Of a stretch of DNA of 64,000 nucleotides, positions 1-64,000 are shown one piece after another (position 1 is the stretch's first letter; each line of letters opens with the position of its first letter). The notes beneath the pieces were generated by a model that ran no database searches, was not told the DNA's origin, and worked only from the letters and a program-made list of their open reading frames with translations. The translations under genes were made by a program, and so were the position numbers. Source of the DNA: Negativicutes bacterium (lineage in GTDB: Bacteria > Bacillota > Negativicutes > UBA1444); the NCBI GenBank assembly GCA_963665275.2, contig CAXXIN010000015.1, forward strand, positions 1 through 64,000, read 5' to 3'.

Positions 1-981
1 AGTTTCATTGGCTTGGGTCTGTATTTCCGCGTTACGGCGCAGCAACAGCAGCTCCGCTTTCTGTTGCGCATCCGGTCAATCAGCAGATAACAGAACCCGA
101 TGATAAAGAAACTAGCCGCGAAAGCACCTAGAATATATTTTTTTTTACGCTGTTCAAACGGGGCCAGCACCATTTCAGTAGCGGATCCCACCACAATCTG
201 CAGCGGGTAATCGGCATCACCCGGTAGGCAAACAGGCGCTGTACTCCATCTACCGCCCCCGGGGATATGAGAGTCCCGGCACTTTGCAGTTGCGCGTTCT
301 TCCATACTTCACCATTTCGCACATCCCAACCGCTTCCTTGGGAATCCCGAGTTTTCCTCAACAGATTGACGCCATCCATTCTGTTAATGGAATCACTCCA
401 CCCGAACCGAGTTCCAACTTTTTGATCGCAGTCTCAAAATGATCCAACGAAAGACTGATATGCACAACGCCGGCGAAAGATCCATCAGCGTGCCTAAGTC
501 TACGGCTCATGGGGATAACGCTTTTGCCCGACATTTTGCTTGTTTCCGCTGCCCCGATAAATAAATCGTCAACCCCATTTCCCCGAAGATGACGGAACCA
601 CTCCCTATCACCATAATCCAACGTCAGGGCTTGAGAGGCAGAGCTGGCAACAAAAATCCCCGTATGGTTGGTAATGCCTCCCTGAAATTTAGACGAATCG
701 CTTCGTATTTGTTCCAATATGGCTGCAATCACCGGACTCGATGGCCCTTCCCTTTCATAGGCCCTTTGGATGATCCGCATATCGTTATTCGCATCGGCAA
801 GAACGCTTTGTACCTGCTCTTCAAAAGCCTTGGACAGATTTCCAGTGGCAACCGCAGCATTCTCCAGCTCGTTTTTCCGTTCGTAGGCCACCTGATTCCA
901 TACCAACAGCCACAGGCCGCACAACATCATGATCCCTGTCGCGATAACGAGCCTTGAAAGCCACTTTGACTGTTCCACCAT
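1..981 (-). pseudogene. Membrane sensor protein with periplasmic Cache-type domain (kinase or diguanylate cyclase N-terminus); frameshifted, runs off the window
   Basis: TM helix, then dCache-like motifs (DREWFRHL, LFIG, SGKSVIPMSRRL, GSFAGVV). Sequence continues in ORF 128..379 (GAVDGVQRLFAYR) and a third frame with a second TM helix. At least two frameshifts, real or sequencing error. Confidence 0.65.
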
Positions 982-1096
982 GTCGCTGCCCCCTGAAAAT
1001 AACCGTTTCCACATTAATTATAGAATATATCCTTTGAAAAGGACACTATCATTAAGTATAACGTACTGTAGCAGGCCTTTATAGCAATAAAAACGC

Positions 1097-1328
1097 ATGC
1101 CCTCCAAAAACGCTTTGAAAAGACTATCTCTACTGGCAAATGCAAAACCAAAAGACCCTTAAGCGGATCAATCAATTATTGCTGGATATTGGCAAACCTG
1201 AACCATTAAGTAACGACTTGTCCGGTGATTGGAGTCGGCGGATTGATGAGAAAAACAGGCTTGTCTACCGCATCCGATATGACAGGATTGAAATCGTTCA
1301 ATGCCGCACCCACTGCAACGGAAAGTAA
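1097..1328 (+). pseudogene. yoeB: Degenerate Txe/YoeB family toxin, no antitoxin upstream
   Basis: DYLYWQ..KTLKRINQLL..GKPEPL..DLSG.WSRRIDEKNRLVY. 5' end frameshifted; short segment between DI and GKPEPL missing. Confidence 0.8.
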
Positions 1329-1387
1329 AAGGGTTGAAAATATCCAATTAAAAACGCATGATTCCAAAAGGATTTGGAGAGTCATGC

Positions 1388-1432
1388 GAAAAACCTGCTA
1401 AGAAAAGCCAGCAGCATTCTTAGCAGGTTTTT
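1388..1432. terminator. Bidirectional intrinsic terminator
   Basis: aaaaacctgctaagaa...ttcttagcaggttttt inverted repeat between convergent genes. Confidence 0.7.
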
Positions 1433-1593
1433 CAATTTGGGTTACTTTTTCAGACCGCGATAAAACTTCTCATGCGGGCAGATTGTACGAAGCGGCAATA
1501 GGTTATCCTCTGCAGCAAGCTGCCAAAGAATATGAAAGCCTGGACGGTTCTGCGGTTTCTATTGTCGATACGGCAAGCTACGAATTAAAAAAC

Positions 1594-3126
1594 TTAGTGA
1601 TTGTTCCAAGGCGACATAGCAAATTCGCCGCCTGCATTCAACCCAACCATTGAAAAAATTGTTTCATCATAATATACATTGGCGCCATAATCCAGCTCCA
1701 TGTCTTTTTTTGCATAAACCGGACCGCTGACTATGGAAGAATACAATCCCCCAGAAGAAAGAAACACTGTATTTTTGGCACTACTCCCCCCATCAAGTTT
1801 AATACTGTTGCTGCCGGTGTCACCAGTCATCACCAATCCGAATCCCGCCAAAGATGACCCACCTGAAAGCGAAAAGGTTCCCCCTGCATATAATTTTACG
1901 GTCCCATTTGTCCCTGGGTTAAACGGAACACCTCCCGTAACTCTTATATTTGCAGAAGACATAACCGTAATGGTTCCATTCTGGATTGTTGGGTTCGCTG
2001 TTCCAAAATACATGCCCCCACTAGAAGTAAAATTCTGTTGAGTATACACATTTATAACCCCACCATCAACGATGGTAATTTTGCTTCCGCCGGAGAAACT
2101 CACCGCACCCGGTGAAACAATCGTTGTATTGCCTGTAATTTTTGCTCCGCTCGTTGCGGTTACACCATTTTTCGCATACAACGTCAACGTCTTGCCTGCT
2201 GCCACATTGATCTGTCCAGGATCCAACGTGATAGTTCCGTTTACAATAATTGCAAGGTCACCCGCTGCATTGATAGTACAATTGCTGTGGATAGCAAAGT
2301 TTCCATTCACATATATACCCGCATTTCCAGTTGTAGAAAGTATAGTTGATCCTGTCAATGCCAGATTGCCATTGATATAATTATTATTTGGCCAAGTTGT
2401 CACGGCATTATTCAAATTACCGGAAGCTCGGTTAGTCGCTGCGCTTAAATATTGCTGGTAGTTTACATTGTTAATATCGAATGAAACGGGCATTGCGGGC
2501 AATGCAAATTCCAAAGTTTCGCTAGGAGGCGTGCCCGCTGAAGTAGTATTATTGGGGTACTTAATTTGAGTCGCCTTAATAGGTCCTGTAGAATAACCCC
2601 ACTTCAGAGTAACGTTTTTTTTAGCGCCAACATCTCCGTTAATAGTGCCCGCCACTGTAAGATTGTTTCCACTGAAAGCAGCATATTTTAGAGGCAATCC
2701 CCCTCCCCCCAGAGTCGTTACATACACAATCTGCCTTATTGCTCTACCCACAGTCCCAGTGGCAACCACTTGCCGTCTACTACTATCTGCAGGAAAATCA
2801 GGATTTCTTCGGATTATAACGGAATAACTACCGCCGGCCGGTTGAGTTCCAATGGCAATGGGGCCGTACGTTGCGCCTACCAAAGAATCAGTTGCATCAA
2901 CCACCGCAGAAACATCATTCTTCAATTGAATTGCTGCCCAGCGTGCTCCTGATTCAGCAAGGTATTGGGCAGTTACCCCACTACGATACTGAGCTCCCGT
3001 ATTTACTTCAGTAGATGACAACATTACAAAACCTGCCCCGATGGCACCGAGCACCATCATGCCGATCAATGACAATATACCAACCGAGCCACGGTGTAAC
3101 CATTGCGAATTTAATAGTTTTTTCAC
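1594..3126 (-). CDS. PilX-like minor pilin with large Gly/Thr-rich beta-solenoid-like C-terminal domain (putative tip adhesin)
   Basis: RG|SVGILSL hydrophobic helix, PilX-type AQYLAESG motif, repetitive GxxxxGG beta-strand pattern; last gene of the minor pilin cluster. Confidence 0.75.
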   Translation of the reverse strand: MKKLLNSQWLHRGSVGILSLIGMMVLGAIGAGFVMLSSTEVNTGAQYRSGVTAQYLAESGARWAAIQLKNDVSAVVDATDSLVGATYGPIAIGTQPAGGSYSVIIRRNPDFPADSSRRQVVATGTVGRAIRQIVYVTTLGGGGLPLKYAAFSGNNLTVAGTINGDVGAKKNVTLKWGYSTGPIKATQIKYPNNTTSAGTPPSETLEFALPAMPVSFDINNVNYQQYLSAATNRASGNLNNAVTTWPNNNYINGNLALTGSTILSTTGNAGIYVNGNFAIHSNCTINAAGDLAIIVNGTITLDPGQINVAAGKTLTLYAKNGVTATSGAKITGNTTIVSPGAVSFSGGSKITIVDGGVINVYTQQNFTSSGGMYFGTANPTIQNGTITVMSSANIRVTGGVPFNPGTNGTVKLYAGGTFSLSGGSSLAGFGLVMTGDTGSNSIKLDGGSSAKNTVFLSSGGLYSSIVSGPVYAKKDMELDYGANVYYDETIFSMVGLNAGGEFAMSPWNNH

Positions 3127-3161
3127 TAGACCAGTTATACCTCCAGCTTAATCAATAGTAC

Positions 3162-3671
3162 CTAGTTTTCTGGAGTAACGGCTGTTTCAACTTGAAAAAC
3201 AACTGCGGGCTGCGCCATTGACACTACAAACAAATTTATGCCTACGGTTCCACCACCAAGGTTGGTAAACAAAGCGGGGGCAATGACATCAACGTTAGCA
3301 CCCGTCATTGCTCTCGTATCTCCCCCATCCAGACGGCGAAGTACAAAAGGACTTGCCGTTGTGTCGAGAAAGTATGTTATTGTTCTTATTGCCCCATATT
3401 GAGAGGTTTGTAAGGTTAAGCGGGTTGCGCTATTGAATACGAGATTTGCTCTTTGCGAATATTGTATTTCTCGTACCATCATGTCCACTGCATGACGTGC
3501 CACCTGCTGGACCTCCGTACGGTTACTCCCCTGCACCCAGGATGTAACTGAAGTTGACAACAAACCTGCAAATCCCGTCAACAACATTACCATCAAGGCC
3601 ATCGCAACCACTAATTCTACTAATGTAAAGCCCGCCTGACTTTTGACAGGAATCCGCAAAAATTCCCTCAT
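3162..3671 (-). CDS. PilW/PulJ-like minor pilin
   Basis: QAG|FTLVELVVAM type III signal. Start re-called at ATG 3671, just after the upstream stop codon. Confidence 0.85.
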   Translation of the reverse strand: MREFLRIPVKSQAGFTLVELVVAMALMVMLLTGFAGLLSTSVTSWVQGSNRTEVQQVARHAVDMMVREIQYSQRANLVFNSATRLTLQTSQYGAIRTITYFLDTTASPFVLRRLDGGDTRAMTGANVDVIAPALFTNLGGGTVGINLFVVSMAQPAVVFQVETAVTPEN

Positions 3672-3673
3672 CG

Positions 3674-4087
3674 CTAGAACGCAACTCTCGAAAACAATGA
3701 TACCATCGACAAGTTTTGTCCGAGCCATGTCACACTTACCGTTACCTGAACAAGATTGGCATCCTGAGCACTCGCTGCCGCTGTAGTAACAACCGTGTAG
3801 GCTATATTATTCCGAGTTAGAGGCATAGCAGGCTCAGCTGCGTCTTGCCACGCAATTACCTGTGGTAATGGGGTCAGTGCAGTCCAATTCGCTGCGGACC
3901 AAGATTTCAGCATTTCCATCTGTTTTTGCGCCAAGGCAGTGGCTGTACTGATCTCAAGCCCGGACGAATTAGCTCTAGTCGACTGGATAAACATTCCAGT
4001 AACCGCAATAAGCGCAACAGAAATAATGATGATCGCAATCATCACCTCAATCATTAAAAAGCCTTTTTGCTGTCGAATATATTGCAC
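3674..4087 (-). CDS. PilV-like minor pilin
   Basis: QQKG|FLMIEVMIAI signal; ATALAQKQMEMLK and V.V.V.W pattern. Confidence 0.85.
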   Translation of the reverse strand: MQYIRQQKGFLMIEVMIAIIIISVALIAVTGMFIQSTRANSSGLEISTATALAQKQMEMLKSWSAANWTALTPLPQVIAWQDAAEPAMPLTRNNIAYTVVTTAAASAQDANLVQVTVSVTWLGQNLSMVSLFSRVAF

Positions 4088-4114
4088 GTCGTCACCTTCT
4101 CCAGCTATGCATGA

Positions 4115-4639
4115 TCATTGTACTTGAACACGTCCCGTCAAATGGTCCAACGTGACAACACGGTTCTGTCCCAGTGTATTGCGAAGTGTAACTATAACAT
4201 CGTTGCCACCAACCGGCCTTCCATTCACATCGAACGAAACCGCGTTCTGCACATTCGGGAATGAAACTGTAGTCGGAAAACTATATGTTGGTTTAATTAC
4301 CACATTAGCCGCGCCCTGAACGACCATATACCCAAAAGGGGATGCATTGACAAACACAATTTGCACTATCGACGCATCTGTCGAATTAGCCGCCATTTGC
4401 ATGCTCCAACGAAGATCGCCAGCCAGTTGACGAGCTGAGATATCCAAGTCGCGCTGCGCAGCACCGCCATTAAATCGCGGCAAAGCTATCGCCGCAATAA
4501 TACCCAAAATCGCAATCACAATAAGTAGCTCCATAAGGGAAAAGCCCTTCTTGAATTGCAACTGCTTGGATGCTGCCCCAAATATGGTTCTGCGCATATG
4601 GAACCTTGAGGCGTAGATTTTTCGATCATTATCCCTCAT
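4115..4639 (-). CDS. FimT/GspH-like minor pilin (start uncertain)
   Basis: KKG|FSLMELLIVIAILGIIAAIALP; FDVNGRP and TGRV motifs. Confidence 0.85.
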   Translation of the reverse strand: MRDNDRKIYASRFHMRRTIFGAASKQLQFKKGFSLMELLIVIAILGIIAAIALPRFNGGAAQRDLDISARQLAGDLRWSMQMAANSTDASIVQIVFVNASPFGYMVVQGAANVVIKPTYSFPTTVSFPNVQNAVSFDVNGRPVGGNDVIVTLRNTLGQNRVVTLDHLTGRVQVQ

Positions 4640-4804
4640 TGTCCCAACACCTGTAGCACATAATAAAGCGTCTGTCACCTACCAGTCTCATATATAGTCC
4701 TATTGTACCGTATCCATGCCAAAACGCAATTGCCAATCTCTACCTATATTATATTATCGTCAATTTTTCACCAATCAGTCAATGTCATTTTTGTTTTAAT
4801 ATAT

Positions 4805-4929
4805 TAGTTAACGAGGTAATAGAGGTAACGTGAAAATACATTTTCATCCTATTATCATCTTTGGCACTCACCCCATGGCAGTATCGGCGAAAAACCCAGA
4901 CTCCGTTACCGTGGCTACCTCGCTACCTA
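4805..4929. repeat. Candidate iteron replication origin: 3+3 inverted 8-bp iterons around a spacer
   Basis: Left arm TAGTTAAC GAGGTAAT A GAGGTAAC (4805-4829). Right arm read on the minus strand TAGGTAGC GAGGTAGC C ACGGTAAC (4929-4905). Overlaps the 3' end of the primase gene. Confidence 0.55.
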
Positions 4930-7066
4930 TTGGCTGTATCAGTTCAGAATCCAGAATCGGTTCAGGTAGCGCCAAGCCGTCCCATACGAGAATATTGCCG
5001 CTGGCATGACTGGTCTGCAGGCCGCGCTCACGCATCCGACTGACGAATGTGCGCTTGGTGATTGGGCGCTCCGCCGTATCGATACACCAGTTCTCATAGG
5101 CGCGGTACGAATCGGCGACAATGGTGGATGCCAGCGGATTCATCACGCATCGCTGCGCGACGAAATCGCCCAGGATATCCATTTCACCCCGATACTCATC
5201 GGTCGCGGCCACTACGTCCTGCGGCGGATTCAGTCCTTCCACGCGCCACAGGCGGCAGCCTTCCACCGCCCAGTTCAGGATGCCCGGCCATTCGTTTCGT
5301 AGATTTTCCGCCAGATGGTGATCTCGTTCCTCGGCGGGAATGGTGACGGTGAAAGGGATCAGGCGTACGCGCCGCCAGATGGCTTCGTCGCAGCCCCGGA
5401 TGACTGGTTTATGATTGGTGGCGAGCCACAGTTTGAAGTGAGGCGTGAACTCGAACCATTCCCCATGCAGAAATCTGGCTGCGATTTTATCTTGTCCTGT
5501 CATTTGTTTGATCAGGCTTTCAGCCATGCGGGCCCCATCGTCGGCTTCCACGGCGGAAACGAACCGGACCCCCCGCAGGGCGGCGATGTCGTTGGGTATC
5601 TGGTGGGTTTGCTTCACCAGCAGCGAATCCATTGGCAACTGGCGAGCATAGGAATGAAGGATCCCCATGAGCGTCGTCAAAAAAGTGCTTTTGCCGTTCG
5701 CGCCCTGCCCATAGAGCAGGAACAGGCATTGTTCCCCGGTATCGCCGGTCAACGAATAGCCCACAGCTTTTTGCAGATAACGGATCAAGTCCGCGCGTCC
5801 GCCCAGCACACGGGACAAAAAAGCATCCCAGGTCGGACACTGCGCCCCAGGATCGTAATCGACCGGAGCCACCTTGGTCACCAGCAGCGACGGATCGTGG
5901 GGAAATGTCCGGTCATTTTGCAGATCGAGCATACCACTCCGGGTATTGAACAACCATGGATCGGTGTCAAAATCATCGGCGGCGGCGACCAGATCCGGTT
6001 GCGTCTCTGCGAGCGACAGCAAACTATGGAGCCGGGACGCAGACTCCGAGCGCCTGGCAAAGCCCGCCATCGCCTGTTGCTGTTTTAGCTCCGGCAGACC
6101 CTCGGCCAGACTCAGTATGTGTCTCACCGTCTCGGCGGCCTGCCGCTCCGCTTCGCCGGTGCTGTCGAGTTCCCAGTGGGAGGCGTCCCAAAACAGCCAT
6201 TTTCGCCAAAGGCGACAGTACCGGAGATGTGCGGCATGTCGCTGGGCAAATCGTTCGGCGTTGCCCAGATCGGTGAAGGGAAATTCTTCTTGCGCCTGTT
6301 GCGATCGAACGAGACGGAGAAGTTCGTCGCGGGTTCCGCCGCGCTCTATCCAGTCCGAAACGTCGCCTTTCTCCGGTAGATCATCGAGTTGAAGGATATG
6401 GACTTCACAGCCCCGCTCCTGCAGTTTGCCGGCCACGCTCTTTGCATGGGCTTGTCCGGGACTGTCATTGTCCGCGATTACAACCACTTGGGCGCCGGCA
6501 GCAAAGTGCCGGGAGCACGCGTGGGTCCATTTCCCCGCGCCGCCGTGGTTGGTGGTGGCAGTGAGTCCAAGCGCGGTCAGCGCATCGGCGTCTTTCTCTC
6601 CTTCCACCACGAAGACCGTCTCTCCTGCCGCTATGCCACGCAGCAGGCCTGGGAGCCGATAGGGAAGCGCCTCGCACTCCCCCATATTCCAGATCCACGC
6701 GCCGCGCTGGGCAGGATCGGGACGCCGGATACGAAAATTTTTCGGCTGCATCCGAACGACCTGGTAGCATAGCTGATCCTCGGCATTGACATAATCATAG
6801 GTGGCGGCAATCTGCCGGACCATCCTCCCGTTTGGGGATTGGATCGCCACCTCCGGCAGCGCATGGCCGGTGAGCTGGGCTAGTTTTGAGAGGCCCCCGT
6901 TGATCCCCTCTTTGTGACAAAAAAAAGTGCCTTTCGCGGCATTGACCGAAAAGGAAGGATGACGGTCCTGACTGCCGTGGTTCGGCAGAGGGCAGCGGCA
7001 AGAGCCTTGATCGCCATGCCACCGGATCGGTCCACATACCGACTCCAGCCAGTTGCGTTCGTTCAT
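4868..7066 (-). CDS. Phage/plasmid P4-family primase-helicase (Zn finger + TOPRIM + D5_N + SF3 helicase)
   Basis: CPLPNH..D.HPSFSV..FFCH Zn finger; VEGEKDAD and IADNDSPG TOPRIM motifs; TDLGNAERF D5_N; G.GANGKST Walker A; KLWLATNHKP, AIWRR. Confidence 0.92.
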   Translation of the reverse strand: MNERNWLESVCGPIRWHGDQGSCRCPLPNHGSQDRHPSFSVNAAKGTFFCHKEGINGGLSKLAQLTGHALPEVAIQSPNGRMVRQIAATYDYVNAEDQLCYQVVRMQPKNFRIRRPDPAQRGAWIWNMGECEALPYRLPGLLRGIAAGETVFVVEGEKDADALTALGLTATTNHGGAGKWTHACSRHFAAGAQVVVIADNDSPGQAHAKSVAGKLQERGCEVHILQLDDLPEKGDVSDWIERGGTRDELLRLVRSQQAQEEFPFTDLGNAERFAQRHAAHLRYCRLWRKWLFWDASHWELDSTGEAERQAAETVRHILSLAEGLPELKQQQAMAGFARRSESASRLHSLLSLAETQPDLVAAADDFDTDPWLFNTRSGMLDLQNDRTFPHDPSLLVTKVAPVDYDPGAQCPTWDAFLSRVLGGRADLIRYLQKAVGYSLTGDTGEQCLFLLYGQGANGKSTFLTTLMGILHSYARQLPMDSLLVKQTHQIPNDIAALRGVRFVSAVEADDGARMAESLIKQMTGQDKIAARFLHGEWFEFTPHFKLWLATNHKPVIRGCDEAIWRRVRLIPFTVTIPAEERDHHLAENLRNEWPGILNWAVEGCRLWRVEGLNPPQDVVAATDEYRGEMDILGDFVAQRCVMNPLASTIVADSYRAYENWCIDTAERPITKRTFVSRMRERGLQTSHASGNILVWDGLALPEPILDSELIQPIGSEVATVTESGFFADTAMG

Positions 7067-7671
7067 GCCGCACCCTCCGGCAGAACCCCCAGGCTCGTCA
7101 GTACCCGGGCTCCATGGTCATGCAATAGCGCCAGGATATGATGTCCGTCGCCTTTGCGGCGCAAGAGCACCAGCCCCCGGATCTTCCCCTTTTCTTCGTA
7201 ATTTTCAGGAGGAAATACTTCTTCGGTCAAGCTTTCCGGCTCGTACGTGCGAACATAGTCGATGACTTCATCCAAGCGTTCCGGCGGGTAAAAAAACGCC
7301 ATGAACTGCCCCTCCATCGGCAGATTCATTATTGCCAGATTGTATAGCAATCCCCACAGCAGCGCCCCCCCTTCCACGAATAAATCGAGAGGCGGTCCGG
7401 GCATGGGCGCTATCGAGGAGTACAGCCATTGGTAGCGAAAAAGGCAAACATAATCGAGAGAAAAACCGAAGTCCTTGCCAGAAAGTCGATTCGCCGCATA
7501 GATCTCCAACGGCGCATCGTCCCGGTATGTCGAGACTTTGCCGAGCTTGCGGCCCAGGCTCTGCACGACCGGCGGGTTGACGAGTCCCCAGCTTTTATAG
7601 TTGGCGAGTGTGCTCTGGACGATGGGTGTGCCCAGTTCAGCGCACCGTGCTAGTACTTCATGTGGTGTCAT
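7063..7671 (-). CDS. Hypothetical protein with MerR/excisionase-like N-terminal wHTH, translationally coupled to the primase
   Basis: STLANYKSWGLVNPP...GRKLG..Y resembles a MerR-type HTH; ATGA overlap with the primase start. Confidence 0.55.
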   Translation of the reverse strand: MTPHEVLARCAELGTPIVQSTLANYKSWGLVNPPVVQSLGRKLGKVSTYRDDAPLEIYAANRLSGKDFGFSLDYVCLFRYQWLYSSIAPMPGPPLDLFVEGGALLWGLLYNLAIMNLPMEGQFMAFFYPPERLDEVIDYVRTYEPESLTEEVFPPENYEEKGKIRGLVLLRRKGDGHHILALLHDHGARVLTSLGVLPEGAA

Positions 7672-7718
7672 GGGTACCTCCTGTTTTCACGTTTTAATAA
7701 AATCATTTGTTAATGTTA

Positions 7719-7747
7719 ATATTAAAACTACGAGAAGGCTTTGTCAA
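7719..7747 (-). promoter_or_regulatory. sigma70-type promoter for the HTH-primase operon
   Basis: TTGACA-17 bp-TAATAT on the minus strand. Confidence 0.65.
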
Positions 7748-7796
7748 GGGCTGGGAAAATGAAAACAAAAGCCCCGGATTTCTCCGAGGCTAAAAG

Positions 7797-8195
7797 TTAT
7801 ATTCCAAGTTCTTTTTTCAAGGCGGATTGAAGCACCCTGGAAAAGTTGATTTTTCTTTTCTCGGCCAGACTGTTCAAGTATGACGGAATGGTTAACGTCT
7901 TCTTTACCGCTTTGTTGTCAAGTTCAGCCCGAACCGGCAACATCCAAACTTCAACAAGCCCAACGATATATCCCTGCCCCTGCTCGATTACATCAACCGT
8001 AGAGCTTTCAGGAATGGCGTCTCCATCTGTTTCCATTCCCCACATGTGAAGGCCCAATGCTTCCCGCGCCATTCTATGCGCGGCGTCCAAAGTTTTTCCG
8101 ACGGAGATGCACCCTGGCAAGTCAGGAAAATGGACGCTATACCCGGTTTCTGTTCTGCCAAAAACCGCTGGATAAATGTATGAATCCTTTTGCAT
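7797..8195 (-). CDS. hicB: HicB antitoxin
   Basis: YPAVF..GYSVHFPDLPGCIS.G; C-terminal VKKTLTIP..LN..A..INFS.VLQ.AL. Confidence 0.93.
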   Translation of the reverse strand: MQKDSYIYPAVFGRTETGYSVHFPDLPGCISVGKTLDAAHRMAREALGLHMWGMETDGDAIPESSTVDVIEQGQGYIVGLVEVWMLPVRAELDNKAVKKTLTIPSYLNSLAEKRKINFSRVLQSALKKELGI

Positions 8196-8223
8196 CGAAA
8201 ATCCTCCTTTGCACTGCGGCTTG

Positions 8224-8412
8224 CTACAGTCCCGCCTGCTTCAATATTGAACGTTCTGTTTTCGGGTCAAGATCGTCATTAAGAGAGTTTCCAACCGGTA
8301 TCGTGACCTTTCCCGACTTTGTTGGATGTTTAAACTGTTTGTGCGAGCCAGATTGATTGACTTCTCTCCATCCGTCATCATGGATGAGTTTAAGAATATC
8401 GCGAATTTTCAT
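8224..8412 (-). CDS. hicA: HicA mRNA interferase toxin
   Basis: DGW...QSGSHKQFKHP.K.GKVTIP...SILKQAGL; directly upstream of hicB. Confidence 0.93.
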   Translation of the reverse strand: MKIRDILKLIHDDGWREVNQSGSHKQFKHPTKSGKVTIPVGNSLNDDLDPKTERSILKQAGL

Positions 8413-8687
8413 CGGCACGATACCGCCTCCCATTGAATTTATTATATCATACGTGTTTTAAACGTGTAAAGACGGACTCATAAGCGGCAAACAGCTTCCC
8501 TATCTTTTCTACTTACCCTCCAGTGTAACCATTTCAATCTGGGTACAAATTGTACCCCAAAAGAAATGACGCGCCCCTCCGCAAAGAGGGTAACGCGCCA
8601 AAGATCATTTATTTCTTGTCCAGTGTAGCACTTCTGCCAGAATCGAACAACTGATCAACCCACTTTTCGAGTGTTAGTCCCTGCCTC

Positions 8688-9060
8688 CTACACCCCGAGC
8701 TTTTGCCGCAGTGCCGCCTGCAGCAGCTGCGAAAAGTTCACATGCTCCCGCTCGGCTCGGTCATTCAGGCATTTTGGGATCGTCAGCATTTTCTTCACCG
8801 CTTTTTCAAAATGTGTTTTTGCATATTCGGCGACATCCACTGTCACCATATTGACGAAGGCTTCCTCGTAGTCATCATATTCGTCGCCCGGCACAATCGT
8901 GTTCATCGCGGAAGCCACCGGAACGCCAGACAATCACTGCCATGATCAGGGCTTGGTCCAGCGTTTCCCCGCAAGTCGCCAAATGATTGAGATCAGGAAA
9001 TATAACGGAATATCCGCCTTCCTTCTCTCTATAAAAACAGGCAGGATAAGCTGAGATCAT
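8688..9060 (-). pseudogene. hicB: Second, frameshifted HicB (orphan)
   Basis: AYPACFY..GYSVIFPDL in one frame and AVKKMLTIP..VNFSQLLQAAL in another; break near 8930. Confidence 0.8.
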
Positions 9061-9238
9061 TATAAGCACCTCTCTTTCCTACGCATCATAGAGAAAGTTC
9101 TTGTACGGACTAGTGATCGAGACTTGCTTCGTTTGTTATGCGGCCAGCAGATTTTTATATATTTTACAGAAGGCGGATTGATTTTTTTCATAGCTGTAAG
9201 TTTTCCAACAGCATACGCCCAGCACATAGTTTGCATGT

Positions 9239-9289
9239 AAATAGAGAACAAGAACGAAAACATAGTGTTTTCGTTCTTGTTCTCTATTT
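9239..9289. terminator. 24-bp perfect hairpin, terminator downstream of pilA
   Basis: aaatagagaacaagaacgaaaaca-tag-tgttttcgttcttgttctctattt. Confidence 0.75.
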
Positions 9290-9354
9290 TATTATAAAAT
9301 TAAACCCTTGTTAAATAGCGAATTTTTCGGAACCAATTCAAGCTGTATCTAATT

Positions 9355-9774
9355 TTATAAAGTATCCGAGAAGAAAGCTCCACACCTTGCGCGACCTGTT
9401 GCAGCATCAATATTATAAACAGCAGCCGGTTGTGCCGCACCATTAGCATTAGTTCCCCTCCATGCTCCCACAGGTGGCCTTAAAGTTGCGAAACCAGAAA
9501 GGTTAGCTTGTACAGCGACTCCAAAAGCAGTCGCATCAGTTGCAATATCAGCTACAGCCGCCACGGTAGCTCCATTTGCTACCGCTATACCAATAGCGCT
9601 ATCAATTGTCCTCAAATCGGCTGCCATTTTTGCGCCGCGCGCAGCTTCGTTTGCACTAGCAAATCTCGGTACCGCAATCGCAGCCAAAATACCGATGATT
9701 GCAACCACAACGAGCAGTTCGATGAGAGTAAATCCTTTACGATTGTTGAGTGACTTCCGGAACATTTTCAACAT
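9355..9774 (-). CDS. pilA: Type IV major pilin
   Basis: RKG|FTLIELLVVVAIIGILAAIAVP; follows pilC; has its own promoter and terminator. Confidence 0.9.
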   Translation of the reverse strand: MLKMFRKSLNNRKGFTLIELLVVVAIIGILAAIAVPRFASANEAARGAKMAADLRTIDSAIGIAVANGATVAAVADIATDATAFGVAVQANLSGFATLRPPVGAWRGTNANGAAQPAAVYNIDAATGRARCGAFFSDTL

Positions 9775-9863
9775 AATTTCTCCCTCTTTCTTAAAATAAT
9801 ACCGACGTAATCCTTTACAGTGCCTAAATTTCCACTTAACGAAGAATGAATTTCTATAGTCTG

Positions 9864-9892
9864 ATTTTATGTCCTATCCCACTTCTTGTCAA
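9864..9892 (-). promoter_or_regulatory. sigma70-type promoter of pilA
   Basis: TTGACA-17 bp-TAAAAT on the minus strand. Confidence 0.7.
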
Positions 9893-9978
9893 TCCATCTT
9901 GCAGCGGTTCTACTAATATTATCGTGATTTTCGCAAGTTTTCATCAGCCTGCTGCGCTTTCAAACTGAACGGCTCGCA

Positions 9979-11202
9979 TCACATGATTTTATTGACGTTG
10001 GTGATGACATCGAACATCGGTAGCAAAATGGAAATAATGATCGTGCCGATCACGATGCCGAGGAATCCGATCAGGAACGGTTCCAGTAGACTACTGAGAC
10101 GATTGACGAGATTCTCTGCGTCTTCTTCGTAGAAATCAGCCACTTTATCGAGCATCTTGTCGAGTTCCCCCGCTTCCTCGCCGACCCGCACCATCTGCAC
10201 TACCATTGGTGGAAAAATCCGGCTGGCTCCGAGGCGGGTGGATAGATTCTCACCCTCCTTTATACTGGTTTGCGACTCCGTTAGCGCCCTGCTGATCACG
10301 AGATTCCCTGTGGTGTTTTTCACTACCTCAAGCGCTGATAGCAGCGGTACGCCGCCCCGAATCAGGCTGGCCAGCGTCCGCGTAAAGCGGGCTACGGCGA
10401 CCTTGCGCACCAATATGCCGAAAACCGGCAGATGCAGGATCAGACGATCCCGCGCCTCCTGGACCGCCGGCTTCTGCAACGCCACTTTGATTCCAAGTGC
10501 ACCAGCCGCAATAGCGAGGAGCAATACCATCCAATTGTCCGTGAGGAAAGCGCTGATTCCCAGCAAGACGCGCGTCAGGAGCGGCAGCTCCGTATTCATC
10601 GATTTGAACATGCCCACGAACGTCGGCAGGATGAACGTCAGCACGAAGATGACCACCACGACCGCCATCGCCATGACGATGAGCGGATAGGTCATAGCCG
10701 CCTTCACTTTCTCAGTGAGACGCTCTTCCTTCTCGAAGTGTACCGCCAGCCGCTGCATGACCACGTCCAGCACCCCGCCCAGTTCCCCTGAGGCGACCAT
10801 GCTGATCATGATATTGGGGAAGACTGTGGGCGCTTCTTCCATCGTCCGGGCCAGTGACTTGCCTTCCTGCACGCCTTTATAAACTTTTTGCAGGGCATCT
10901 TTCAAGCGGGGATTCTCCGTTTGCTCGGAGAGAACGCCCAGACAAGTCAGGATCGGCAGCCCGGCTTCCAGCATCGTGGCGAATTGCCGGCAAAATATCG
11001 ACAGATCGCGGGTCTTGATGGGACGCAGATTCTGCAGCAATACGCCGATATCCTGCGTCGACTTGGCTTCCTTGATGCGGGTGACGAACATGCCTTTGCT
11101 GCGGACATGCCCCGCAACGCTCGCCTCGTCATCCGCGAGAATCAGTCCGGTGAATAAATGTCCGGCCGCATCCCGGGCCGTGTACTCATATTGTTTTGCC
11201 AT
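9979..11202 (-). CDS. pilC: T4P platform protein (GspF family)
   Basis: FCRQFATMLEAG, SGELGG.LD, AMTYP, VGEEAGELD..L.KVADFY, LLEP. Confidence 0.95.
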   Translation of the reverse strand: MAKQYEYTARDAAGHLFTGLILADDEASVAGHVRSKGMFVTRIKEAKSTQDIGVLLQNLRPIKTRDLSIFCRQFATMLEAGLPILTCLGVLSEQTENPRLKDALQKVYKGVQEGKSLARTMEEAPTVFPNIMISMVASGELGGVLDVVMQRLAVHFEKEERLTEKVKAAMTYPLIVMAMAVVVVIFVLTFILPTFVGMFKSMNTELPLLTRVLLGISAFLTDNWMVLLLAIAAGALGIKVALQKPAVQEARDRLILHLPVFGILVRKVAVARFTRTLASLIRGGVPLLSALEVVKNTTGNLVISRALTESQTSIKEGENLSTRLGASRIFPPMVVQMVRVGEEAGELDKMLDKVADFYEEDAENLVNRLSSLLEPFLIGFLGIVIGTIIISILLPMFDVITNVNKIM

Positions 11203-11214
11203 ATCGCATCCTGC

Positions 11215-12291
11215 TTATCCTTTTCTCAGCCGTAAAAAGGTTTCCGGGTCGGTTGCACGCATCAGGGCTTCGTCGTCCGCCAAGATTCCAGCGCGGCACA
11301 GATCCCGGAGCGCGGCATCCATGGACTGCATGCCGGATTTGGCGCCCGTCTGGATGACGGACAGGAGTTGGTGGGTCTTGCCTTCCCGGATCAGATTGCG
11401 CGCCGCCGGTGACGCGAGCAGGACTTCCACCGCCGCCACTCGCCCGCTGCGATCCTGACGAGGCATCAGTTGTTGGGAGATAACGCCCTGGAGAGTCATC
11501 GAAAGCTGTGACCGGATCTGCTGCTGCTGAAACGGTGGAAAAACGTCGATAATCCGATCGATGGTCTGGGCCGCGTCGCTCGTGTGCAGCGTCGCCAGCA
11601 CCAGATGCCCGGTTTCGGCCGCCCGCACCGCGATGCTGATGGTGTCCATATCCCGCATTTCTCCAACGAGGATGACATCGGGGTCTTCTCTGAGGGCCGC
11701 CCGGAGCCCGTTGGCGAAGCTCAGGGTATCCCCGCCGACTTCACGCTGGTTGATCAGGCTCATTTTGTGTCGGTGCAGATATTCGATGGGGTCTTCCAGC
11801 GTCAGGATGTTGCAGGCCCGTTCATTGTTGATGAGGTTGATCATAGCCGCCAGGGTCGTAGACTTCCCGCTGCCTGTAGGTCCGGTCACGAGGACGAGGC
11901 CTCGGGGTTTGCGCGCCAGCGTGGCCACGATCTCCGGCAATCCCAACTCTTCAATGGTAGGGATTTGCTCGGGTATGATCCGCACGGCGATGGCAACGGA
12001 ACCGCGCTGGCGAAAGGCATTGACCCGAAACCGGCTGAAACCCAGGATCGTGTAGGAAAAGTCCACTTCGCCGATTTTCACAAATTGAGCCCGCCGTTCC
12101 TCCGTCGTGAACGATTCAAACAGCTGCTGGGTATCCGCCACTCTCAGCGCCGGCAAGTCCAATTTGATGATATCGCCGTTGATCCTTAGCGTCGGCGGCA
12201 CACCGACTGTCAAATGAAGATCGGAGGCATGACGCCCGACGGCCTCCCGCAAAAGCTGATCCATGTCCAAAACCGCCGCACTTCCTTCCAT
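11215..12291 (-). CDS. pilT: T4P retraction ATPase
   Basis: ASDLHL, GPTGSGKSTT, LEDPIEY, ALREDPDVILVGEMRD, AARNLIRE (AIRNLIRE motif). Confidence 0.97.
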   Translation of the reverse strand: MEGSAAVLDMDQLLREAVGRHASDLHLTVGVPPTLRINGDIIKLDLPALRVADTQQLFESFTTEERRAQFVKIGEVDFSYTILGFSRFRVNAFRQRGSVAIAVRIIPEQIPTIEELGLPEIVATLARKPRGLVLVTGPTGSGKSTTLAAMINLINNERACNILTLEDPIEYLHRHKMSLINQREVGGDTLSFANGLRAALREDPDVILVGEMRDMDTISIAVRAAETGHLVLATLHTSDAAQTIDRIIDVFPPFQQQQIRSQLSMTLQGVISQQLMPRQDRSGRVAAVEVLLASPAARNLIREGKTHQLLSVIQTGAKSGMQSMDAALRDLCRAGILADDEALMRATDPETFLRLRKG

Positions 12292-12329
12292 TCACCACTA
12301 CATGTTTACACTATTGGTCGTTGCCGCAC

Positions 12330-14024
12330 TCATTCACCGGCATCCGAATAAGCCACCCGCATCAGTTCTTCCACCGTCGTCAACCCGGACCGAACTTTTT
12401 GCACTGCGTCCTGCTGCATGGTTTGCATGCCTTCCGCGATCGCCTCTTGCGCCAGTTCCGAAGTAGAAGCGCGCCGAACCACCATTTCGCGCAGTCGCGA
12501 AGTCATCGGCATCACCTCGTGCACTGCCATTCGTCCCCGATAGCCGGTGTTGCCGCAATGCAGGCAGCCTTTTCCCTGATAGACCATCTTGCATGCCTCG
12601 CCAGTTTCAGCCGTCACCAGGAATTCTGCGGAGTCAGGTTCCGGCTCATACGAAGTGCGGCACTCGGGGCAGATCGTGCGGACCAGTCGCTGGGCGATAC
12701 TGCCCAGCACAGAGGACGCGACCAGGAAAGGCTCGACCCCCATGTCGATCAGGCGGTTCACGGCGCCAGCGGCGTCATTGGTATGCAGGGTACTGAGCAC
12801 GAGATGGCCGGTCAAGGCAGCCCGGATGGCGATTTCCGCTGTTTCCCTGTCTCGGATCTCGCCCACCATGATGATGTTGGGGTCCTGCCGCAGGATGGAT
12901 CGCAAGCCGTTGGCGAAAGTCATGCCGGCCCGATTATTCACCTGCACCTGATTGATTCCATTCAGGCGGTATTCCACCGGGTCTTCGATCGTGATGATAT
13001 TCTTGGCGGCGGAGTTCAGCTCCGTCAGCGTCGAATACAGCGTCGTCGTTTTGCCGGAGCCGGTCGGCCCGGTGATCAGGATCATGCCGTAGGAATGCCG
13101 GTACATCCGTTTATATTTCTGCAGATTATTCGGCGAATAGCCCAGTGCATCCACATCCAAAATGATGGCTTTTTGATCCAGGATACGCATGACGATCTTT
13201 TCCCCGTAAATCGTGGGCAACGAGGACACCCGGACATCCACCGACCGCCCGGATTCCTGCACCTGGATTCGTCCGTCCTGCGGAACGCGTTTCTCGGCGA
13301 TATCCATATTGCTGATGATTTTTACCCGGGAGATGATCGCTCCCTGCGTATGTTTCGGGAAAGAAGTGATCTCACGCAGTACGCCGTCGACCCGGAATCG
13401 GACCCGCAGACCGTTCTCGAGCGGTTCGAGATGGATGTCGCTGGCGCCTGTCCGGATGGACTGACTGATGAGGGAGTTCACGATATTGATGACTGGAGCG
13501 TCCTCCGATGTCTCGATGTCCGATGAATACACATATTCATCTTTATTCAGCCGGCTGACCGATTTCTCGACCAGATCGGAAACGTTGTAGGACTGTTCGA
13601 TCGCGTGTCGGATATCCGCTTCGGATGCCATCACCGGTTCGATGTCGCATTGAGTGACCATCCGCAAATCATCGATCGCGAAAAAATTGGTGGGATCGAC
13701 CATGGCCACCACTAGACGGTTGCCTACTTTGCGGACCGGTATCACATGGTGCCGCTCCGCCAGCGACATCGGAATCAGCCGCACCGCTTCCTTGACCGGC
13801 GGAGTTACCGACAGATCGATCAACGGGATGCCCAGGGCTTCTTCCAATACCTTGAGCAAGCTTGCTTCCGTAATGACGCCCTGTTGCACCAGGACGCGTC
13901 CCAGACGTTCTCCCGAGCGTTTGTGGGCCGCCAGGGCTTTTTCGAGCTGTTCGGGTGTGACTTTCCCCGCTTCCACGAGCATTTCGCCCAGTCGTTTACG
14001 CACTTTCAAGTGAGGTTCCTCCAT
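12330..14024 (-). CDS. pilB: T4P assembly ATPase with N-terminal MshEN-like segment
   Basis: RLGEML..AG / RLGRVL repeats, ASDIHLEP, GPTGSGKTTT, LRQDP, CPEC...CLHC Zn site. Confidence 0.96.
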   Translation of the reverse strand: MEEPHLKVRKRLGEMLVEAGKVTPEQLEKALAAHKRSGERLGRVLVQQGVITEASLLKVLEEALGIPLIDLSVTPPVKEAVRLIPMSLAERHHVIPVRKVGNRLVVAMVDPTNFFAIDDLRMVTQCDIEPVMASEADIRHAIEQSYNVSDLVEKSVSRLNKDEYVYSSDIETSEDAPVINIVNSLISQSIRTGASDIHLEPLENGLRVRFRVDGVLREITSFPKHTQGAIISRVKIISNMDIAEKRVPQDGRIQVQESGRSVDVRVSSLPTIYGEKIVMRILDQKAIILDVDALGYSPNNLQKYKRMYRHSYGMILITGPTGSGKTTTLYSTLTELNSAAKNIITIEDPVEYRLNGINQVQVNNRAGMTFANGLRSILRQDPNIIMVGEIRDRETAEIAIRAALTGHLVLSTLHTNDAAGAVNRLIDMGVEPFLVASSVLGSIAQRLVRTICPECRTSYEPEPDSAEFLVTAETGEACKMVYQGKGCLHCGNTGYRGRMAVHEVMPMTSRLREMVVRRASTSELAQEAIAEGMQTMQQDAVQKVRSGLTTVEELMRVAYSDAGE

Positions 14025-14085
14025 CAGGCATTTCGATATAGTTTCAACAATAGGAAAAAGAATTCCTCTTTTTTGCAGTGGCTTC

Positions 14086-15546
14086 TCACAAGGTCACGCC
14101 GCCCTTGAAGAGGGTGAAGTCGCGTGATCCCATCAGTTCGGAGCGGGTCTGTGCGCCGGAGGCGGCGGCGATCATTTTTTCGAACAGCTCCAGACTTAGC
14201 TGCTCCATGGACGTTCCTGTGAGCAAGCGCCCCGCATTGAAGTCCATCCAGCGATTTTTCTTCTGAAACAGCGCCTCGTTGGTGGCGATTTTGAAGGCCG
14301 GTACGAGCGTTCCGAGCGGGGTTCCCCGTCCCGTGGTAAACAGGATGAGTTGGCAACCGGCAGCAGCTAGGGCCGTGACGGCGACCAGGTCGTTCCCGGG
14401 GCCGGACAGGAGCGTCAAGCCTTTTTTTCTGATGCGGCCGGTATAGGGAAGCACGTCCGTGACGGCTGAGGTACCGCCCTTCTGCGTACAGCCGAGCGAC
14501 TTCTCTTCCAGGGTAGTGATGCCGCCGTCTTTGTTGCCCGGCGAGGGATTTTCATACACCACTTGGTTGTGGGCATTATAATAACGTTTGAAATCATTGA
14601 TCATGGCGACGATGTCATGGAAAACACCCTCATAGCGGGCCCGGGCCATCAGCAGCGTCTCCGCGCCGAACATCTCAGGCACTTCCGTCAGCACTGCGCT
14701 GCCGCCCATGGCGATCACGCGGTCGGCAATCGTACCGACGAGAGGGTTGGCGGTGATGCCGGAGAAGGCGTCCGAACCGCCGCACTTCAGGCCGAGGACC
14801 AGCTCGGAGATCGGACAGTCCGAACGGGCGGTCTTCGAAGCATGGACGACCAATTTTTCGATAGCTTCGACGCCTGCCGATATTTCATCGTCCACGCTCT
14901 GGGCATTGATGAACTGGACGCGGTTCGCATCCCACTCGCCGAGAACCTTTTGAAATGCAGTGATGTTGTTGTTCTCGCAGCCCAATCCGAGGATCAGCAC
15001 TCCACCGGCATTCGGATGCCGCACGAGATTGGCCAGGATCTCTTGGGTCTGGAGATGATCTTCTCCCATCTGGGAGCAGCCGTACGGATGCGGAAAGGCG
15101 TAAATACCGTCAATGTTCGGCATGATGTCAAATTGACGGGTCGCCTCTGCCGCAATGATTTCAGCGTTGCGATTGACGCAGCCGACGGTCGGGATGATCC
15201 AGATTTCATTGCGGGTTCCGACCCGTCCGTCAGGACGCCGGTAGCCTCGGAAGGTCGCAGGGACGAGCGTTGTCTGCGGCGCGAGATCTGGTTTATATTC
15301 ATACTCCAGCACTTCTCCCAGCCCAGTCGCGAGATTGTGGACATGGACCCAGTGACCGGCAGGAATGTCTACGGTGGCTGTGCCGATCATCTGGCCGTAT
15401 TTGATGATGCGCTCGCCTTTGGCGATAGAGCGCAGACTGATCTTGTGCGCGGTTGGCACCGCTTCGGCGGCGAACCCGTCGCCAGCGGCGATATCCGAGA
15501 GAGCTACCGCGACATTATCGAGCGGGTGAATCTGCAATATGTTCAT
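14086..15546 (-). CDS. uxaA: Altronate dehydratase (UxaA family)
   Basis: HPLDNVAVAL SAF domain, HPYGCSQ, GLKCGGSD, ENPSPGNKDGG, FTTGRGTP. Confidence 0.93.
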   Translation of the reverse strand: MNILQIHPLDNVAVALSDIAAGDGFAAEAVPTAHKISLRSIAKGERIIKYGQMIGTATVDIPAGHWVHVHNLATGLGEVLEYEYKPDLAPQTTLVPATFRGYRRPDGRVGTRNEIWIIPTVGCVNRNAEIIAAEATRQFDIMPNIDGIYAFPHPYGCSQMGEDHLQTQEILANLVRHPNAGGVLILGLGCENNNITAFQKVLGEWDANRVQFINAQSVDDEISAGVEAIEKLVVHASKTARSDCPISELVLGLKCGGSDAFSGITANPLVGTIADRVIAMGGSAVLTEVPEMFGAETLLMARARYEGVFHDIVAMINDFKRYYNAHNQVVYENPSPGNKDGGITTLEEKSLGCTQKGGTSAVTDVLPYTGRIRKKGLTLLSGPGNDLVAVTALAAAGCQLILFTTGRGTPLGTLVPAFKIATNEALFQKKNRWMDFNAGRLLTGTSMEQLSLELFEKMIAAASGAQTRSELMGSRDFTLFKGGVTL

Positions 15547-15804
15547 GTCTTTTCACTCCTATCCATTTGCTTTGAAATAAATTATAATAAAATCATGGTT
15601 CAATGGAAACGTGACGGGGGGTGTTCTTCATAGAACCCTATATCGGAGACATCGGCATCGTCCTTTTACTCTCCCTGGTGTTATTATACTATCAATGGGA
15701 TTCTTTATTTCACGACAGATAGAAAAAGAAGCTCTCCGCATCGAATTTCGATCGCAGGGAGCTTTTAATTTTTTGCAGTAGCCGAGCGCGAACGTTCTAC
15801 CGGG

Positions 15805-16371
15805 TCAGACCAGGGGCAGTTCCTGATATTCGGGCAGCTTGACGGCAGCGGCCAACGCCTGGGTCAGGAAGGCCACGTGCTCAGCGAAGTCCACTCCCAT
15901 ATCGGCAGCGCCGCCCGTGAGCGTCTCGCGGTTGACCGCCCTGGCAAAAGCCTTGTCTTTCATTTTTTTCATCACTGACTTGACTTCGAGGTTGTCCAGA
16001 CTGCGATCAGGCCTCACCAGCGCACAGGCAATGATAAACCCCGTCATTTCGTCAACCGCCAGCAGGGTTTTCTGCAACTGGGTTCTCTCCGGTTCCCACA
16101 CACGGCTGTGCGATTCAACGTTCGTGATGAACTCGTCGTCATAGCCGACTGCGGACAATATTTCCCGGGCATGGTGCGGATGATCGTGCGGGAATTTCTC
16201 GAAATCCACATCGTGCAACAGACCAACCGCGCCCCAATACTCGGGGTCCCCGCCGAACTTCCCTGCATAAGCCCGCATGGCGATTTCCACGGCTAAGCAA
16301 TGTTTGAGCAGTACTTCGCTGCTGACATGTTGTCGCAGCTGATTCCATGCTTTCTGTCTTGTTTCCGTCAT
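15805..16371 (-). CDS. HD-superfamily hydrolase
   Basis: KHCLAVE, GLLHDVD, DEMTG, SVMKKMKDKAFA. Confidence 0.88.
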   Translation of the reverse strand: MTETRQKAWNQLRQHVSSEVLLKHCLAVEIAMRAYAGKFGGDPEYWGAVGLLHDVDFEKFPHDHPHHAREILSAVGYDDEFITNVESHSRVWEPERTQLQKTLLAVDEMTGFIIACALVRPDRSLDNLEVKSVMKKMKDKAFARAVNRETLTGGAADMGVDFAEHVAFLTQALAAAVKLPEYQELPLV

Positions 16372-16414
16372 CGTCTAAAGCCTCCCTGTTATTTTCATGG
16401 GCAAGGGTCGAAAT

Positions 16415-16445
16415 AGAAAAAGGACCGCGTGAGGCGGTCCTTTTA
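16415..16445 (-). terminator. Intrinsic terminator after nlpC
   Basis: aaaaaggaccgc-gtga-ggcggtcctttt. Confidence 0.65.
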
Positions 16446-16455
16446 GTTTTGCCGA

Positions 16456-17130
16456 TTACATTACCCGCCGGGCTCCGATATAGCGCTCGCCCCAATAGTG
16501 TCCGTACAAGTCGGCCACGACCACACCGCGGCTCGAGGTCGCGCTGATGAACTGGCTGTTACCGATATAGATTCCAACATGAGAAGGGCCGGGCTCGTAA
16601 GTTTCAAAAAACACGAGATCGCCGGGTTGCAACCGTTCCGATGAAACCGGACGGCCCACGCCGAACTGTTCGTCCGCCATGCGGGGCAGATTGACCCCGA
16701 TACTCGAGAATACGTACCGAACGAATCCCGAGCAGTCGAACCCACGCGGGGAAGTGCCGCCGAACCAGTAGGGTACGCCGACATACTGAAAGCTGGACGC
16801 AATGAGCCTTCGGACCGAAGCGGTCGAAGCGCCACGGCTGACCGGCAGATCCCGGCCGATCAGGGTTTTGTACAGATCTGGACTTATTTTCCCATCCGCA
16901 GGCAAATTCTTATCTTTTTGCATCGTCTTGACAGCATCCGCCGTCACGTCGCCGTAAACACCATCCATGGAGCCGACCACGTATCCCATCTGGGACAATT
17001 TCTCCTGAACCGCCTGGACTTCATCTCCCCGGTCCCCAACTTGCAAAGGTTCTTCCGGTGCAGCATACGCTGCAGGCATAAGCAGAACTACAGAAACCGC
17101 CAACAAAATAAGAATGCGAATAATGCGCAA
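16456..17130 (-). CDS. NlpC/P60 (C40) peptidoglycan endopeptidase with PG-binding domain
   Basis: Signal peptide; DG.YG..T PG_binding_1 motif; GVPY.FGG..GFDCSG, HVGIY. Confidence 0.93.
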   Translation of the reverse strand: MRIIRILILLAVSVVLLMPAAYAAPEEPLQVGDRGDEVQAVQEKLSQMGYVVGSMDGVYGDVTADAVKTMQKDKNLPADGKISPDLYKTLIGRDLPVSRGASTASVRRLIASSFQYVGVPYWFGGTSPRGFDCSGFVRYVFSSIGVNLPRMADEQFGVGRPVSSERLQPGDLVFFETYEPGPSHVGIYIGNSQFISATSSRGVVVADLYGHYWGERYIGARRVM

Positions 17131-17140
17131 AGGTCGCGCT

Positions 17141-17254
17141 CCTCTCTGGTTGCCTCCGAGGTTAGCTGACGGGTTAGGGTTGAAGACACCCCACTCGAAA
17201 ATCCGAGTTTCACCCCACTATTGGTTCCCCCGTACCTGAGCTGGATTCGGCTAT
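17141..17254 (-). ncRNA. c-di-AMP (ydaO/yuaA) riboswitch
   Basis: Minus strand GCCGAATCC..AGGTACGGGGGAACC..TGGGGTGAA...AACCCGTCAGCTAACCTCGGAGGC, upstream of a cell-wall hydrolase. Confidence 0.9.
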
Positions 17255-17313
17255 GTTAAAAAGCTCACTTTATTTGTATTCGTTGTATCGGTCAAAAATC
17301 CTGCCAACTTAAA

Positions 17314-18246
17314 TTATTTTTTTCGCAATTCCTCGCGCACCAGATATAATGGGCGTTGCTTCACTTCCTCGAAAATTCGGCCCACATATTCTCCGATGAT
17401 TCCGATTCCGATGAGCTGCAATCCGCCGAGCAAGAGAATGCTGGCCGAAGTGGTCGCCCAACCGGGAACGGCTTCTTCCGTGAAAAATTTGATGAACAGG
17501 ACATGTCCAAGCAACAAAAAACTGCCGGCGCCCAACAGCAATCCCATATAAAAAGCAATCCGCAGCGGCACCCGCGAATAGGCCGTGATCCCGTCCAGCG
17601 CAAAGTGCAGCATCTTGCCGATGGAAAATTTGGATTTGCCGGCGTGCCTAGGCGGAGCCACGAATTCGATGTACTCCTGCCGGTAACCGATCGAGCTGAT
17701 AATACCCCGGATAAATTTGGCGCGTTCGCCGAAGCGGCGAAAACTGAGCACGACCTTGCGGTCGAGCAGGCGGAAGTCTGATCCGCCCTCCACGATCTTG
17801 ATCTTCGAAATCGCATTGATCAATTGATAGAAAAGTCGTGATGTCAGTTTCTTGAAAAAAGAAACACCGGCAGTATCCTTGCGGATCGTCTGCACGACCT
17901 CCGCCCCCGCTTCCCACCTCGAGATCAGCTCAGGCAACAGAGCCGGCGGGTGCTGCAGATCGCCATCCATCGTGATGATTGCATCGCCCTCAGCGTTATC
18001 CATGCCACAGGTCAGAGCTGTCTGAAAGCCGAAGTTGCGGGCCAGAATCAGCGCCCGCACGCGAGAATCTTCCTGCGTGAGCCGGTCCAGCACCAACGGC
18101 GTCGCGTCCTTCGATCCGTCGTCAATGAACACCAGTTCAAACTGATAGGGCAACGGTTCCAGATAATGAACGACTTCGCGGTACAACACGTCGATGTTTT
18201 CCTGTTCATTATAGACCGGCACCACTACCGACAGTAGCTTCTTCAC
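17314..18246 (-). CDS. Family 2 polyisoprenyl-phosphate glycosyltransferase (GtrB-like)
   Basis: SVVVPVYNE, DDGSKD, RNFG, MDGDLQHPP, EEVKQRPLY; GTG start overlaps the aroH stop. Confidence 0.92.
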   Translation of the reverse strand: MKKLLSVVVPVYNEQENIDVLYREVVHYLEPLPYQFELVFIDDGSKDATPLVLDRLTQEDSRVRALILARNFGFQTALTCGMDNAEGDAIITMDGDLQHPPALLPELISRWEAGAEVVQTIRKDTAGVSFFKKLTSRLFYQLINAISKIKIVEGGSDFRLLDRKVVLSFRRFGERAKFIRGIISSIGYRQEYIEFVAPPRHAGKSKFSIGKMLHFALDGITAYSRVPLRIAFYMGLLLGAGSFLLLGHVLFIKFFTEEAVPGWATTSASILLLGGLQLIGIGIIGEYVGRIFEEVKQRPLYLVREELRKK

Positions 18247-18614
18247 CGCTGCGCCTCCGCAGACAAGTCGGGTCGCAGCACGACGGCTCCCCCTTGATAA
18301 ACCGGCTGGATCTCGTGCTGCGGTTTGTCTGTGTTCAGCAAGATCAATACCCGGATACAAAGTGGAATCCCTGCCTCGCAGTCCAGTTCCTGCGTACCAA
18401 ACAGGGGAACATCATTCCAGCCCAATTCCCTGGCGGCCGCCGCCGGAAACGCCGCATTGAGGTCCGGGGTCGAGCTGAAGATAACTGCGGCAATGTCGCC
18501 CGGTGTGAGCGCATTGGCTTTGCTCAGCGCAACCAGCAGGTTTTTCGTTGCAGATCGGATCAAGTCCGGTTCGTTGGCAATGGCGGTAGTGGCTCCCCGA
18601 ACGCCTCTCAGCAT
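18243..18614 (-). CDS. aroH: Chorismate mutase, AroH class
   Basis: RGVRGAT, DLNAAFPA.AAR, CIRVL, LRPDL. Confidence 0.93.
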   Translation of the reverse strand: MLRGVRGATTAIANEPDLIRSATKNLLVALSKANALTPGDIAAVIFSSTPDLNAAFPAAAARELGWNDVPLFGTQELDCEAGIPLCIRVLILLNTDKPQHEIQPVYQGGAVVLRPDLSAEAQR

Positions 18615-18631
18615 AGGTTTCGCAGCCTCCC

Positions 18632-19618
18632 TTACTTTTCGGAATAAATACAATAGGGGTCTTCAGCCAGGTAATCGCCGCCGGAAGCATGCCAGGCCCG
18701 GGCACGACAGCCGCCACAACGACTCTGGTATTCACAGACGCCGCATTGCCCCCCCAGCTCTGCCCGCCGCAAGTCGGCAAACAGCGGGGACTCCCGCCAA
18801 AGATTGGCGAACCCGCTCTGACGGATATTGCCGGCTTTCAGCGGAAAATAGGGACAGGGTTGCAGATCGCCGTTGGGGAGGATCACACAGTAAGCTGTGC
18901 CGGCGATGCAGCCTTTGCTAAAGCGCATCGGGATGCCTTTTTCCGCGGCGACCCGCATGAACTGGGGCGCGCAGGTCGGCTTCAATTCGATGGAAACCTG
19001 ACGCTGTTTTTCCAGTATTTTTTGCAGCAGCGCTTCCTGCTGGGCGACCGGTAGGCTGCGGTCTTTGATATTGTCACCCCGTCCTGTCGGAACCAGAAAA
19101 AACACATGATGCGCTACAGCGCCCCACTCGATGGCCTGGTCGGTAATGTCCAGCGTTTCGGCTTCATTCCAGTCCATGACAGTCGTGTGGACCTGGAACG
19201 GCAAGCCCGCCTCGCGGCATGCGCGCATCCCGGCGACTGTCGCTTCCCAGGCCCCGGAGGACTGCCGGAACCAGTCGTGTTTTTCGGCGGAAAGGCTGTC
19301 CAGACTGATCCCCGCCGCCGCCAGCCCCGCCTCTTTCAACTCCGCGACTTTCGCCGGGGTCAGCAAGATACCGTTGGTCCCGAGCACCGGGCGCAGGTTC
19401 AGTGACTTCGCATGTGCGATCAGTTCCATCAGGTCTGGGCGCAAGAGTGGCTCGCCGCCACTGAAGACGAAAATCCGAAAACCGCAGGCCGCAGCCTCTT
19501 CCAGCAGTTTCTTGCCCTCGGCGGTACTCAGCTCGTCCCGCAGACAATCGCCGGCGTCGCGGTAACAGTGCAGACAATGAATGTTACAAGCCTGGGTGGT
19601 GTTCCAGGAAATCAGCAT
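18632..19618 (-). CDS. ahbD: Radical SAM/SPASM heme synthase AhbD (NirJ2-like)
   Basis: ISWNTT.ACNIHCLHC, LVPTGRG, KPTCAPQF, GCIAG, SPASM cysteines. Confidence 0.82.
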   Translation of the reverse strand: MLISWNTTQACNIHCLHCYRDAGDCLRDELSTAEGKKLLEEAAACGFRIFVFSGGEPLLRPDLMELIAHAKSLNLRPVLGTNGILLTPAKVAELKEAGLAAAGISLDSLSAEKHDWFRQSSGAWEATVAGMRACREAGLPFQVHTTVMDWNEAETLDITDQAIEWGAVAHHVFFLVPTGRGDNIKDRSLPVAQQEALLQKILEKQRQVSIELKPTCAPQFMRVAAEKGIPMRFSKGCIAGTAYCVILPNGDLQPCPYFPLKAGNIRQSGFANLWRESPLFADLRRAELGGQCGVCEYQSRCGGCRARAWHASGGDYLAEDPYCIYSEK

Positions 19619-20802
19619 GGGTCCGATTCCTTCGCCGACTCCTCCCAGAAACAAGCCGGATCATCGCCCCAGATGTCGCCTTCGCCGGAAGCCCGGATAC
19701 GGCAACCGCCGCACAGGCGATTCTGCTCGCATTTGCCGCACTGGCCGTGCAACTGCTCCGGCTTGGAACGCAGGCGAGCGAGAATCCCGTCATTGGCCTC
19801 CAGGTCGTTCCATATTTCGCTGAACTTGCGTTTCCGCACATTGCCCAGGGTCAGATCACTCCAGAATTGGCAGGGATGAACATCCCCCACATAATCGACG
19901 TCCGCCATGCGATCGCCGGCCGAACAGCCGCCATGCATCTCTATTAGCTGACGCACCTCAGAGAGTCGTTCCGGATCGGTTTTGGCGATATAATCGAGCA
20001 GATACAACCCGTCCGCATGATTGTCCGTCGTCAGGATCTCGATATCGACACCACGCCGGTTGAAATCAAATGTCTTTTCAATCAGGAACTGAGCCACTTC
20101 CCTTTTTTCATCGGTGGACAGATCCAGCTTTTTCATGTCGCTGCCGCGCCCGGCGTAGACCAGATGATACATACAGAACCGATCGACTTTTTCTTGCTCG
20201 ATGAGTTCCATCACGGCAGGCAGGTCGGCTTTATTCAGGCTATTGAGGGTGAAACGGACTCCTGTGCGGTTCCCGGCGGCCTTGGCTGCCCGGATTCCGG
20301 CGATTGCCGCCGCGAAAGCGCCTTGTTCACCGCGAAATTCATCGTGGATCGCTTCACAACCGTCGATGCTGACGCCCACATACTGGAATCCGGCGTCTTT
20401 GATCATTTGGGCCGTGAAATCATCGATCAGCGTGCCGTTGGTGGATAGCACGATACGCAGTCCCTTTTCCACCGCATATGCCGCCAGTTCGAACAGATCA
20501 GGCCGCACCAGCGGTTCTCCGCCGGAAAACATCAGCACAGGAACTTTCATTTCCGCCAGGTCGTCGATGAAGGCCTTGCCCTCTTCGGTCGTCATTTCGT
20601 TTTCCTTGGCCGCCTCTGTCGCTTCGATGTAGCAATGTCGGCATTTCAGATTGCACTGCGAGGTAATGTTCCAGACTACGACAGGCGAGCGTTCGGATGA
20701 AAACTGCAATAAATTCGCCGGCATGACGCCGTGCCCCCGCCCTTGCCGCATCACGTCGGAAATGGTAGCTGTGCCGCATAATAATTTAGTGAAACCTATC
20801 AA
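19612..20802 (-). CDS. ahbC: Radical SAM/SPASM AhbC (NirJ1-like)
   Basis: MIGFTKLLCG, PVVVWN..CNLKCRHC, YHLVYAGRG, DNHADG. Confidence 0.85.
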   Translation of the reverse strand: MIGFTKLLCGTATISDVMRQGRGHGVMPANLLQFSSERSPVVVWNITSQCNLKCRHCYIEATEAAKENEMTTEEGKAFIDDLAEMKVPVLMFSGGEPLVRPDLFELAAYAVEKGLRIVLSTNGTLIDDFTAQMIKDAGFQYVGVSIDGCEAIHDEFRGEQGAFAAAIAGIRAAKAAGNRTGVRFTLNSLNKADLPAVMELIEQEKVDRFCMYHLVYAGRGSDMKKLDLSTDEKREVAQFLIEKTFDFNRRGVDIEILTTDNHADGLYLLDYIAKTDPERLSEVRQLIEMHGGCSAGDRMADVDYVGDVHPCQFWSDLTLGNVRKRKFSEIWNDLEANDGILARLRSKPEQLHGQCGKCEQNRLCGGCRIRASGEGDIWGDDPACFWEESAKESDPC

Positions 20803-20827
20803 CGATATTCCTCCCCACTATTCAACC

Positions 20828-22353
20828 CTATGACGCCAACGCCGGAAACCGTATAACGAAGGTCGTGCCGGTGTCGGGTTCACTTTGGACACTGACACTC
20901 GCGCCATGCCGCTCAACAATTTCTTTGGCGATGGACAGGCCGAGTCCAGTGCCATGATTTCCACGGGTATGTGCTTTATCCACTTTGTAAAACCGCTCCC
21001 AGATGAGAGGCAGATCCTCGGCTGGAATGCCTGCGCCCGTATCGGAAACCGTCAGAACTACCTGCTGCCCGGAATGAGTCAGCTGAACCGATATGGCGCC
21101 GTGAACCGGCGTATATTTCAACGCATTATCGAGCAAGATCAGCAATAATTGGACCAGCCGATCACCGTTGCCGCGCACGGGCGGAACGGTTGCATCATAA
21201 TGACAGGTCAGTTGAATTTCTTTTTCTGCGGCTTTGCCACGCAGCATGGAAATAACGCTGTCCGCCACTTCCGCCAACGGAATCGCTTCGAACTCCATGG
21301 GCTGTTGCTGCGCCTGTAGCCGGCTGAGGTCGAGCAGATCGCTGATGAGCCGTTCCAGGCGTTCAGTTTCGCTGACAATGAGCGCATTGAACCGCCCGAC
21401 CTGCTCGGGATCGGTGACTGTGCCGTCCCGCAGGGCCTCGGTATAGCCCCGGATAATCGTCAGGGGGGTCCTGAGTTCATGCGATACGTTGGCGACGAAA
21501 TCACGACGCAGTTTTTCCATCTGTTCCGTGCGGGCCACGAAGTTCCCCAGTTCCTGCGCCAGGGTGTTCAGCGACGCGCCCAACTGGCCGACCTCGTCTT
21601 CGGAGGTAACGCTCACCCGACTGTCGTAACGCCCCTGGGCCATGGATGCCGCGGTTTCTTCCATCTCACGCAAGGGTTGCACGATGCCCCGGGGATAGGC
21701 GACGGACGATGAACAGCGTCAGCGCCAGCGCCAGCAGGCCGATCAAGCCGACCGCCAGATAAATGCGGGTCAAGAAAGCGTTGATGCCTTGAACCGGAGC
21801 ATTCAGGATGACCGCCCCGTTGGTGACGCCGTCCTCATTTTGGATCGGCACCGCAACGATCATCATATCTTCTCCATAATAGGGGTGAAAAAACGTTCGT
21901 GTCAAGACTTCGCCGCGAAATACCGGGTCGATATCTTTCAGCAGATTGCGGACCGCAGCCGAAGAACGCATGCCTTCCCTGCGGACTGGTACCGGAAGGC
22001 GTCCCCGTTCCTTGTCCCGGTCCCGTCCGATTCGCCCAGATTCCCCCCCGCCTCGGCGTAGACATGACAATCACACGCCCGGATTCATCTACCGGCCCAG
22101 ATCCGCGCGTCCAAAAATCCATCGATTCGATCCACCAGTTCCACCAGTTCGGGCGAGGACAGTTTGCCGGTCATGAAATCATTCAACACCACCGACATCT
22201 CATAGCCTTTACCCACGAGCTCCTGCTGCTTTGGCCGCGAGAAAATACTGCCGGACCAGCGCAGATGCGCCCACGGCGAAAACCGGCACTAGGACTCAGG
22301 GACACGACGAGCATGAAACTGACGAACAGTTTAGTCTGCAATGAGTGCTTCAC
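20828..22353 (-). pseudogene. HAMP sensor histidine kinase; 5' half frameshifted, possibly sequencing error
   Basis: ANVSHELRTPL H-box and N/G boxes intact in 20828..21682. N-terminus from GTG 22353 (MKHSLQTKLF) is split over several frames. Confidence 0.8.
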
Positions 22354-23053
22354 GTATGTACCTCGAACTTGTAGCCAACACCCCAGACTGTCTTGATGTC
22401 CCAGAGAGTGTCGTCCTTGACCCCGAGTTTTTGGCGGATGCGTTTGATATGCGTATCCACGGTCCGGGTATCGCCGAAGTACTCATACCCCCAGATGGAT
22501 TCGAGCAATTGTTCGCGTGAGAATACCCGTCCCGGATGCGATGGCCATATGCCATAAAAAGTTCCATTTCCTTCGCAGTCATCTGAACGGAATTGCCGGA
22601 AGAAGTCGCCGTGTATTCCTGCCGGTTGATCAGCAGATGGGGGAATTTCAGGATTTCTCCGTCAGTCTGCCCCTCTTCCTTGCCGGGTGCACGGCGCAGC
22701 ACCGCCTTGACGCGGGCCACAACCTCACGCGGATTGAACGGCCTTGGACACATAATCATCCGCCCCCAGTTTCCAGCCCCATGATGCGGTCTTCATCTTC
22801 CATTCTGGGCCGTCAGCATGATGACCGGAACGCGTGAAAACTTGCGAACTTGCCGGCACACTTCCATCCCATCCATCACCGGCATCATGACATCCAGCAC
22901 GATCAGGTCCGGTTTCAGCTGCTGCGCTTTGAGGATCGCCTCCGCGCCGTCCGCGGCCTGCTCAACAACGAATCCTTCTTTGGTCAAATATAACTCCAGC
23001 AGCTCACGGATTTTGTCATCATCATCCGCAATCAACACAGTTTGTGTCGACAT
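22350..23053 (-). pseudogene. OmpR-family response regulator, frameshifted
   Basis: LIADDD, LDVMMP receiver; PFNPREVVARVKAVLRR; [12 protein letters not shown]-terminus, in different frames. Confidence 0.85.
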
Positions 23054-23142
23054 TTCTCACTCTCCCAGTCCTTAAGCAATCCTCTGCAAAAAAACTCCCG
23101 GAGCTTCTCCGGGAGTTTCGCCGTATACTCCGCTTCGCTATA

Positions 23143-23462
23143 TTAGATATTTTCCACGGCAGCCAACAAATCCTTCCGGGTTTTGAATCCGGTGAAGCGA
23201 TTTATTTCTTTGCCGCCCTTGAATACGATGAAAGTCGGCACTGCTTTCACATTATAGCGTGAGGTCAGAGTTGGCAATTCATCAATATTCACTTTTGCCA
23301 CGACCACTTTGTCGCCGAGCGCGGCTTCCACGCATCCACTTCCGGCGTTGCCATCTTGCAGGGTCCGCACCAGGAAGCCCAGAAGTCCACCAAAACGGGC
23401 TTTTCGGTTGCCAAGATCTTTTCGTCAAATGTATTCTCATTTCCAACATTAATTACAGCCAT
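23143..23462 (-). pseudogene. trxA: Thioredoxin, one frameshift near 23330
   Basis: VLVDFWASWCGPCK, then VAKVNIDE..VPTFIVFK.GKE in another frame. Confidence 0.85.
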
Positions 23463-23478
23463 GTTCGACACCTCTTTC

Positions 23479-23504
23479 ACATCCCCCCTCCAGGGGGGGT
23501 ATGT
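23479..23504. promoter_or_regulatory. CsoR/RcnR/CstR-type operator
   Basis: ACATCCCCCCTCCAGGGGGGGTATGT C-tract/G-tract palindrome immediately upstream of trx. Confidence 0.6.
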
Positions 23505-23599
23505 CTTAATTGTAAGAAAAATTTGCGTAAAAGTCAATCTCGATTATAATATAGGAAAATATACGCGCCAGCGTGGCAAATGGAAAGGAAGTTACAATT

Positions 23600-24161
23600 A
23601 TGGATTTGATAGAAGCCCTCGAAACGAGGCGTTCCATACGAAATTTTCAGGATCGCCCTGTCGAACGCGACGTCATTGAAAAACTCATCACACTTGCGAC
23701 GCAAGCCCCCAGTGCAATGAATTCTCAGCCTTGGGCGTTCGTCGTCATCACAGACAAAAACAAACTCCAGGAGTATTCCCACCCGGGCCAAAGAGTACCT
23801 CCTGTCCACCATGGACTCTCCATCCTCTGATGGAAAAATATCGGCCCCTCACTGTCGCGCAAAGCCTTCAATATTTTTTACAAGGCGCCGGTCGTCGTGG
23901 TGATCTATGCGAAGCCGGAAGGGCCTGCCCCGGAAGACGACACTTGTCTCGCTGCGCAGAACTTCATGCTGGCGGCTCACAACGAAGGCCTTGGCACTTG
24001 CTGGATCGGATTCTCCAAGGACCTTTTGAATTCCAGCGAATTAAAGGCCGAGCTCGGAATCCCTGACGAGTATACACGCCGCCGCTCCCATGATCCTCGG
24101 CTACCCCGCTACCGAACCGCCGGCCGTTCCGCGAAAAGATCCCGAAATATACTACCGGTGA
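23600..24161 (+). pseudogene. Nitroreductase family protein, frameshifted
   Basis: TRRSIRNF, APSAMNSQPWAF, QNFMLAAHNEGLGTCWIG over three frames. Confidence 0.85.
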
Positions 24162-24298
24162 CAGGCACCGAGATCCCTTCCATAATTTCAATATATTAGA
24201 AAAAGGGGCTGTTCACTTTATTAGTGAACAGCCCCCTTGGATTTGACGTGTCCCGCCGATCGTCGGAATCGAACCCGCGACGTATTGTAAAGAAATAA

Positions 24299-24721
24299 TC
24301 AGTTGCCTGATCCACTGCCTGTGTATATTCAGAAGTCCACCGCACAGAACAATAGCACGCTCGCCTGGGAGTGCAGTGTTAAGCCGGGTCGACTCAATCG
24401 TTCCAGATGTGACCTGATGACAAATGCCCGTTGCCTGCTTTGGAGTACAAGATTCCATGTTTATCCGCCACCATTTGCAGATATCTGTGATCGTCCGCAT
24501 TTTCAAAACCATCCTGCAAGGTATTGTGATCCACGTAGGATATGGACTGCGTTTTTACGGTCGCGACATTCATCGCTTCAAACTGCAGATACGCCATGGT
24601 TCCGAGAGCGTCCCTGCGTCAACGTCTGATCGATCCTGATCCCGACTTCGTTTCCTGCCTTCATGGTTCCATGATACTAGATGTGCAGCCGATAATTTTT
24701 GTCAAAACAAGTTTGTCCCAT
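24299..24721 (-). pseudogene. Second aconitase remnant with a large internal deletion
   Basis: N-terminal TMAYLQFEA, DHNTLQDGFENADDH, GICHQV..RPG fused directly to the C-terminal AIVLCGGLLN; paralogous to 25913..27835. Confidence 0.8.
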
Positions 24722-24733
24722 TGTTTTTCTCCT

Positions 24734-25909
24734 TTATTCAAGGGGCTCGAGGAATTCATTCGGTTCGGAACAAAACAGCTCCCCCTTCATAATTCGCCGA
24801 GCCGTCCTGTCCATACCCACACCGGCTATCCCTGCCCCATCAGCCGTCAACGTTACCCTAACTTCGACCACACCTTCCGGGTGCCCGATGCGAACGATTT
24901 TTTCCTTCACGTCCCTTGCGATGCGGGAAACTCGGTTGGGAATCGTTCCCGGCAGCAATGTGGCCGCAGCTAAGTTGTAGAGACCGCTGGCCGGGCTGGT
25001 ACGATGCAGTCGCCCCATCGATAAAACTTTGACCAGGATATCTACTTCCTCGTCTTTTATGAATTCACCTGTCGTAGTTACATAGTCTTGGGGAGGGGCT
25101 ACCATCGCAATTTTAGGCACTGCGGGAGAATTATTTTTCGCCTCCGCCGCATTTTTCGCCATGCCCGCCAGAACTGTCGTATGATCTCGAATTAAGTTTA
25201 GTTCATCCAGCAACTCTTCATTGGATGCTACCTCACAGCTGGGTTCCGTACCGGTGAGCCCCACGTCCTGGCTGGCGATATAAACGAAGGGGTTGATGAG
25301 GTCGCACAAAGTCGCGGCATAACATGCCCGGGGTGTCGCAACCGTAAATTCAGGCCCCAAAACCAAGGTCTTGCCGGTTTTTTCTCCGCCTGGATTCACG
25401 ATGGATACGCGGATCATCGCGCCGGTCTTAACGACTCCAGGCATTGCATAATCGCCTGAAACCCTTGCTTTTCCGTCGATGACCGGGATTTCCATACGCA
25501 ACATTTTCTTGATATTTGTATTATAAACCATAACGACTGCCATCTCTGCGTCAGGGTCAACCGCTACCAGTCCTTCATCAATGGCAAAAGCACCTGCCGC
25601 CGACATTAGGTTCCCGCACGTTCCCTTGTCATCGGCAACTTCCACCCCAACACCCAGTTGATAAAACGTCCAGTCAACATCAGCGCCCGGTTGCGAAGGG
25701 GGCGATATGACACAAACCTTGCTGGTGGACGAGGTTGTGCCGCCCAGCCCATTTACTTGCGAAAGGTTATAAACATCAATCCCCGTAAAAAAGATTTGCT
25801 TCATGGCGGCAAAATCCGCCGGAAGATCCCGTTTATGGAAAAACAGACCCCGGCTGGTACCGCCTCGATACACTACACACGGAACTGCTTTTTGCGACAT
25901 GGCCATCAC
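24734..25909 (-). CDS. prpF: PrpF-family (methylaconitate/methylitaconate) isomerase
   Basis: RGGTSRG, TSKV, CGN catalytic Cys, SMG.LH, RTARRIM.G. Confidence 0.88.
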   Translation of the reverse strand: MMAMSQKAVPCVVYRGGTSRGLFFHKRDLPADFAAMKQIFFTGIDVYNLSQVNGLGGTTSSTSKVCVISPPSQPGADVDWTFYQLGVGVEVADDKGTCGNLMSAAGAFAIDEGLVAVDPDAEMAVVMVYNTNIKKMLRMEIPVIDGKARVSGDYAMPGVVKTGAMIRVSIVNPGGEKTGKTLVLGPEFTVATPRACYAATLCDLINPFVYIASQDVGLTGTEPSCEVASNEELLDELNLIRDHTTVLAGMAKNAAEAKNNSPAVPKIAMVAPPQDYVTTTGEFIKDEEVDILVKVLSMGRLHRTSPASGLYNLAAATLLPGTIPNRVSRIARDVKEKIVRIGHPEGVVEVRVTLTADGAGIAGVGMDRTARRIMKGELFCSEPNEFLEPLE

Positions 25910-25912
25910 TCC

Positions 25913-27835
25913 TCATACGGTTCTGGTATAGTTGAGCAATCCACCGCACACTACGATTTCTCTTTGCCTGCTGCTTAATGGGCAGCGTACCGTAAATTCG
26001 TACTGCTGCGTTGAATTTTTGACGGTTATTCTATCGTGGGCCACTGCGCCCGGCAGGTCCTCAATGCTAAGTTCGTCGCCTGAATTTATTCTTTCATAGT
26101 CCGCATCATTGTCAAAAAAGAGTGGCACAATTCCGAAATTGACCAGATTATTCCAGTGAATTCGTTCAATACTTTTTGCAATTACCGCCTGTACACCCAG
26201 AACCATCGGACAAATTGCCGCATGTTCACGCGAAGATCCCTGCCCGTAGCTTAATCCCGCCACAATAATCGAAGATTTTCCTGCTTTTTGATTTTCCTTG
26301 CACCGCCCGGGAAAATCGGGATCAATATGATGAAAAACATATTCGCTGTACTTGGCAATATTGGAACGGTATTTCATTAGCGATCCGGCAGGCAGAATAT
26401 CATCAGTGGTGACGTTGTCGCCGACTTTAAGCACGATATTCCCCGTCAGGCTATCTGGCAATACCGGACGCGCCGGCGGCGCTCCGATGTTGGGACCACG
26501 CACAATCTCCCCTTCACCGGTAGGCTCGCAAATCATGCTGTCGTCGATACAATACACCTCTGGCAAAACAATGTCAGGATACTCTAGCCCCAGATCCCGC
26601 GGATCAGTCAACACACCCATAATTGCGGCAGCAGCAGCCGTTTCGGGACTTACCAAATAAACCCCGGCGTCTTCAGTGCCGCAACGGCCTTTGAAATTGC
26701 GATTATTGGTCCTCACCGATACTGCACCGCTCTTGGGTGACTGGCCGGAACCGAAGCAAAAACCGCAAGCAGGTTCCAAAATACGTGCCCCCGCCGCTAA
26801 AAATATATTGAGCATGCCATTGGCGGCAATCATTTGATAGACCTGTCTGGTGCCGGGAACAATGCCCAAACTGACAGTAGGCTGCACTTTACGATCCTTC
26901 AGCATATTCGCAACAATCAAGAGGTCCCGATAGGATGAGTTGGTGCAACTGCCGATGAGCACCTGATCGACCTTGATCCCGGCAGCTTCTTTAACTTTCG
27001 TAACGTTTCCGGGAGAATGAGGCAAGGCAACATTCGGCTCTATCGTTCCCAGATCAATCTCAATGGTGCGCTCATAAACGGCATCCCCATCGGCTGCAAA
27101 CTCCTGCCAATCTTGCTCGCGCTGCTGCGCAACAAAGAATATTTTCGTCATTTCATCACTGGGAAACAGGGAAGTCGTCACGCCGGTCTCCGTCCCCATA
27201 TTGGTAATCGTCGCCCTTTCAGGAACGGTAAGCGTTTTTACCCCGTCGCCACCGTATTCAATGACATAACCGACGTTGCCTTTGACACTCAGTATCCGCA
27301 ACACTTCAATCGCAATGTCTTTCGCGCTGCTCCACGGTTGCAGTTTTCCCGTGAGATTGATTCGAATGACTTTGGGATAAGTTAGATAGAACAACCCACC
27401 GCCCATGGCCACAGCCGCATCCAGCCCGCCGACGCCAATCGACAGCATTCCAACGGCGCCGCAAGTTGGCGTATGGCTATCCGTCCCCACCATTGTCCAG
27501 CCCGGTCGACTAAACCGTTCCAAATGGACTTGATGGCAAATCCCATTTCCCGCCCGGGAGAATTTAGCGCCAAATTTATTGGTAACCGACTGTAAATAAC
27601 AATGATCATCAGCATTTTCGAACCCATCCTGCAAGGTCTGATGATCGATATAGTTTACAGCCTGTTTGGTTTGGATTCTTTCCGCGCCAATCGCTTCAAA
27701 CTGTAAAAAAGCCATTGGCCCCGCTGTATCTTGCGTTAACACACAATCGATTTCGATGCCGACTTCTTCCCCGGCTATCATCGACCCACTGCCAAGGTGC
27801 GACGCAATGAGTTTATCCACAAGATTTTTCCCCAT
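25913..27835 (-). CDS. Aconitase-family [4Fe-4S] hydratase (~640 aa type)
   Basis: GICHQVH, DSHT, GSCTN, CGFC, RNFKGR, GSSREHA. Confidence 0.92.
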   Translation of the reverse strand: MGKNLVDKLIASHLGSGSMIAGEEVGIEIDCVLTQDTAGPMAFLQFEAIGAERIQTKQAVNYIDHQTLQDGFENADDHCYLQSVTNKFGAKFSRAGNGICHQVHLERFSRPGWTMVGTDSHTPTCGAVGMLSIGVGGLDAAVAMGGGLFYLTYPKVIRINLTGKLQPWSSAKDIAIEVLRILSVKGNVGYVIEYGGDGVKTLTVPERATITNMGTETGVTTSLFPSDEMTKIFFVAQQREQDWQEFAADGDAVYERTIEIDLGTIEPNVALPHSPGNVTKVKEAAGIKVDQVLIGSCTNSSYRDLLIVANMLKDRKVQPTVSLGIVPGTRQVYQMIAANGMLNIFLAAGARILEPACGFCFGSGQSPKSGAVSVRTNNRNFKGRCGTEDAGVYLVSPETAAAAAIMGVLTDPRDLGLEYPDIVLPEVYCIDDSMICEPTGEGEIVRGPNIGAPPARPVLPDSLTGNIVLKVGDNVTTDDILPAGSLMKYRSNIAKYSEYVFHHIDPDFPGRCKENQKAGKSSIIVAGLSYGQGSSREHAAICPMVLGVQAVIAKSIERIHWNNLVNFGIVPLFFDNDADYERINSGDELSIEDLPGAVAHDRITVKNSTQQYEFTVRCPLSSRQREIVVCGGLLNYTRTV

Positions 27836-27865
27836 ACCCGATGCCTCCATATCGCTTAGCATTTT

Positions 27866-29314
27866 TTATTTTGCCAACAGCGGCAGAATCAGGCTGCCCC
27901 ATGTAATATAAATAACCATTGCAGCCACCGTTAATGGCACGCCAAGTTTCAACATATCTTCACGCGTAAAATAGCCATAGTCATACACCAGAATAACTTG
28001 GGCCGATTGTTGCGGCAATAGATAGGCAGCGCGGCAAAATGCATAGGTTACCCATGCCAAAGCGACCACTTCATTGGTTCCCAATCCAGCCAGTTTGCCC
28101 AGTTCCATCGCCAGCGGCACAAACAGAACGGTTGCACCGGTATGGGAAGCAATGGCAATCCGCAGCAATACCAACACGCAGGGCAGAATGATCATGAGTC
28201 CGGTTAAACTGGTAATGCCCAGTCCGCCTATCCAACCGGCAATCAATTTCATGACTCCATGTTGGGATAATGCTGTAGCAAACGCCAGTGATATCGCAAT
28301 AACGATGAACGATCCCCAAGCAATCGATTTGCTATCTTTTTTCCAATTTCCGGCCCCTATTCCCGGCAAGTACAACGCAATCATCATCAAGAACAGCACT
28401 GCTTCTGTCGGGATATGATGAATGGTATCCGTCATCCATATGGCAATTGCGCCCAAAAATACACCAATAACGTATTTTTCCGACCATTTCATTGACCCCA
28501 GCGTCTGTATGCGCTCATCAATAAAAGCTAAAGGAATATCATCCACACTGGAGGGGAAAACCTTGCAGGCAATAAAATAAAAGGCAACCATCAGCAACAC
28601 CGCCGGGATCAGTAGATATTGCACGGTAAGTCCCCAATATTGAAGTTGACCGGTTCCTTCCGAAATCAAACGCCCAGCCAGCATTGTAGCTTCTGAAGCG
28701 GTTAAAAACGCCGCCCCCATAATCGCCGGCATAATACCGGCAATAAGAAACAGGGCTCTTTGCATGGGATTTCCGCCGGTATGTTTTCCGTTGCTGTCAA
28801 CAGGGCTGAATTTAAATGGTTTCTCCAAGCCCTCGGCAATCGAAAGATAAATAGCCGTTCGACCGGTTGACGAGGGCACCAAAAACGACAATGGGACCTC
28901 GACACAAAAAATTGAGGCTAGAAACCGTTTTGCCTTGACAGCATGACTACCGGAAATCAATTTCATCACTTTATATACCACACGCTCACTCAAGCCTGTA
29001 TTTTGGACTACGGTAGCAAATGCTGTCGCGGCCACAACCGCCAGCGGTGTTGCACTGGCAAACCCCAGTAATGCTGTTTTCATTCCCGCGTTCAAGCTTA
29101 CTTTCCCTGTCGCATTGGCCCACATCATGATGAGAAGTAACATAAAAGCTGAAATAGGATAGGAGACGGCTTCCGTCGACCAAATGACGATAATAAACAC
29201 AAGCGCTCCCATCAATCTTTGACCGGTAATGGTCAACCCAGTTGCAGGAGCGAAGTACAAGGTAATCAGTCCAGCGGCAACAGCAATCAATACATACAAT
29301 AGTTTTCTGTTCAT
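27866..29314 (-). CDS. DASS/SLC13 di-/tricarboxylate transporter
   Basis: Multi-TM; IWSTEAV, VPSSTGR, IASHTG, LGVPLT. Confidence 0.8.
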   Translation of the reverse strand: MNRKLLYVLIAVAAGLITLYFAPATGLTITGQRLMGALVFIIVIWSTEAVSYPISAFMLLLIMMWANATGKVSLNAGMKTALLGFASATPLAVVAATAFATVVQNTGLSERVVYKVMKLISGSHAVKAKRFLASIFCVEVPLSFLVPSSTGRTAIYLSIAEGLEKPFKFSPVDSNGKHTGGNPMQRALFLIAGIMPAIMGAAFLTASEATMLAGRLISEGTGQLQYWGLTVQYLLIPAVLLMVAFYFIACKVFPSSVDDIPLAFIDERIQTLGSMKWSEKYVIGVFLGAIAIWMTDTIHHIPTEAVLFLMMIALYLPGIGAGNWKKDSKSIAWGSFIVIAISLAFATALSQHGVMKLIAGWIGGLGITSLTGLMIILPCVLVLLRIAIASHTGATVLFVPLAMELGKLAGLGTNEVVALAWVTYAFCRAAYLLPQQSAQVILVYDYGYFTREDMLKLGVPLTVAAMVIYITWGSLILPLLAK

Positions 29315-29338
29315 CTAAGCGCCTCCTATTATAAGTTA

Positions 29339-30202
29339 TTATGATTTATATTTTTTATCCAGCGCATCCATGGCGGCAAAATCCGTTATTTCATTTCTTT
29401 CCTTCATCGTAATCATGAGATGCTCGCAATCTGCAGTGCTTCCATGTACCCGCAAGTGCTCCAACAAATCCTTGACGCCCTTGATCGCCGCCTTCAGTGG
29501 CGCATTGGCATAAATAGCAATTTTAAAGCCGATTTCTTCCAACTGGCTATTCGGTAAAATAGGAGTTTTCCCCCCTTCAACCATATTGGCGATATGGTAA
29601 GTTTTGATCTGACTGGTTATCGTACGCATTTGGTCAATGTTGGTCGGCGCTTCGATAAACAGAATATCCGCTCCGGCTTCGGCATAAGCTGCGCCACGAT
29701 CCAGCGCATCTTCCAATCCATTGACCGCTATCGCATCCGTCCTGGCAATCAGCATAACATCGGGATCTTGCAATGCATCTTTGGCCGCCTTGATTTTACT
29801 GACCATTTCTTCTTTACTGATAATCGCTTTTCCATTAAAATGCCCGCAGCGTTTCGGTAGTTGCTGGTCTTCCAGTTGCAATGCAGCGATCCCAACTGCG
29901 GAAAACTCTTTAACCGTTCGGTATACATTGAGCGCATTTCCATAGCCATTATCAATATCTGCAATCACAGGTAATGACGTGGCATCGTTAATGCGTTTGG
30001 CTGTTTCCAAAATCTCCGTCATGGTAGCTAGTCCGAGATCCGGAACACCGAATTGCATGTTGGCAATCCCGGCTCCTGTTGCATATACTACTTTAAAACC
30101 CATAATTTCAACCATTTTCCCCAACAACGCCGTTGAAGCGCCGGGAGCAACAAGCAGACCTTCATTTTTTAACAAGTTTCTGAGTACCGTTGATTTTTTC
30201 AT
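29339..30202 (-). CDS. Isocitrate lyase/PEP mutase family C-C lyase (PrpB/Dml-like)
   Basis: PDLGL, ADIDNGYG, EDQ..PKRCGH, IARTDA, ANMVEGGKTP. Confidence 0.9.
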   Translation of the reverse strand: MKKSTVLRNLLKNEGLLVAPGASTALLGKMVEIMGFKVVYATGAGIANMQFGVPDLGLATMTEILETAKRINDATSLPVIADIDNGYGNALNVYRTVKEFSAVGIAALQLEDQQLPKRCGHFNGKAIISKEEMVSKIKAAKDALQDPDVMLIARTDAIAVNGLEDALDRGAAYAEAGADILFIEAPTNIDQMRTITSQIKTYHIANMVEGGKTPILPNSQLEEIGFKIAIYANAPLKAAIKGVKDLLEHLRVHGSTADCEHLMITMKERNEITDFAAMDALDKKYKS

Positions 30203-30274
30203 TGGTTCGCCTCCATGATTATTTAATGCTTCTAGGTCGCCTCAAGTATAAGTCTTGATGTTCTACTCACGGAA

Positions 30275-30293
30275 GCATATAATTTCTATATGC
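30275..30293. promoter_or_regulatory. LysR-type T-N11-A box
   Basis: GCATATA-ATTTC-TATATGC palindrome between the divergent lyase and lysR genes. Confidence 0.55.
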
Positions 30294-30333
30294 GAATTAA
30301 AAATTTTCAATAATTCAATAAACGGAGAATTTA

Positions 30334-31212
30334 ATGGACGATAAGGACTGGCAGATGCTCCTCGCACTGCACGAGGAAAAAAGCATAACCAAGGCAGCAG
30401 GCAAACTATTCCTGTCACAACCCGCCCTGACATACCGTTTGGACCAGCTTGAAAAAGAAATCAATACACCGCTTTTTCTTAGAAGTAGCAGAGGGATTAG
30501 TTTCACTAGCGCAGGTGAACGATTAGTCTCTTGCGCCGAAAAAATGTTGAGAGAGTATTCGAACATAAAAAGCTATGTGACTGCCCATACGGGGTTGGTA
30601 AGCGGCCCACTGCGCATAGGATCTTCGGCAGTGATCGCTCACAATTTGCTTCCCAGTCTTCTAAAAGAGTTCCATCAAAAATATCCGGCAGTTGACATAT
30701 TTCTCTATACTGGATTAAGCAATGATATATTGGAAAAACTGCAGAAAGAAGTGGTTGCTATCGCTATCATTCGTGGCGACCATCCTTGGAGTGAGGCGGA
30801 TATCCTGTTGCAAAATGAGCCCCTCTGCATTATTTCCGCAGAACCATTACCGCTGGCCGATCTCCCTTGCATTCCCGGAATTTCCTATCATACTGATCCA
30901 ACAATCAACTATCAAATTGATAAATGGTGGAAAGAAAATTACGATGTCCCCCCGAAAATCCTCATGAAAGTGGATAGCGTATATACTTGCCGACAGTTGG
31001 TATTAGCGGGATTAGGTTGGGCAATTATGCCAACATTGCGTCTTCCTGAGCATTCAGACGGTTTATTTGTAACCGAACTCAGAGATAGCAAGAATGAGCT
31101 CTACCTGCGCCCAACACGACTTATCTATCGAAACGCCGCGAAAGAACTCGATGCGGTCAACGCATTTATTGATTTTATCTGCGAAAAATTCAAGCAAAAC
31201 ATTCATATTTAG
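30334..31212 (+). CDS. LysR family regulator
   Basis: SITKAAGKLFLSQPALT HTH; divergent from the catabolic operon. Confidence 0.95.
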   Translation: MDDKDWQMLLALHEEKSITKAAGKLFLSQPALTYRLDQLEKEINTPLFLRSSRGISFTSAGERLVSCAEKMLREYSNIKSYVTAHTGLVSGPLRIGSSAVIAHNLLPSLLKEFHQKYPAVDIFLYTGLSNDILEKLQKEVVAIAIIRGDHPWSEADILLQNEPLCIISAEPLPLADLPCIPGISYHTDPTINYQIDKWWKENYDVPPKILMKVDSVYTCRQLVLAGLGWAIMPTLRLPEHSDGLFVTELRDSKNELYLRPTRLIYRNAAKELDAVNAFIDFICEKFKQNIHI

Positions 31213-31285
31213 CCCATTACAAAAAAAAAATAGGGGCTGTCTCAAGCAGGTTAAAAAACCTTTTTGTGACAGTCCCTATTTATTT

Positions 31286-31649
31286 GGCTGTGAGTGTTCA
31301 GTAAGCCGGGTCCTGTACCGCTTATGCGGCAGCGATCATCTATCTGGGCCGACGGTTGCCCGGCGGCTCTAGCGACGCAACCCGGAAGGTTCAGCGGGCA
31401 GCTTCATACCTTCCCTATTTGGTCTTGCTCCGGGTGGGGTTTACCTAGCCGGCCGGTCACCCGGCCGCTGGTGCGCTCTTACCGCACCGTTGCATCCTTA
31501 CCGGCCCGAGAGCCGGCGGTCTTCATTTCTGTGGCACTGGCCCTAAGGTCGCCCTCGCTGGACGTTATCCAGCACCCTGCCCTATGGAGCCCGGACTTTC
31601 CTCGACCGCCTCATGCGTGCGGCCGCGATCGCCTTTCCCACTCACAGCC
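31286..31649 (-). ncRNA. rnpB: RNase P RNA, type A
   Basis: GAGGAAAGTCCGGGCTC, AGTGCCACAGAAA, GGTAAACCCC, ACAGGACCCGGCTTA; closing helix ggctgtgag/ctcacagcc. Confidence 0.97.
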
Positions 31650-31695
31650 AAAATCTATGTTCGGGGTTATAGAATATCATAACGAGCCGCTGGGG

Positions 31696-32652
31696 TCAAA
31701 CCCGGATCATGTACCCCATCATCTTGTTGAAACTCCAACCCTGCGCATCTTTTTCCGTAGTTTCGTCGAACTGCTGCAGCACCGCGTTCAGTTCATCCGC
31801 ATAGTGAACGATCACCGCTTCCCGCGTCGCACAACGGACAGGTGAGCCTTTTTCGCGCTCGCCGTGGTGAGAAAGGATAACATGGATCAGCGACTTGCGG
31901 TCTGCTTCCGACAGAAACTGGACCTTCCCCGCCGCAGCCTCAATGATGAGAGCACCAGCTGTGATGTGCCCCAGCAGATGCCCTGAGTCGGTGTAGGAAA
32001 ACCCGATGTCGGAAGAAATCTCCTCGGTCTTGCCGATGTCATGCAGCAACGCGCCGGCGATCACCATGTCCCGGTCGACGCCCGGTACGGTACCCACGAT
32101 GGCTACCGCGGTTTCAGCCACATCCACCGTATGCTCCAGCAGTCCGCCGATATAAGCGTGATGAAAACGCTTGGCCGCCGGGTTCCGGATGAATTGCTCC
32201 CAGCGGGAGCCGCTGAAGATTTCGCCCAGCAATGCGCGCAGCGGCGGGCGACTCACCTGCGCCACCAATTTATTCAGTTTGGTTTTGTACGCCTCCATAT
32301 CTTTGGAAGCCGCCGGCAATAAGTGGGATACGTCTTTTCCCGCCGGGATCAGATCGATATAGTCAGCCAGGAACTGCAGTTTGCCGTCTCCGCCGTACCG
32401 ATCCGCCTGAATCTGGCCGCTGGCCACGACCGGCGCCGCTGAAGTCAGTTCTTTCACCCGCGCCACAGATTCGGCGTTGAAACAAATGAAGCCCATCGAA
32501 CCGCTCGGATCTTCCACCGAGCCCCGGACGAACCAGGATCCGTTCGCGGACTGCGAACTCTTCTGAACCCAGAGAATCATCTCCTGATGATCCAATTTAT
32601 TTCCTACCCGCAGTTCGGCTAATTTCACGCACATCACCATTCCTGTTTCCAT
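31696..32652 (-). CDS. yhaM: YhaM/Cbf-type 3'-5' exoribonuclease (OB + HD)
   Basis: PAAKRFHHAY.GGLLEH, LLHDIGK, ILSHHG. Confidence 0.85.
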   Translation of the reverse strand: METGMVMCVKLAELRVGNKLDHQEMILWVQKSSQSANGSWFVRGSVEDPSGSMGFICFNAESVARVKELTSAAPVVASGQIQADRYGGDGKLQFLADYIDLIPAGKDVSHLLPAASKDMEAYKTKLNKLVAQVSRPPLRALLGEIFSGSRWEQFIRNPAAKRFHHAYIGGLLEHTVDVAETAVAIVGTVPGVDRDMVIAGALLHDIGKTEEISSDIGFSYTDSGHLLGHITAGALIIEAAAGKVQFLSEADRKSLIHVILSHHGEREKGSPVRCATREAVIVHYADELNAVLQQFDETTEKDAQGWSFNKMMGYMIRV

Positions 32653-32755
32653 ATTCCAAACATACGAAAAGCGCGGCTGAAACGGTCAGAACGCGCTTTT
32701 TCCTTGTTTCATCTCATATTGTATCTTTTTTATGGTCCAACCGTCAAATCCAATC

Positions 32756-34099
32756 TTACACCAAAACGATCTTCAAAATGTAGACTACCGCCATGCCCAC
32801 CAGTCCCTGTACCAAGGTGCCCAGCGTCTGGCACTTGTAGGCGATGTCGACTTTCAGGCCGGAGAACTGCGACACGACCCAGAAGTAAGAGTCATTCGCA
32901 TGCGAAACGATCATGGAGCCGCAGCCGACCGACATGGTGGCAAGCACCGCGCCCATCGGACTGGCCAGGCCCAGTGAACCCAGCAGCGGATACACGATGG
33001 TGGATGTCGTGATCAGTGCGACAGTAGACGAGCCTTGGGCCGTCTTGAGAGCTGCGGCAATGATGAACGGCAGGAATATCCCCAAGTTGTAGCTCGCCAG
33101 ACTGCTGCCCAGATAATCGGCGATTTTGCTGGCGGCCAGCAAAGCGCCGAGGGAACCGCCTGCAGCGGTGATCATGATAATAGCGGCTGAATCGCGGAGA
33201 CCCTCACCCATCCAGCCGGACAGCACCTCTTCATTGAGTTTCGGCACCAGGAACAAGCACAGCACAACGCCGAAAAGCAGTGAAACTGTTGGCTCGCCGA
33301 CAAAATCGATCGCAACCTTCAGTTCGCCTTTGCCAAAGGGTAAACTGGGGAAGTTAGCGACGGATTTCAAAGCGATCAACAGAATGGGCAGAATCAACGG
33401 TGCAAAGGCAGCTGTGGCGCTCGGCAAACTCTTGAATTTCTCCAACAACTCCTCATAGGTGACCGATGTATCGGCTTTCACGTCATATTGGCTGGCAAAT
33501 TTAATCGCCCAGAGATAGCCGGCATAGGCCACCGGCACAGCTACGATCAAGCCTAAAACGATGACCATGCCCAGATCGGCCTTCAGATTGTTGGCGGCAG
33601 CGATCGGCCCGGGAGTAGGCGGCACCAGCGTATGGGTCGCATATAATCCGGTGGAAAGCGCTGTAGCCATGACAGCCATGGAAACGCCGGATTTCTTGGA
33701 CAACGACTTATTCAGTGCGGACAGAATAACGAAACCGGAGTCGCAAAAAACCGGAATGGAGGTGATATAGCCGATGATCGTCATGGCCAGTGCCGGACGT
33801 TTGGGTCCGACCCAGTTCAAAACGGTTTCGGCCATGGTCAGCGCCGCACCGGTCTTTTCCAGCATGACCCCGATGATCGTGCCGAATATGATGACGAGGC
33901 CAATCCTTTCGACGGTACCGCCGAAGCCTTTCATGATCGTCTGTGTGACGACCACCGGATTCATGAAGGTTGCAAATCCGACGAAAAATGACGCGATGAT
34001 CAAGGAAAGGAATGCGTGAACCTTGTACTTGGAAATCAACAAAACGATCATTACGATGGCGATGACGAGAATGACCAGCAGCATGGGTCCTTGAACCAT
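32756..34099 (-). CDS. GntP family permease (glycerate/sugar-acid type)
   Basis: IPVFCDSGF, LVPPTPGP, KTAQGSSTVA, SHANDSYFW. Confidence 0.92.
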   Translation of the reverse strand: MVQGPMLLVILVIAIVMIVLLISKYKVHAFLSLIIASFFVGFATFMNPVVVTQTIMKGFGGTVERIGLVIIFGTIIGVMLEKTGAALTMAETVLNWVGPKRPALAMTIIGYITSIPVFCDSGFVILSALNKSLSKKSGVSMAVMATALSTGLYATHTLVPPTPGPIAAANNLKADLGMVIVLGLIVAVPVAYAGYLWAIKFASQYDVKADTSVTYEELLEKFKSLPSATAAFAPLILPILLIALKSVANFPSLPFGKGELKVAIDFVGEPTVSLLFGVVLCLFLVPKLNEEVLSGWMGEGLRDSAAIIMITAAGGSLGALLAASKIADYLGSSLASYNLGIFLPFIIAAALKTAQGSSTVALITTSTIVYPLLGSLGLASPMGAVLATMSVGCGSMIVSHANDSYFWVVSQFSGLKVDIAYKCQTLGTLVQGLVGMAVVYILKIVLV

Positions 34100-34231
34100 A
34101 ATTCGAAACCTCCCTTTCAACTATAAATGGGGTGAGTCGAGATCCTGACCGGCCTTGGCAAAGCCTTACAAGAATCATAATTATGGATTTATTTTCAAAA
34201 TCCTGCTGAAATTCTCAGATTATTTTGTTTT

Positions 34232-35371
34232 TTACAAAACGATGCAAACCCGCAGGATTCTGCAGAGGCGTGCTGTAGCTTCTTCGATGAGCGAATCTCC
34301 GCTCTTCATACAGTCCTCCAGTGAAATGGGGCCGCTGCAGATGCTCATGGTCGCGTCAATTCCCTGCTCCAATACATCATCCGCTCCGTCGCCGAGTCCG
34401 CCGGAAATGCAAAAAACCGGCACGCCGAATTGTTTCGCCACTTTGGCCACGCCGACCGGCGCTTTGCCGAACGCCGTCTGAAAATCTGTCCGCCCTTCGC
34501 CAGTGATGACAAATACAGCCTCTTTGACTACCTCCGCGAAATTGACGGCCTCTAGCACGATTTCCACACCCGGCTTCAGTTTCGCCGGCGTGAAGAACAT
34601 CAACCCGGCGCCCAGTCCACCGGCAGCTCCGGCTCCCGGCAGCTTGGCCACATCACGTCCGGTCGCCGATGCCGCACACTGGGAAAAATGCATCAGAGCC
34701 GCATCCAGCTCACGCACCACTTCCGGCGTAGCGCCTTTTTGCGGACCGAAGACCGCCGACGCGCCGCGCACCCCGCACAGGGGATTATCTACGTCGCAGG
34801 CCACCGTGATTTCCGTCTCCTGCAATCGCGGGTCCAGTCCAGTCAAGTCGATCTTTGTCAGGTGTATGAGCGAACCGCCGCCTGGCGGCAGCTCTGTTCC
34901 TTCCTTGGACAGGAACTTGGCCCCCAGCGCCCGTGCCATGCCGATCCCGCCGTCATTGGTTGCACTGCCGCCGATCCCGAGAATGATCCGCCTGAGACCC
35001 GCATCCAGCGCAGCCCGCACGAGTTCCCCCGTGCCATAAGTCGTCGTGACTAGCGGATTGCGCTTGTCTTTGGGAACTAGCGGCAGACCGGATGCAGCCG
35101 CCATTTCGATCACGGCCGTCCTGCCGTCGCCGAGAATACCCCAGCAGGCTTTCAGAGGTTCGCCCAGCGGCCCCCGGACTTCGGTGAATCGCAGTTCCCC
35201 CTGCGTTGCGGTTACCAGTGCTTCCACGGTTCCTTCGCCGCCGTCGGCGATCGGAATTTTGCACACTTCCATATTCGGGAAAACTCTCAATATGCCACGT
35301 TCCATGGCTTCTGCAACACCCACAGCCGATACGCTGCCCTTGTAAGAATCCGGCGCCACAACTACACGCAT
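34232..35371 (-). CDS. glxK: Glycerate kinase (GlxK/GarK family)
   Basis: APDSYKGS, ADGGEGT, GGSATNDGG, GAGAAGGLG, TGEG. Confidence 0.93.
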   Translation of the reverse strand: MRVVVAPDSYKGSVSAVGVAEAMERGILRVFPNMEVCKIPIADGGEGTVEALVTATQGELRFTEVRGPLGEPLKACWGILGDGRTAVIEMAAASGLPLVPKDKRNPLVTTTYGTGELVRAALDAGLRRIILGIGGSATNDGGIGMARALGAKFLSKEGTELPPGGGSLIHLTKIDLTGLDPRLQETEITVACDVDNPLCGVRGASAVFGPQKGATPEVVRELDAALMHFSQCAASATGRDVAKLPGAGAAGGLGAGLMFFTPAKLKPGVEIVLEAVNFAEVVKEAVFVITGEGRTDFQTAFGKAPVGVAKVAKQFGVPVFCISGGLGDGADDVLEQGIDATMSICSGPISLEDCMKSGDSLIEEATARLCRILRVCIVL

Positions 35372-35472
35372 GCAAACTTCCTCCATATTCTCATATTGGT
35401 GAAAAATTCCGACACGACTATTTTTCGACGCCAATAGAGCAATTGCCTGCCGGAAATAAAACGAATTGTTAA

Positions 35473-36504
35473 TCAGGGTCTTAGAAGTATTTTCAGGGCT
35501 TGACCAGACTCCAGCAAGGCGAAGGCTTCCTCAAACTTCTCCAAAGGAAGGATATGGCTGACACAAGCTGAGACATCAAGCCCCGCGTTCAATAAACCGT
35601 TCATCACTTTCCATGTTTGATACATCTCGCGGCCACTAATGCCATACATATTCACGCCGCGGTAAAATAATTCAGTAAAGTTAATGGGAACTTCACGTGA
35701 AGGCAAGCCGGCGATAACCATTTCGCCGCCAGCCCTAACATACTTTGTAGCTTTCTGTATCCCAGAAACATTACCGGAGAATTCCATTACCACATCAACA
35801 CCCAAGCCGTCACTGTTTTCCAGAATCCGTTGGACAACCTCTTCCTGCAGCGGATTTACAACTAAATTTGCGCCCATTTCATAGGCCACTTTCGCTCGAT
35901 ATTCGTTGGGTTCAATGCATATGATTTTTCCGGCGCCCATTTTTTTCACTATGGCGGTAGCCATGAGTCCGATAGGTCCGCAACCAACGATCGCTATCGT
36001 TTTTCCGCCGATCGGGCATTTTGTCGCAGCATAGACTGCCGTACCCAGCGGTTCCAGCATGGCATTATTCTCTTCAGAAACCAGCGGATTACACACCATT
36101 GCGTTTTCCGCCGGAATGGTTACATATTCAGCAAAACAGCCGTCGAAATGAACCCCAATTGCTCTTGTATTGATGCACAAATTGTCTTTTCCGTCCAAAC
36201 ACAAGGGGCAGGTGTGGCAAGCAACGTGACTTTCCGCTGAAACAAGCTCTCCAAGGCGCGATTCTTTTACGCCGACACCGACCTCAACAATTTCTCCACA
36301 GAATTCATGCCCCATGATAACCGGCGGCTTCATCCGCTTGGCTGCAAACTCCGCCCATTCTTTGATATGCAAATCGGTTCCGCAGATTGCTGCGAGATGT
36401 ACTTTAATAAGCACTTCACCTGATGCAGGCGATGGTATTGGTTTTTCCTGCAGTTCAACGTGCCCTGGTCCCGAATTTGTTTTTACTAAACATTTCATAT
36501 TCAT
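35473..36504 (-). CDS. tdh: Zn-dependent dehydrogenase, L-threonine 3-dehydrogenase-like
   Basis: AICGTDLHI, GHEF, SAESH.AC..C..C, GCGPIG, YGISGREMYQTW. Confidence 0.75.
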   Translation of the reverse strand: MNMKCLVKTNSGPGHVELQEKPIPSPASGEVLIKVHLAAICGTDLHIKEWAEFAAKRMKPPVIMGHEFCGEIVEVGVGVKESRLGELVSAESHVACHTCPLCLDGKDNLCINTRAIGVHFDGCFAEYVTIPAENAMVCNPLVSEENNAMLEPLGTAVYAATKCPIGGKTIAIVGCGPIGLMATAIVKKMGAGKIICIEPNEYRAKVAYEMGANLVVNPLQEEVVQRILENSDGLGVDVVMEFSGNVSGIQKATKYVRAGGEMVIAGLPSREVPINFTELFYRGVNMYGISGREMYQTWKVMNGLLNAGLDVSACVSHILPLEKFEEAFALLESGQALKILLRP

Positions 36505-36598
36505 AATGTGACTTGCAACCCCTTTCAAATCCTACTAATTACTTCTGGTTAATGTACCATATCCCTCTTTTGGACTTCAGAAAAAAGCAGGGATGAGC

Positions 36599-36622
36599 AA
36601 AAAAAAACGCTGCCGAGCAGCG
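36599..36622 (-). terminator. Intrinsic terminator ending the aco-lip operon
   Basis: Minus strand CGCTGC-TCG-GCAGCG followed by a T run. Confidence 0.6.
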
Positions 36623-36821
36623 CCAGACTGTAGACCATAACCTCAAAAAGCTGAATATTTTCTGCCCAAAATCTTGAAACAAAGGAGCGCATTGCATCAT
36701 CAAAAATGTTTCCGAGAATATTCGACACTATCTCTGAGAGAAAGGCGGCGGTGTTCATATCTCCAGGCGAGGGCTCGCTATCAAATGGCCTCCAAAAGCG
36801 AAATGAAGCTTGAAATGCATG

Positions 36822-37700
36822 TCACGTCCCGCAGCAACTTTCTCGATATGTTATTTGATATCTGAGCGAGCGCACATAGGAAACCGTTTCGTCGGCAGGA
36901 TAAGCGATGGCGGCAAATCCGGCATCCACAGCCAGAAGTTCAACCGCACGGGCGTAATTCCCTGGCGGGCGCGCACAGCCCAGCATAAGCGGCAAATCAG
37001 GCAACTTCTCTCTGGCAACTGTGAACAAATTTTTGATTTCCAGCGGATCAGGCGGTGCCACCGCCTGCATCTTCGTCCCTGCCAACGGTTGCAATACTAC
37101 GAATATCAGACAGGATGCGCCTTCGGCGGCCACCATATCAATTGCCGCGTATTCGCCGCGTAATTCGCCATAATGCAGTCCTGCGACGATATGCGGCATC
37201 GCCCGCAACCCGGCCTTGCGCGCAGTTCGAAGACTACGGAGATAATGCTCTGGAGTCCGTTCCAAATGATACACTCTCCTGATGGTTTCAGGATCGCCGA
37301 TCAAATCGAGGGCCACTCCAGCGACGTTTGCCTCTGCCAACACCATAGCGGTCTTTTCATCAAGGAGGCCCGGATGAACGATGACCGACAGACCCATTTT
37401 TACAACTTCCTGTAAGGCAGCACCAAACGGAACAAGTGGCACGCTGCCATCACAGCAGGCGCCACCGCTGATCAGCACACCACGGCAGCCTTCCCTGCAA
37501 AGTTTTTCGGCCACCTGCACGAGCGCCGCAGGCGTCGGCGCTGCCAGCATATTCCGTAGCAACTGCCCCTCGCAATGGTCGCAAAGACAGCCGCACTCAG
37601 TTCCCGAAATGCTGATATTGGCGAACGAAGACGGTTTATTGACATAAAATTCGTTGTCATAGTGGCGCGAACCCGGAACATAAAAAGTGAATTCAGTCAC
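36822..37700 (-). CDS. lipS1: Radical SAM lipoyl synthase subunit LipS1
   Basis: CxxxCxxC (CGCLCDHC), GCAR motif and C-terminal CC, as described for LipS1; lies in a lipoate cluster. Confidence 0.8.
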   Translation of the reverse strand: MTEFTFYVPGSRHYDNEFYVNKPSSFANISISGTECGCLCDHCEGQLLRNMLAAPTPAALVQVAEKLCREGCRGVLISGGACCDGSVPLVPFGAALQEVVKMGLSVIVHPGLLDEKTAMVLAEANVAGVALDLIGDPETIRRVYHLERTPEHYLRSLRTARKAGLRAMPHIVAGLHYGELRGEYAAIDMVAAEGASCLIFVVLQPLAGTKMQAVAPPDPLEIKNLFTVAREKLPDLPLMLGCARPPGNYARAVELLAVDAGFAAIAYPADETVSYVRSLRYQITYRESCCGT

Positions 37701-38763
37701 GCCATATTTCTCCTTTGATCGTTATCAAATCGTTCTCATCCGGCCAAAACGGATAGTTACGTAGAACAGGGCCGGGCCGTTCATTGCCAAAAGGTCGGTT
37801 GCAGGCCAAACACCCCTGTCGGTCAGGACAGCCGGATGTCATGAACGGTTTTCCTGCTGCCAGATCCTCGCCCAACAAATCCTGCAACGGCTGACCAAAG
37901 CCTGTGATTCTGCCTTTGTCGAACGTTATCGCATCGCACCCAATCTGGCAATTATTCAGCAAGTGCGCGGCCAGTTGAATCCTTCGATAATGGCTGTTAG
38001 AAGGGGGTAAACGGTTCGATAGAGCACTTCCGGGTTCCGGGCAGAAGGAAAACAAATGGGCCTGCGCGCCGCAGTATCTGGCTTGGGCAATGGCCTGAAC
38101 CATTTCCTGCTCGGTTTCTCCCAAGCCGACGATGAAATGAACGCTGACATGATCGCGTCCAAACACCCTCACCGCACTTTCCAGCGCCATCCAATATTTT
38201 TCCCAGCGATGGGGACCGCCCACCGTCATTCCGCGCATCGCCTCAAATAGTTCGGGGGTCGCCGCATCGACAGCGACTCCCACCCAATCCGCACCCGCTT
38301 CTTTTAGCTTGCGGAAAAACGCCTCGGTATCGTGCACCAAAGTCGGCGATACCAATACACTGACCGGCGCTCCGACAGGAGAGGCGAGCCGTCGCACCAT
38401 CTCCACGCAATCAGTTTCCGCCCGCGGATGCGTGATCATTGACACGCAAATGCGACCGATTCTTTTCACCCCAGCTGCGGCTTCCCGCGGTGGATGAGTC
38501 AGAATCTCAACTATTTTCGCCAACTCATATACTGGCCATTTTACTCGGATGAAGGTAGAGTTTTCCGGCTGGGCCTGCCTTTCCCTGGCCAATCCGCAAT
38601 AGCTGCAGTTGGCCTTACATCCGTCCGGATAGGTCATCAGCAAATTCAAACTTCCGGGATAAGCGTTGCGATAAAAGCTTCCCCGCTCCAACCCGAGCGC
38701 CATTGCACCAGCCAAGCTGGTCTGCACGAAATCAGGACTTTCGATTACATGTGACGATTGCAC
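37693..38763 (-). CDS. lipS2: Radical SAM lipoyl synthase subunit LipS2
   Basis: CKANCSYC; C-terminal TSGCP....ACNRP motif of LipS2. Confidence 0.8.
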   Translation of the reverse strand: MQSSHVIESPDFVQTSLAGAMALGLERGSFYRNAYPGSLNLLMTYPDGCKANCSYCGLARERQAQPENSTFIRVKWPVYELAKIVEILTHPPREAAAGVKRIGRICVSMITHPRAETDCVEMVRRLASPVGAPVSVLVSPTLVHDTEAFFRKLKEAGADWVGVAVDAATPELFEAMRGMTVGGPHRWEKYWMALESAVRVFGRDHVSVHFIVGLGETEQEMVQAIAQARYCGAQAHLFSFCPEPGSALSNRLPPSNSHYRRIQLAAHLLNNCQIGCDAITFDKGRITGFGQPLQDLLGEDLAAGKPFMTSGCPDRQGCLACNRPFGNERPGPVLRNYPFWPDENDLITIKGEIWRD

Positions 38764-38801
38764 GAACTAGCCCCCTATCTATCATCAGCATACTGCGAAA
38801 T

Positions 38802-39878
38802 CTACTTCGCATAATACTCGGGAAAAGCGACCCAACTGCGGCGGATAAGTCCGGAAAATTTATGATGGTCATCTGTCCATCCCCGCTCACGGGCAAGGAA
38901 GCGGCTATGCGCCCTGGCAAGAGATTCTCCGTATTCCGCCTTCAAGATTCGGGTGTAATTTTCAGCCAGCGCAGAACCGCCAGTCTTCTTTTGATCCAGA
39001 ACAGCTTCTGCGGCTAGCTTTCCACTGACAACTGCGGCAGCAATTCCGGCCCCGGTGATCGGATGTGTGCATCCTGCAGCGTCTCCGGCCAGCAACATAT
39101 GATCGCCTGCCAGATGGTCAACCAGGCCTGCCGCCGGAATCAATCCCCCTGTTGTCCTGTGTACTGCGCTGTCTCGCACAACTTGTGCAGAGACTAACTC
39201 ACGGCAAAACTTTCCGAGCAGTTCCTGCAGAGATCCGTTCAAAGATGCATGAACTGCCATACCAACATTGGCCGAAGCCCCTTTGGGAAAAACCCAGGCA
39301 TAGCCACCATAATAGGTCGGATCGAAGTAGATGTGCGCAAATTCCAGTGGTCCCGCCAGGCCGATCTCATATTGCATAGCCACACAACTCTCAGTTGGAT
39401 GGTTGCCCAGTTTCAGGCTGATTACCGAGCGCGGCCCGTCGCAGCCAACGATATAATCGGCAGTTACGGTCGCATGGCCGGCGCCATTTTGCAATGTAAC
39501 CGTTCGCGAACCTGCATCTGTCACCCGTACTCCGGTCATGAGGCGTACCCCGGCGCGGACTGCTTCATCGGCCAGATGGTTCTCCCAGGAACCCCGATTG
39601 ATCGTAAAGCCAGGCGCCCGCGTTACTTGAACGAGTTCACCCTGAATAAACGTTTTAATTCCCTTCAATGTCTGCGCCACATCAGCGTCTCGTAGCGAGA
39701 CATATTTTTTCAGGATACTCGGTACATACTCTGCGCACTGGATGTTTTCACCAACTGATTGCTGCTGCTCGATCAGCAGTACTTTCAACCCTGCCTCGGC
39801 TAACCGTCGCGCAGCACAGCTTCCTGCAGGACCCGCTCCCACAACTGCCGCATCATAATCCGTCGGCACAGTTCTCAT
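38802..39878 (-). CDS. Geranylgeranyl-reductase-like FAD oxidoreductase (LipT-like)
   Basis: GAGPAG, GCDG, GYAWVFPKG, GDAAG..HPITGAGI; adjacent to lipS1/lipS2. Confidence 0.78.
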   Translation of the reverse strand: MRTVPTDYDAAVVGAGPAGSCAARRLAEAGLKVLLIEQQQSVGENIQCAEYVPSILKKYVSLRDADVAQTLKGIKTFIQGELVQVTRAPGFTINRGSWENHLADEAVRAGVRLMTGVRVTDAGSRTVTLQNGAGHATVTADYIVGCDGPRSVISLKLGNHPTESCVAMQYEIGLAGPLEFAHIYFDPTYYGGYAWVFPKGASANVGMAVHASLNGSLQELLGKFCRELVSAQVVRDSAVHRTTGGLIPAAGLVDHLAGDHMLLAGDAAGCTHPITGAGIAAAVVSGKLAAEAVLDQKKTGGSALAENYTRILKAEYGESLARAHSRFLARERGWTDDHHKFSGLIRRSWVAFPEYYAK

Positions 39879-41001
39879 AATATCCTCCCTGCCCATCGCG
39901 GATGCTCGCCTTGCCATTGCTTGATCGTTCCACCGCCAGCAGCATGACCGCGATAAAATCCTCGGCGGTAACTCCCAAGATGTGAACGTCTCCCTTTGCA
40001 AAAAAAGCACGGATTCTCTCACTAATTTGATTACCACAGACAGGAGTGTTTTTCAGCACCGTTTCCAGGTCGTTGACAGCCCTGGTCGGATAAGCGAAAA
40101 AATCGCCGCTAATCATAACGTATTTAATGACGCGAACGTCTTCGTCCAATCTCATTTGAACCCGGATCAGCCCGCCAGGCGCCTTGTAATTGACTGTACT
40201 ATCCATCGTGTTGACGACTCCGCTACTTTTACCGTACACCCAGTCATCCGATTGGAAATACGGCAGAGTTTCTGCCAACATGGATTCCTCCTGCGCCGTC
40301 AGCTTTCCGCGAACCATTTCATAACCCAGTGTTTCTGCAAACCCATTTAAGATCTCCTGCTTGATTGTGTCGAGTGGGGGCGCCGTGCCCAGCTGTTCGC
40401 TGATGGAAGTGACCCGTCCGCGCATGGAGGAAATCGCCTTATCGCTAATTTTTTCTATCGGGAATCGCAGCACCCGCAACATTTCATCCACATCAAAATC
40501 CACCAACAGGCTGCATTGAAAGACAAAAGACCCTTCCAACTCCGTCCCGCCTGTTCCCGAAATCTTTCTGCCGTTGATTTCGATATCGTTCACCGGCCGA
40601 TAGGCTGCACGCATCCCCAACCTGTTCAGACCTGCCACCATTGCCTCACAGAGCACTCTGTACATGCCTTCTACCCTCCGAGGAATACCTGGAGTGTTTT
40701 TTGCCGCATACAATTCCCAGCCAAGTTCCAGCGGACCCCAATACAAATTGCCTCCACCCGTGATCCGGCGATTGATGTCGATGCCCTTCTCCTGGCAATA
40801 TGGCACATTTACTTCCAAAAATACATTTTGGTGGAGTCCGACCAAAGCGCAGGGTTTGAACTGCAAAAACCGGAAGGTGTTGGGGATTAGCCCGCGGCTG
40901 TGAGCGTTCACGATCACCTGATCCAATGCCATATGTTCCGCCGCAGTGCGTGGCGGTGAATCCAGAACTCTTAACTTCTTGCCACTCCCGACGTCAAGCA
41001 T
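39853..41001 (-). CDS. Lipoate-protein ligase with C-terminal accessory domain, Lpl(AB)
   Basis: MALD, RRITGGG, KISGTG; YKAPGGLIRV..SGDFF accessory domain. Confidence 0.88.
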   Translation of the reverse strand: MLDVGSGKKLRVLDSPPRTAAEHMALDQVIVNAHSRGLIPNTFRFLQFKPCALVGLHQNVFLEVNVPYCQEKGIDINRRITGGGNLYWGPLELGWELYAAKNTPGIPRRVEGMYRVLCEAMVAGLNRLGMRAAYRPVNDIEINGRKISGTGGTELEGSFVFQCSLLVDFDVDEMLRVLRFPIEKISDKAISSMRGRVTSISEQLGTAPPLDTIKQEILNGFAETLGYEMVRGKLTAQEESMLAETLPYFQSDDWVYGKSSGVVNTMDSTVNYKAPGGLIRVQMRLDEDVRVIKYVMISGDFFAYPTRAVNDLETVLKNTPVCGNQISERIRAFFAKGDVHILGVTAEDFIAVMLLAVERSSNGKASIRDGQGGYYENCADGL

Positions 41002-41413
41002 CCCGCTTGAGCTCCTCCGTAATCAGGGCAACAATAGAACCAGAATTCATTAATCCTTCCAGCTCTTGCGGTCTAGTCAATTCAATCTCAACAAACCAGC
41101 ATGCATAAGGATTTTGGCTGATCAGGCCAGGAGTGGATATCACAGCTTCGTTGACCTTTGTTATCTTGCCGCTCACCGGTGCATAAACCCGCCCCACCCA
41201 TTTCCCCGCCTCCAGCGATCCGCAACTGTCGCCGGCGCTAATATTCGATTCAATACCCGGCAAGGCCAGATACAGTACATCTCCTGTCACATCCAGCCCA
41301 TACGGGGTCAGACCGAACTGGACTTTTTCACCATCCTTACGGATCCATTGATAGTGGGTATCGTAATACAAATCATCGGGAAAGTTATATTTGTCGATAT
41401 TCATCTGCCACAC
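40994..41413 (-). CDS. GcvH-fold lipoate-binding protein (LbpA-type) 2
   Basis: PDDLYY, lipoyl-Lys motif LEAGKWVG, APVSG..VN. Confidence 0.85.
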   Translation of the reverse strand: MWQMNIDKYNFPDDLYYDTHYQWIRKDGEKVQFGLTPYGLDVTGDVLYLALPGIESNISAGDSCGSLEAGKWVGRVYAPVSGKITKVNEAVISTPGLISQNPYACWFVEIELTRPQELEGLMNSGSIVALITEELKRDA

Positions 41414-41425
41414 CTCACCCTGTTA

Positions 41426-42595
41426 TTACCCTTCCACCGCGCGTAGCAGCAATTCGGCCACATCGATCACTTCCAACGGCAATTTTTCTGTGCGAGCAGC
41501 CTTCTCCAGCATCTGTTCACACTGCTGGCAGGCTGAGACCACGATGCTCGCCCCTGTTGCAGCCGCTTCCCGAATTCGCCTGCGAGCGATCGCTTCCGCG
41601 AGCGCCGCGTCGACGCTCTGCAGATTACCGCCTCCGCCGCAGCAGGTAGATTCCGCACCAGACGTGGCCATTTCCACGAACGTGATTCCTGGAATGCTGC
41701 GAATAACCTCTCGGGGAGACTCGAACACGCCTCCGTTGCGACCCAGATCACAAGGATCGTGATAAGTGACCGTTTCCTCCAATTCATTCGGGACCAGCTT
41801 GCCTTCACGGATCAGTCCGGCCAGATATTCCATGGCATGAACTACCTGAAACCCAAGTTCTTCGCCTAGAATTCCGGGATAGACGTGCGTCCACGTATGA
41901 TAGCAGGATGAGCAGCCTGTCACCAACGTTTTAGCTCCTGTTGCTCGCACAGCTTCCACATTGTGCCTTGCATATTCAATAATTTCTCCCGCATGCCCGG
42001 CGGCTGCCAGAGGAAAACCGCAGCACCATTCCTCAGCACCCAGAGTGGTGTAATTCACACCCGCTTTTTCCAGAAGTTGAACTATGGCCAGCGGGATTTG
42101 TGCTGCGCGTGGAAAGAAGGAAGATACACAGCCAACAAAATATACTACTGCCGCGTCTTCCGCCCGATCCAGATTTTCCGGAACCTCATCGAGATCTTCT
42201 GCCCATTCAAGGCGATCTGCATTGGGGAAAGTCGAGATATTTCGTCTGTTTTTCAAATTTTCCGCGAGAGCGTTGTAGGCGTCAGGGGCTTTGCCGGCCG
42301 CGACCAGTTCGGCCCGCAAATCTTTCCAAAAGGACTGCAAATCGATGCGGGCCGCACAGTTCTTCGTACAAGCGCCGCACATCGTGCACTGGCTGATCCG
42401 CTTGGCGTACTCAGGCCCAATTTCCGTCTTGCATTTCAGGGCAAAGATTTCTCTCGCCAAAGATATTTTGGCTCGCGGCGATGCCGATTCCCAACCGATT
42501 TCTTTAAAAACCGGACACTCAGAACGACAATTGCCACACCGTCCGCAAATCAAGGATTCCTCTGTCAGATTTTTGTAGAAACTATCCGAACTCAT
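41426..42595 (-). CDS. HdrD/GlcF-like protein: 2x[4Fe-4S] plus two CCG domains
   Basis: CGRCGNC...CP, CTMCGAC...C; GC...CCG...CSSC and HDPC...CCGGGG...CQQC; ATGA overlap with the upstream gene. Confidence 0.9.
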   Translation of the reverse strand: MSSDSFYKNLTEESLICGRCGNCRSECPVFKEIGWESASPRAKISLAREIFALKCKTEIGPEYAKRISQCTMCGACTKNCAARIDLQSFWKDLRAELVAAGKAPDAYNALAENLKNRRNISTFPNADRLEWAEDLDEVPENLDRAEDAAVVYFVGCVSSFFPRAAQIPLAIVQLLEKAGVNYTTLGAEEWCCGFPLAAAGHAGEIIEYARHNVEAVRATGAKTLVTGCSSCYHTWTHVYPGILGEELGFQVVHAMEYLAGLIREGKLVPNELEETVTYHDPCDLGRNGGVFESPREVIRSIPGITFVEMATSGAESTCCGGGGNLQSVDAALAEAIARRRIREAAATGASIVVSACQQCEQMLEKAARTEKLPLEVIDVAELLLRAVEG

Positions 42596-44055
42596 TTCTG
42601 CAATCCCCCTGTTCTCCCGCGATATATTGCTCTTGTTGCGGCCAGAACCTCCATCCCCAGGCCGAAAAACACTGGATTCAACAGGAAGGGAGCTTTGTAG
42701 AGTTTGCCGGGATTCATAATATTGCATGGATCCAATCGGGCTTTCCGTTTTCTAAGCTCGTCCAACTCCGCCTGACTATGGAGCCTATTCAGGTATGGTG
42801 TGTTCCAAAGGCCCACGCCATATGGCACACCACCATATTTCTCCCCAATATCCTGCAGTTTCTTCGTAAAAGCCAACCCTTGCAAAAATCCGGCCCTGTC
42901 CCTTTCATCCGTATGATATGCGGTCATCACCATGAGATGATCCGTGGTTTCTACATGAGAGTAGCTTATCAGCCCCAAACGTGTGTCGAGGTCATACCGT
43001 GCCACAGAATCGAGATATGCGGCTAGTCCCTTGATGGGCAACCAGATCTCCGCTCCGATCATCGACGGCCCTTCCCGTTTCAATACGAATGAAAAGAAAC
43101 GATGCTCCCATTCGTGTTGTGCTTCTTCTTCCCCTAAATCCCAGCCTCCAGTCGCTTGCAGACAGTCTCTGAATTCCCTGGCAGCTCTTTCAGTCTCTGC
43201 AACCGTGCCATCCGCATCGAAAGCAATCGTGAAAGACCGGGTGCTTTTTTCGCTCCCCAACCCCGCGCGATAGCGTTCGGCATTACATCCCGGGTCTGAA
43301 AAATGCAGATTGAACGGTTTGTCGGCCAGCTTGACAGCCTTTTCGATAAAAAGCTGTGCGTTAGCAGCATCACTGAACGCCGCCAATCCATGCCATTCAG
43401 ATTCAGGACGGGGACGCACCTGCAATTCAACTTCCGTGATGATACCGAGAGTTCCTTCGGAGGCAGCAATCCATGTCAAGGATGGATCACTGGTCCGGGT
43501 CAGTTCCCTTACCTGACCGTCCGGCAAGACAATTCGGGCCGACAGAATCTGATCAATCAAGGGTCCATATTTGAGACTGCCGATCCCATAGCCCAGCATC
43601 GCCAGCCAGCCGCCGACCGTAGCACTCCGCGCGCTGCTCGGATAGGATCGGATGGCCAGACCATGACGGTTCAGTTCACTTTCCAGCGCCCACCAGGTGA
43701 TTCCTGCCTGTATCCTGACAATGTGTTTCTCCGCATCGATTTGAATAATTTCGTTTAATCCATTCAGATCCAATAATATCCCTTTGTTCATGCAAACTGA
43801 ATTGAAGAAAGCGGTCGACCCGCCAGCACGAGGTGTCAGAGGAATCTGCCCGTCCGCTGCTATTTTTACTATCGATGCTACCTCGTCAGTGGTTTGCGGC
43901 CGAATTACGATGTCAGGCAACGTATTGCCAAAAAACAGAACCAAAAAATCCGGCACCGGTGCAACGTCCCGTTCGTAAAATTCTCGTTCAAAACGGTCCA
44001 CCGTGGCGCGATCGCCAAACATCGTCTGCAAATTATTACATACTTCTGGTTTCAT
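42592..44055 (-). CDS. FAD-linked oxidoreductase (GlcD/FAD_binding_4 family), atypical active site
   Basis: P.T.DEV, PRAGGS, ATVGGW, SEGTLGIITE, DP.NIMNPGK. Confidence 0.85.
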   Translation of the reverse strand: MKPEVCNNLQTMFGDRATVDRFEREFYERDVAPVPDFLVLFFGNTLPDIVIRPQTTDEVASIVKIAADGQIPLTPRAGGSTAFFNSVCMNKGILLDLNGLNEIIQIDAEKHIVRIQAGITWWALESELNRHGLAIRSYPSSARSATVGGWLAMLGYGIGSLKYGPLIDQILSARIVLPDGQVRELTRTSDPSLTWIAASEGTLGIITEVELQVRPRPESEWHGLAAFSDAANAQLFIEKAVKLADKPFNLHFSDPGCNAERYRAGLGSEKSTRSFTIAFDADGTVAETERAAREFRDCLQATGGWDLGEEEAQHEWEHRFFSFVLKREGPSMIGAEIWLPIKGLAAYLDSVARYDLDTRLGLISYSHVETTDHLMVMTAYHTDERDRAGFLQGLAFTKKLQDIGEKYGGVPYGVGLWNTPYLNRLHSQAELDELRKRKARLDPCNIMNPGKLYKAPFLLNPVFFGLGMEVLAATRAIYRGRTGGLQK

Positions 44056-44095
44056 CCTGCATCCCCCTAACAGAAGCTACTTTCATCTGGCAGCA

Positions 44096-44512
44096 TCACG
44101 GTTTTGCATGTTTAGCGGCTTCTTCGGCAATGAATTTCTCCACTTCCGGTCCATGCAGCAATTTGGAGAGACCACCTGCCAGATCGCCAGGCGTCATCAC
44201 ACAAATCCAGCCTGTTCCATAGGAATCGCTGTTCAAAAGTTGCGGAGTGCCGGGCAAAGCCATATTAACTTCCAAGACTTTCCCGGTCATTGGAACCTGG
44301 ATTTTGCCCGCCCATTTTCCCGACTGAATGGAACTCAAGGTTGCACCCTCCACCAGCTCCTTCCCTGCGCGGGGAATGCGGATGAACGTGATTTCACCGG
44401 CCAACTGCTGCATGAAATCGGTTACGCCGATACGGATATTGGCTCCCTCCACCTTCACCCATGCGTGATCTCGGGTATAGTATAAGTCTTGTGGAATGTT
44501 GTACTGAGCCAT
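44096..44512 (-). CDS. GcvH-fold lipoate-binding protein (LbpA-type) 1
   Basis: DLYYTRDHAWV, IGVTDF.Q.LAG, lipoyl-Lys motif IQSGKWAG, DSYG.GWI. Confidence 0.87.
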   Translation of the reverse strand: MAQYNIPQDLYYTRDHAWVKVEGANIRIGVTDFMQQLAGEITFIRIPRAGKELVEGATLSSIQSGKWAGKIQVPMTGKVLEVNMALPGTPQLLNSDSYGTGWICVMTPGDLAGGLSKLLHGPEVEKFIAEEAAKHAKP

Positions 44513-44530
44513 AGCTGTTTCCTCCTACGT

Positions 44531-45433
44531 TTATGGATTCTGTGCATCAGAGAGTTCTGCAAGCTCCAGGTCATGGATAACATCGTTCCGTAACAACTGT
44601 ATTGTGTATCCGGGTGCTTCAGCGTTTGGTCCATGAATTGGCCGAAAACGCAGATAAGTTTGTTCATTTATTTTGATTTGGCGCATCGGACTGCGCTTAC
44701 CGGGTAACTCCAGAAATTCTCTATCGGTAAGCGTTCCGGCCACTGCTTTTGTTTTCCTTTTCATTTCCTCCGTATAGCAGGCCGGCTCCATTTCACCGAG
44801 CCAGGTCGCAAAATGGCTGATCAGCTGCTTTTCAACGGACCCCGGCTCCAGGGGAGCGCTCATCTCTTCGTCCATAGTCGTCAAAAAGCGTTCCAACGAA
44901 AGCTTCATCAACTCCCTGAATCGGGCATCCGGTAAATTTAAAACGCCAGCCATAGTCCGCCGGTCAAAAGAAAGCAGGATATTGCCTGTATACACCGCCA
45001 TCCCATTTATATCGCCGGCGCCATTACCGGAAATTTTCCGACCGTTCACCACTATGTCAGCGGGAGGACTTATTGCCGCCTCAATTTGAAAATCAGCCAA
45101 TGTTGCGACGGCTGGCTGCAGAAATCGGGCAAAAAATCGGTTTCGATTACCGTTCAGCAGCGGATTATCCCTTGACAGCACTAACTGAAAAAAAATCTGA
45201 CCCGAGTCCAGGAGTACCACACCGCCGCCGATCTCCCGTCTGATGATTGGTATGTCGTTTTCTCTGCAATAATTCTCATCCACTTCTTGCTCCAGATCAT
45301 CATGCAGACCCAGGCAGACGCAACGGGAAGAAGGGCGGCAAACGACCAGCCCTTCCTGCCCGATTTGCGCTAGTGTGTGATAAATTGCCTGAGTTTCGTC
45401 CCAAGGGAGATCCCCTGGATGATATAACTTCAT
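44531..45433 (-). CDS. Lipoate/octanoate-protein ligase catalytic domain (LplA/LipM-like)
   Basis: RREIGGGVVLLD..QIFFQ, KISGNGAG; no complete accessory domain. Confidence 0.85.
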   Translation of the reverse strand: MKLYHPGDLPWDETQAIYHTLAQIGQEGLVVCRPSSRCVCLGLHDDLEQEVDENYCRENDIPIIRREIGGGVVLLDSGQIFFQLVLSRDNPLLNGNRNRFFARFLQPAVATLADFQIEAAISPPADIVVNGRKISGNGAGDINGMAVYTGNILLSFDRRTMAGVLNLPDARFRELMKLSLERFLTTMDEEMSAPLEPGSVEKQLISHFATWLGEMEPACYTEEMKRKTKAVAGTLTDREFLELPGKRSPMRQIKINEQTYLRFRPIHGPNAEAPGYTIQLLRNDVIHDLELAELSDAQNP

Positions 45434-45436
45434 ATT

Positions 45437-45736
45437 CTAAAACAGCTCATCTCCGCTCTTGTTTCCCAGGCCAGGATGACCGTCAAACCGAACGACCCCG
45501 ACGGCCACCGCTTCTCCGGCAGCCTTTTTCACCCTCGCCGTGCCGTCGATGCCGAAGCCTCCGCACAGCTCAATTGCCGCGATTCCCTGTCCGACTAGTT
45601 CCCTGGTGATTTTTTCCGCCGAACTGTAGTCCTTGACCCCAACTACAGTCAGTGATACCGCCGGTGTATCCACCACGGCGCGGTGCTTCTGACTATCGGC
45701 CTCCGGTGCGATGAATATAAATGCCGCTTTCAACAT
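45437..45736 (-). CDS. Small conserved hypothetical protein (DUF6506-like)
   Basis: AAFIF..P, IELCGGFG motif. Confidence 0.65.
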   Translation of the reverse strand: MLKAAFIFIAPEADSQKHRAVVDTPAVSLTVVGVKDYSSAEKITRELVGQGIAAIELCGGFGIDGTARVKKAAGEAVAVGVVRFDGHPGLGNKSGDELF

Positions 45737-45777
45737 ATCTGTTTCCTCCTTTGGTATATCAAATTATTCATATACTC

Positions 45778-46680
45778 TTATATAATCCTGGTCGTCATCG
45801 CCTCTGCGAAGCAGCCGGCGGCATGAAAAGAACTTCTCACCAAGGGACCCGCAGTAGCCTGGCAGAACCCCATTTGATAGGCTTTTTCCTCCAGCATCCG
45901 GAAAGTATCGGGATGAATATATTCCACAATCGGCAAGTGATTTGGCGAAGGACGGAGATATTGACCCAGTGTCAACATTTGGCAGCCAACATCGCGAAGA
46001 TCCTTCAAAACGGCTATCACTTCGTCCGTATTCTCTCCCAATCCCATCATCAGCCCTGATTTGCTGACAATCCCTGTACCTGATTTCCACACACGGTCAA
46101 GCAACTGCAATGTCCGCTGATATTTTGCCTGCGGTCGGACCAGAGGATATAATCTCGGCACTGTTTCAGTATTATGGTTGATGACATCAGGTCTGGCATC
46201 CAATACCTTTTCCAGTGCCGCCATATCCCCCTGGAAATCCGGAATCAAGACCTCGACGGTTGCCAGCGGTAATGCTTCTCTGATTGCGCGGATCGTTGCG
46301 GCAAAATGCGCCGCGCCACCATCGCAGAGATCATCTCTTGTCACGGAAGTAACCACAACATGCTTGAGTCCCAGATGTCCGGCCGTGGAAGCAACCGCGA
46401 ACGGTTCCCCCGCATCGACCTGCATTGGTTGACCGTGCTGCACCGCGCAAAAACGACAATTCCGCGTACAGGTATCGCCCAGAATCATGAAAGTGCAGGT
46501 CTTTTCTGCGAAACACTGCCCGACGTTGGGACAATCGGCACTTTCACAGACCGTGTGCAAGCGGCCTTTTTCCAGTAGTGTTTTCATTTTTTCCAGGAGC
46601 TTTTCATCCGGCGCCGGACGGGTTAGCCATGCCGGTCTCTCATCCACCAATCCATCTTGCATGGTTTTATTCAAATGCAT
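45778..46680 (-). CDS. lipA: Lipoyl synthase
   Basis: [43 protein letters not shown]. Confidence 0.96.
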
Positions 46681-47008
46681 CCAGAGCCTTCATTACGCTT
46701 GTCGCCATATAGGCCATGGCTGGCGAACCGCCAAATGCGACGGCAACCGACGCGGCTTCCAGGATCTCTTCCCGGCTGGCGCCTTCAGCCAGGGCATTTT
46801 TAATGTGAAGGTTGATACAGTATTCGCACCTTACTGTTAGAGCAATACCGAGGCCAATCAGTTCCTTGTATTTGCGTTCGAGTTCTCCTTCCACATAGGC
46901 TGCCTGGTCTGTTTGCACAAAGGCCGCCATCAACTCCGGGCATTCCTCCTGCAGTTTTCCCATGCCTTCCTGCAGTTCATCCATCAATTCCAAGCTATCT
47001 GCTGCCAT
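46667..47008 (-). CDS. CMD/AhpD-like protein with CxxC
   Basis: KELIGLG...RCEYCINLH...[10 protein letters not shown]. Confidence 0.87.
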
Positions 47009-47065
47009 TCTAATTCCCTACCTTTATTATGTACTTTGTCTATTTTTCGACTGCCTCATAGTTCC

Positions 47066-48277
47066 TTAAATAAATATCTTATGCGGCTGTTCGATCAGTT
47101 TAATCAAAATCGCCAGGAATTCGGCCGCCGGGGCGCCGTCGATGATCCTGTGGTCAAAGGCAAAAGACAGTCCCATCATCGGCCGGATAACAATGGCATC
47201 CCCGACGACCGCAGGAATTCTCACGGTTCGTCCTACACCCAGGATGGCTGATTCCGGCTGGTTTATAATCGGCGTAAAATAATCGACCGAGCCATAACCG
47301 CCCAGATTGGTGATAGTAAAGGTGCCCCCTGTCATTTCCGAAGCGTCGATCTTGTTTTTGCGGGCACGTTTGGCAAAATCACGAACCTCACCGGAAACTT
47401 CATCCAGGCTTTTCTGGTCGGCATTGTGGACCACCGGTACTACAAGCCCGTTCGGAATGGCGACCGCCACGCCTATATTGATATCTTTCAGTACTTTTAT
47501 TTCGTCACCGCTCAGAGTTACATTCACTTTGGGATATTTGACCAGAGCCTTAGCGACCGCTTTAATCAGCAGATCCGTGACCGAAACTTTTTGAGTCTCC
47601 TTCAGATCCGCATTGATCGTCGTCCTTAGCGCCAAAAGACCCGTCATATCCACACTGACAAAATGAGTGACCTTTGCCGCCAAAGCCCAACTTTGGGCCA
47701 TGTTTTCGCCGATAACCTGCCGCATTCCTTCATACGGAATCGTCTCCCAAACCGGGCGTGAATCCGCCGGCGCCGGAGGATTGGCTATAAAAGCTTCCAC
47801 ATCTTCCCTGGTGATGCGTCCCTCGGGGCCGGTACCGGTGATCAACGCAAAATCCGCCACGTTGTTTTCCTGCGCCAATTTGCGGGCCGCCGGCGAAATT
47901 TTGACACCATCCCTGCCTGCCGTCCTGTCTGCCGTCCTGTCTGCTTGAATAGAAGTCGCCGTTACCGCCGCCGGACCGGCTGCATTTACTGGAGCTGCCG
48001 CCGCGCCCGCTTCGGCCAGCACCGCACTGATGTCTTCGCCTGCCGCACCTATGACGCCGAGCAACGCCCCTATCGGCAGCTTCGCTTTCTTTTCGGCAAC
48101 AATTTTCAGCAGCACTCCATCTGCCGGAGCCTCAAGCACATTCGCAATTTTATCAGTCATGATCTCCAGAAGCGCCTCGCCTTTTTTGACCGCGTCTCCC
48201 TCATTTTTTCGCCATTTACCGACAATGCCGACTTTCATGGAAAGTCCCATCTTGGGCATTTTTACTTGGGTTGCCAT
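47066..48277 (-). CDS. acoC: Dihydrolipoamide acetyltransferase E2 of acetoin dehydrogenase
   Basis: Lipoyl domain EIMTDK, PSBD ISPAARKLA..GTGPEGRIT, DHRIIDG. Confidence 0.92.
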   Translation of the reverse strand: MATQVKMPKMGLSMKVGIVGKWRKNEGDAVKKGEALLEIMTDKIANVLEAPADGVLLKIVAEKKAKLPIGALLGVIGAAGEDISAVLAEAGAAAAPVNAAGPAAVTATSIQADRTADRTAGRDGVKISPAARKLAQENNVADFALITGTGPEGRITREDVEAFIANPPAPADSRPVWETIPYEGMRQVIGENMAQSWALAAKVTHFVSVDMTGLLALRTTINADLKETQKVSVTDLLIKAVAKALVKYPKVNVTLSGDEIKVLKDINIGVAVAIPNGLVVPVVHNADQKSLDEVSGEVRDFAKRARKNKIDASEMTGGTFTITNLGGYGSVDYFTPIINQPESAILGVGRTVRIPAVVGDAIVIRPMMGLSFAFDHRIIDGAPAAEFLAILIKLIEQPHKIFI

Positions 48278-48292
48278 TCCTGCTCCTCCTTG

Positions 48293-49303
48293 CTAGCCTG
48301 CAACATTACGCATATTACAGCTATATCCTTTTGCGACCGCAGCGCGCAACGTTTCTTCCACGTCCACTACTTTCGGTCCATCAAATGTAAGTTGGATCTG
48401 CGCCCTGTCATTTTCTCCGATTTCCACTTCACGCTCGCCGTCCAGAGCGATCACACAAGGCGCCACGTTCACTTCGACCACCCCACCTATCGGAAGGGGT
48501 TTATAATTCCTGATTTGTACCATTTCAATCAGCCCCGGCGCGATCGGTACCCGTACCTGAATATCGCCTTCGCCGATGTCGAGAACCATCCCGTGAAAAT
48601 CACGGGCCGTTATTGGCGCCAAATTGCCAACAATGGCCGAAATCCCTATATTATGTGCTTCTCCCCGAGTCACAGCGATCTGTTTGATCCGTTTCACATC
48701 CCAAATTGCTCGCGAGCCAATGAAATTATCCTTCAAAACAACCGCATCCACCAAGGCAATATCCACGGGGATTCCATTCTTATAGATCACTAGTTTTTTG
48801 CTGGGGTTAACCATAGGTGGACCGGCTACGATACCCTTTGCGATGACGCCGGCGGCCAGGCCGGCTATGGACCCCTCAATCATGCCGGGAAATACATTGT
48901 TGGTCCCGGTGGAAATGGGAAGAATCGGCACATTGCCGCAACCTTTGGCCACCAGGCGATTGGTTCCGTCACCTCCCAGCGTGACAATGCAGTCCACTCC
49001 CGACGCAGCCATAGCTTCGGCGGCGTTGAAGGAGTCGATCTGTGTTGCGCTCAGGCAGATGTCAGTCGGAATATATTCCATATCCGGACGGTGCCTGCTG
49101 TCGATCTGTTCAGCTGCAGCCAGGACAATTCCATAGTAATCAGGCATATAGACAAGCTCCTTGATCCCAACGGATGCCAGGCTCAAGATCAGGCGGCGAA
49201 CAATATTCGCTTTTTCCTGATTGTCAAAGATCGTTCCATATGCCACCAGTCGCCGGATATCCTTGCCTGATGCCGGGTTGGCGATGATACCAACTATTCC
49301 CAT
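48293..49303 (-). CDS. acoX: AcoX (ATP-NAD kinase-like)
   Basis: IIANPASGKDIRRLVA, LGGDGT, STGTNNVFP. Confidence 0.9.
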   Translation of the reverse strand: MGIVGIIANPASGKDIRRLVAYGTIFDNQEKANIVRRLILSLASVGIKELVYMPDYYGIVLAAAEQIDSRHRPDMEYIPTDICLSATQIDSFNAAEAMAASGVDCIVTLGGDGTNRLVAKGCGNVPILPISTGTNNVFPGMIEGSIAGLAAGVIAKGIVAGPPMVNPSKKLVIYKNGIPVDIALVDAVVLKDNFIGSRAIWDVKRIKQIAVTRGEAHNIGISAIVGNLAPITARDFHGMVLDIGEGDIQVRVPIAPGLIEMVQIRNYKPLPIGGVVEVNVAPCVIALDGEREVEIGENDRAQIQLTFDGPKVVDVEETLRAAVAKGYSCNMRNVAG

Positions 49304-49329
49304 TCACTTTCACCCCTCATAGATTCGGA

Positions 49330-50298
49330 TTAAAATAAGCTTTTGACTGCCGCAATAATCTGTTCTTCGCTCGGGATGACCGCTTTTTCCAGAATAGGCG
49401 CGAACGGAATCGGCGTATACGGCATCGCTACGCGCTTGATCGGTGCATCCAGAAGATCGAAGCCTTCTTCAGAAACCATCGCCGCAATTTCTCCGCCATA
49501 TCCGCCAATTTTCACTGCTTCATGAACGATCACCAGCCGACCGGTTTTCCCCACAGAGGTCAGAATCGCCTCTTTATCAAGGGGAACCAGTGTGCGAGGA
49601 TCGAGTACTTCTACAGAAATTCCTTCTTTTTCCAAGACCTCAGCGGCTGCCAGCGCCTTGTGCACCATCCAGGACCAGGCAACGATGGTAACGTCTTTGC
49701 CGGCCTTTTTGATGTCGGCTTTGCCCAGCGGAACTAAATATTCGCCCTCTGGAACCTCGCCCTCAAGGCCCAGCAACTGTTTATGCTCCAGATACACGAC
49801 CGGATTGTCATCGGCGATGGCAGCCATCATCAAGCCTTTAGCATCCGCCGCGGTTGAGGGCATAACGGTTTTAACCCCTGGGATATGGGTAAACCAAGCT
49901 TCCATGCACTGCGAATGTTGTGCGGCTGCGGACGAGCCGGCGCCGCAGGCAGCGCGGATAACCATGGGAACTTTGGCCTTGCCGCCGAACATATACCGCA
50001 TCTTTGCAGCTTGGTTGAAGAGTTCATCCATACAGACTCCCATGAAATCGACGAACATGATTTCTGCGATCGGCCGCAAACCGGTGGCAGCAGCCCCCAC
50101 CGCGGCGCCAACAATCGCCGTCTCGGTAATCGGCGTGTCAATTACCCGCCCGGGAAATTCTTTATAGAGTTCGCCGGTCACGCCGAAGCAGCCGCCAAAC
50201 TTACCAACATCTTCGCCCCAAATAAATACGTTAGGGTCTTTTTTCATGGCCACACGCATTCCGTCACGAATGCCTTCAAGATATGTCATTTTCGTCAT
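49330..50298 (-). CDS. acoB: TPP-dependent acetoin dehydrogenase E1 beta
   Basis: GEDV, DTPITE, NQAAKMRYMFGG, AAQHSQ. Confidence 0.9.
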   Translation of the reverse strand: MTKMTYLEGIRDGMRVAMKKDPNVFIWGEDVGKFGGCFGVTGELYKEFPGRVIDTPITETAIVGAAVGAAATGLRPIAEIMFVDFMGVCMDELFNQAAKMRYMFGGKAKVPMVIRAACGAGSSAAAQHSQCMEAWFTHIPGVKTVMPSTAADAKGLMMAAIADDNPVVYLEHKQLLGLEGEVPEGEYLVPLGKADIKKAGKDVTIVAWSWMVHKALAAAEVLEKEGISVEVLDPRTLVPLDKEAILTSVGKTGRLVIVHEAVKIGGYGGEIAAMVSEEGFDLLDAPIKRVAMPYTPIPFAPILEKAVIPSEEQIIAAVKSLF

Positions 50299-50343
50299 TA
50301 TTATCCATCCTTTCCCGATTTGGATTCCTCATTACCAAAAAGA

Positions 50344-51306
50344 TCAACCAGCGTAGACATCCGCCAAAACTTCATCGACATTCGCGTCCGGACTGTTTGT
50401 GGCGAAAACGATCGCCTCATTGATCTTTCCTGCCACTTTGGCCGTAATGGCATCCAACTCAGCTTGTTGAGCATATTTCAGTTCCACGAGCTTATTTCCC
50501 AGTCGAGGAATCGGATCTTTTTTCAGCCAAGCATCCTGTTCGGCTGAATCTTTGTAAGCCCCGGGATCTCCTTCAAAATGGCCGCGCCATCTCCAAGTTT
50601 TGCATTCGATCAGGCTGGGACCATCACCTCTTCTGGCTCTGGCAACCGCTTCTTCGGCCGCTTCATGGACCGCAATCACATCGTTGCCGTCTACTGTAAC
50701 GCCTGGCATCCCATACGCGCTAGCCCGTTCAGAAACGTCGACGACCTTCATGTGGTCACGTTGACAGTTGGAAATCCCATAGAGGTTATTCTCGCATACA
50801 TAAACTACCGGAAGTTTCCAAATAGAAGCCATATTCAGGGACTCATGAAAAGTGCCGCGATTCGAAGCGCCGTCGCCAAAGAAGCACACAACCACTGCAT
50901 CAGACTTTCTGTATTTGCAGGCAAAAGCTGCGCCTGTGGCGATTGGCTGTCCTGCGCCTACGATTCCGTTAGCTCCCAAGATCCCCAGGTCGACGTCGGC
51001 AATATGCATTGACCCGCCTTTGCCTTTGCAATAGCCAGTCGCTTTACCGAACAACTCAGCCATCATCAAATCCACTTTGCCGCCTTTTGCGATCAGATGA
51101 CCATGTCCACGGTGCGTGCTAGTGATGAAATCTTTGCTCGTCAGGCCTGACAATACTCCGGTCGCCACCGCTTCTTCTCCGAGATACAGGTGTACGAATC
51201 CAGGCAGTTTGTTGTCGGCGAACAATTCCACGGCTTTGCTTTCAAAAGCCCGGATTGTCGACATTGTTTCATAAAAACCAAGCAGCTTTTCCTTTGTTAG
51301 TTCCAT
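50344..51306 (-). CDS. acoA: TPP-dependent acetoin dehydrogenase E1 alpha
   Basis: PGFVHLY.GEEA, THRGHGH, GGSMH, FFGDGA...ENN, GHFEGD. Confidence 0.92.
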   Translation of the reverse strand: MELTKEKLLGFYETMSTIRAFESKAVELFADNKLPGFVHLYLGEEAVATGVLSGLTSKDFITSTHRGHGHLIAKGGKVDLMMAELFGKATGYCKGKGGSMHIADVDLGILGANGIVGAGQPIATGAAFACKYRKSDAVVVCFFGDGASNRGTFHESLNMASIWKLPVVYVCENNLYGISNCQRDHMKVVDVSERASAYGMPGVTVDGNDVIAVHEAAEEAVARARRGDGPSLIECKTWRWRGHFEGDPGAYKDSAEQDAWLKKDPIPRLGNKLVELKYAQQAELDAITAKVAGKINEAIVFATNSPDANVDEVLADVYAG

Positions 51307-51383
51307 ACTAATTCCCTCCTTCTTGAATTGGGCGCAATGGACAAAATGCTTCCTGAGTTCCCGCTCGACCTTTTTTTCAAAAT

Positions 51384-51761
51384 TTATTTCCGGGACTTCA
51401 CCTCCTGTTCAACATCGACATAAACAGTAAGAGCAGCCACAGCAATCACGATCGTATCGCCGGAACCAAGTTCAGGCAGATCCAGACCGCGAACCGCCAG
51501 GCCGCCTGCAACAACTTCCAGCTCCGTCGTCCCAAACGGAATCATTTCCAGCACTTCGGAGTTGCGGATCTGTTCCGGGTGAGGCACGCCCAGCTTGACT
51601 GCGACGTGCATCCTGTGGGGGCTGTCAACTCCAAGAATATCGAATAAGCCGCAAAGGCAACTATGAGAAATCGCGTCTTTTACCGCCCGTTGAGCGGCTT
51701 TGGTTACATCTCCGCCATGAAGGTCTGCACCGGCGCCAATTTCGACGATATATCGTTTCAT
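51384..51761 (-). CDS. Lin0512 family protein
   Basis: EIG.G.DLHG.DVTKAA.RAV.DAI, PFG, GGL. Confidence 0.8.
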   Translation of the reverse strand: MKRYIVEIGAGADLHGGDVTKAAQRAVKDAISHSCLCGLFDILGVDSPHRMHVAVKLGVPHPEQIRNSEVLEMIPFGTTELEVVAGGLAVRGLDLPELGSGDTIVIAVAALTVYVDVEQEVKSRK

Positions 51762-51817
51762 CCCCACTTTAGTACACCTCACTAGCTAAATTTTTAAATG
51801 CACATATAGTTTCCTAA

Positions 51818-51834
51818 TGCATAGGACGTGCCAA
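51818..51834 (-). promoter_or_regulatory. sigma54 -24/-12 promoter of the aco operon
   Basis: Minus strand TTGGCACGTCCTATGCA (GG-N10-GC). Confidence 0.85.
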
Positions 51835-51899
51835 ATAAAAAAAACCACCTGTTTTCAGGTGGTTGGACACTTTAGCGGCACAAACAACATTTGTCTGAT

Positions 51900-51947
51900 T
51901 GTAGCCGCGCGATACAATATCGTAGCGTTATGTAGCGCAGCGATACA
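51900..51947. promoter_or_regulatory. Two AcoR upstream activator sites
   Basis: TGTAGCCGCGCGATACA (51900) and TGTAGCGCAGCGATACA (51931): TGT-N11-ACA near-palindromes 31 bp apart. Confidence 0.65.
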
Positions 51948-51967
51948 ATATTTTCGTTATACCATAA

Positions 51968-53992
51968 TCACAGCTTGAAATTGTCGATCCCGTATCGCTG
52001 TAACTTGCGATAAATGGTAGTCCTTGCAACTCCAAGCTTCTTGGCAACGCGGCTGATATTGCCGCCATACTGATTCAAAAAAGCAACAATTTCCGCCTGT
52101 TCCGTTTGCTCCATTGCCAATATGCGCTGCTGTTTAACAGAATCCCCCAAAACAACCTGGGGAAATGGCTGAGGTTCAAAGCAGTCCGCATGAGCCTGAG
52201 GGTTATATATTTCGGGGGGTAAGTGCCGCAGCATGATGGTCTGCTCTTCAGAGATACTGACCACACGTTCCGCTACATTATACAATTCTCGCACATTGCC
52301 GGGCCAATTGTAGCTGCGCAGACAATCCAGCACTTTTTCATCGACTGAATATTTGTGGCCCCTTTCTTTGCCTATCTTATCTATAATATGCTGAAACAAT
52401 ACGATAATATCATTGCCGCGTTCTCGCAGGGGCGGCACTGTAATTGAAATAACATTCAACCTGTAATAAAGGTCCTGCCGGAAAGCGCCTTTTTCCACTT
52501 CTTTCAGCAGCGTTTTATTGGTAGCGCAGATTACGCGCACGTCCGCCGGAATGACCCGTTCGCCGCCAATACGAACTAGTTTTTTCTCCTGTAGTACCCG
52601 TAGCAGTGCGACCTGTTGTTCCAACGGCATATCAGCAATTTCATCCAAAAACAAAGTGCCGCCTGCAGCGAGCTCGAATTTTCCAGGTCTCCCTCCACGT
52701 TTAGCGCCGGTAAAGGCTCCTTCCTCATATCCGAATAGTTCGCTGCTGATCAGTTCCCGCGGTATCGCTCCACAGTTCACCGCAATAAACGGGCCATCGC
52801 TTCGTTCGCTGTGATGGTGAATGGCTTGCGCAAATAATTCTTTGCCTGTACCGCTTTCGCCTTGCAACAAGACATTGGAAAAACTCGTAGCCGCAAGTGA
52901 AGCGATCCTGACAGATTCCAATAATTTGGCACTATTGCCGATAATATCACCAAATTCGAAATTCGTATAATGACCGCTAAAGTGATTTACCAATCGTCTT
53001 ACTTGTTTAATTGGCCGCAGAATGATGACTCCGCCGTTTATTTTTCCCCGTTCATCAGTCAGCGGTTCTCCGGAGACCAAGCAATGGCTGGTGCCGTTCT
53101 TGATCGGCACCATGACCTCCACATCAGAATATGGCTGTTTGTTGTCCAACATGGTTCGCGTAAAATGGGCGGTATCGCCAAAAATCCCTTCGATGGGACG
53201 ACCGACTACATCTTTGCTCGAACTCCCGAGTATCTGTTTGACTACAATATTAACTTCATTAACAATTCCGCGATTGTCAATCAGAACAACCCCATCGGAC
53301 ATCGTGTTGAAGATACTGGTTAACCTTTTGTTAGCCAACGTAAGTTCATTGTTTTTTTGCTGAATCCTAAGTTGCATGGAAACAGCTTCAGCAGCGGCGA
53401 CAACCATCCCCAGCGTATGAGAATAGGTCGATTGAGCCGGTCCCGAAATATCCAGCACAGCCATAATTTTCCCATTTTGATCGGTTATAGGCGCCGCCGA
53501 ACACGTCCAGTGATGGTGACGCAGACAAAAATGCTCACAGCCTGATACTTGCATCGGCAGCCCCGTTGACAAGGAAGTGCTGATCGCATTCGTTCCAACA
53601 TGGTCTTCATGCCAGTTCGCGCCTGGTAAAAAGGACAATTCCCGCGCATTTTGAATGCGATCAGGATCACCAAAGATCTCTAGAACATACCCCTGCACAT
53701 CCGTAAGAACTACTACAAAACTGGAACCCCGGAAAAACTGATAAAGATTCTGCATGAAGGGTGTGGCTGCACGAATAATAACTTCATTTTTTTCCAGCAG
53801 TTGCTTCAGTTCATGCTGTTCGAGTACTATCCGGCCTCTGCCATCAGCAGGATTCACTCTGGTATCTGAGCACTTCCTCCAGGATTCGACGATAGGTGAA
53901 GATATGATTCCTTGTTTTATTTCACCAGAGTTGACGAAGGTTTTCCAAGCCAACGCCTTTTGCTGTAAGGATCGTTCCCCCGTATTTTTCAT
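51968..53992 (-). CDS. acoR: sigma54-dependent activator AcoR (GAF-PAS-AAA-HTH)
   Basis: [36 protein letters not shown]-type HTH. Confidence 0.92.
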
Positions 53993-54195
53993 TCGTCCCC
54001 CCCCTTTGTGAAGTGGTCAAGTAAAAACGGGTGCATAAAACCGCAAAAAAGTTAACCTTTTGTATGACCATTCGCCAATTATTATTCTATTCCTGCCGTT
54101 TATCACTCCAGTTTCAAAATTCGCTGGAAATACTATCAACCGGTTCAAGCGGTTATCCCTGTAAATTAGGTATTTGGATACAAAATGAAGGCTCT

Positions 54196-54602
54196 CTAGA
54201 CAACACTCAGTCCAGCTTGCGCCAAAGCCTGCCGTAAATCAGCGATAATATCTTCAGCATATTCCAGTCCAATATAGGAAACATTGGAACAAATGACATG
54301 GGCGTCTTTGTTCAGGAAAGCAAAAAAACACCGGCCTGTGCGGCAACCCCGCTCCCCAGCACTACACAGTCTTCGCCGCCTTCCAGCACAGCCAGTTTTT
54401 CCTGCAGGTAGATCTGGTTGGCGGAAGTCGTGCGGGTATAAATCAGTTGATTGGGATCGCTCCAATTCATCGTGGAAGCATCTTCCGGCAATCGATAGCT
54501 GTTTGCCATCGTTAGCGGTCGCCGAATACTGCCGGTTTCCTTATCAATCTCATTACCGGCATGAACACAGTTTGTGTAAAAGCCTTTTTCCGACTTGGCC
54601 AT
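54196..54602 (-). pseudogene. Cys/Met PLP lyase (MetB/MGL-like) with a large internal deletion
   Basis: HAG, YTR..N..L.EKLA.LEG, SG.AA, then HVICSNVSYIG joined directly to LEYAEDIIADL.QAL; PLP-lysine region absent; homopolymer frameshift near 54320. Confidence 0.82.
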
Positions 54603-54686
54603 AACATTCAGTCCCTTCTCTTTCCTTGTTTATACAAACCGACTGGGGATATGTTGCCCATATTCCCAGTCGGCGATAAGACCCTT

Positions 54687-55514
54687 TTAGAAGGCAGGAA
54701 CAACTGCCCCTTTATATTTCTCTTCGATGAATGTCTTGACTTCCGGTGAAGTCAGCGCTTTGGACAGTTTTTCAATTTCCGGCCGTTTTTCATCACCCTT
54801 GCGCACTGCCAAAACATTGGCGTAGGGAGAGTCTTTGGCTTCCAGGAAAATTGCGTCTTTTGACGGCGCCAGTTTCGCTTCTAATGCATAATTGGCATTA
54901 ATAACAGCAATGGTGACATCATCAAGAGCCCGGGGCAGCAATGGAGCTTCCAGTTCTTTGATGACCAGTTTTTTGGGATTGTCCGTTACATCTTTGACGG
55001 TTCCCTTGATGCCAACGCCGTCTTTCAGTTTAATCAGGCCTGCTTTAGCCAGTATGGCCAAGGAACGGCCGCCATTTGTCGGATCATTCGGAATCGCCAC
55101 CTGAGCACCATCAGAAATATCCTTCAGATCTTTTATTTTTTTGGAATAAATGCCCATTGGTTCGATATGCACCGCGACCGTGTAGGTCAGATCCAATTTG
55201 CGGTCCGTGCTGAATTGTTGCAAATAAGGGATGTGTTGAAAGAAGTTGGCGTCCAGTTCTTTTTCCGCCAACGCCACATTCGGCCGGACATAATCGGTGA
55301 ATTCAATAATTTTGAGTTCAATTCCTTCTTTTTCCAGGGCTGGTTGGATCGCCTTCAGGATTTCCGCATGTGGCACCGCCGTAGCGCCCACTTTCAAAAC
55401 AACCTTTTTGGGTGCGGGTGCTGCCGGGGCCGGCGTTTCTGCTTTGCCGCCGCACCCTGCGGTGACTAAGGCCAGGGACAGTACTGCAAGAATGACTGCA
55501 ATAATTTTTTTCAT
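54687..55514 (-). CDS. metQ: MetQ/NlpA methionine-binding lipoprotein
   Basis: Lipobox TAGC, VPHAEIL, DANFFQH.PY, PNDPTN.GR. Confidence 0.94.
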   Translation of the reverse strand: MKKIIAVILAVLSLALVTAGCGGKAETPAPAAPAPKKVVLKVGATAVPHAEILKAIQPALEKEGIELKIIEFTDYVRPNVALAEKELDANFFQHIPYLQQFSTDRKLDLTYTVAVHIEPMGIYSKKIKDLKDISDGAQVAIPNDPTNGGRSLAILAKAGLIKLKDGVGIKGTVKDVTDNPKKLVIKELEAPLLPRALDDVTIAVINANYALEAKLAPSKDAIFLEAKDSPYANVLAVRKGDEKRPEIEKLSKALTSPEVKTFIEEKYKGAVVPAF

Positions 55515-55543
55515 GTTCTTTCCTCCTCGTATTTGTATTTATT

Positions 55544-55891
55544 TTAAATTCCGTCACCGCTAACGCCAGTCAGATCAGGAAGCCGCCTTTTTTCCGTCCG
55601 GTCTATCTGCACGATTCTACCACCTTGAAGTTTAACGACAACTTGTCCAAATTGCAGACCCTTCAGAGCGGCCGCAAGCGCGGAAAGTTTCCCTTTTGAA
55701 TTGGCGGCTGCCCTGTTGTGATCTCCTGCTGGAGATTTTCGCGGCGCAGGAAATTGATACTTTTCGTTCCGTTCGAGTTGAACAATCCGAGAATCCTGCA
55801 CAATAAAAACCAGGGAGCCAAATACTGTATCTTCAATTAACCGGGTCACTGTCAAACCAACTTCATTGGCCAAGGGATGATGATCTTGCAT
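55544..55891 (-). CDS. Protein with two tandem DUF2292/YezD-like units
   Basis: FGSLVFIVQDSRIVQLERNEK and FGQVVVKLQGGRIVQIDRTEK. Confidence 0.7.
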   Translation of the reverse strand: MQDHHPLANEVGLTVTRLIEDTVFGSLVFIVQDSRIVQLERNEKYQFPAPRKSPAGDHNRAAANSKGKLSALAAALKGLQFGQVVVKLQGGRIVQIDRTEKRRLPDLTGVSGDGI

Positions 55892-56087
55892 GAAAATCAC
55901 TCCATTTCTTTTTACAAAGCATACTTTATTCCAGTGCCTGTAATAAATCTTCAATAATATCGGCAGGGATATCAGCGCGAGTTTGCACCGCCGGAAATGT
56001 AATCAAGGATTCCACTCTGCCCCATGGATAGATGCCGGAATCAAAAAACCTCTGTCCGAAAGAACAGAGGTTTTGCAAACTCTTGTT

Positions 56088-56188
56088 CTCTCATCTGCCA
56101 GGATTTCTCCTGCTGGATTTGGCACCACTGCATTGCTGCCGGTTGCCGGGTGTCATCGGGCCAGTCCCTCGACCACTCTTGATAAGAG
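56088..56188 (-). ncRNA. SAM-I (S-box) riboswitch; terminator at ~56043-56075
   Basis: CTCTTATCAAGAG.GG.CGAGGGACTGGCCCGATGA..CCCGGCAACC...GGTGCCAAATCC...GATGAGAG. Confidence 0.96.
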
Positions 56189-56265
56189 ATGCACTATGTA
56201 ATTTTATTATCCCGATTTTATTACTAAGATATAGGGGTTGTCAATACTTGATTTGTGTTTTTTAT

Positions 56266-56520
56266 TCAGTTATGAGAAGAGGTCAACAGCTGATTCAAGC
56301 TTCCAGTCTGATATCCGGCCAGATCGACGGTTACAAAAAGAAATCCAAGCCCTCGAAGTTTCTCGGCAATTGCTGGTCCGTGTTCCGCATTGGCTATCCG
56401 GCCGATTTCCGATGCATCCACTTCAATCCGCGCCAGATTGCCATGGTGGCGAACCCGGACTTGCCCCTGGCAATATTTTTTAATGATCATTTCCGCTTTT
56501 AATACTCGGATATAAACATT
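56266..56520 (-). pseudogene. larE: C-terminal fragment of LarE-like (PP-loop) sulfur transferase
   Basis: QVRVRHHGNLARIEV...LGF.FVTVDL.GYQTGSLN; N-terminal SGG.DS domain missing. Confidence 0.75.
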
Positions 56521-56565
56521 GTCAAATTCGAAAGACATTAATATCCTTTGCATCACTAACGAATA

Positions 56566-57252
56566 TTATTCCTGCTTAAGGGGAATGGCGATGATATACA
56601 CGTTGCGGGTGATCTGCCCCGGCTTCAGATACTGGACATCAAACCACATGTCCCGGAAGCGCCAGGCGTTAAAAGAGGAAATACCGTCCGGGTTGTTCGG
56701 ATTGCCCCAATGGGACGAGGGATCGGCGAAAAAGATAGTATCAGGCCCCTTGGTTGGCGACTCATAGGCCGCATGATAGCCTGTCGCCACCACCCAGTGT
56801 CCGCCCCAGTCGATCCATTCGACCAGTACAGGAATCCCTTTATTCAAATATTCCCGCACCAATTCAAGCGAGCCGTCTTCCCCACTGATCACTACGAAGC
56901 CGTTTTTCTCCAGCCAAGCTACCATCTGGTCTGTTGTTGTTCCAGGTCGTGGAGATTTCATATCCCCTGTTCCCATTTCCCGGGCGATTCGCATTTCAGT
57001 TTCTGCAGTCAGATCCTTATTACTCAACATATTGTACCAATGCATCAGCGACATAACTGCAGCCGGTCCGCAGGTGGCATCATTCGTTTGCTGATATCCC
57101 TTTACTCCCAGAGAAACATACCAAGGATTGGGAGTCATCTCATAATAGTTGGCTGCTGAAACCGAACTTGGCAACGTGGCAGCCGAAACTCCTCCGACTG
57201 CCACCAACACTAGAATCAAGCTTATGCATACAAAGGCTTTCATTATTTTCAT
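56566..57252 (-). CDS. Secreted C39-like cysteine peptidase
   Basis: Signal peptide; Q....TCGPAA, GHWVV, ADP catalytic pattern. Confidence 0.8.
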   Translation of the reverse strand: MKIMKAFVCISLILVLVAVGGVSAATLPSSVSAANYYEMTPNPWYVSLGVKGYQQTNDATCGPAAVMSLMHWYNMLSNKDLTAETEMRIAREMGTGDMKSPRPGTTTDQMVAWLEKNGFVVISGEDGSLELVREYLNKGIPVLVEWIDWGGHWVVATGYHAAYESPTKGPDTIFFADPSSHWGNPNNPDGISSFNAWRFRDMWFDVQYLKPGQITRNVYIIAIPLKQE

Positions 57253-57298
57253 CGTCTTTATTACCTCAACCTCAATCGCACCTTCTCCTCAAAAACAG

Positions 57299-57925
57299 TT
57301 ACCGCCCAGGGCCCATCATCCAAATGCCATATCCGTTTTTTTGCCATTGCTGCATGTTTGCGATCTGCTGATCCGCCTGGGCCTGGGTGATCCAGCCCCA
57401 TTCTACCTGTTTATTTAAAACTTGTTTGCGGTTTTCGATCATCTGGTCCTGCCATGTGGTCATCTGCTGCTTCTGCTCGTCCGTCAGGTTCGCCGCCTTC
57501 TGTGCATATGGGGAATAGTAGCCCTTACCACCCCACATCATGCCATAGCCCCGATGGCCCGAACCCATCATACCGCCGCCCATCATACCTCCACCGCCTG
57601 ATTTCATCATACCTCCACCGCCGGCTCCCACCATCCACATGCCATATCCGTTACTCTGCCATTGCTGCATGTTAGTGATCTGCTGGTCAGCCTGGATTTG
57701 GGTAACCCAACCCCACTCAACTTGTTTTTTCAATACTTGCTTGCGATTGTCGATCAACTGGCTCTGCCAGGTCGCAATCTGCTGTTTTTGCTCGTCTGTC
57801 AGATTCGTCGCTTGCTGTATGTACGGACAGAAACCCGTTTGATCATCGGCATCAGCCGAGGCGATGTTCCCGGTCAAAGAACCTGACAACATGAGTATCA
57901 AGAGAACCAAGAGTATTTTTTTCAT
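57299..57925 (-). CDS. Secreted protein with duplicated DUF2680-like domain and Met/Gly-rich linker
   Basis: Two copies of NLTDEQKQQ..WQ.Q.I.NRKQVL.KQVEWGW.TQ.QADQQI.NMQQWQ.NGYG.WM. Confidence 0.75.
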   Translation of the reverse strand: MKKILLVLLILMLSGSLTGNIASADADDQTGFCPYIQQATNLTDEQKQQIATWQSQLIDNRKQVLKKQVEWGWVTQIQADQQITNMQQWQSNGYGMWMVGAGGGGMMKSGGGGMMGGGMMGSGHRGYGMMWGGKGYYSPYAQKAANLTDEQKQQMTTWQDQMIENRKQVLNKQVEWGWITQAQADQQIANMQQWQKNGYGIWMMGPGR

Positions 57926-58055
57926 CAGTAGTCCCTCCCTATTGCTTTTTTCAAGCTTCAAATCACTTGATATTATTCTTGCCGCTGGTCACAGGCTGAT
58001 AAACCATCAGATTTTCTCGCCATCCCCTACGAATGGCTTAGCGACATCATCAGGC

Positions 58056-58301
58056 CTATGAAAGATTTGCCTTCATTTTTTCGAATTCTTCGTGACTGAT
58101 TTCACCTCGTGCATAACGTTGTTTCAGAATTTCCAGTGCCGTATTCTCTGATGTCCGTGCAATTGATTTTGAATGGTTCATCAGCATGCGAATCAGAAAA
58201 AAGCCACCAACAAGAATGACCACCACAAAAACCAGCATGAAGATCCCTCCTCCGGCCCAGCCGTCCATCATTCCATAACCCCGTCCATATCCACATCCCA
58301 T
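58056..58301 (-). CDS. SHOCT-domain membrane protein
   Basis: GYGMM leader, one TM, ALEILKQRYARGEIS.EEF. Confidence 0.85.
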   Translation of the reverse strand: MGCGYGRGYGMMDGWAGGGIFMLVFVVVILVGGFFLIRMLMNHSKSIARTSENTALEILKQRYARGEISHEEFEKMKANLS

Positions 58302-58379
58302 AATTGCACCTCCATTTTTCGGGGATCCGCTTAATCTGTGCTGCTTGAGGCTCGTTCATGCACAAACATTCCTTTTCTG

Positions 58380-60677
58380 CTACTTCTTTGGTTCCAATGT
58401 CATATGGCATTTGGGACAGTTGCCGGGCTTTTCCTGTTGCACCTCCGGATGCATCGGGCATGTGTACACAACCTTCTTTTCAGAACCGCTTTCGTTACTC
58501 ATGATTTTGCTCCTTTCATCCTCAGATTCAAGATTGACCGCTCGCAGTCGCAAAGCATTGCTGATGACCGAGACAGAACTCAGACTCATGGCTGCACCGG
58601 CGAAAATCGGGCTGAGCAGCAGGCCGAAAAATGGGTAAAGCACCCCTGCCGCCACCGGAATCCCCAGCGCGTTGTAGATGAAGGCAAAAAACAGGTTCTG
58701 CCGAATGTTCCCCATGGTCGCGCGGCTAAGACGGATGGCCTTGGCAATGCCGCGGAGGTCGCCTTTCACGAGGGTGATGCCGGCGCTTTGCATGGCCACA
58801 TCGGTGCCGGTCCCCATGGCAATGCCGACCTCCGCTTCGCTGAGGGCGGGTGCGTCGTTGATGCCGTCACCGGCCATCGCCACATGCTTGCCTTCCGCGC
58901 GAAGCTTCTTGACATGGGCGACTTTTCCGGCGGGGTCGATCTCCGCCTCCATCGCATCGATATTGAGTTGTTTCGCCACCACGTCGGCAGTACGCCGATT
59001 ATCGCCGGTAAGCATGACAACTTCCAACCCGAGCGCGTGGAGGTCGTGGATCGCGTCGATCGTGGTCGTTTTGATCGGGTCTGCGACGGCAAGGATTCCT
59101 GCCGGTTTGCCATCGATAGCGACGAACATCGCAGTCTTGCCTTCTTCTTGAAGTTTCGCAACCGAGGCCTCAAACGGCTCCAGGCCGGAGATCTTTTCCG
59201 TTCGCAGGAAATCCGGTTTGCCGACCAGCACCGCATGACCAGCGACATTGCCGATAACGCCGCCCCCTGTGACCGAACGAAAGTCTTTCACATCTCCGAA
59301 AGCAATTCCCTGCGCTTTCGCTCCCTGCACGATCGCGGCGGCGAGCGGGTGTTCGCTGCTCTGCTCCAACGAAGCAGCAAGATTCAGGAACTCCTTTGCG
59401 TCAAAACCGGTGGCAGGCAAGACGTCCACGAGCTTTGGCTTACCCTCCGTGAGAGTGCCTGTCTTGTCCACAACGAGTGTAGTGACTTTTTCCAACCGCT
59501 CGAGCGCCTCGGCGTTTTTCACGAGCACTCCTGCCTGCGCGCCGCGACCGACACCGACCATGATGGACATGGGCGTGGCCAGGCCGAGGGCGCACGGGCA
59601 GGCGATGATGAGAACCGCGACAGCGTTCACGATAGCATGCGCAAGTTTGGGCTCCGGTCCAATCCACATCCATATGGCGAAAGTAACCACCGAAACTGCC
59701 ACCACCGCTGGCACAAAAATGCCCGCAACCTTGTCGGCGAGACCTTGAATGGGTGCTCGGCTGCGCTGGGCCTCCGCGACCATGTTTACGATCTGTCCGA
59801 GCAGCGTATCACTGCCAATCCGCTCGGCGCGCATGACGAAACTGCCGGGTCCATTGACTGTGCCGCCCGTCACCTTGTCGCCGACGGTTTTTTCCACCGG
59901 CAGCGGTTCGCCGGTGATCATGGACTCTTCCACGCTTGAATGGCCCTCGACTACCGAACCGTCAACGGGCACTTTGTCACCTGGAACCACACGCAGCAAG
60001 TCACCGACTCTTACCTGCTCGAGCGGGACTTCGTGATCTCCCCCCGGTTCGACCTTTCGCGCCGTAGGCGACGCCAGGTTAAGCAACGCCTTGATGGCAC
60101 TGCCTGTGCGGCTGCGAGCGCGGAGTTCGAGCACTTGCCCAAGAAGCACCAGCACGACGATCACTGCCGCGGCCTCAAAGTAGATGTCGACCTTGCCCTC
60201 ATGCTGCATCGTGTGCGGAAACAGGCCGGGCATTAGCATCGCTATGGCGCTAAAGATGAATGCTGCCCCCACACCCATGGCGATCAGCGTAAACATGTTC
60301 AAGTTGCGCGTTACTATCGAGTTCCAACCGCGTTGGAAGAATGGCCACCCGGCCCACCAGACCACCGGCGTGGCAAGTGCAAATTGCAGCCAGCGCGAGG
60401 TGTGGCTATCTGCCCAGGGCAGAGCGGCCAGTGCCGGGACAATGTGAGCCATCGCCATAACAAACACAGGCAGCGTCAGTGCGGCGCCGATCCGAAAGCG
60501 CTTTGTCATGTCGAGAAGTTCAATGTTCTCCTCGTCATCCGCTCCCGCTGTCGCCGTCTTAAGTTCCAATGCCATACCACACTTGGGGCAATAGCCGGGA
60601 TGGTCCTGTAGAACTTCAGGATGCATCGGGCAAGTATATACTTTTTTACCTGAGGCAGGCACGACAGCTGTCACCAT
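58380..60677 (-). CDS. copA: Cu(I)-exporting P1B-1 ATPase with YTCPMHP metal-binding domains at both termini
   Basis: [36 protein letters not shown]. Confidence 0.95.
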
Positions 60678-60852
60678 AGCTACAGTCTCCTTTCAGGCAA
60701 GACCGATAACACGCTATATTATAAAGCAATTCCAAAAAAGCGATAGTCGATATACATTAATATCCAATTATTAGTTTATGTCAAAATAACGCACAATTCA
60801 TTAGAACGATGAAATAAATCTTCGTTAAAAAACAGGACTAGTTTTGTTCAGA

Positions 60853-60897
60853 TGTACAAGATTGCCCGAGATTATGCAACACGGGCAATCTTGTACA
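60853..60897. repeat. 16-bp inverted repeat upstream of copA
   Basis: tgtacaagattgcccg ... cgggcaatcttgtaca. Confidence 0.5.
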
Positions 60898-61135
60898 GAG
60901 CTTGGGCCGGTGTCGAACAACCTTCCAGCTATCGACAGGCAGATATCTATGCCAAATAAGTCGACGAATTACCACCTTACCTGTTCCGGCATTTCCATCA
61001 TGAAATTCCGTTATGGTCTCGGAGTATCCGTGGGCTTATTGCCTGTGTATTAATGATTCCCTCCCAATGCTTAGCGCAAGGAACGCCCGGAAGATGCTTC
61101 CGGACGTTCTAAACTCCTATTCTGTTGTCAATCCG

Positions 61136-61447
61136 TTATTTCCCAAGCACAGGTACGTTTCCCTGTGGCCCTGCAGGCATCATCGGATTCATTTTCCCTT
61201 GCTGCATCATCGGGTTGGCTTGATTGCCGCCGTTCATCATCTGATCCATGTTCTTTTTCATTTGATCAGCTTGTTCTTGCGTCAAGATTCCCGCCTTGAC
61301 ATTGGTGTCCAACATCTGCTGTCGCAGTGCCGGGTCAGAGCAAGGCATCCCACTGGGCCCTTGCGCTGCCATCGCTATGCCTGCAACTCCCAGAACGCCA
61401 AGGATCAGAGCCACGGTCAGAATCAAACCTGTTTTTTTATTGAACAT
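61136..61447 (-). CDS. Small secreted Met-rich DUF2680-like protein
   Basis: Signal peptide; V.AG.LTQEQAD.M motif; Met-rich tail. Confidence 0.7.
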   Translation of the reverse strand: MFNKKTGLILTVALILGVLGVAGIAMAAQGPSGMPCSDPALRQQMLDTNVKAGILTQEQADQMKKNMDQMMNGGNQANPMMQQGKMNPMMPAGPQGNVPVLGK

Positions 61448-61491
61448 TTTGTTTTCCCCCTCTTTGTTTATGAGCCAATCATATCAATGAA

Positions 61492-61521
61492 TTATGAAGA
61501 ACTTATGAAGAAGTTGTGAAG
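61492..61521. promoter_or_regulatory. Three direct repeats with 11-bp period (OmpR/PhoB-type box)
   Basis: TTATGAAG 61492, TTATGAAG 61503, TTGTGAAG 61514. Confidence 0.6.
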
Positions 61522-61654
61522 GACTGATGTTGTTTTTTTACCGTTGATTGTATTGTATTGTGCCTCGTTTTGCACAATGATAAAATGATATTATAAATTA
61601 TCGCAATATTTCGCCAATAATAGCATTTCCCGCTCAAAAGATGGAGGTGAGAAC

Positions 61655-62116
61655 ATGAGTGTCGGTTTTTTAGCAATGCCTCACGTGGTGTTCGGCGTCT
61701 GGGGTCTATTCGTCGCTTTGTGGCTTATCGCTGAAGTCGTCAATATCAGTGAAAAGAATCTGAGCCGAATAAAAACGGCGAGCTGGGTTCAGGCCATTTT
61801 CGAATGGATTTCATTTTTGTCCGGAGGTTGGTGGTATTACACTTACTATGCCTCTGAAAAGGCAATCATCCTCAAAGGATCCTTTCCTCAGGGCCATAAT
61901 TTTTTCATGGAAACCAAGGAACATATTTTTTTGGTTTTGCTGCTACTCAGCACATTCATCCCCATCATTGCCTATCAAAACAACCTGCTCACCAACGCAC
62001 CTGCGCGAAAACTCATCATCGTTACGGCTTCGCTTCTGATTATCCTCGGTTTTGTAATGGAAGGGTCCGGTTCCCTGATCGTGCAGGCAGTAAAAATGGG
62101 CTTGGGAGGTAAATGA
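61655..62116 (+). CDS. Four-TM hypothetical protein with H..FMETKEH motif
   Basis: RBS GGAGGTG, four hydrophobic segments. Confidence 0.7.
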   Translation: MSVGFLAMPHVVFGVWGLFVALWLIAEVVNISEKNLSRIKTASWVQAIFEWISFLSGGWWYYTYYASEKAIILKGSFPQGHNFFMETKEHIFLVLLLLSTFIPIIAYQNNLLTNAPARKLIIVTASLLIILGFVMEGSGSLIVQAVKMGLGGK

Positions 62117-62117
62117 C

Positions 62118-62420
62118 ATGTTGAGTAAAATGACGGTTGGTTTTGGTCTGTCAACGGCTGTTATTTCCGTCGCCACGGCTCTCCTACTGATTTTCAAGGA
62201 GACTGCCCCTCCGTTCAAGGCCTGGATGGCTGCGTTGACCACCCACCACTGGGTAACTCATGGAGTATTTGTCGTTGTGGGTTTTATCGTTCTGGGCTTT
62301 GCATTTTCACAGACAGACCTGCAGAAAAAATTTGACGGAGACAACTTATCGAACTACATCATTGGATCCGTAATACTATCCTTCCTGCTGACCTACGGTT
62401 TCTACTCGACACACCTGTAG
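62118..62420 (+). CDS. Three-TM hypothetical protein with HHWVTH motif
   Basis: RBS GGAGG, starts 1 bp after the upstream gene. Confidence 0.7.
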   Translation: MLSKMTVGFGLSTAVISVATALLLIFKETAPPFKAWMAALTTHHWVTHGVFVVVGFIVLGFAFSQTDLQKKFDGDNLSNYIIGSVILSFLLTYGFYSTHL

Positions 62421-62611
62421 ACCACCAGGAAGCGGTCCACTATTTCTCCAAACAGGCATTTTGGTGTTCTCATCCCAAAATCCCATCACTGATCGCCTGT
62501 GGTCTGGGGCGGCGCATTCCATGGAGGGGACTCTTTTTTTATCCAGCGATTTTACGAGGCAAAGCGAGTGATATGGATTCAGAAAGAAATTGATGTGAAG
62601 GAGGAATTTTC

Positions 62612-63985
62612 GTGACGAACCGATGGGCAGTAATCCTTCTGATTGCCTTCTTCTTTGGGCTGACACCTGTCTATGCGGCGAATATTTCCCTTGATCTGCA
62701 GGAAACGATGTGGGAACTCAAACCTGGACTGTCAACAAAGGTATGGAGTTACAATGGCGCAGTACCTGGTTTTCCGATTGTAGTCGCTGAAGGGGAACGA
62801 GTCGTAGTGGATGGCGTCAGCCACCTGCCCGTGACTACGAATATACACTGGCATGGACTCCTGGTCCCCAACGATCAGGACGGTCCCAGCCGGATCATCG
62901 CGCCGGGGGATTCGTTCCACTATGAATTCACAGCAACCGAAGCCGGCACGTACTGGTATCACTCTCATTTTCGCCCGGTACTCACACAGGTCGATATGGG
63001 CCTGTACGCTCCCTTCATTGTGAAAACAGCAACAGACAATCAGTATAGCGGCGATCATGTGCTGATACTCGATGATTGGTATCTGGACTCCAATGGGAAC
63101 CGGCTCTCCGGCACGGCCCGAGGCGATATGGAACGCTATGGCAACATCGAAACCGTAAATGGCAAAACTGGACCTGCGATTGAACCCTTGATTTTTCAGT
63201 CGGGGGAACTGCACAAAATTCGGTTTATCAATGCTTCCACGGCGGCGGTGCACACGCTGCGCATCACGGGTCATCAGTTTCGCGTCACTCACACCGATGG
63301 TCACCCTCTGGTTGAAGACTACTTGACGGATATGGTGACCCTGTCGCCTGGCGAGCGCCTGGACGTAGAAGTGGGAGCTGCCGGTGAGATCGGCAAAAAT
63401 TATGCCATCCAGAGCGACCGCAGCGAATTGGGCCTGCTGGTGCCGATCCGTTATCGGGAAGGCCAGGCGCCTCTGGTTGTCTCGCCTTTCCTGCGTGCTA
63501 CCCCGCGGCCTTTTCCAGGAATCGAAAGTAAAAAACCGGACTTTGTCCTGGAACTGAACTCTGGCATGAACATGGGTGGTATGATGGGCAGCGGTGGCAT
63601 GATGGGCGGACATCAGGGTCATGGGACATCGACGTCAGCGAATAACAGCATGATGCGATGGACCATCAATGGCAAGTCTTTTCCGGATGTCGATCCCCTA
63701 CCGGTTACTGTCGGCCAGGTCGTCAAAGTCCGTTTCTGGAACAAAGACACCATGGGCATGCACAGGATGGACCATCCGATGCACATCCACGGCGCCTATT
63801 TCCAAGTCGTTTCCCTGAACGGACAACGCCCGCCGCGTGAAATGTGGAAAGACACAATTAATGTACCAGCCGGACAATATGTCGACGTGGCCTTTGTGAT
63901 GAAGAATGTGGGGGACTGGATGCTTCACTGCCATATTTTGGACCATGAAGACGGCGGTATGATGACGATGGTCATCGCAAAATAG
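62612..63985 (+). CDS. Multicopper oxidase (three-domain, Met-rich insert)
   Basis: HWHG, WYHSH, HPMHIHG, HCHILDHEDGGM; Sec-type signal peptide. Confidence 0.94.
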   Translation: MTNRWAVILLIAFFFGLTPVYAANISLDLQETMWELKPGLSTKVWSYNGAVPGFPIVVAEGERVVVDGVSHLPVTTNIHWHGLLVPNDQDGPSRIIAPGDSFHYEFTATEAGTYWYHSHFRPVLTQVDMGLYAPFIVKTATDNQYSGDHVLILDDWYLDSNGNRLSGTARGDMERYGNIETVNGKTGPAIEPLIFQSGELHKIRFINASTAAVHTLRITGHQFRVTHTDGHPLVEDYLTDMVTLSPGERLDVEVGAAGEIGKNYAIQSDRSELGLLVPIRYREGQAPLVVSPFLRATPRPFPGIESKKPDFVLELNSGMNMGGMMGSGGMMGGHQGHGTSTSANNSMMRWTINGKSFPDVDPLPVTVGQVVKVRFWNKDTMGMHRMDHPMHIHGAYFQVVSLNGQRPPREMWKDTINVPAGQYVDVAFVMKNVGDWMLHCHILDHEDGGMMTMVIAK

Positions 63986-64000
63986 ACAAAGGAGGAAAAC

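Follow-up and report, generated by a model that had tools for sequence, protein, structure and literature searches.

Within the stretch of 64,000 nucleotides analysed here (the window), from a Negativicutes bacterium, an acetoin dehydrogenase operon also encodes lipoyl carriers, an FAD/CCG enzyme and a second lipoylation kit, a combination that is conserved and apparently undescribed; no account of it was found in the literature searched. The operon joins two units. The first, an AcoX-type core, comprises E1 alpha and beta, AcoX, a lipoylated E2, an AhpD-type CxxC protein, and a LipA and an Lpl of its own. The second, an 'LbpA module', consists of two free GcvH-like carriers, a two-subunit flavo-iron-sulfur enzyme and a dedicated Lpl(AB)-LipT-LipS2-LipS1 set, the enzyme being predicted to pair a flavoprotein of LDHD fold, whose active site is remodelled, with an HdrD/TfrB-type subunit containing two [4Fe-4S] clusters and two CCG domains. 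It is a realistic possibility, if somewhat short of an even chance, that LbpA-type lipoyl carriers are the substrates of this CCG/flavoprotein oxidoreductase, which would give the complex an accessory, NAD-independent route. If so, these acetoin dehydrogenase complexes, whose operon has this equipment where the usual NAD-linked recycling enzyme would be encoded, may possess an NAD-independent electron outlet.

The operon contains 18 genes and runs on the minus strand, as do all features described below, from about position 51833 to 36606 of the window. A pattern search identified a sigma54-type -24/-12 element (TGGCACGTCCTATGC, TGGCAC-N5-TATGC; 51819-51833) 37 nt upstream of lin0512, the sole such site between acoR and lin0512. 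The AcoR-like sigma54 activator (51968-53992; GAF-PAS-AAA+-HTH_8, with Pfam matches to Sigma54_activat at 230 bits, GAF, PAS and HTH_8) is a separate transcription unit upstream of the operon; its gene is closed by a strong terminator at 51864-51843, and the sigma54-type element lies downstream of that terminator. An earlier, sequence-only reading had described a tightly packed sigma54 operon with the order lin0512-acoA-acoB-acoX-acoC-cmd-lipA-duf-lpl-lbp1-FAD-CCG-lbp2, and all of these genes were indeed found on the minus strand in the places given, behind the promoter element and with internal gaps of 77 nt at most. The operon does not, however, end at 40994 as was then proposed. Past the second GcvH-like gene (40994) it continues through Lpl(AB), LipT, LipS2 and LipS1, joined by overlaps or a 38-nt gap, to the next strong terminator, an intrinsic-terminator-like hairpin at 36624-36606 (8-bp stem with five GC pairs, then TTTTTTT). 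Strong terminators occur at the two operon ends only. The earlier reading had missed the four terminal genes and had not recognised that 'cmd' bears an AhpD signature. As gene order is kept in 41 of 50 related loci, the arrangement is not a product of chance.

The promoter-proximal genes encode a Lin0512-family protein of unknown function (51384-51782; PF09585, 138 bits), whose SCLCG motif is conserved in the 24 sequences compared, followed by the TPP-dependent AcoA-like E1 alpha (50344-51306; PF00676, 302 bits; TIGR03182, 377 bits, under the cut-off of 394) and the AcoB-like E1 beta (49330-50298; Transket_pyr and Transketolase_C; NF006667, 383 bits). AcoX (48293-49303; PF01513, 49 bits), which has an NAD-kinase-like fold and 547 relatives in a search of genome contigs, is a marker of acetoin dehydrogenase clusters; in the available excerpts of PMC3543383 it is typical of these clusters and its function is unknown. 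The E2 dihydrolipoyl acetyltransferase AcoC (47066-48277; PF00364; PF02817, 60 bits; PF00198, 281 bits) comprises lipoyl, peripheral-subunit (E3)-binding and catalytic domains, and has thus retained its E3-binding domain. Directly after the E2 gene lies that of an AhpD-type CMD protein (46667-47008; PF02627, 77 bits; TIGR00778 ahpD_dom, 44.5 bits, above the cut-off of 27.8), with the signature E-x11-CxxC-x3-H, of which RCEYC and the next H are present in at least 90% of 33 sequences. The reductant of Mycobacterium tuberculosis AhpD is dihydrolipoyl-E2 and, by analogy, the gene position suggests that the CMD protein may react with the dihydrolipoyl arm, making it a candidate thiol-disulfide shuttle. 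There follow a canonical lipoyl synthase LipA (45778-46680; TIGR00510, 367 bits, above the cut-off of 310), a DUF6506 protein (45437-45736; PF20116, 125 bits) and a 300-residue Lpl of the LplA/LipB-family catalytic-domain type (44531-45433; PF21948, 113 bits), whose gene co-travels with that for DUF6506. Lpl and LipA presumably serve the E2; each paralogous E1E2E3 cluster in the genome likewise has its own Lpl-type gene beside lipA.

The two GcvH-like, LbpA-like carriers flank the flavo-iron-sulfur enzyme. The first (44096-44512; PF01597, 109 bits, just under the GcvH cut-offs) has a QSGKW lysine motif that is invariant in an alignment of 31 sequences, and the second (40994-41413; PF01597, 102 bits) an E-x-GKWVG motif conserved in 34 sequences. 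The distal genes encode an Lpl(AB)-type lipoate:protein ligase with catalytic and C-terminal domains (39853-41001; PF21948, 153 bits, and PF10437; 135 bits against NF053751 LplAB, under the cut-off of 550), a geranylgeranyl-reductase-family (GGR) FAD protein that is the counterpart of LipT, a name taken from excerpts of PMC10332631 (38802-40037; TIGR02032, 197 bits, above the cut-off of 159; true start probably near ORF residue 55-60), and LipS2-like (37693-38763; NF053743, 224 bits, cut-off 270) and LipS1-like (36822-37700; NF053742, 202.5 bits, cut-off 230) radical SAM lipoyl synthases. Lpl(AB)-LipT-LipS2-LipS1 is the set of lipoylation genes familiar from sulfur oxidisers of the sHdr/LbpA type, and its presence in the operon places the carriers in the LbpA world.

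It could be argued that these genes serve cofactor assembly or maintenance, with the GcvH-like proteins acting as lipoyl-relay intermediates, as in the LipM-GcvH-LipL pathway of Bacillus, and the FAD/CCG enzyme participating in lipoate biogenesis, for example in E3-free dithiolane closure on new dihydrolipoyl groups or in passing electrons to or from LipA/LipS, with no part in catabolic electron flow. In every lineage the FAD/CCG genes do lie amid seven lipoate-assembly genes (LipA, Lpl, DUF6506, Lpl(AB), LipT, LipS2 and LipS1), they follow lipA or lplAB when gene order changes, and the module is found both with and without E3. We nevertheless consider this explanation quite unlikely. The three paralogous E1E2E3 clusters lipoylate with Lpl and LipA only and contain neither a GcvH nor a CCG enzyme; a single E2 would hardly need two carriers and two synthase systems as well as a two-subunit redox enzyme; and GcvH-CCG pairs are also found where no lipoylation genes are present, beside a GlcD pair or a multihaem cytochrome. 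Outside aco clusters GcvH-like genes directly adjoin HdrD-like CCG genes (loci L051 and L058), and in L080, L083, L092 and L115 the two stand together without the flavoprotein. A ligase and LipS set for the carriers, when Lpl and LipA suffice for the paralogous E2s, is in keeping with carriers that function as lipoyl proteins and are more than intermediates in a relay.

The CCG subunit (41426-42595; Pfam CCG, 118 bits, and Fer4_8) is of the HdrD/TfrB type, with two [4Fe-4S] and two CCG domains. The ORF as called spans 41426-42727, but the true start is probably M45 (42595), where orthologs begin; this gives a protein of 389 residues whose start codon overlaps the stop codon of the flavoprotein gene (ATGA). 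The two CCG motifs are, as had been stated earlier, complete, with the spacings C-x34-CC-x35-CxxC and C-x35-CC-x36-CxxC, and the nearest curated family is the thiol-oxidising CCG protein TfrB (171 bits, NCBIfam cut-off 385). Predicted complexes of the CCG subunit with GcvH-like carrier 1 returned ipSAE values of 0.52, 0.52 and 0.50, against 0.01 for the best of three controls; contacts agreed between runs to at least 87%, and the pLDDT of the partner was 88 or higher. In calibration, 58 of 80 solved complexes attained the ipSAE mark, as did 2 of 110 mismatched pairs, but values that reached it without exceeding 0.60 came from only seven of the 80 solved complexes and from both mismatched pairs that passed. 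The predicted complex thus lends weak support to the carrier as a partner.

The partner subunit is a VAO/LDHD-fold flavoprotein (42592-44055; FAD_binding_4/FAD-oxidase_C by Pfam, with motif comparison). In four Dehalococcoidales loci its ORF runs in frame into the Fer4/CCG protein, indicating that the two subunits form one enzyme. The AF2 model (pLDDT 85.6) has mouse LDHD as its best Foldseek match (TM 0.79), and it might be supposed that the pair is simply a GlcD/GlcF-type dehydrogenase for D-lactate or glycolate, a chance member of the operon unrelated to lipoyl groups. In Pfam domains and fold it matches GlcD/LDHD, the Atlas label of the nearest clusters is 'D-lactate dehydrogenase (cytochrome) family', and the genome encodes three other GlcD+CCG pairs. 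This assignment is, however, highly improbable. The GEHGIG motif is invariant in all seven GlcD paralogs of the same genome, whereas the flavoprotein family (41 sequences) has P-Y-G-[VI]-G-[LV]-W in its place, and GEHG is likewise lost in 12 of 12 further module-linked homologs. GDGN-H is also absent, and a conserved, family-specific C-terminal helix has been added. The flavoprotein is only 24-26% identical to the paralogs, scores 137 bits against the GlcD profile (cut-off 568), and GcvH-like genes invariably flank the pair in 41 loci from several phyla. Thus the flavoprotein is not an ordinary GlcD; an ordinary 2-hydroxyacid dehydrogenase, the identity that the earlier reading had named as fatal to its own proposal, is not what the motifs indicate, at the level of sequence. 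The invariant polar residues of the cap domain (H222, N249, H251, D254, E315, K326, R327, E336, Y365, H367 and Y412) indicate that it probably binds a specific small substrate, and this substrate, judging from sequence, may donate electrons rather than accept them.

Conservation of the arrangement was assessed in 50 loci retrieved with the CCG protein. In 41 of these gcvH1-FAD-CCG is kept and, as far as the contigs extend, gcvH2, Lpl(AB) and LipS2/S1 are present too; E1/E2 genes are visible in 32 of the 41, the remaining nine being cut by contig ends. The taxa include Sporomusa, Pelosinus, Syntrophomonas, Desulfitobacterium, Desulfosporosinus, Thermacetogeniaceae and Syntrophaceae. These data support the view that the FAD/CCG pair and two lipoyl carriers are a conserved unit joined to an AcoX-type acetoin dehydrogenase cluster. 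No E3 (dihydrolipoamide dehydrogenase) gene lies within 10 kb on either side in any of the 50 loci. Similarly, no E3 was found in the window, in agreement with the earlier claim for the operon; TIGR01350 matches the contig (C15) only once, over the 36 residues of a dinucleotide-binding motif within LipT. The whole-genome search for lpdA/acoL suggested at that time confirmed that there is none at the operon, but revealed four bona fide E3 genes elsewhere. Three lie directly beside E2 in paralogous E1ab/E2 clusters (contigs C16, C18 and C3), the AcoX operon alone being without one, and the fourth, on C17, adjoins another free GcvH-type protein. At least one E3 gene is present in 25 of 28 cluster-bearing genomes, and no TIGR01350 match exceeds the cut-off in the other three. 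With four E3 genes in the source genome, and E3 so widespread among cluster-bearing genomes, a shared E3 could serve AcoC. Two of the three genomes without such a match, the Syntrophomonadaceae MAGs G020 and G021, contain no E3-like protein, and their sole E2 is that of the cluster. Across four Syntrophomonadaceae the presence of E3 goes with that of the glycine cleavage gene gcvT (two have both, two neither) and not with the aco cluster; as the two genes are about 4 kb apart in relatives of G020/G021, one missing contig could have removed both from these MAGs.

Among 65 AcoX clusters with E1/E2 genes, E3 and the module occur in one same-strand cluster in six (L083, L100, L102, L106, L120 and L123), the module only in 15, E3 only in 12 and neither in 32, an odds ratio of about 1.07. 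The anticorrelation with acoL anticipated from the sequence-only reading is therefore absent, the 32 clusters with neither show that E3-less aco clusters are common without any substitute, and the six with both show that an E3 in the cluster does not make the module redundant. Strict E3 replacement thus fails as a general rule. The proposal that dihydrolipoyl-E2 is reoxidised through carriers and the FAD/CCG enzyme, not E3, survives in part: it is favoured by the conserved unit, the 0/50 count for E3, the contrast with the paralogous clusters, the two E3-free MAGs and the loss of GEHG, but weakened by E3 elsewhere in 25/28 genomes, the four copies in the source genome and the lack of anticorrelation.

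Electrons might instead flow in reverse, as proposed for sHdr-LbpA: the flavoprotein would oxidise a small substrate and the CCG subunit reduce a lipoyl-carrier, which would be reoxidised by E3, in the cluster or elsewhere, yielding NADH, or feed the AhpD-like protein, AcoC itself relying on an ordinary shared E3. The six clusters with both E3 and module, the four E3 genes, one beside a free GcvH-type protein on C17, and the conserved polar pocket of the flavoprotein are consistent with this direction. So are two published ideas, as far as excerpts of the papers go: Cao et al. 2018 (PMC6067878) proposed that a shared E3, the gene for which is closely linked to hdr in archaea, reoxidises LbpA dihydrolipoamide, and Aklujkar et al. 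2012 (PMC3543383) hypothesized a lipoyl carrier, 'LarG', that is reduced by an electron pair and regenerated through NAD reduction. It is hard to reconcile, however, with the presence of the cluster in two genomes lacking any E3, with E3 in 0/50 Firmicutes/Syntrophaceae-type loci, with the lack of an obvious donor through which a VAO-type flavin could reduce lipoamide (about -290 mV), and with the loss of the canonical 2-hydroxyacid catalytic motif. We judge the reverse direction unlikely, although not markedly so.

In the favoured model, oxidation of the carriers, the E2 lipoyl arm would be reduced after acetoin cleavage and hand its reducing equivalents to the free carriers by thiol-disulfide exchange, for which the AhpD-like protein is the candidate catalyst. 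The dihydrolipoyl-carrier would then be oxidised at the non-cubane clusters of the CCG subunit, as are CoM-SH and CoB-SH by HdrD/TfrB, and electrons would reach the flavin by way of the two [4Fe-4S] clusters and move on to a putative small-molecule or protein acceptor; Pfam annotation of the operon genes revealed no quinone-binding subunit, ETF, ferredoxin or other acceptor. The module would be the sole outlet in lineages without any E3; where E3 is in the cluster, it would run alongside as an accessory route and not strictly replace it.

Components of this system have known counterparts. GlcDEF and GlcD/CCG D-lactate dehydrogenases share the LDHD fold and an FAD_binding_4/FAD-oxidase_C gene beside a Fer4+CCG gene, but here GEHG and GDGN-H are lost, a C-terminal helix is added and lipoyl carriers always flank the pair. 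The AhpD-DlaT-Lpd link of M. tuberculosis includes an E-x11-CxxC-x3-H CMD/AhpD protein, the gene for which here stands right after that for E2; the operon contains no AhpC partner, and the shuttle would serve free carriers. TfrAB and HdrDE, which mediate thiol/disulfide redox with CoM/CoB, also have two [4Fe-4S] clusters and two complete CCG motifs, and in TfrAB a flavoprotein is wired to a thiol-oxidising CCG subunit. Although TfrB is the best curated match, the score stays under its cut-off, the flavoprotein is VAO/LDHD-fold and not of the fumarate-reductase type, and the proposed thiol would be a protein-bound dihydrolipoyl group. The anaerobe aco systems of Clostridium magnum (acoABXCL) and Pelobacter carbinolicus (acoABCSL), as presented in excerpts of PMC3543383, share E1 alpha/beta (TPP), AcoX, a lipoyl-PSBD-catalytic E2, an AcoR/sigma54-type regulator and an in-cluster lipoyl synthase; the operon described here, in contrast, lacks acoL (E3) and adds the AhpD-like protein, two free carriers, the FAD/CCG enzyme and the LipS1/LipS2-type set. 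Finally, the sHdr-LbpA systems of Hyphomicrobium denitrificans and others, with sLpl(AB)-LipS1-LipS2-LipT, share, in the portions of PMC6067878 and PMC10332631 (Tanabe 2023) available, two types of free GcvH-like lipoate-binding protein beside CCG-domain Fe-S proteins and a dedicated Lpl(AB)/LipS1/LipS2/GGR-like LipT. The present operon differs in that HdrA, HdrB/HdrC pairs and DsrE/TusA sulfur transferases are absent, Lpl(AB), LipS1 and LipS2 score under the NCBIfam cut-offs, the CCG protein is of the fused HdrD type with a VAO-fold flavoprotein partner, and the metabolic partner is acetoin dehydrogenase, not sulfur oxidation.

All the genes relevant here lie on the minus strand, and their order was established by Pfam and NCBIfam scans. 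An AcoR-like sigma54 activator (GAF-PAS-sigma54; 51968-53992), whose gene is closed by a strong terminator (51864-51843), lies upstream of the operon, and a -24/-12 element (TGGCAC-N5-TATGC; 51833-51819) is located 37 nt before the first gene. The latter encodes a lin0512-family protein (51384-51782), a conserved cluster member with a conserved Cys in SCLCG, and is followed by genes for TPP-dependent E1 alpha (PF00676, 302 bits) and E1 beta (PF02779 and PF02780), an AcoX-like protein (PF01513), an E2 with lipoyl (PF00364), PSBD (PF02817) and acyltransferase (PF00198) domains, a CMD/AhpD-domain protein directly after E2, LipA, a DUF6506 protein (45437-45736; likewise a conserved cluster member, with a conserved Cys in ELCGGFG), a 300-residue LplA/LipB-family protein, GcvH-like 1 (PF01597), a FAD_binding_4/FAD-oxidase_C flavoprotein (42592-44055), a CCG subunit with Fer4 and two CCG domains (41426-42595) and GcvH-like 2 (PF01597). 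The genes listed in the sequence-only reading are thus present, but the operon end that it placed at 40994 is too early, as four further genes belong to the unit. These encode an Lpl(AB)-type ligase, a geranylgeranyl-reductase-family FAD protein that is the counterpart of LipT, a LipS2-like radical SAM protein and, as the last product, a LipS1-like radical SAM protein; the next strong terminator downstream (36624-36606) marks the end. Spacing among the 18 operon genes is at most 77 nt and several overlap, including the CCG gene, whose start, set from orthologs at M45 of a long ORF, overlaps the stop of the flavoprotein gene as ATGA.

Just past the operon terminator a separate minus-strand unit (35473-36528) encodes a Zn-dependent medium-chain alcohol dehydrogenase of the butanediol-dehydrogenase superfamily, a candidate 2,3-butanediol/acetoin dehydrogenase; comparable genes border the cluster at several loci of Sporomusa and Syntrophomonadaceae. 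It is the context of AcoX, the AcoR-like regulator and this nearby gene that points to acetoin as the putative substrate of AcoABC. Further downstream (25913-35434) are unrelated genes for a glycerate kinase, a GntP permease, an HD-domain protein, a LysR regulator, a PEP-mutase/isocitrate-lyase-family protein, a Na/sulfate-type symporter and an aconitase-family protein.

It had been proposed from the sequence that this acetoin dehydrogenase lacks dihydrolipoamide dehydrogenase (E3). For the operon and the window this holds, the E3 model TIGR01350 giving nothing there beyond a 36-residue FAD motif; a search of the genome (20 contigs, 3.97 Mb), however, found four E3 genes over cut-off, all on other contigs. 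BLAST of the operon proteins against every ORF in the genome revealed three paralogous E1ab/E2 clusters (contigs C16, C18 and C3), in all of which E3 adjoins E2; every one also comes with a LipA and a small Lpl-family gene of its own, and two of the three with a separate AcoR-like regulator. Of the four clusters, E3 is thus missing only from that of the window, which alone contains AcoX, the AhpD-like protein, carriers, the FAD/CCG pair and genes of LipS1/S2 type. The fourth E3 (C17:143276-146243) adjoins a gene for a 288-residue protein with a Cys-rich N-terminal half and a GcvH-like C-terminal half displaying an ESGKA lysine motif, another predicted free lipoyl carrier, in this case paired with E3.

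The flavoprotein has the fold of GlcD-type dehydrogenases, and it could be argued that the FAD/CCG pair is simply a hydroxyacid dehydrogenase. In GlcD-type enzymes the motifs GEHGxG and H-x-GDGN-x-H provide metal ligands or the catalytic base. When 41 family members were aligned with seven GlcD-type paralogs from the window's own genome, H-[AT]-GDGN-x-H and GEHGIG were present in all seven paralogs, whereas GDGN-H and GEHG were absent from all 41 family members, which instead have an invariant P-Y-G-[VI]-G-[LV]-W and an additional conserved C-terminal segment of ~35 residues. GEHG was also missing from 12 of 12 further module-linked homologs, those in E3-bearing clusters included, and the flavoprotein scores 137 bits with the GlcD equivalog, whose cut-off is 568. 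On these sequence criteria the protein is not an ordinary GlcD, and an ordinary hydroxyacid dehydrogenase is a very improbable identity for the pair. Three more GlcD-type flavoprotein and CCG pairs in the same genome (C16:38416-41040, C16:77649-80285 and C13:65298-67922) have the canonical GEHG and are presumably ordinary lactate/glycolate dehydrogenases.

A confident AF2 model of the flavoprotein (pLDDT 85.6, pTM 0.86) was matched by Foldseek to mouse LDHD (TMq 0.79, 21% identity), alkyl-DHAP synthase and A. woodii LctD, and an Atlas search returned only generic ‘D-lactate dehydrogenase family' clusters. Many polar residues of the cap domain are invariant, making a specific small ligand likely. 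In four Dehalococcoidales loci (L100, L102, L106 and L108) the flavoprotein ORF runs in frame into the ferredoxin/CCG protein, a natural fusion showing that the two subunits act as one enzyme; these loci, all from metagenome-assembled genomes (MAGs), also carry E3 in the fusion cluster, with gcvH between acoB and acoX. A transmembrane anchor in the C-terminal tail was rejected as the leading reading, since the maximum Kyte-Doolittle 19-residue mean is 1.49, the tail is modelled as a helix (461-483) and the same segment is the linker in the Dehalococcoidales fusions.

The partner subunit contains two CxxCxxCxxxC ferredoxin motifs and two C-x(n)-CC-x(n)-CxxC motifs. Motif spacing bears out the earlier statement that both CCG motifs are complete, and all the motif Cys are invariant in 32 sequences. 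Against the curated equivalogs TfrB, LdhH, GlpC, DsrK and GlcF the protein scored below every cut-off; the best match was TfrB, the thiol-oxidising subunit of thiol:fumarate reductase (171 bits vs 385). A sequence search of the PDB provided no functional lead, with the ‘iron-sulfur-binding reductase' 9ojn_A (1042 residues, 146 bits) best and HdrB matched weakly.

GcvH-like 1 and 2 fall below the GcvH equivalog cut-offs, retain an invariant GKW lysine motif and are predicted lipoyl proteins. Structure prediction of the CCG subunit with GcvH-like 1 gave ipSAE values of 0.52, 0.52 and 0.50 (best control 0.01), the runs agreeing in at least 87% of contacts with a partner pLDDT of at least 88. This putative contact is graded as weak support: 58 of 80 solved complexes attained the ipSAE mark, as did 2 of 110 mismatches, and values of 0.60 or below were obtained for only 7 of the 80 solved complexes and for both mismatches that passed. 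For the proteins that would lipoylate these carriers, the best NCBIfam matches, all three short of the cut-off, are LplAB for the Lpl(AB)-type ligase (135 bits, cut-off 550), LipS2 (224 bits, cut-off 270) and LipS1 (202.5 bits, cut-off 230), and the LipT counterpart lies above the cut-off of the geranylgeranyl-reductase family. Given this company, the FAD/CCG pair and the carriers could serve the assembly or maintenance of lipoate, a role that we consider improbable. The CMD/AhpD protein matches TIGR00778 with 44.5 bits, above the cut-off of 27.8, and contains a conserved E-x11-C-x2-C-x3-H motif, which on the CMD fold is the AhpD core signature.

With the CCG protein as query, 50 loci were retrieved from contigs of one genome per species. 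The gcvH1-FAD-CCG order is kept in 41 of these at >40% identity, as are gcvH2, Lpl(AB), LipS2 and LipS1 wherever the contig reaches, and LipT in many; E1/E2 genes are seen in 32 of the 41, the other nine being cut by contig ends. The hosts comprise Sporomusa (at least eight species), Pelosinus, Anaeroarcus, Syntrophomonas and other Syntrophomonadaceae, Desulfitobacterium, Desulfosporosinus, Thermacetogeniaceae, Peptococcaceae and Syntrophaceae/Smithella/Syntrophus, and the closest relative is an uncultured Veillonellaceae MAG (82-97% protein identity), which places the organism among the Negativicutes, near Sporomusa. More distant CCG homologs are paired with NarI/HdrE-like membrane proteins (L047, L048 and L050). 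In two loci (L051:139-4404 and L058:7501-11218) a GcvH-like gene lies directly upstream of an HdrD-like CCG gene in the absence of aco genes, and four Deltaproteobacteria loci (L080, L083, L092 and L115) contain a gcvH-CCG-Lpl(AB)-LipT-LipS1-LipS2 block without the flavoprotein. These pairings indicate that the recurrent core is the GcvH-like carrier, the CCG protein and the LipS set. The GcvH-CCG pair adjoins a 611-residue multihaem cytochrome c in L058, from Desulfobacterales, and a canonical GlcD and CCG pair in L051.

None of the 50 loci contained E3 when searched with the E3 of the window's own genome. Elsewhere in the genomes E3 is common, being encoded over cut-off in 25 of the 28 genomes behind these loci. 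One genome (G014), however, has only sub-threshold E3 matches, and in two Syntrophomonadaceae MAGs (G020 and G021) no E3-like protein was found genome-wide, the best E-value of about 1e-36 coming from ~560-residue proteins that cover only part of the model. We regard as unlikely the reverse direction of electron flow, in which a substrate would be oxidised at the flavin and the lipoyl carrier reduced, with E3 reoxidising the carrier afterwards, the scheme suggested for the sHdr-LbpA system of sulfur oxidisers. All three genomes encode exactly one E2, that of the cluster itself. In two related Syntrophomonas genomes E3 lies about 4 kb from gcvT, which is also absent from G020 and G021; thus, in Syntrophomonadaceae, E3 tracks the glycine cleavage system and not the aco cluster, with the caveat that in these two MAGs a single missing contig could remove E3 and gcvT together.

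The sequence-only reading predicted that the FAD/CCG pair and acoL would be anticorrelated. An AcoX alignment yielded 80 loci, the best 80 of 547 relatives (six on the same contigs as the CCG-retrieved set), of which 65 contain E1/E2 genes. Neither E3 nor the module (carriers, FAD/CCG pair and LipS-type genes) is present in 32 of the 65, the module without E3 in 15, E3 without the module in 12 and both in six, all same-strand clusters. The odds ratio of about 1.07 reveals no anticorrelation in this sample, which is small, includes many truncated loci and is uncorrected for phylogeny, and the six loci with both rule out strict mutual exclusion. Among the latter the order is duf6506-acoABX-acoC-lplAB-E3-lipA-FAD-CCG-gcvH in L120 and L123, and lipA-FAD~CCG-acoAB-gcvH-acoX-acoC-E3 in L100, L102 and L106. 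As aco clusters without E3 commonly have nothing in its place, and the module persists in the presence of E3, the evidence does not support the earlier view that the module replaces E3. DUF6506 also occurs in many AcoX clusters devoid of the module. In the remaining 15 of the 80 loci (L084, L107, L113, L114, L118, L125, L128, L130, L134-L136 and others) AcoX has no detectable E1/E2 within 10 kb, and is thus not confined to acetoin dehydrogenase clusters; these homologs (44-50% identity) derive from Poribacteria, Dehalococcoidia, Nitrospinota and Entotheonella.

There is firm support for a conserved functional unit, attached to the AcoX-type acetoin dehydrogenases of anaerobes, that pairs a flavo-iron-sulfur CCG enzyme with dedicated GcvH-like carriers predicted to be lipoylated separately. 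The most likely reading, with a chance a little short of even, is that the CCG site performs dithiol/disulfide chemistry on the lipoyl arms of the carriers, giving the electrons of acetoin cleavage an NAD-independent route. The AhpD-type protein encoded right after E2 would be a candidate exchange catalyst, and the route may stand alone in lineages without E3 and run in parallel in others. The operon itself contains no ETF, ferredoxin, quinone-binding or NAD-binding partner genes. More speculatively, and rather doubtfully at present, CCG enzymes with free LbpA-type carriers may constitute a general lipoyl-protein dithiol:acceptor oxidoreductase that does not depend on NAD. As an alternative fourth component it would enable the lipoate-dependent complexes of strict anaerobes to work in the absence of E3; the two E3-less Syntrophomonadaceae genomes would have no other route, and the same CCG-LbpA couple would underlie both the acetoin module and sHdr sulfur oxidation.

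The locus combines known kinds of system, an acetoin dehydrogenase and an LbpA/CCG system, and is relevant to both lipoate biology and anaerobic energy metabolism. It places LbpA-like carriers, a CCG protein and a predicted Lpl(AB)/LipS1/LipS2/LipT set in a metabolic setting wholly different from sulfur oxidation, in anaerobes that can be cultured and are genetically simpler (Sporomusa, Desulfitobacterium and Desulfosporosinus, for example), and together with a substrate-producing partner, AcoABC, which makes dihydrolipoyl groups on demand. Whether CCG clusters oxidise or reduce protein-bound lipoamide thus becomes testable, and the answer would show how E3-less syntrophs and acetogens run a lipoate-dependent complex and where the low-potential electrons go.

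No description of the arrangement was found in the full texts searched; tables S2-S5 of Tanabe 2023 (PMC10332631) may list these Sporomusa clusters. In that paper Sporomusa is counted among the holders of LipS1/S2, several of its species are said only to have lipS1/S2 in direct linkage with the genes of canonical lipoate synthesis, and the word ‘acetoin' does not appear. According to Cao 2018 (PMC6067878), lipoate-dependent complexes were long thought to number five, all recycled by NAD-linked E3; sHdr-LbpA then added a sixth use of lipoate, one that involves a CCG protein.

Compared with acetoin dehydrogenase AcoABC(X)L, the operon has the same E1 alpha/beta, three-domain E2, AcoX and AcoR/sigma54 control, but encodes no AcoL/E3 with the complex, the four E3 genes being on other contigs. 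The flavoprotein shares the fold of GlcD-type D-2-hydroxyacid dehydrogenases without either active-site motif, and the CCG subunit shares the ferredoxin and CCG motifs of HdrD/TfrB-type proteins but lies outside every curated equivalog. With the sHdr-LbpA clusters, as portrayed in Cao 2018 (PMC6067878) and Tanabe 2023 (PMC10332631), it has in common the logic of carrier, CCG protein and LipS-like set, including free, GcvH-like, predicted lipoate-binding proteins in which the lipoyl lysine is conserved; in contrast, HdrA, HdrB1/B2, HdrC1/C2 and DsrE/TusA domains are absent from the 18 operon products, and the sole CCG protein is of the fused HdrD type.
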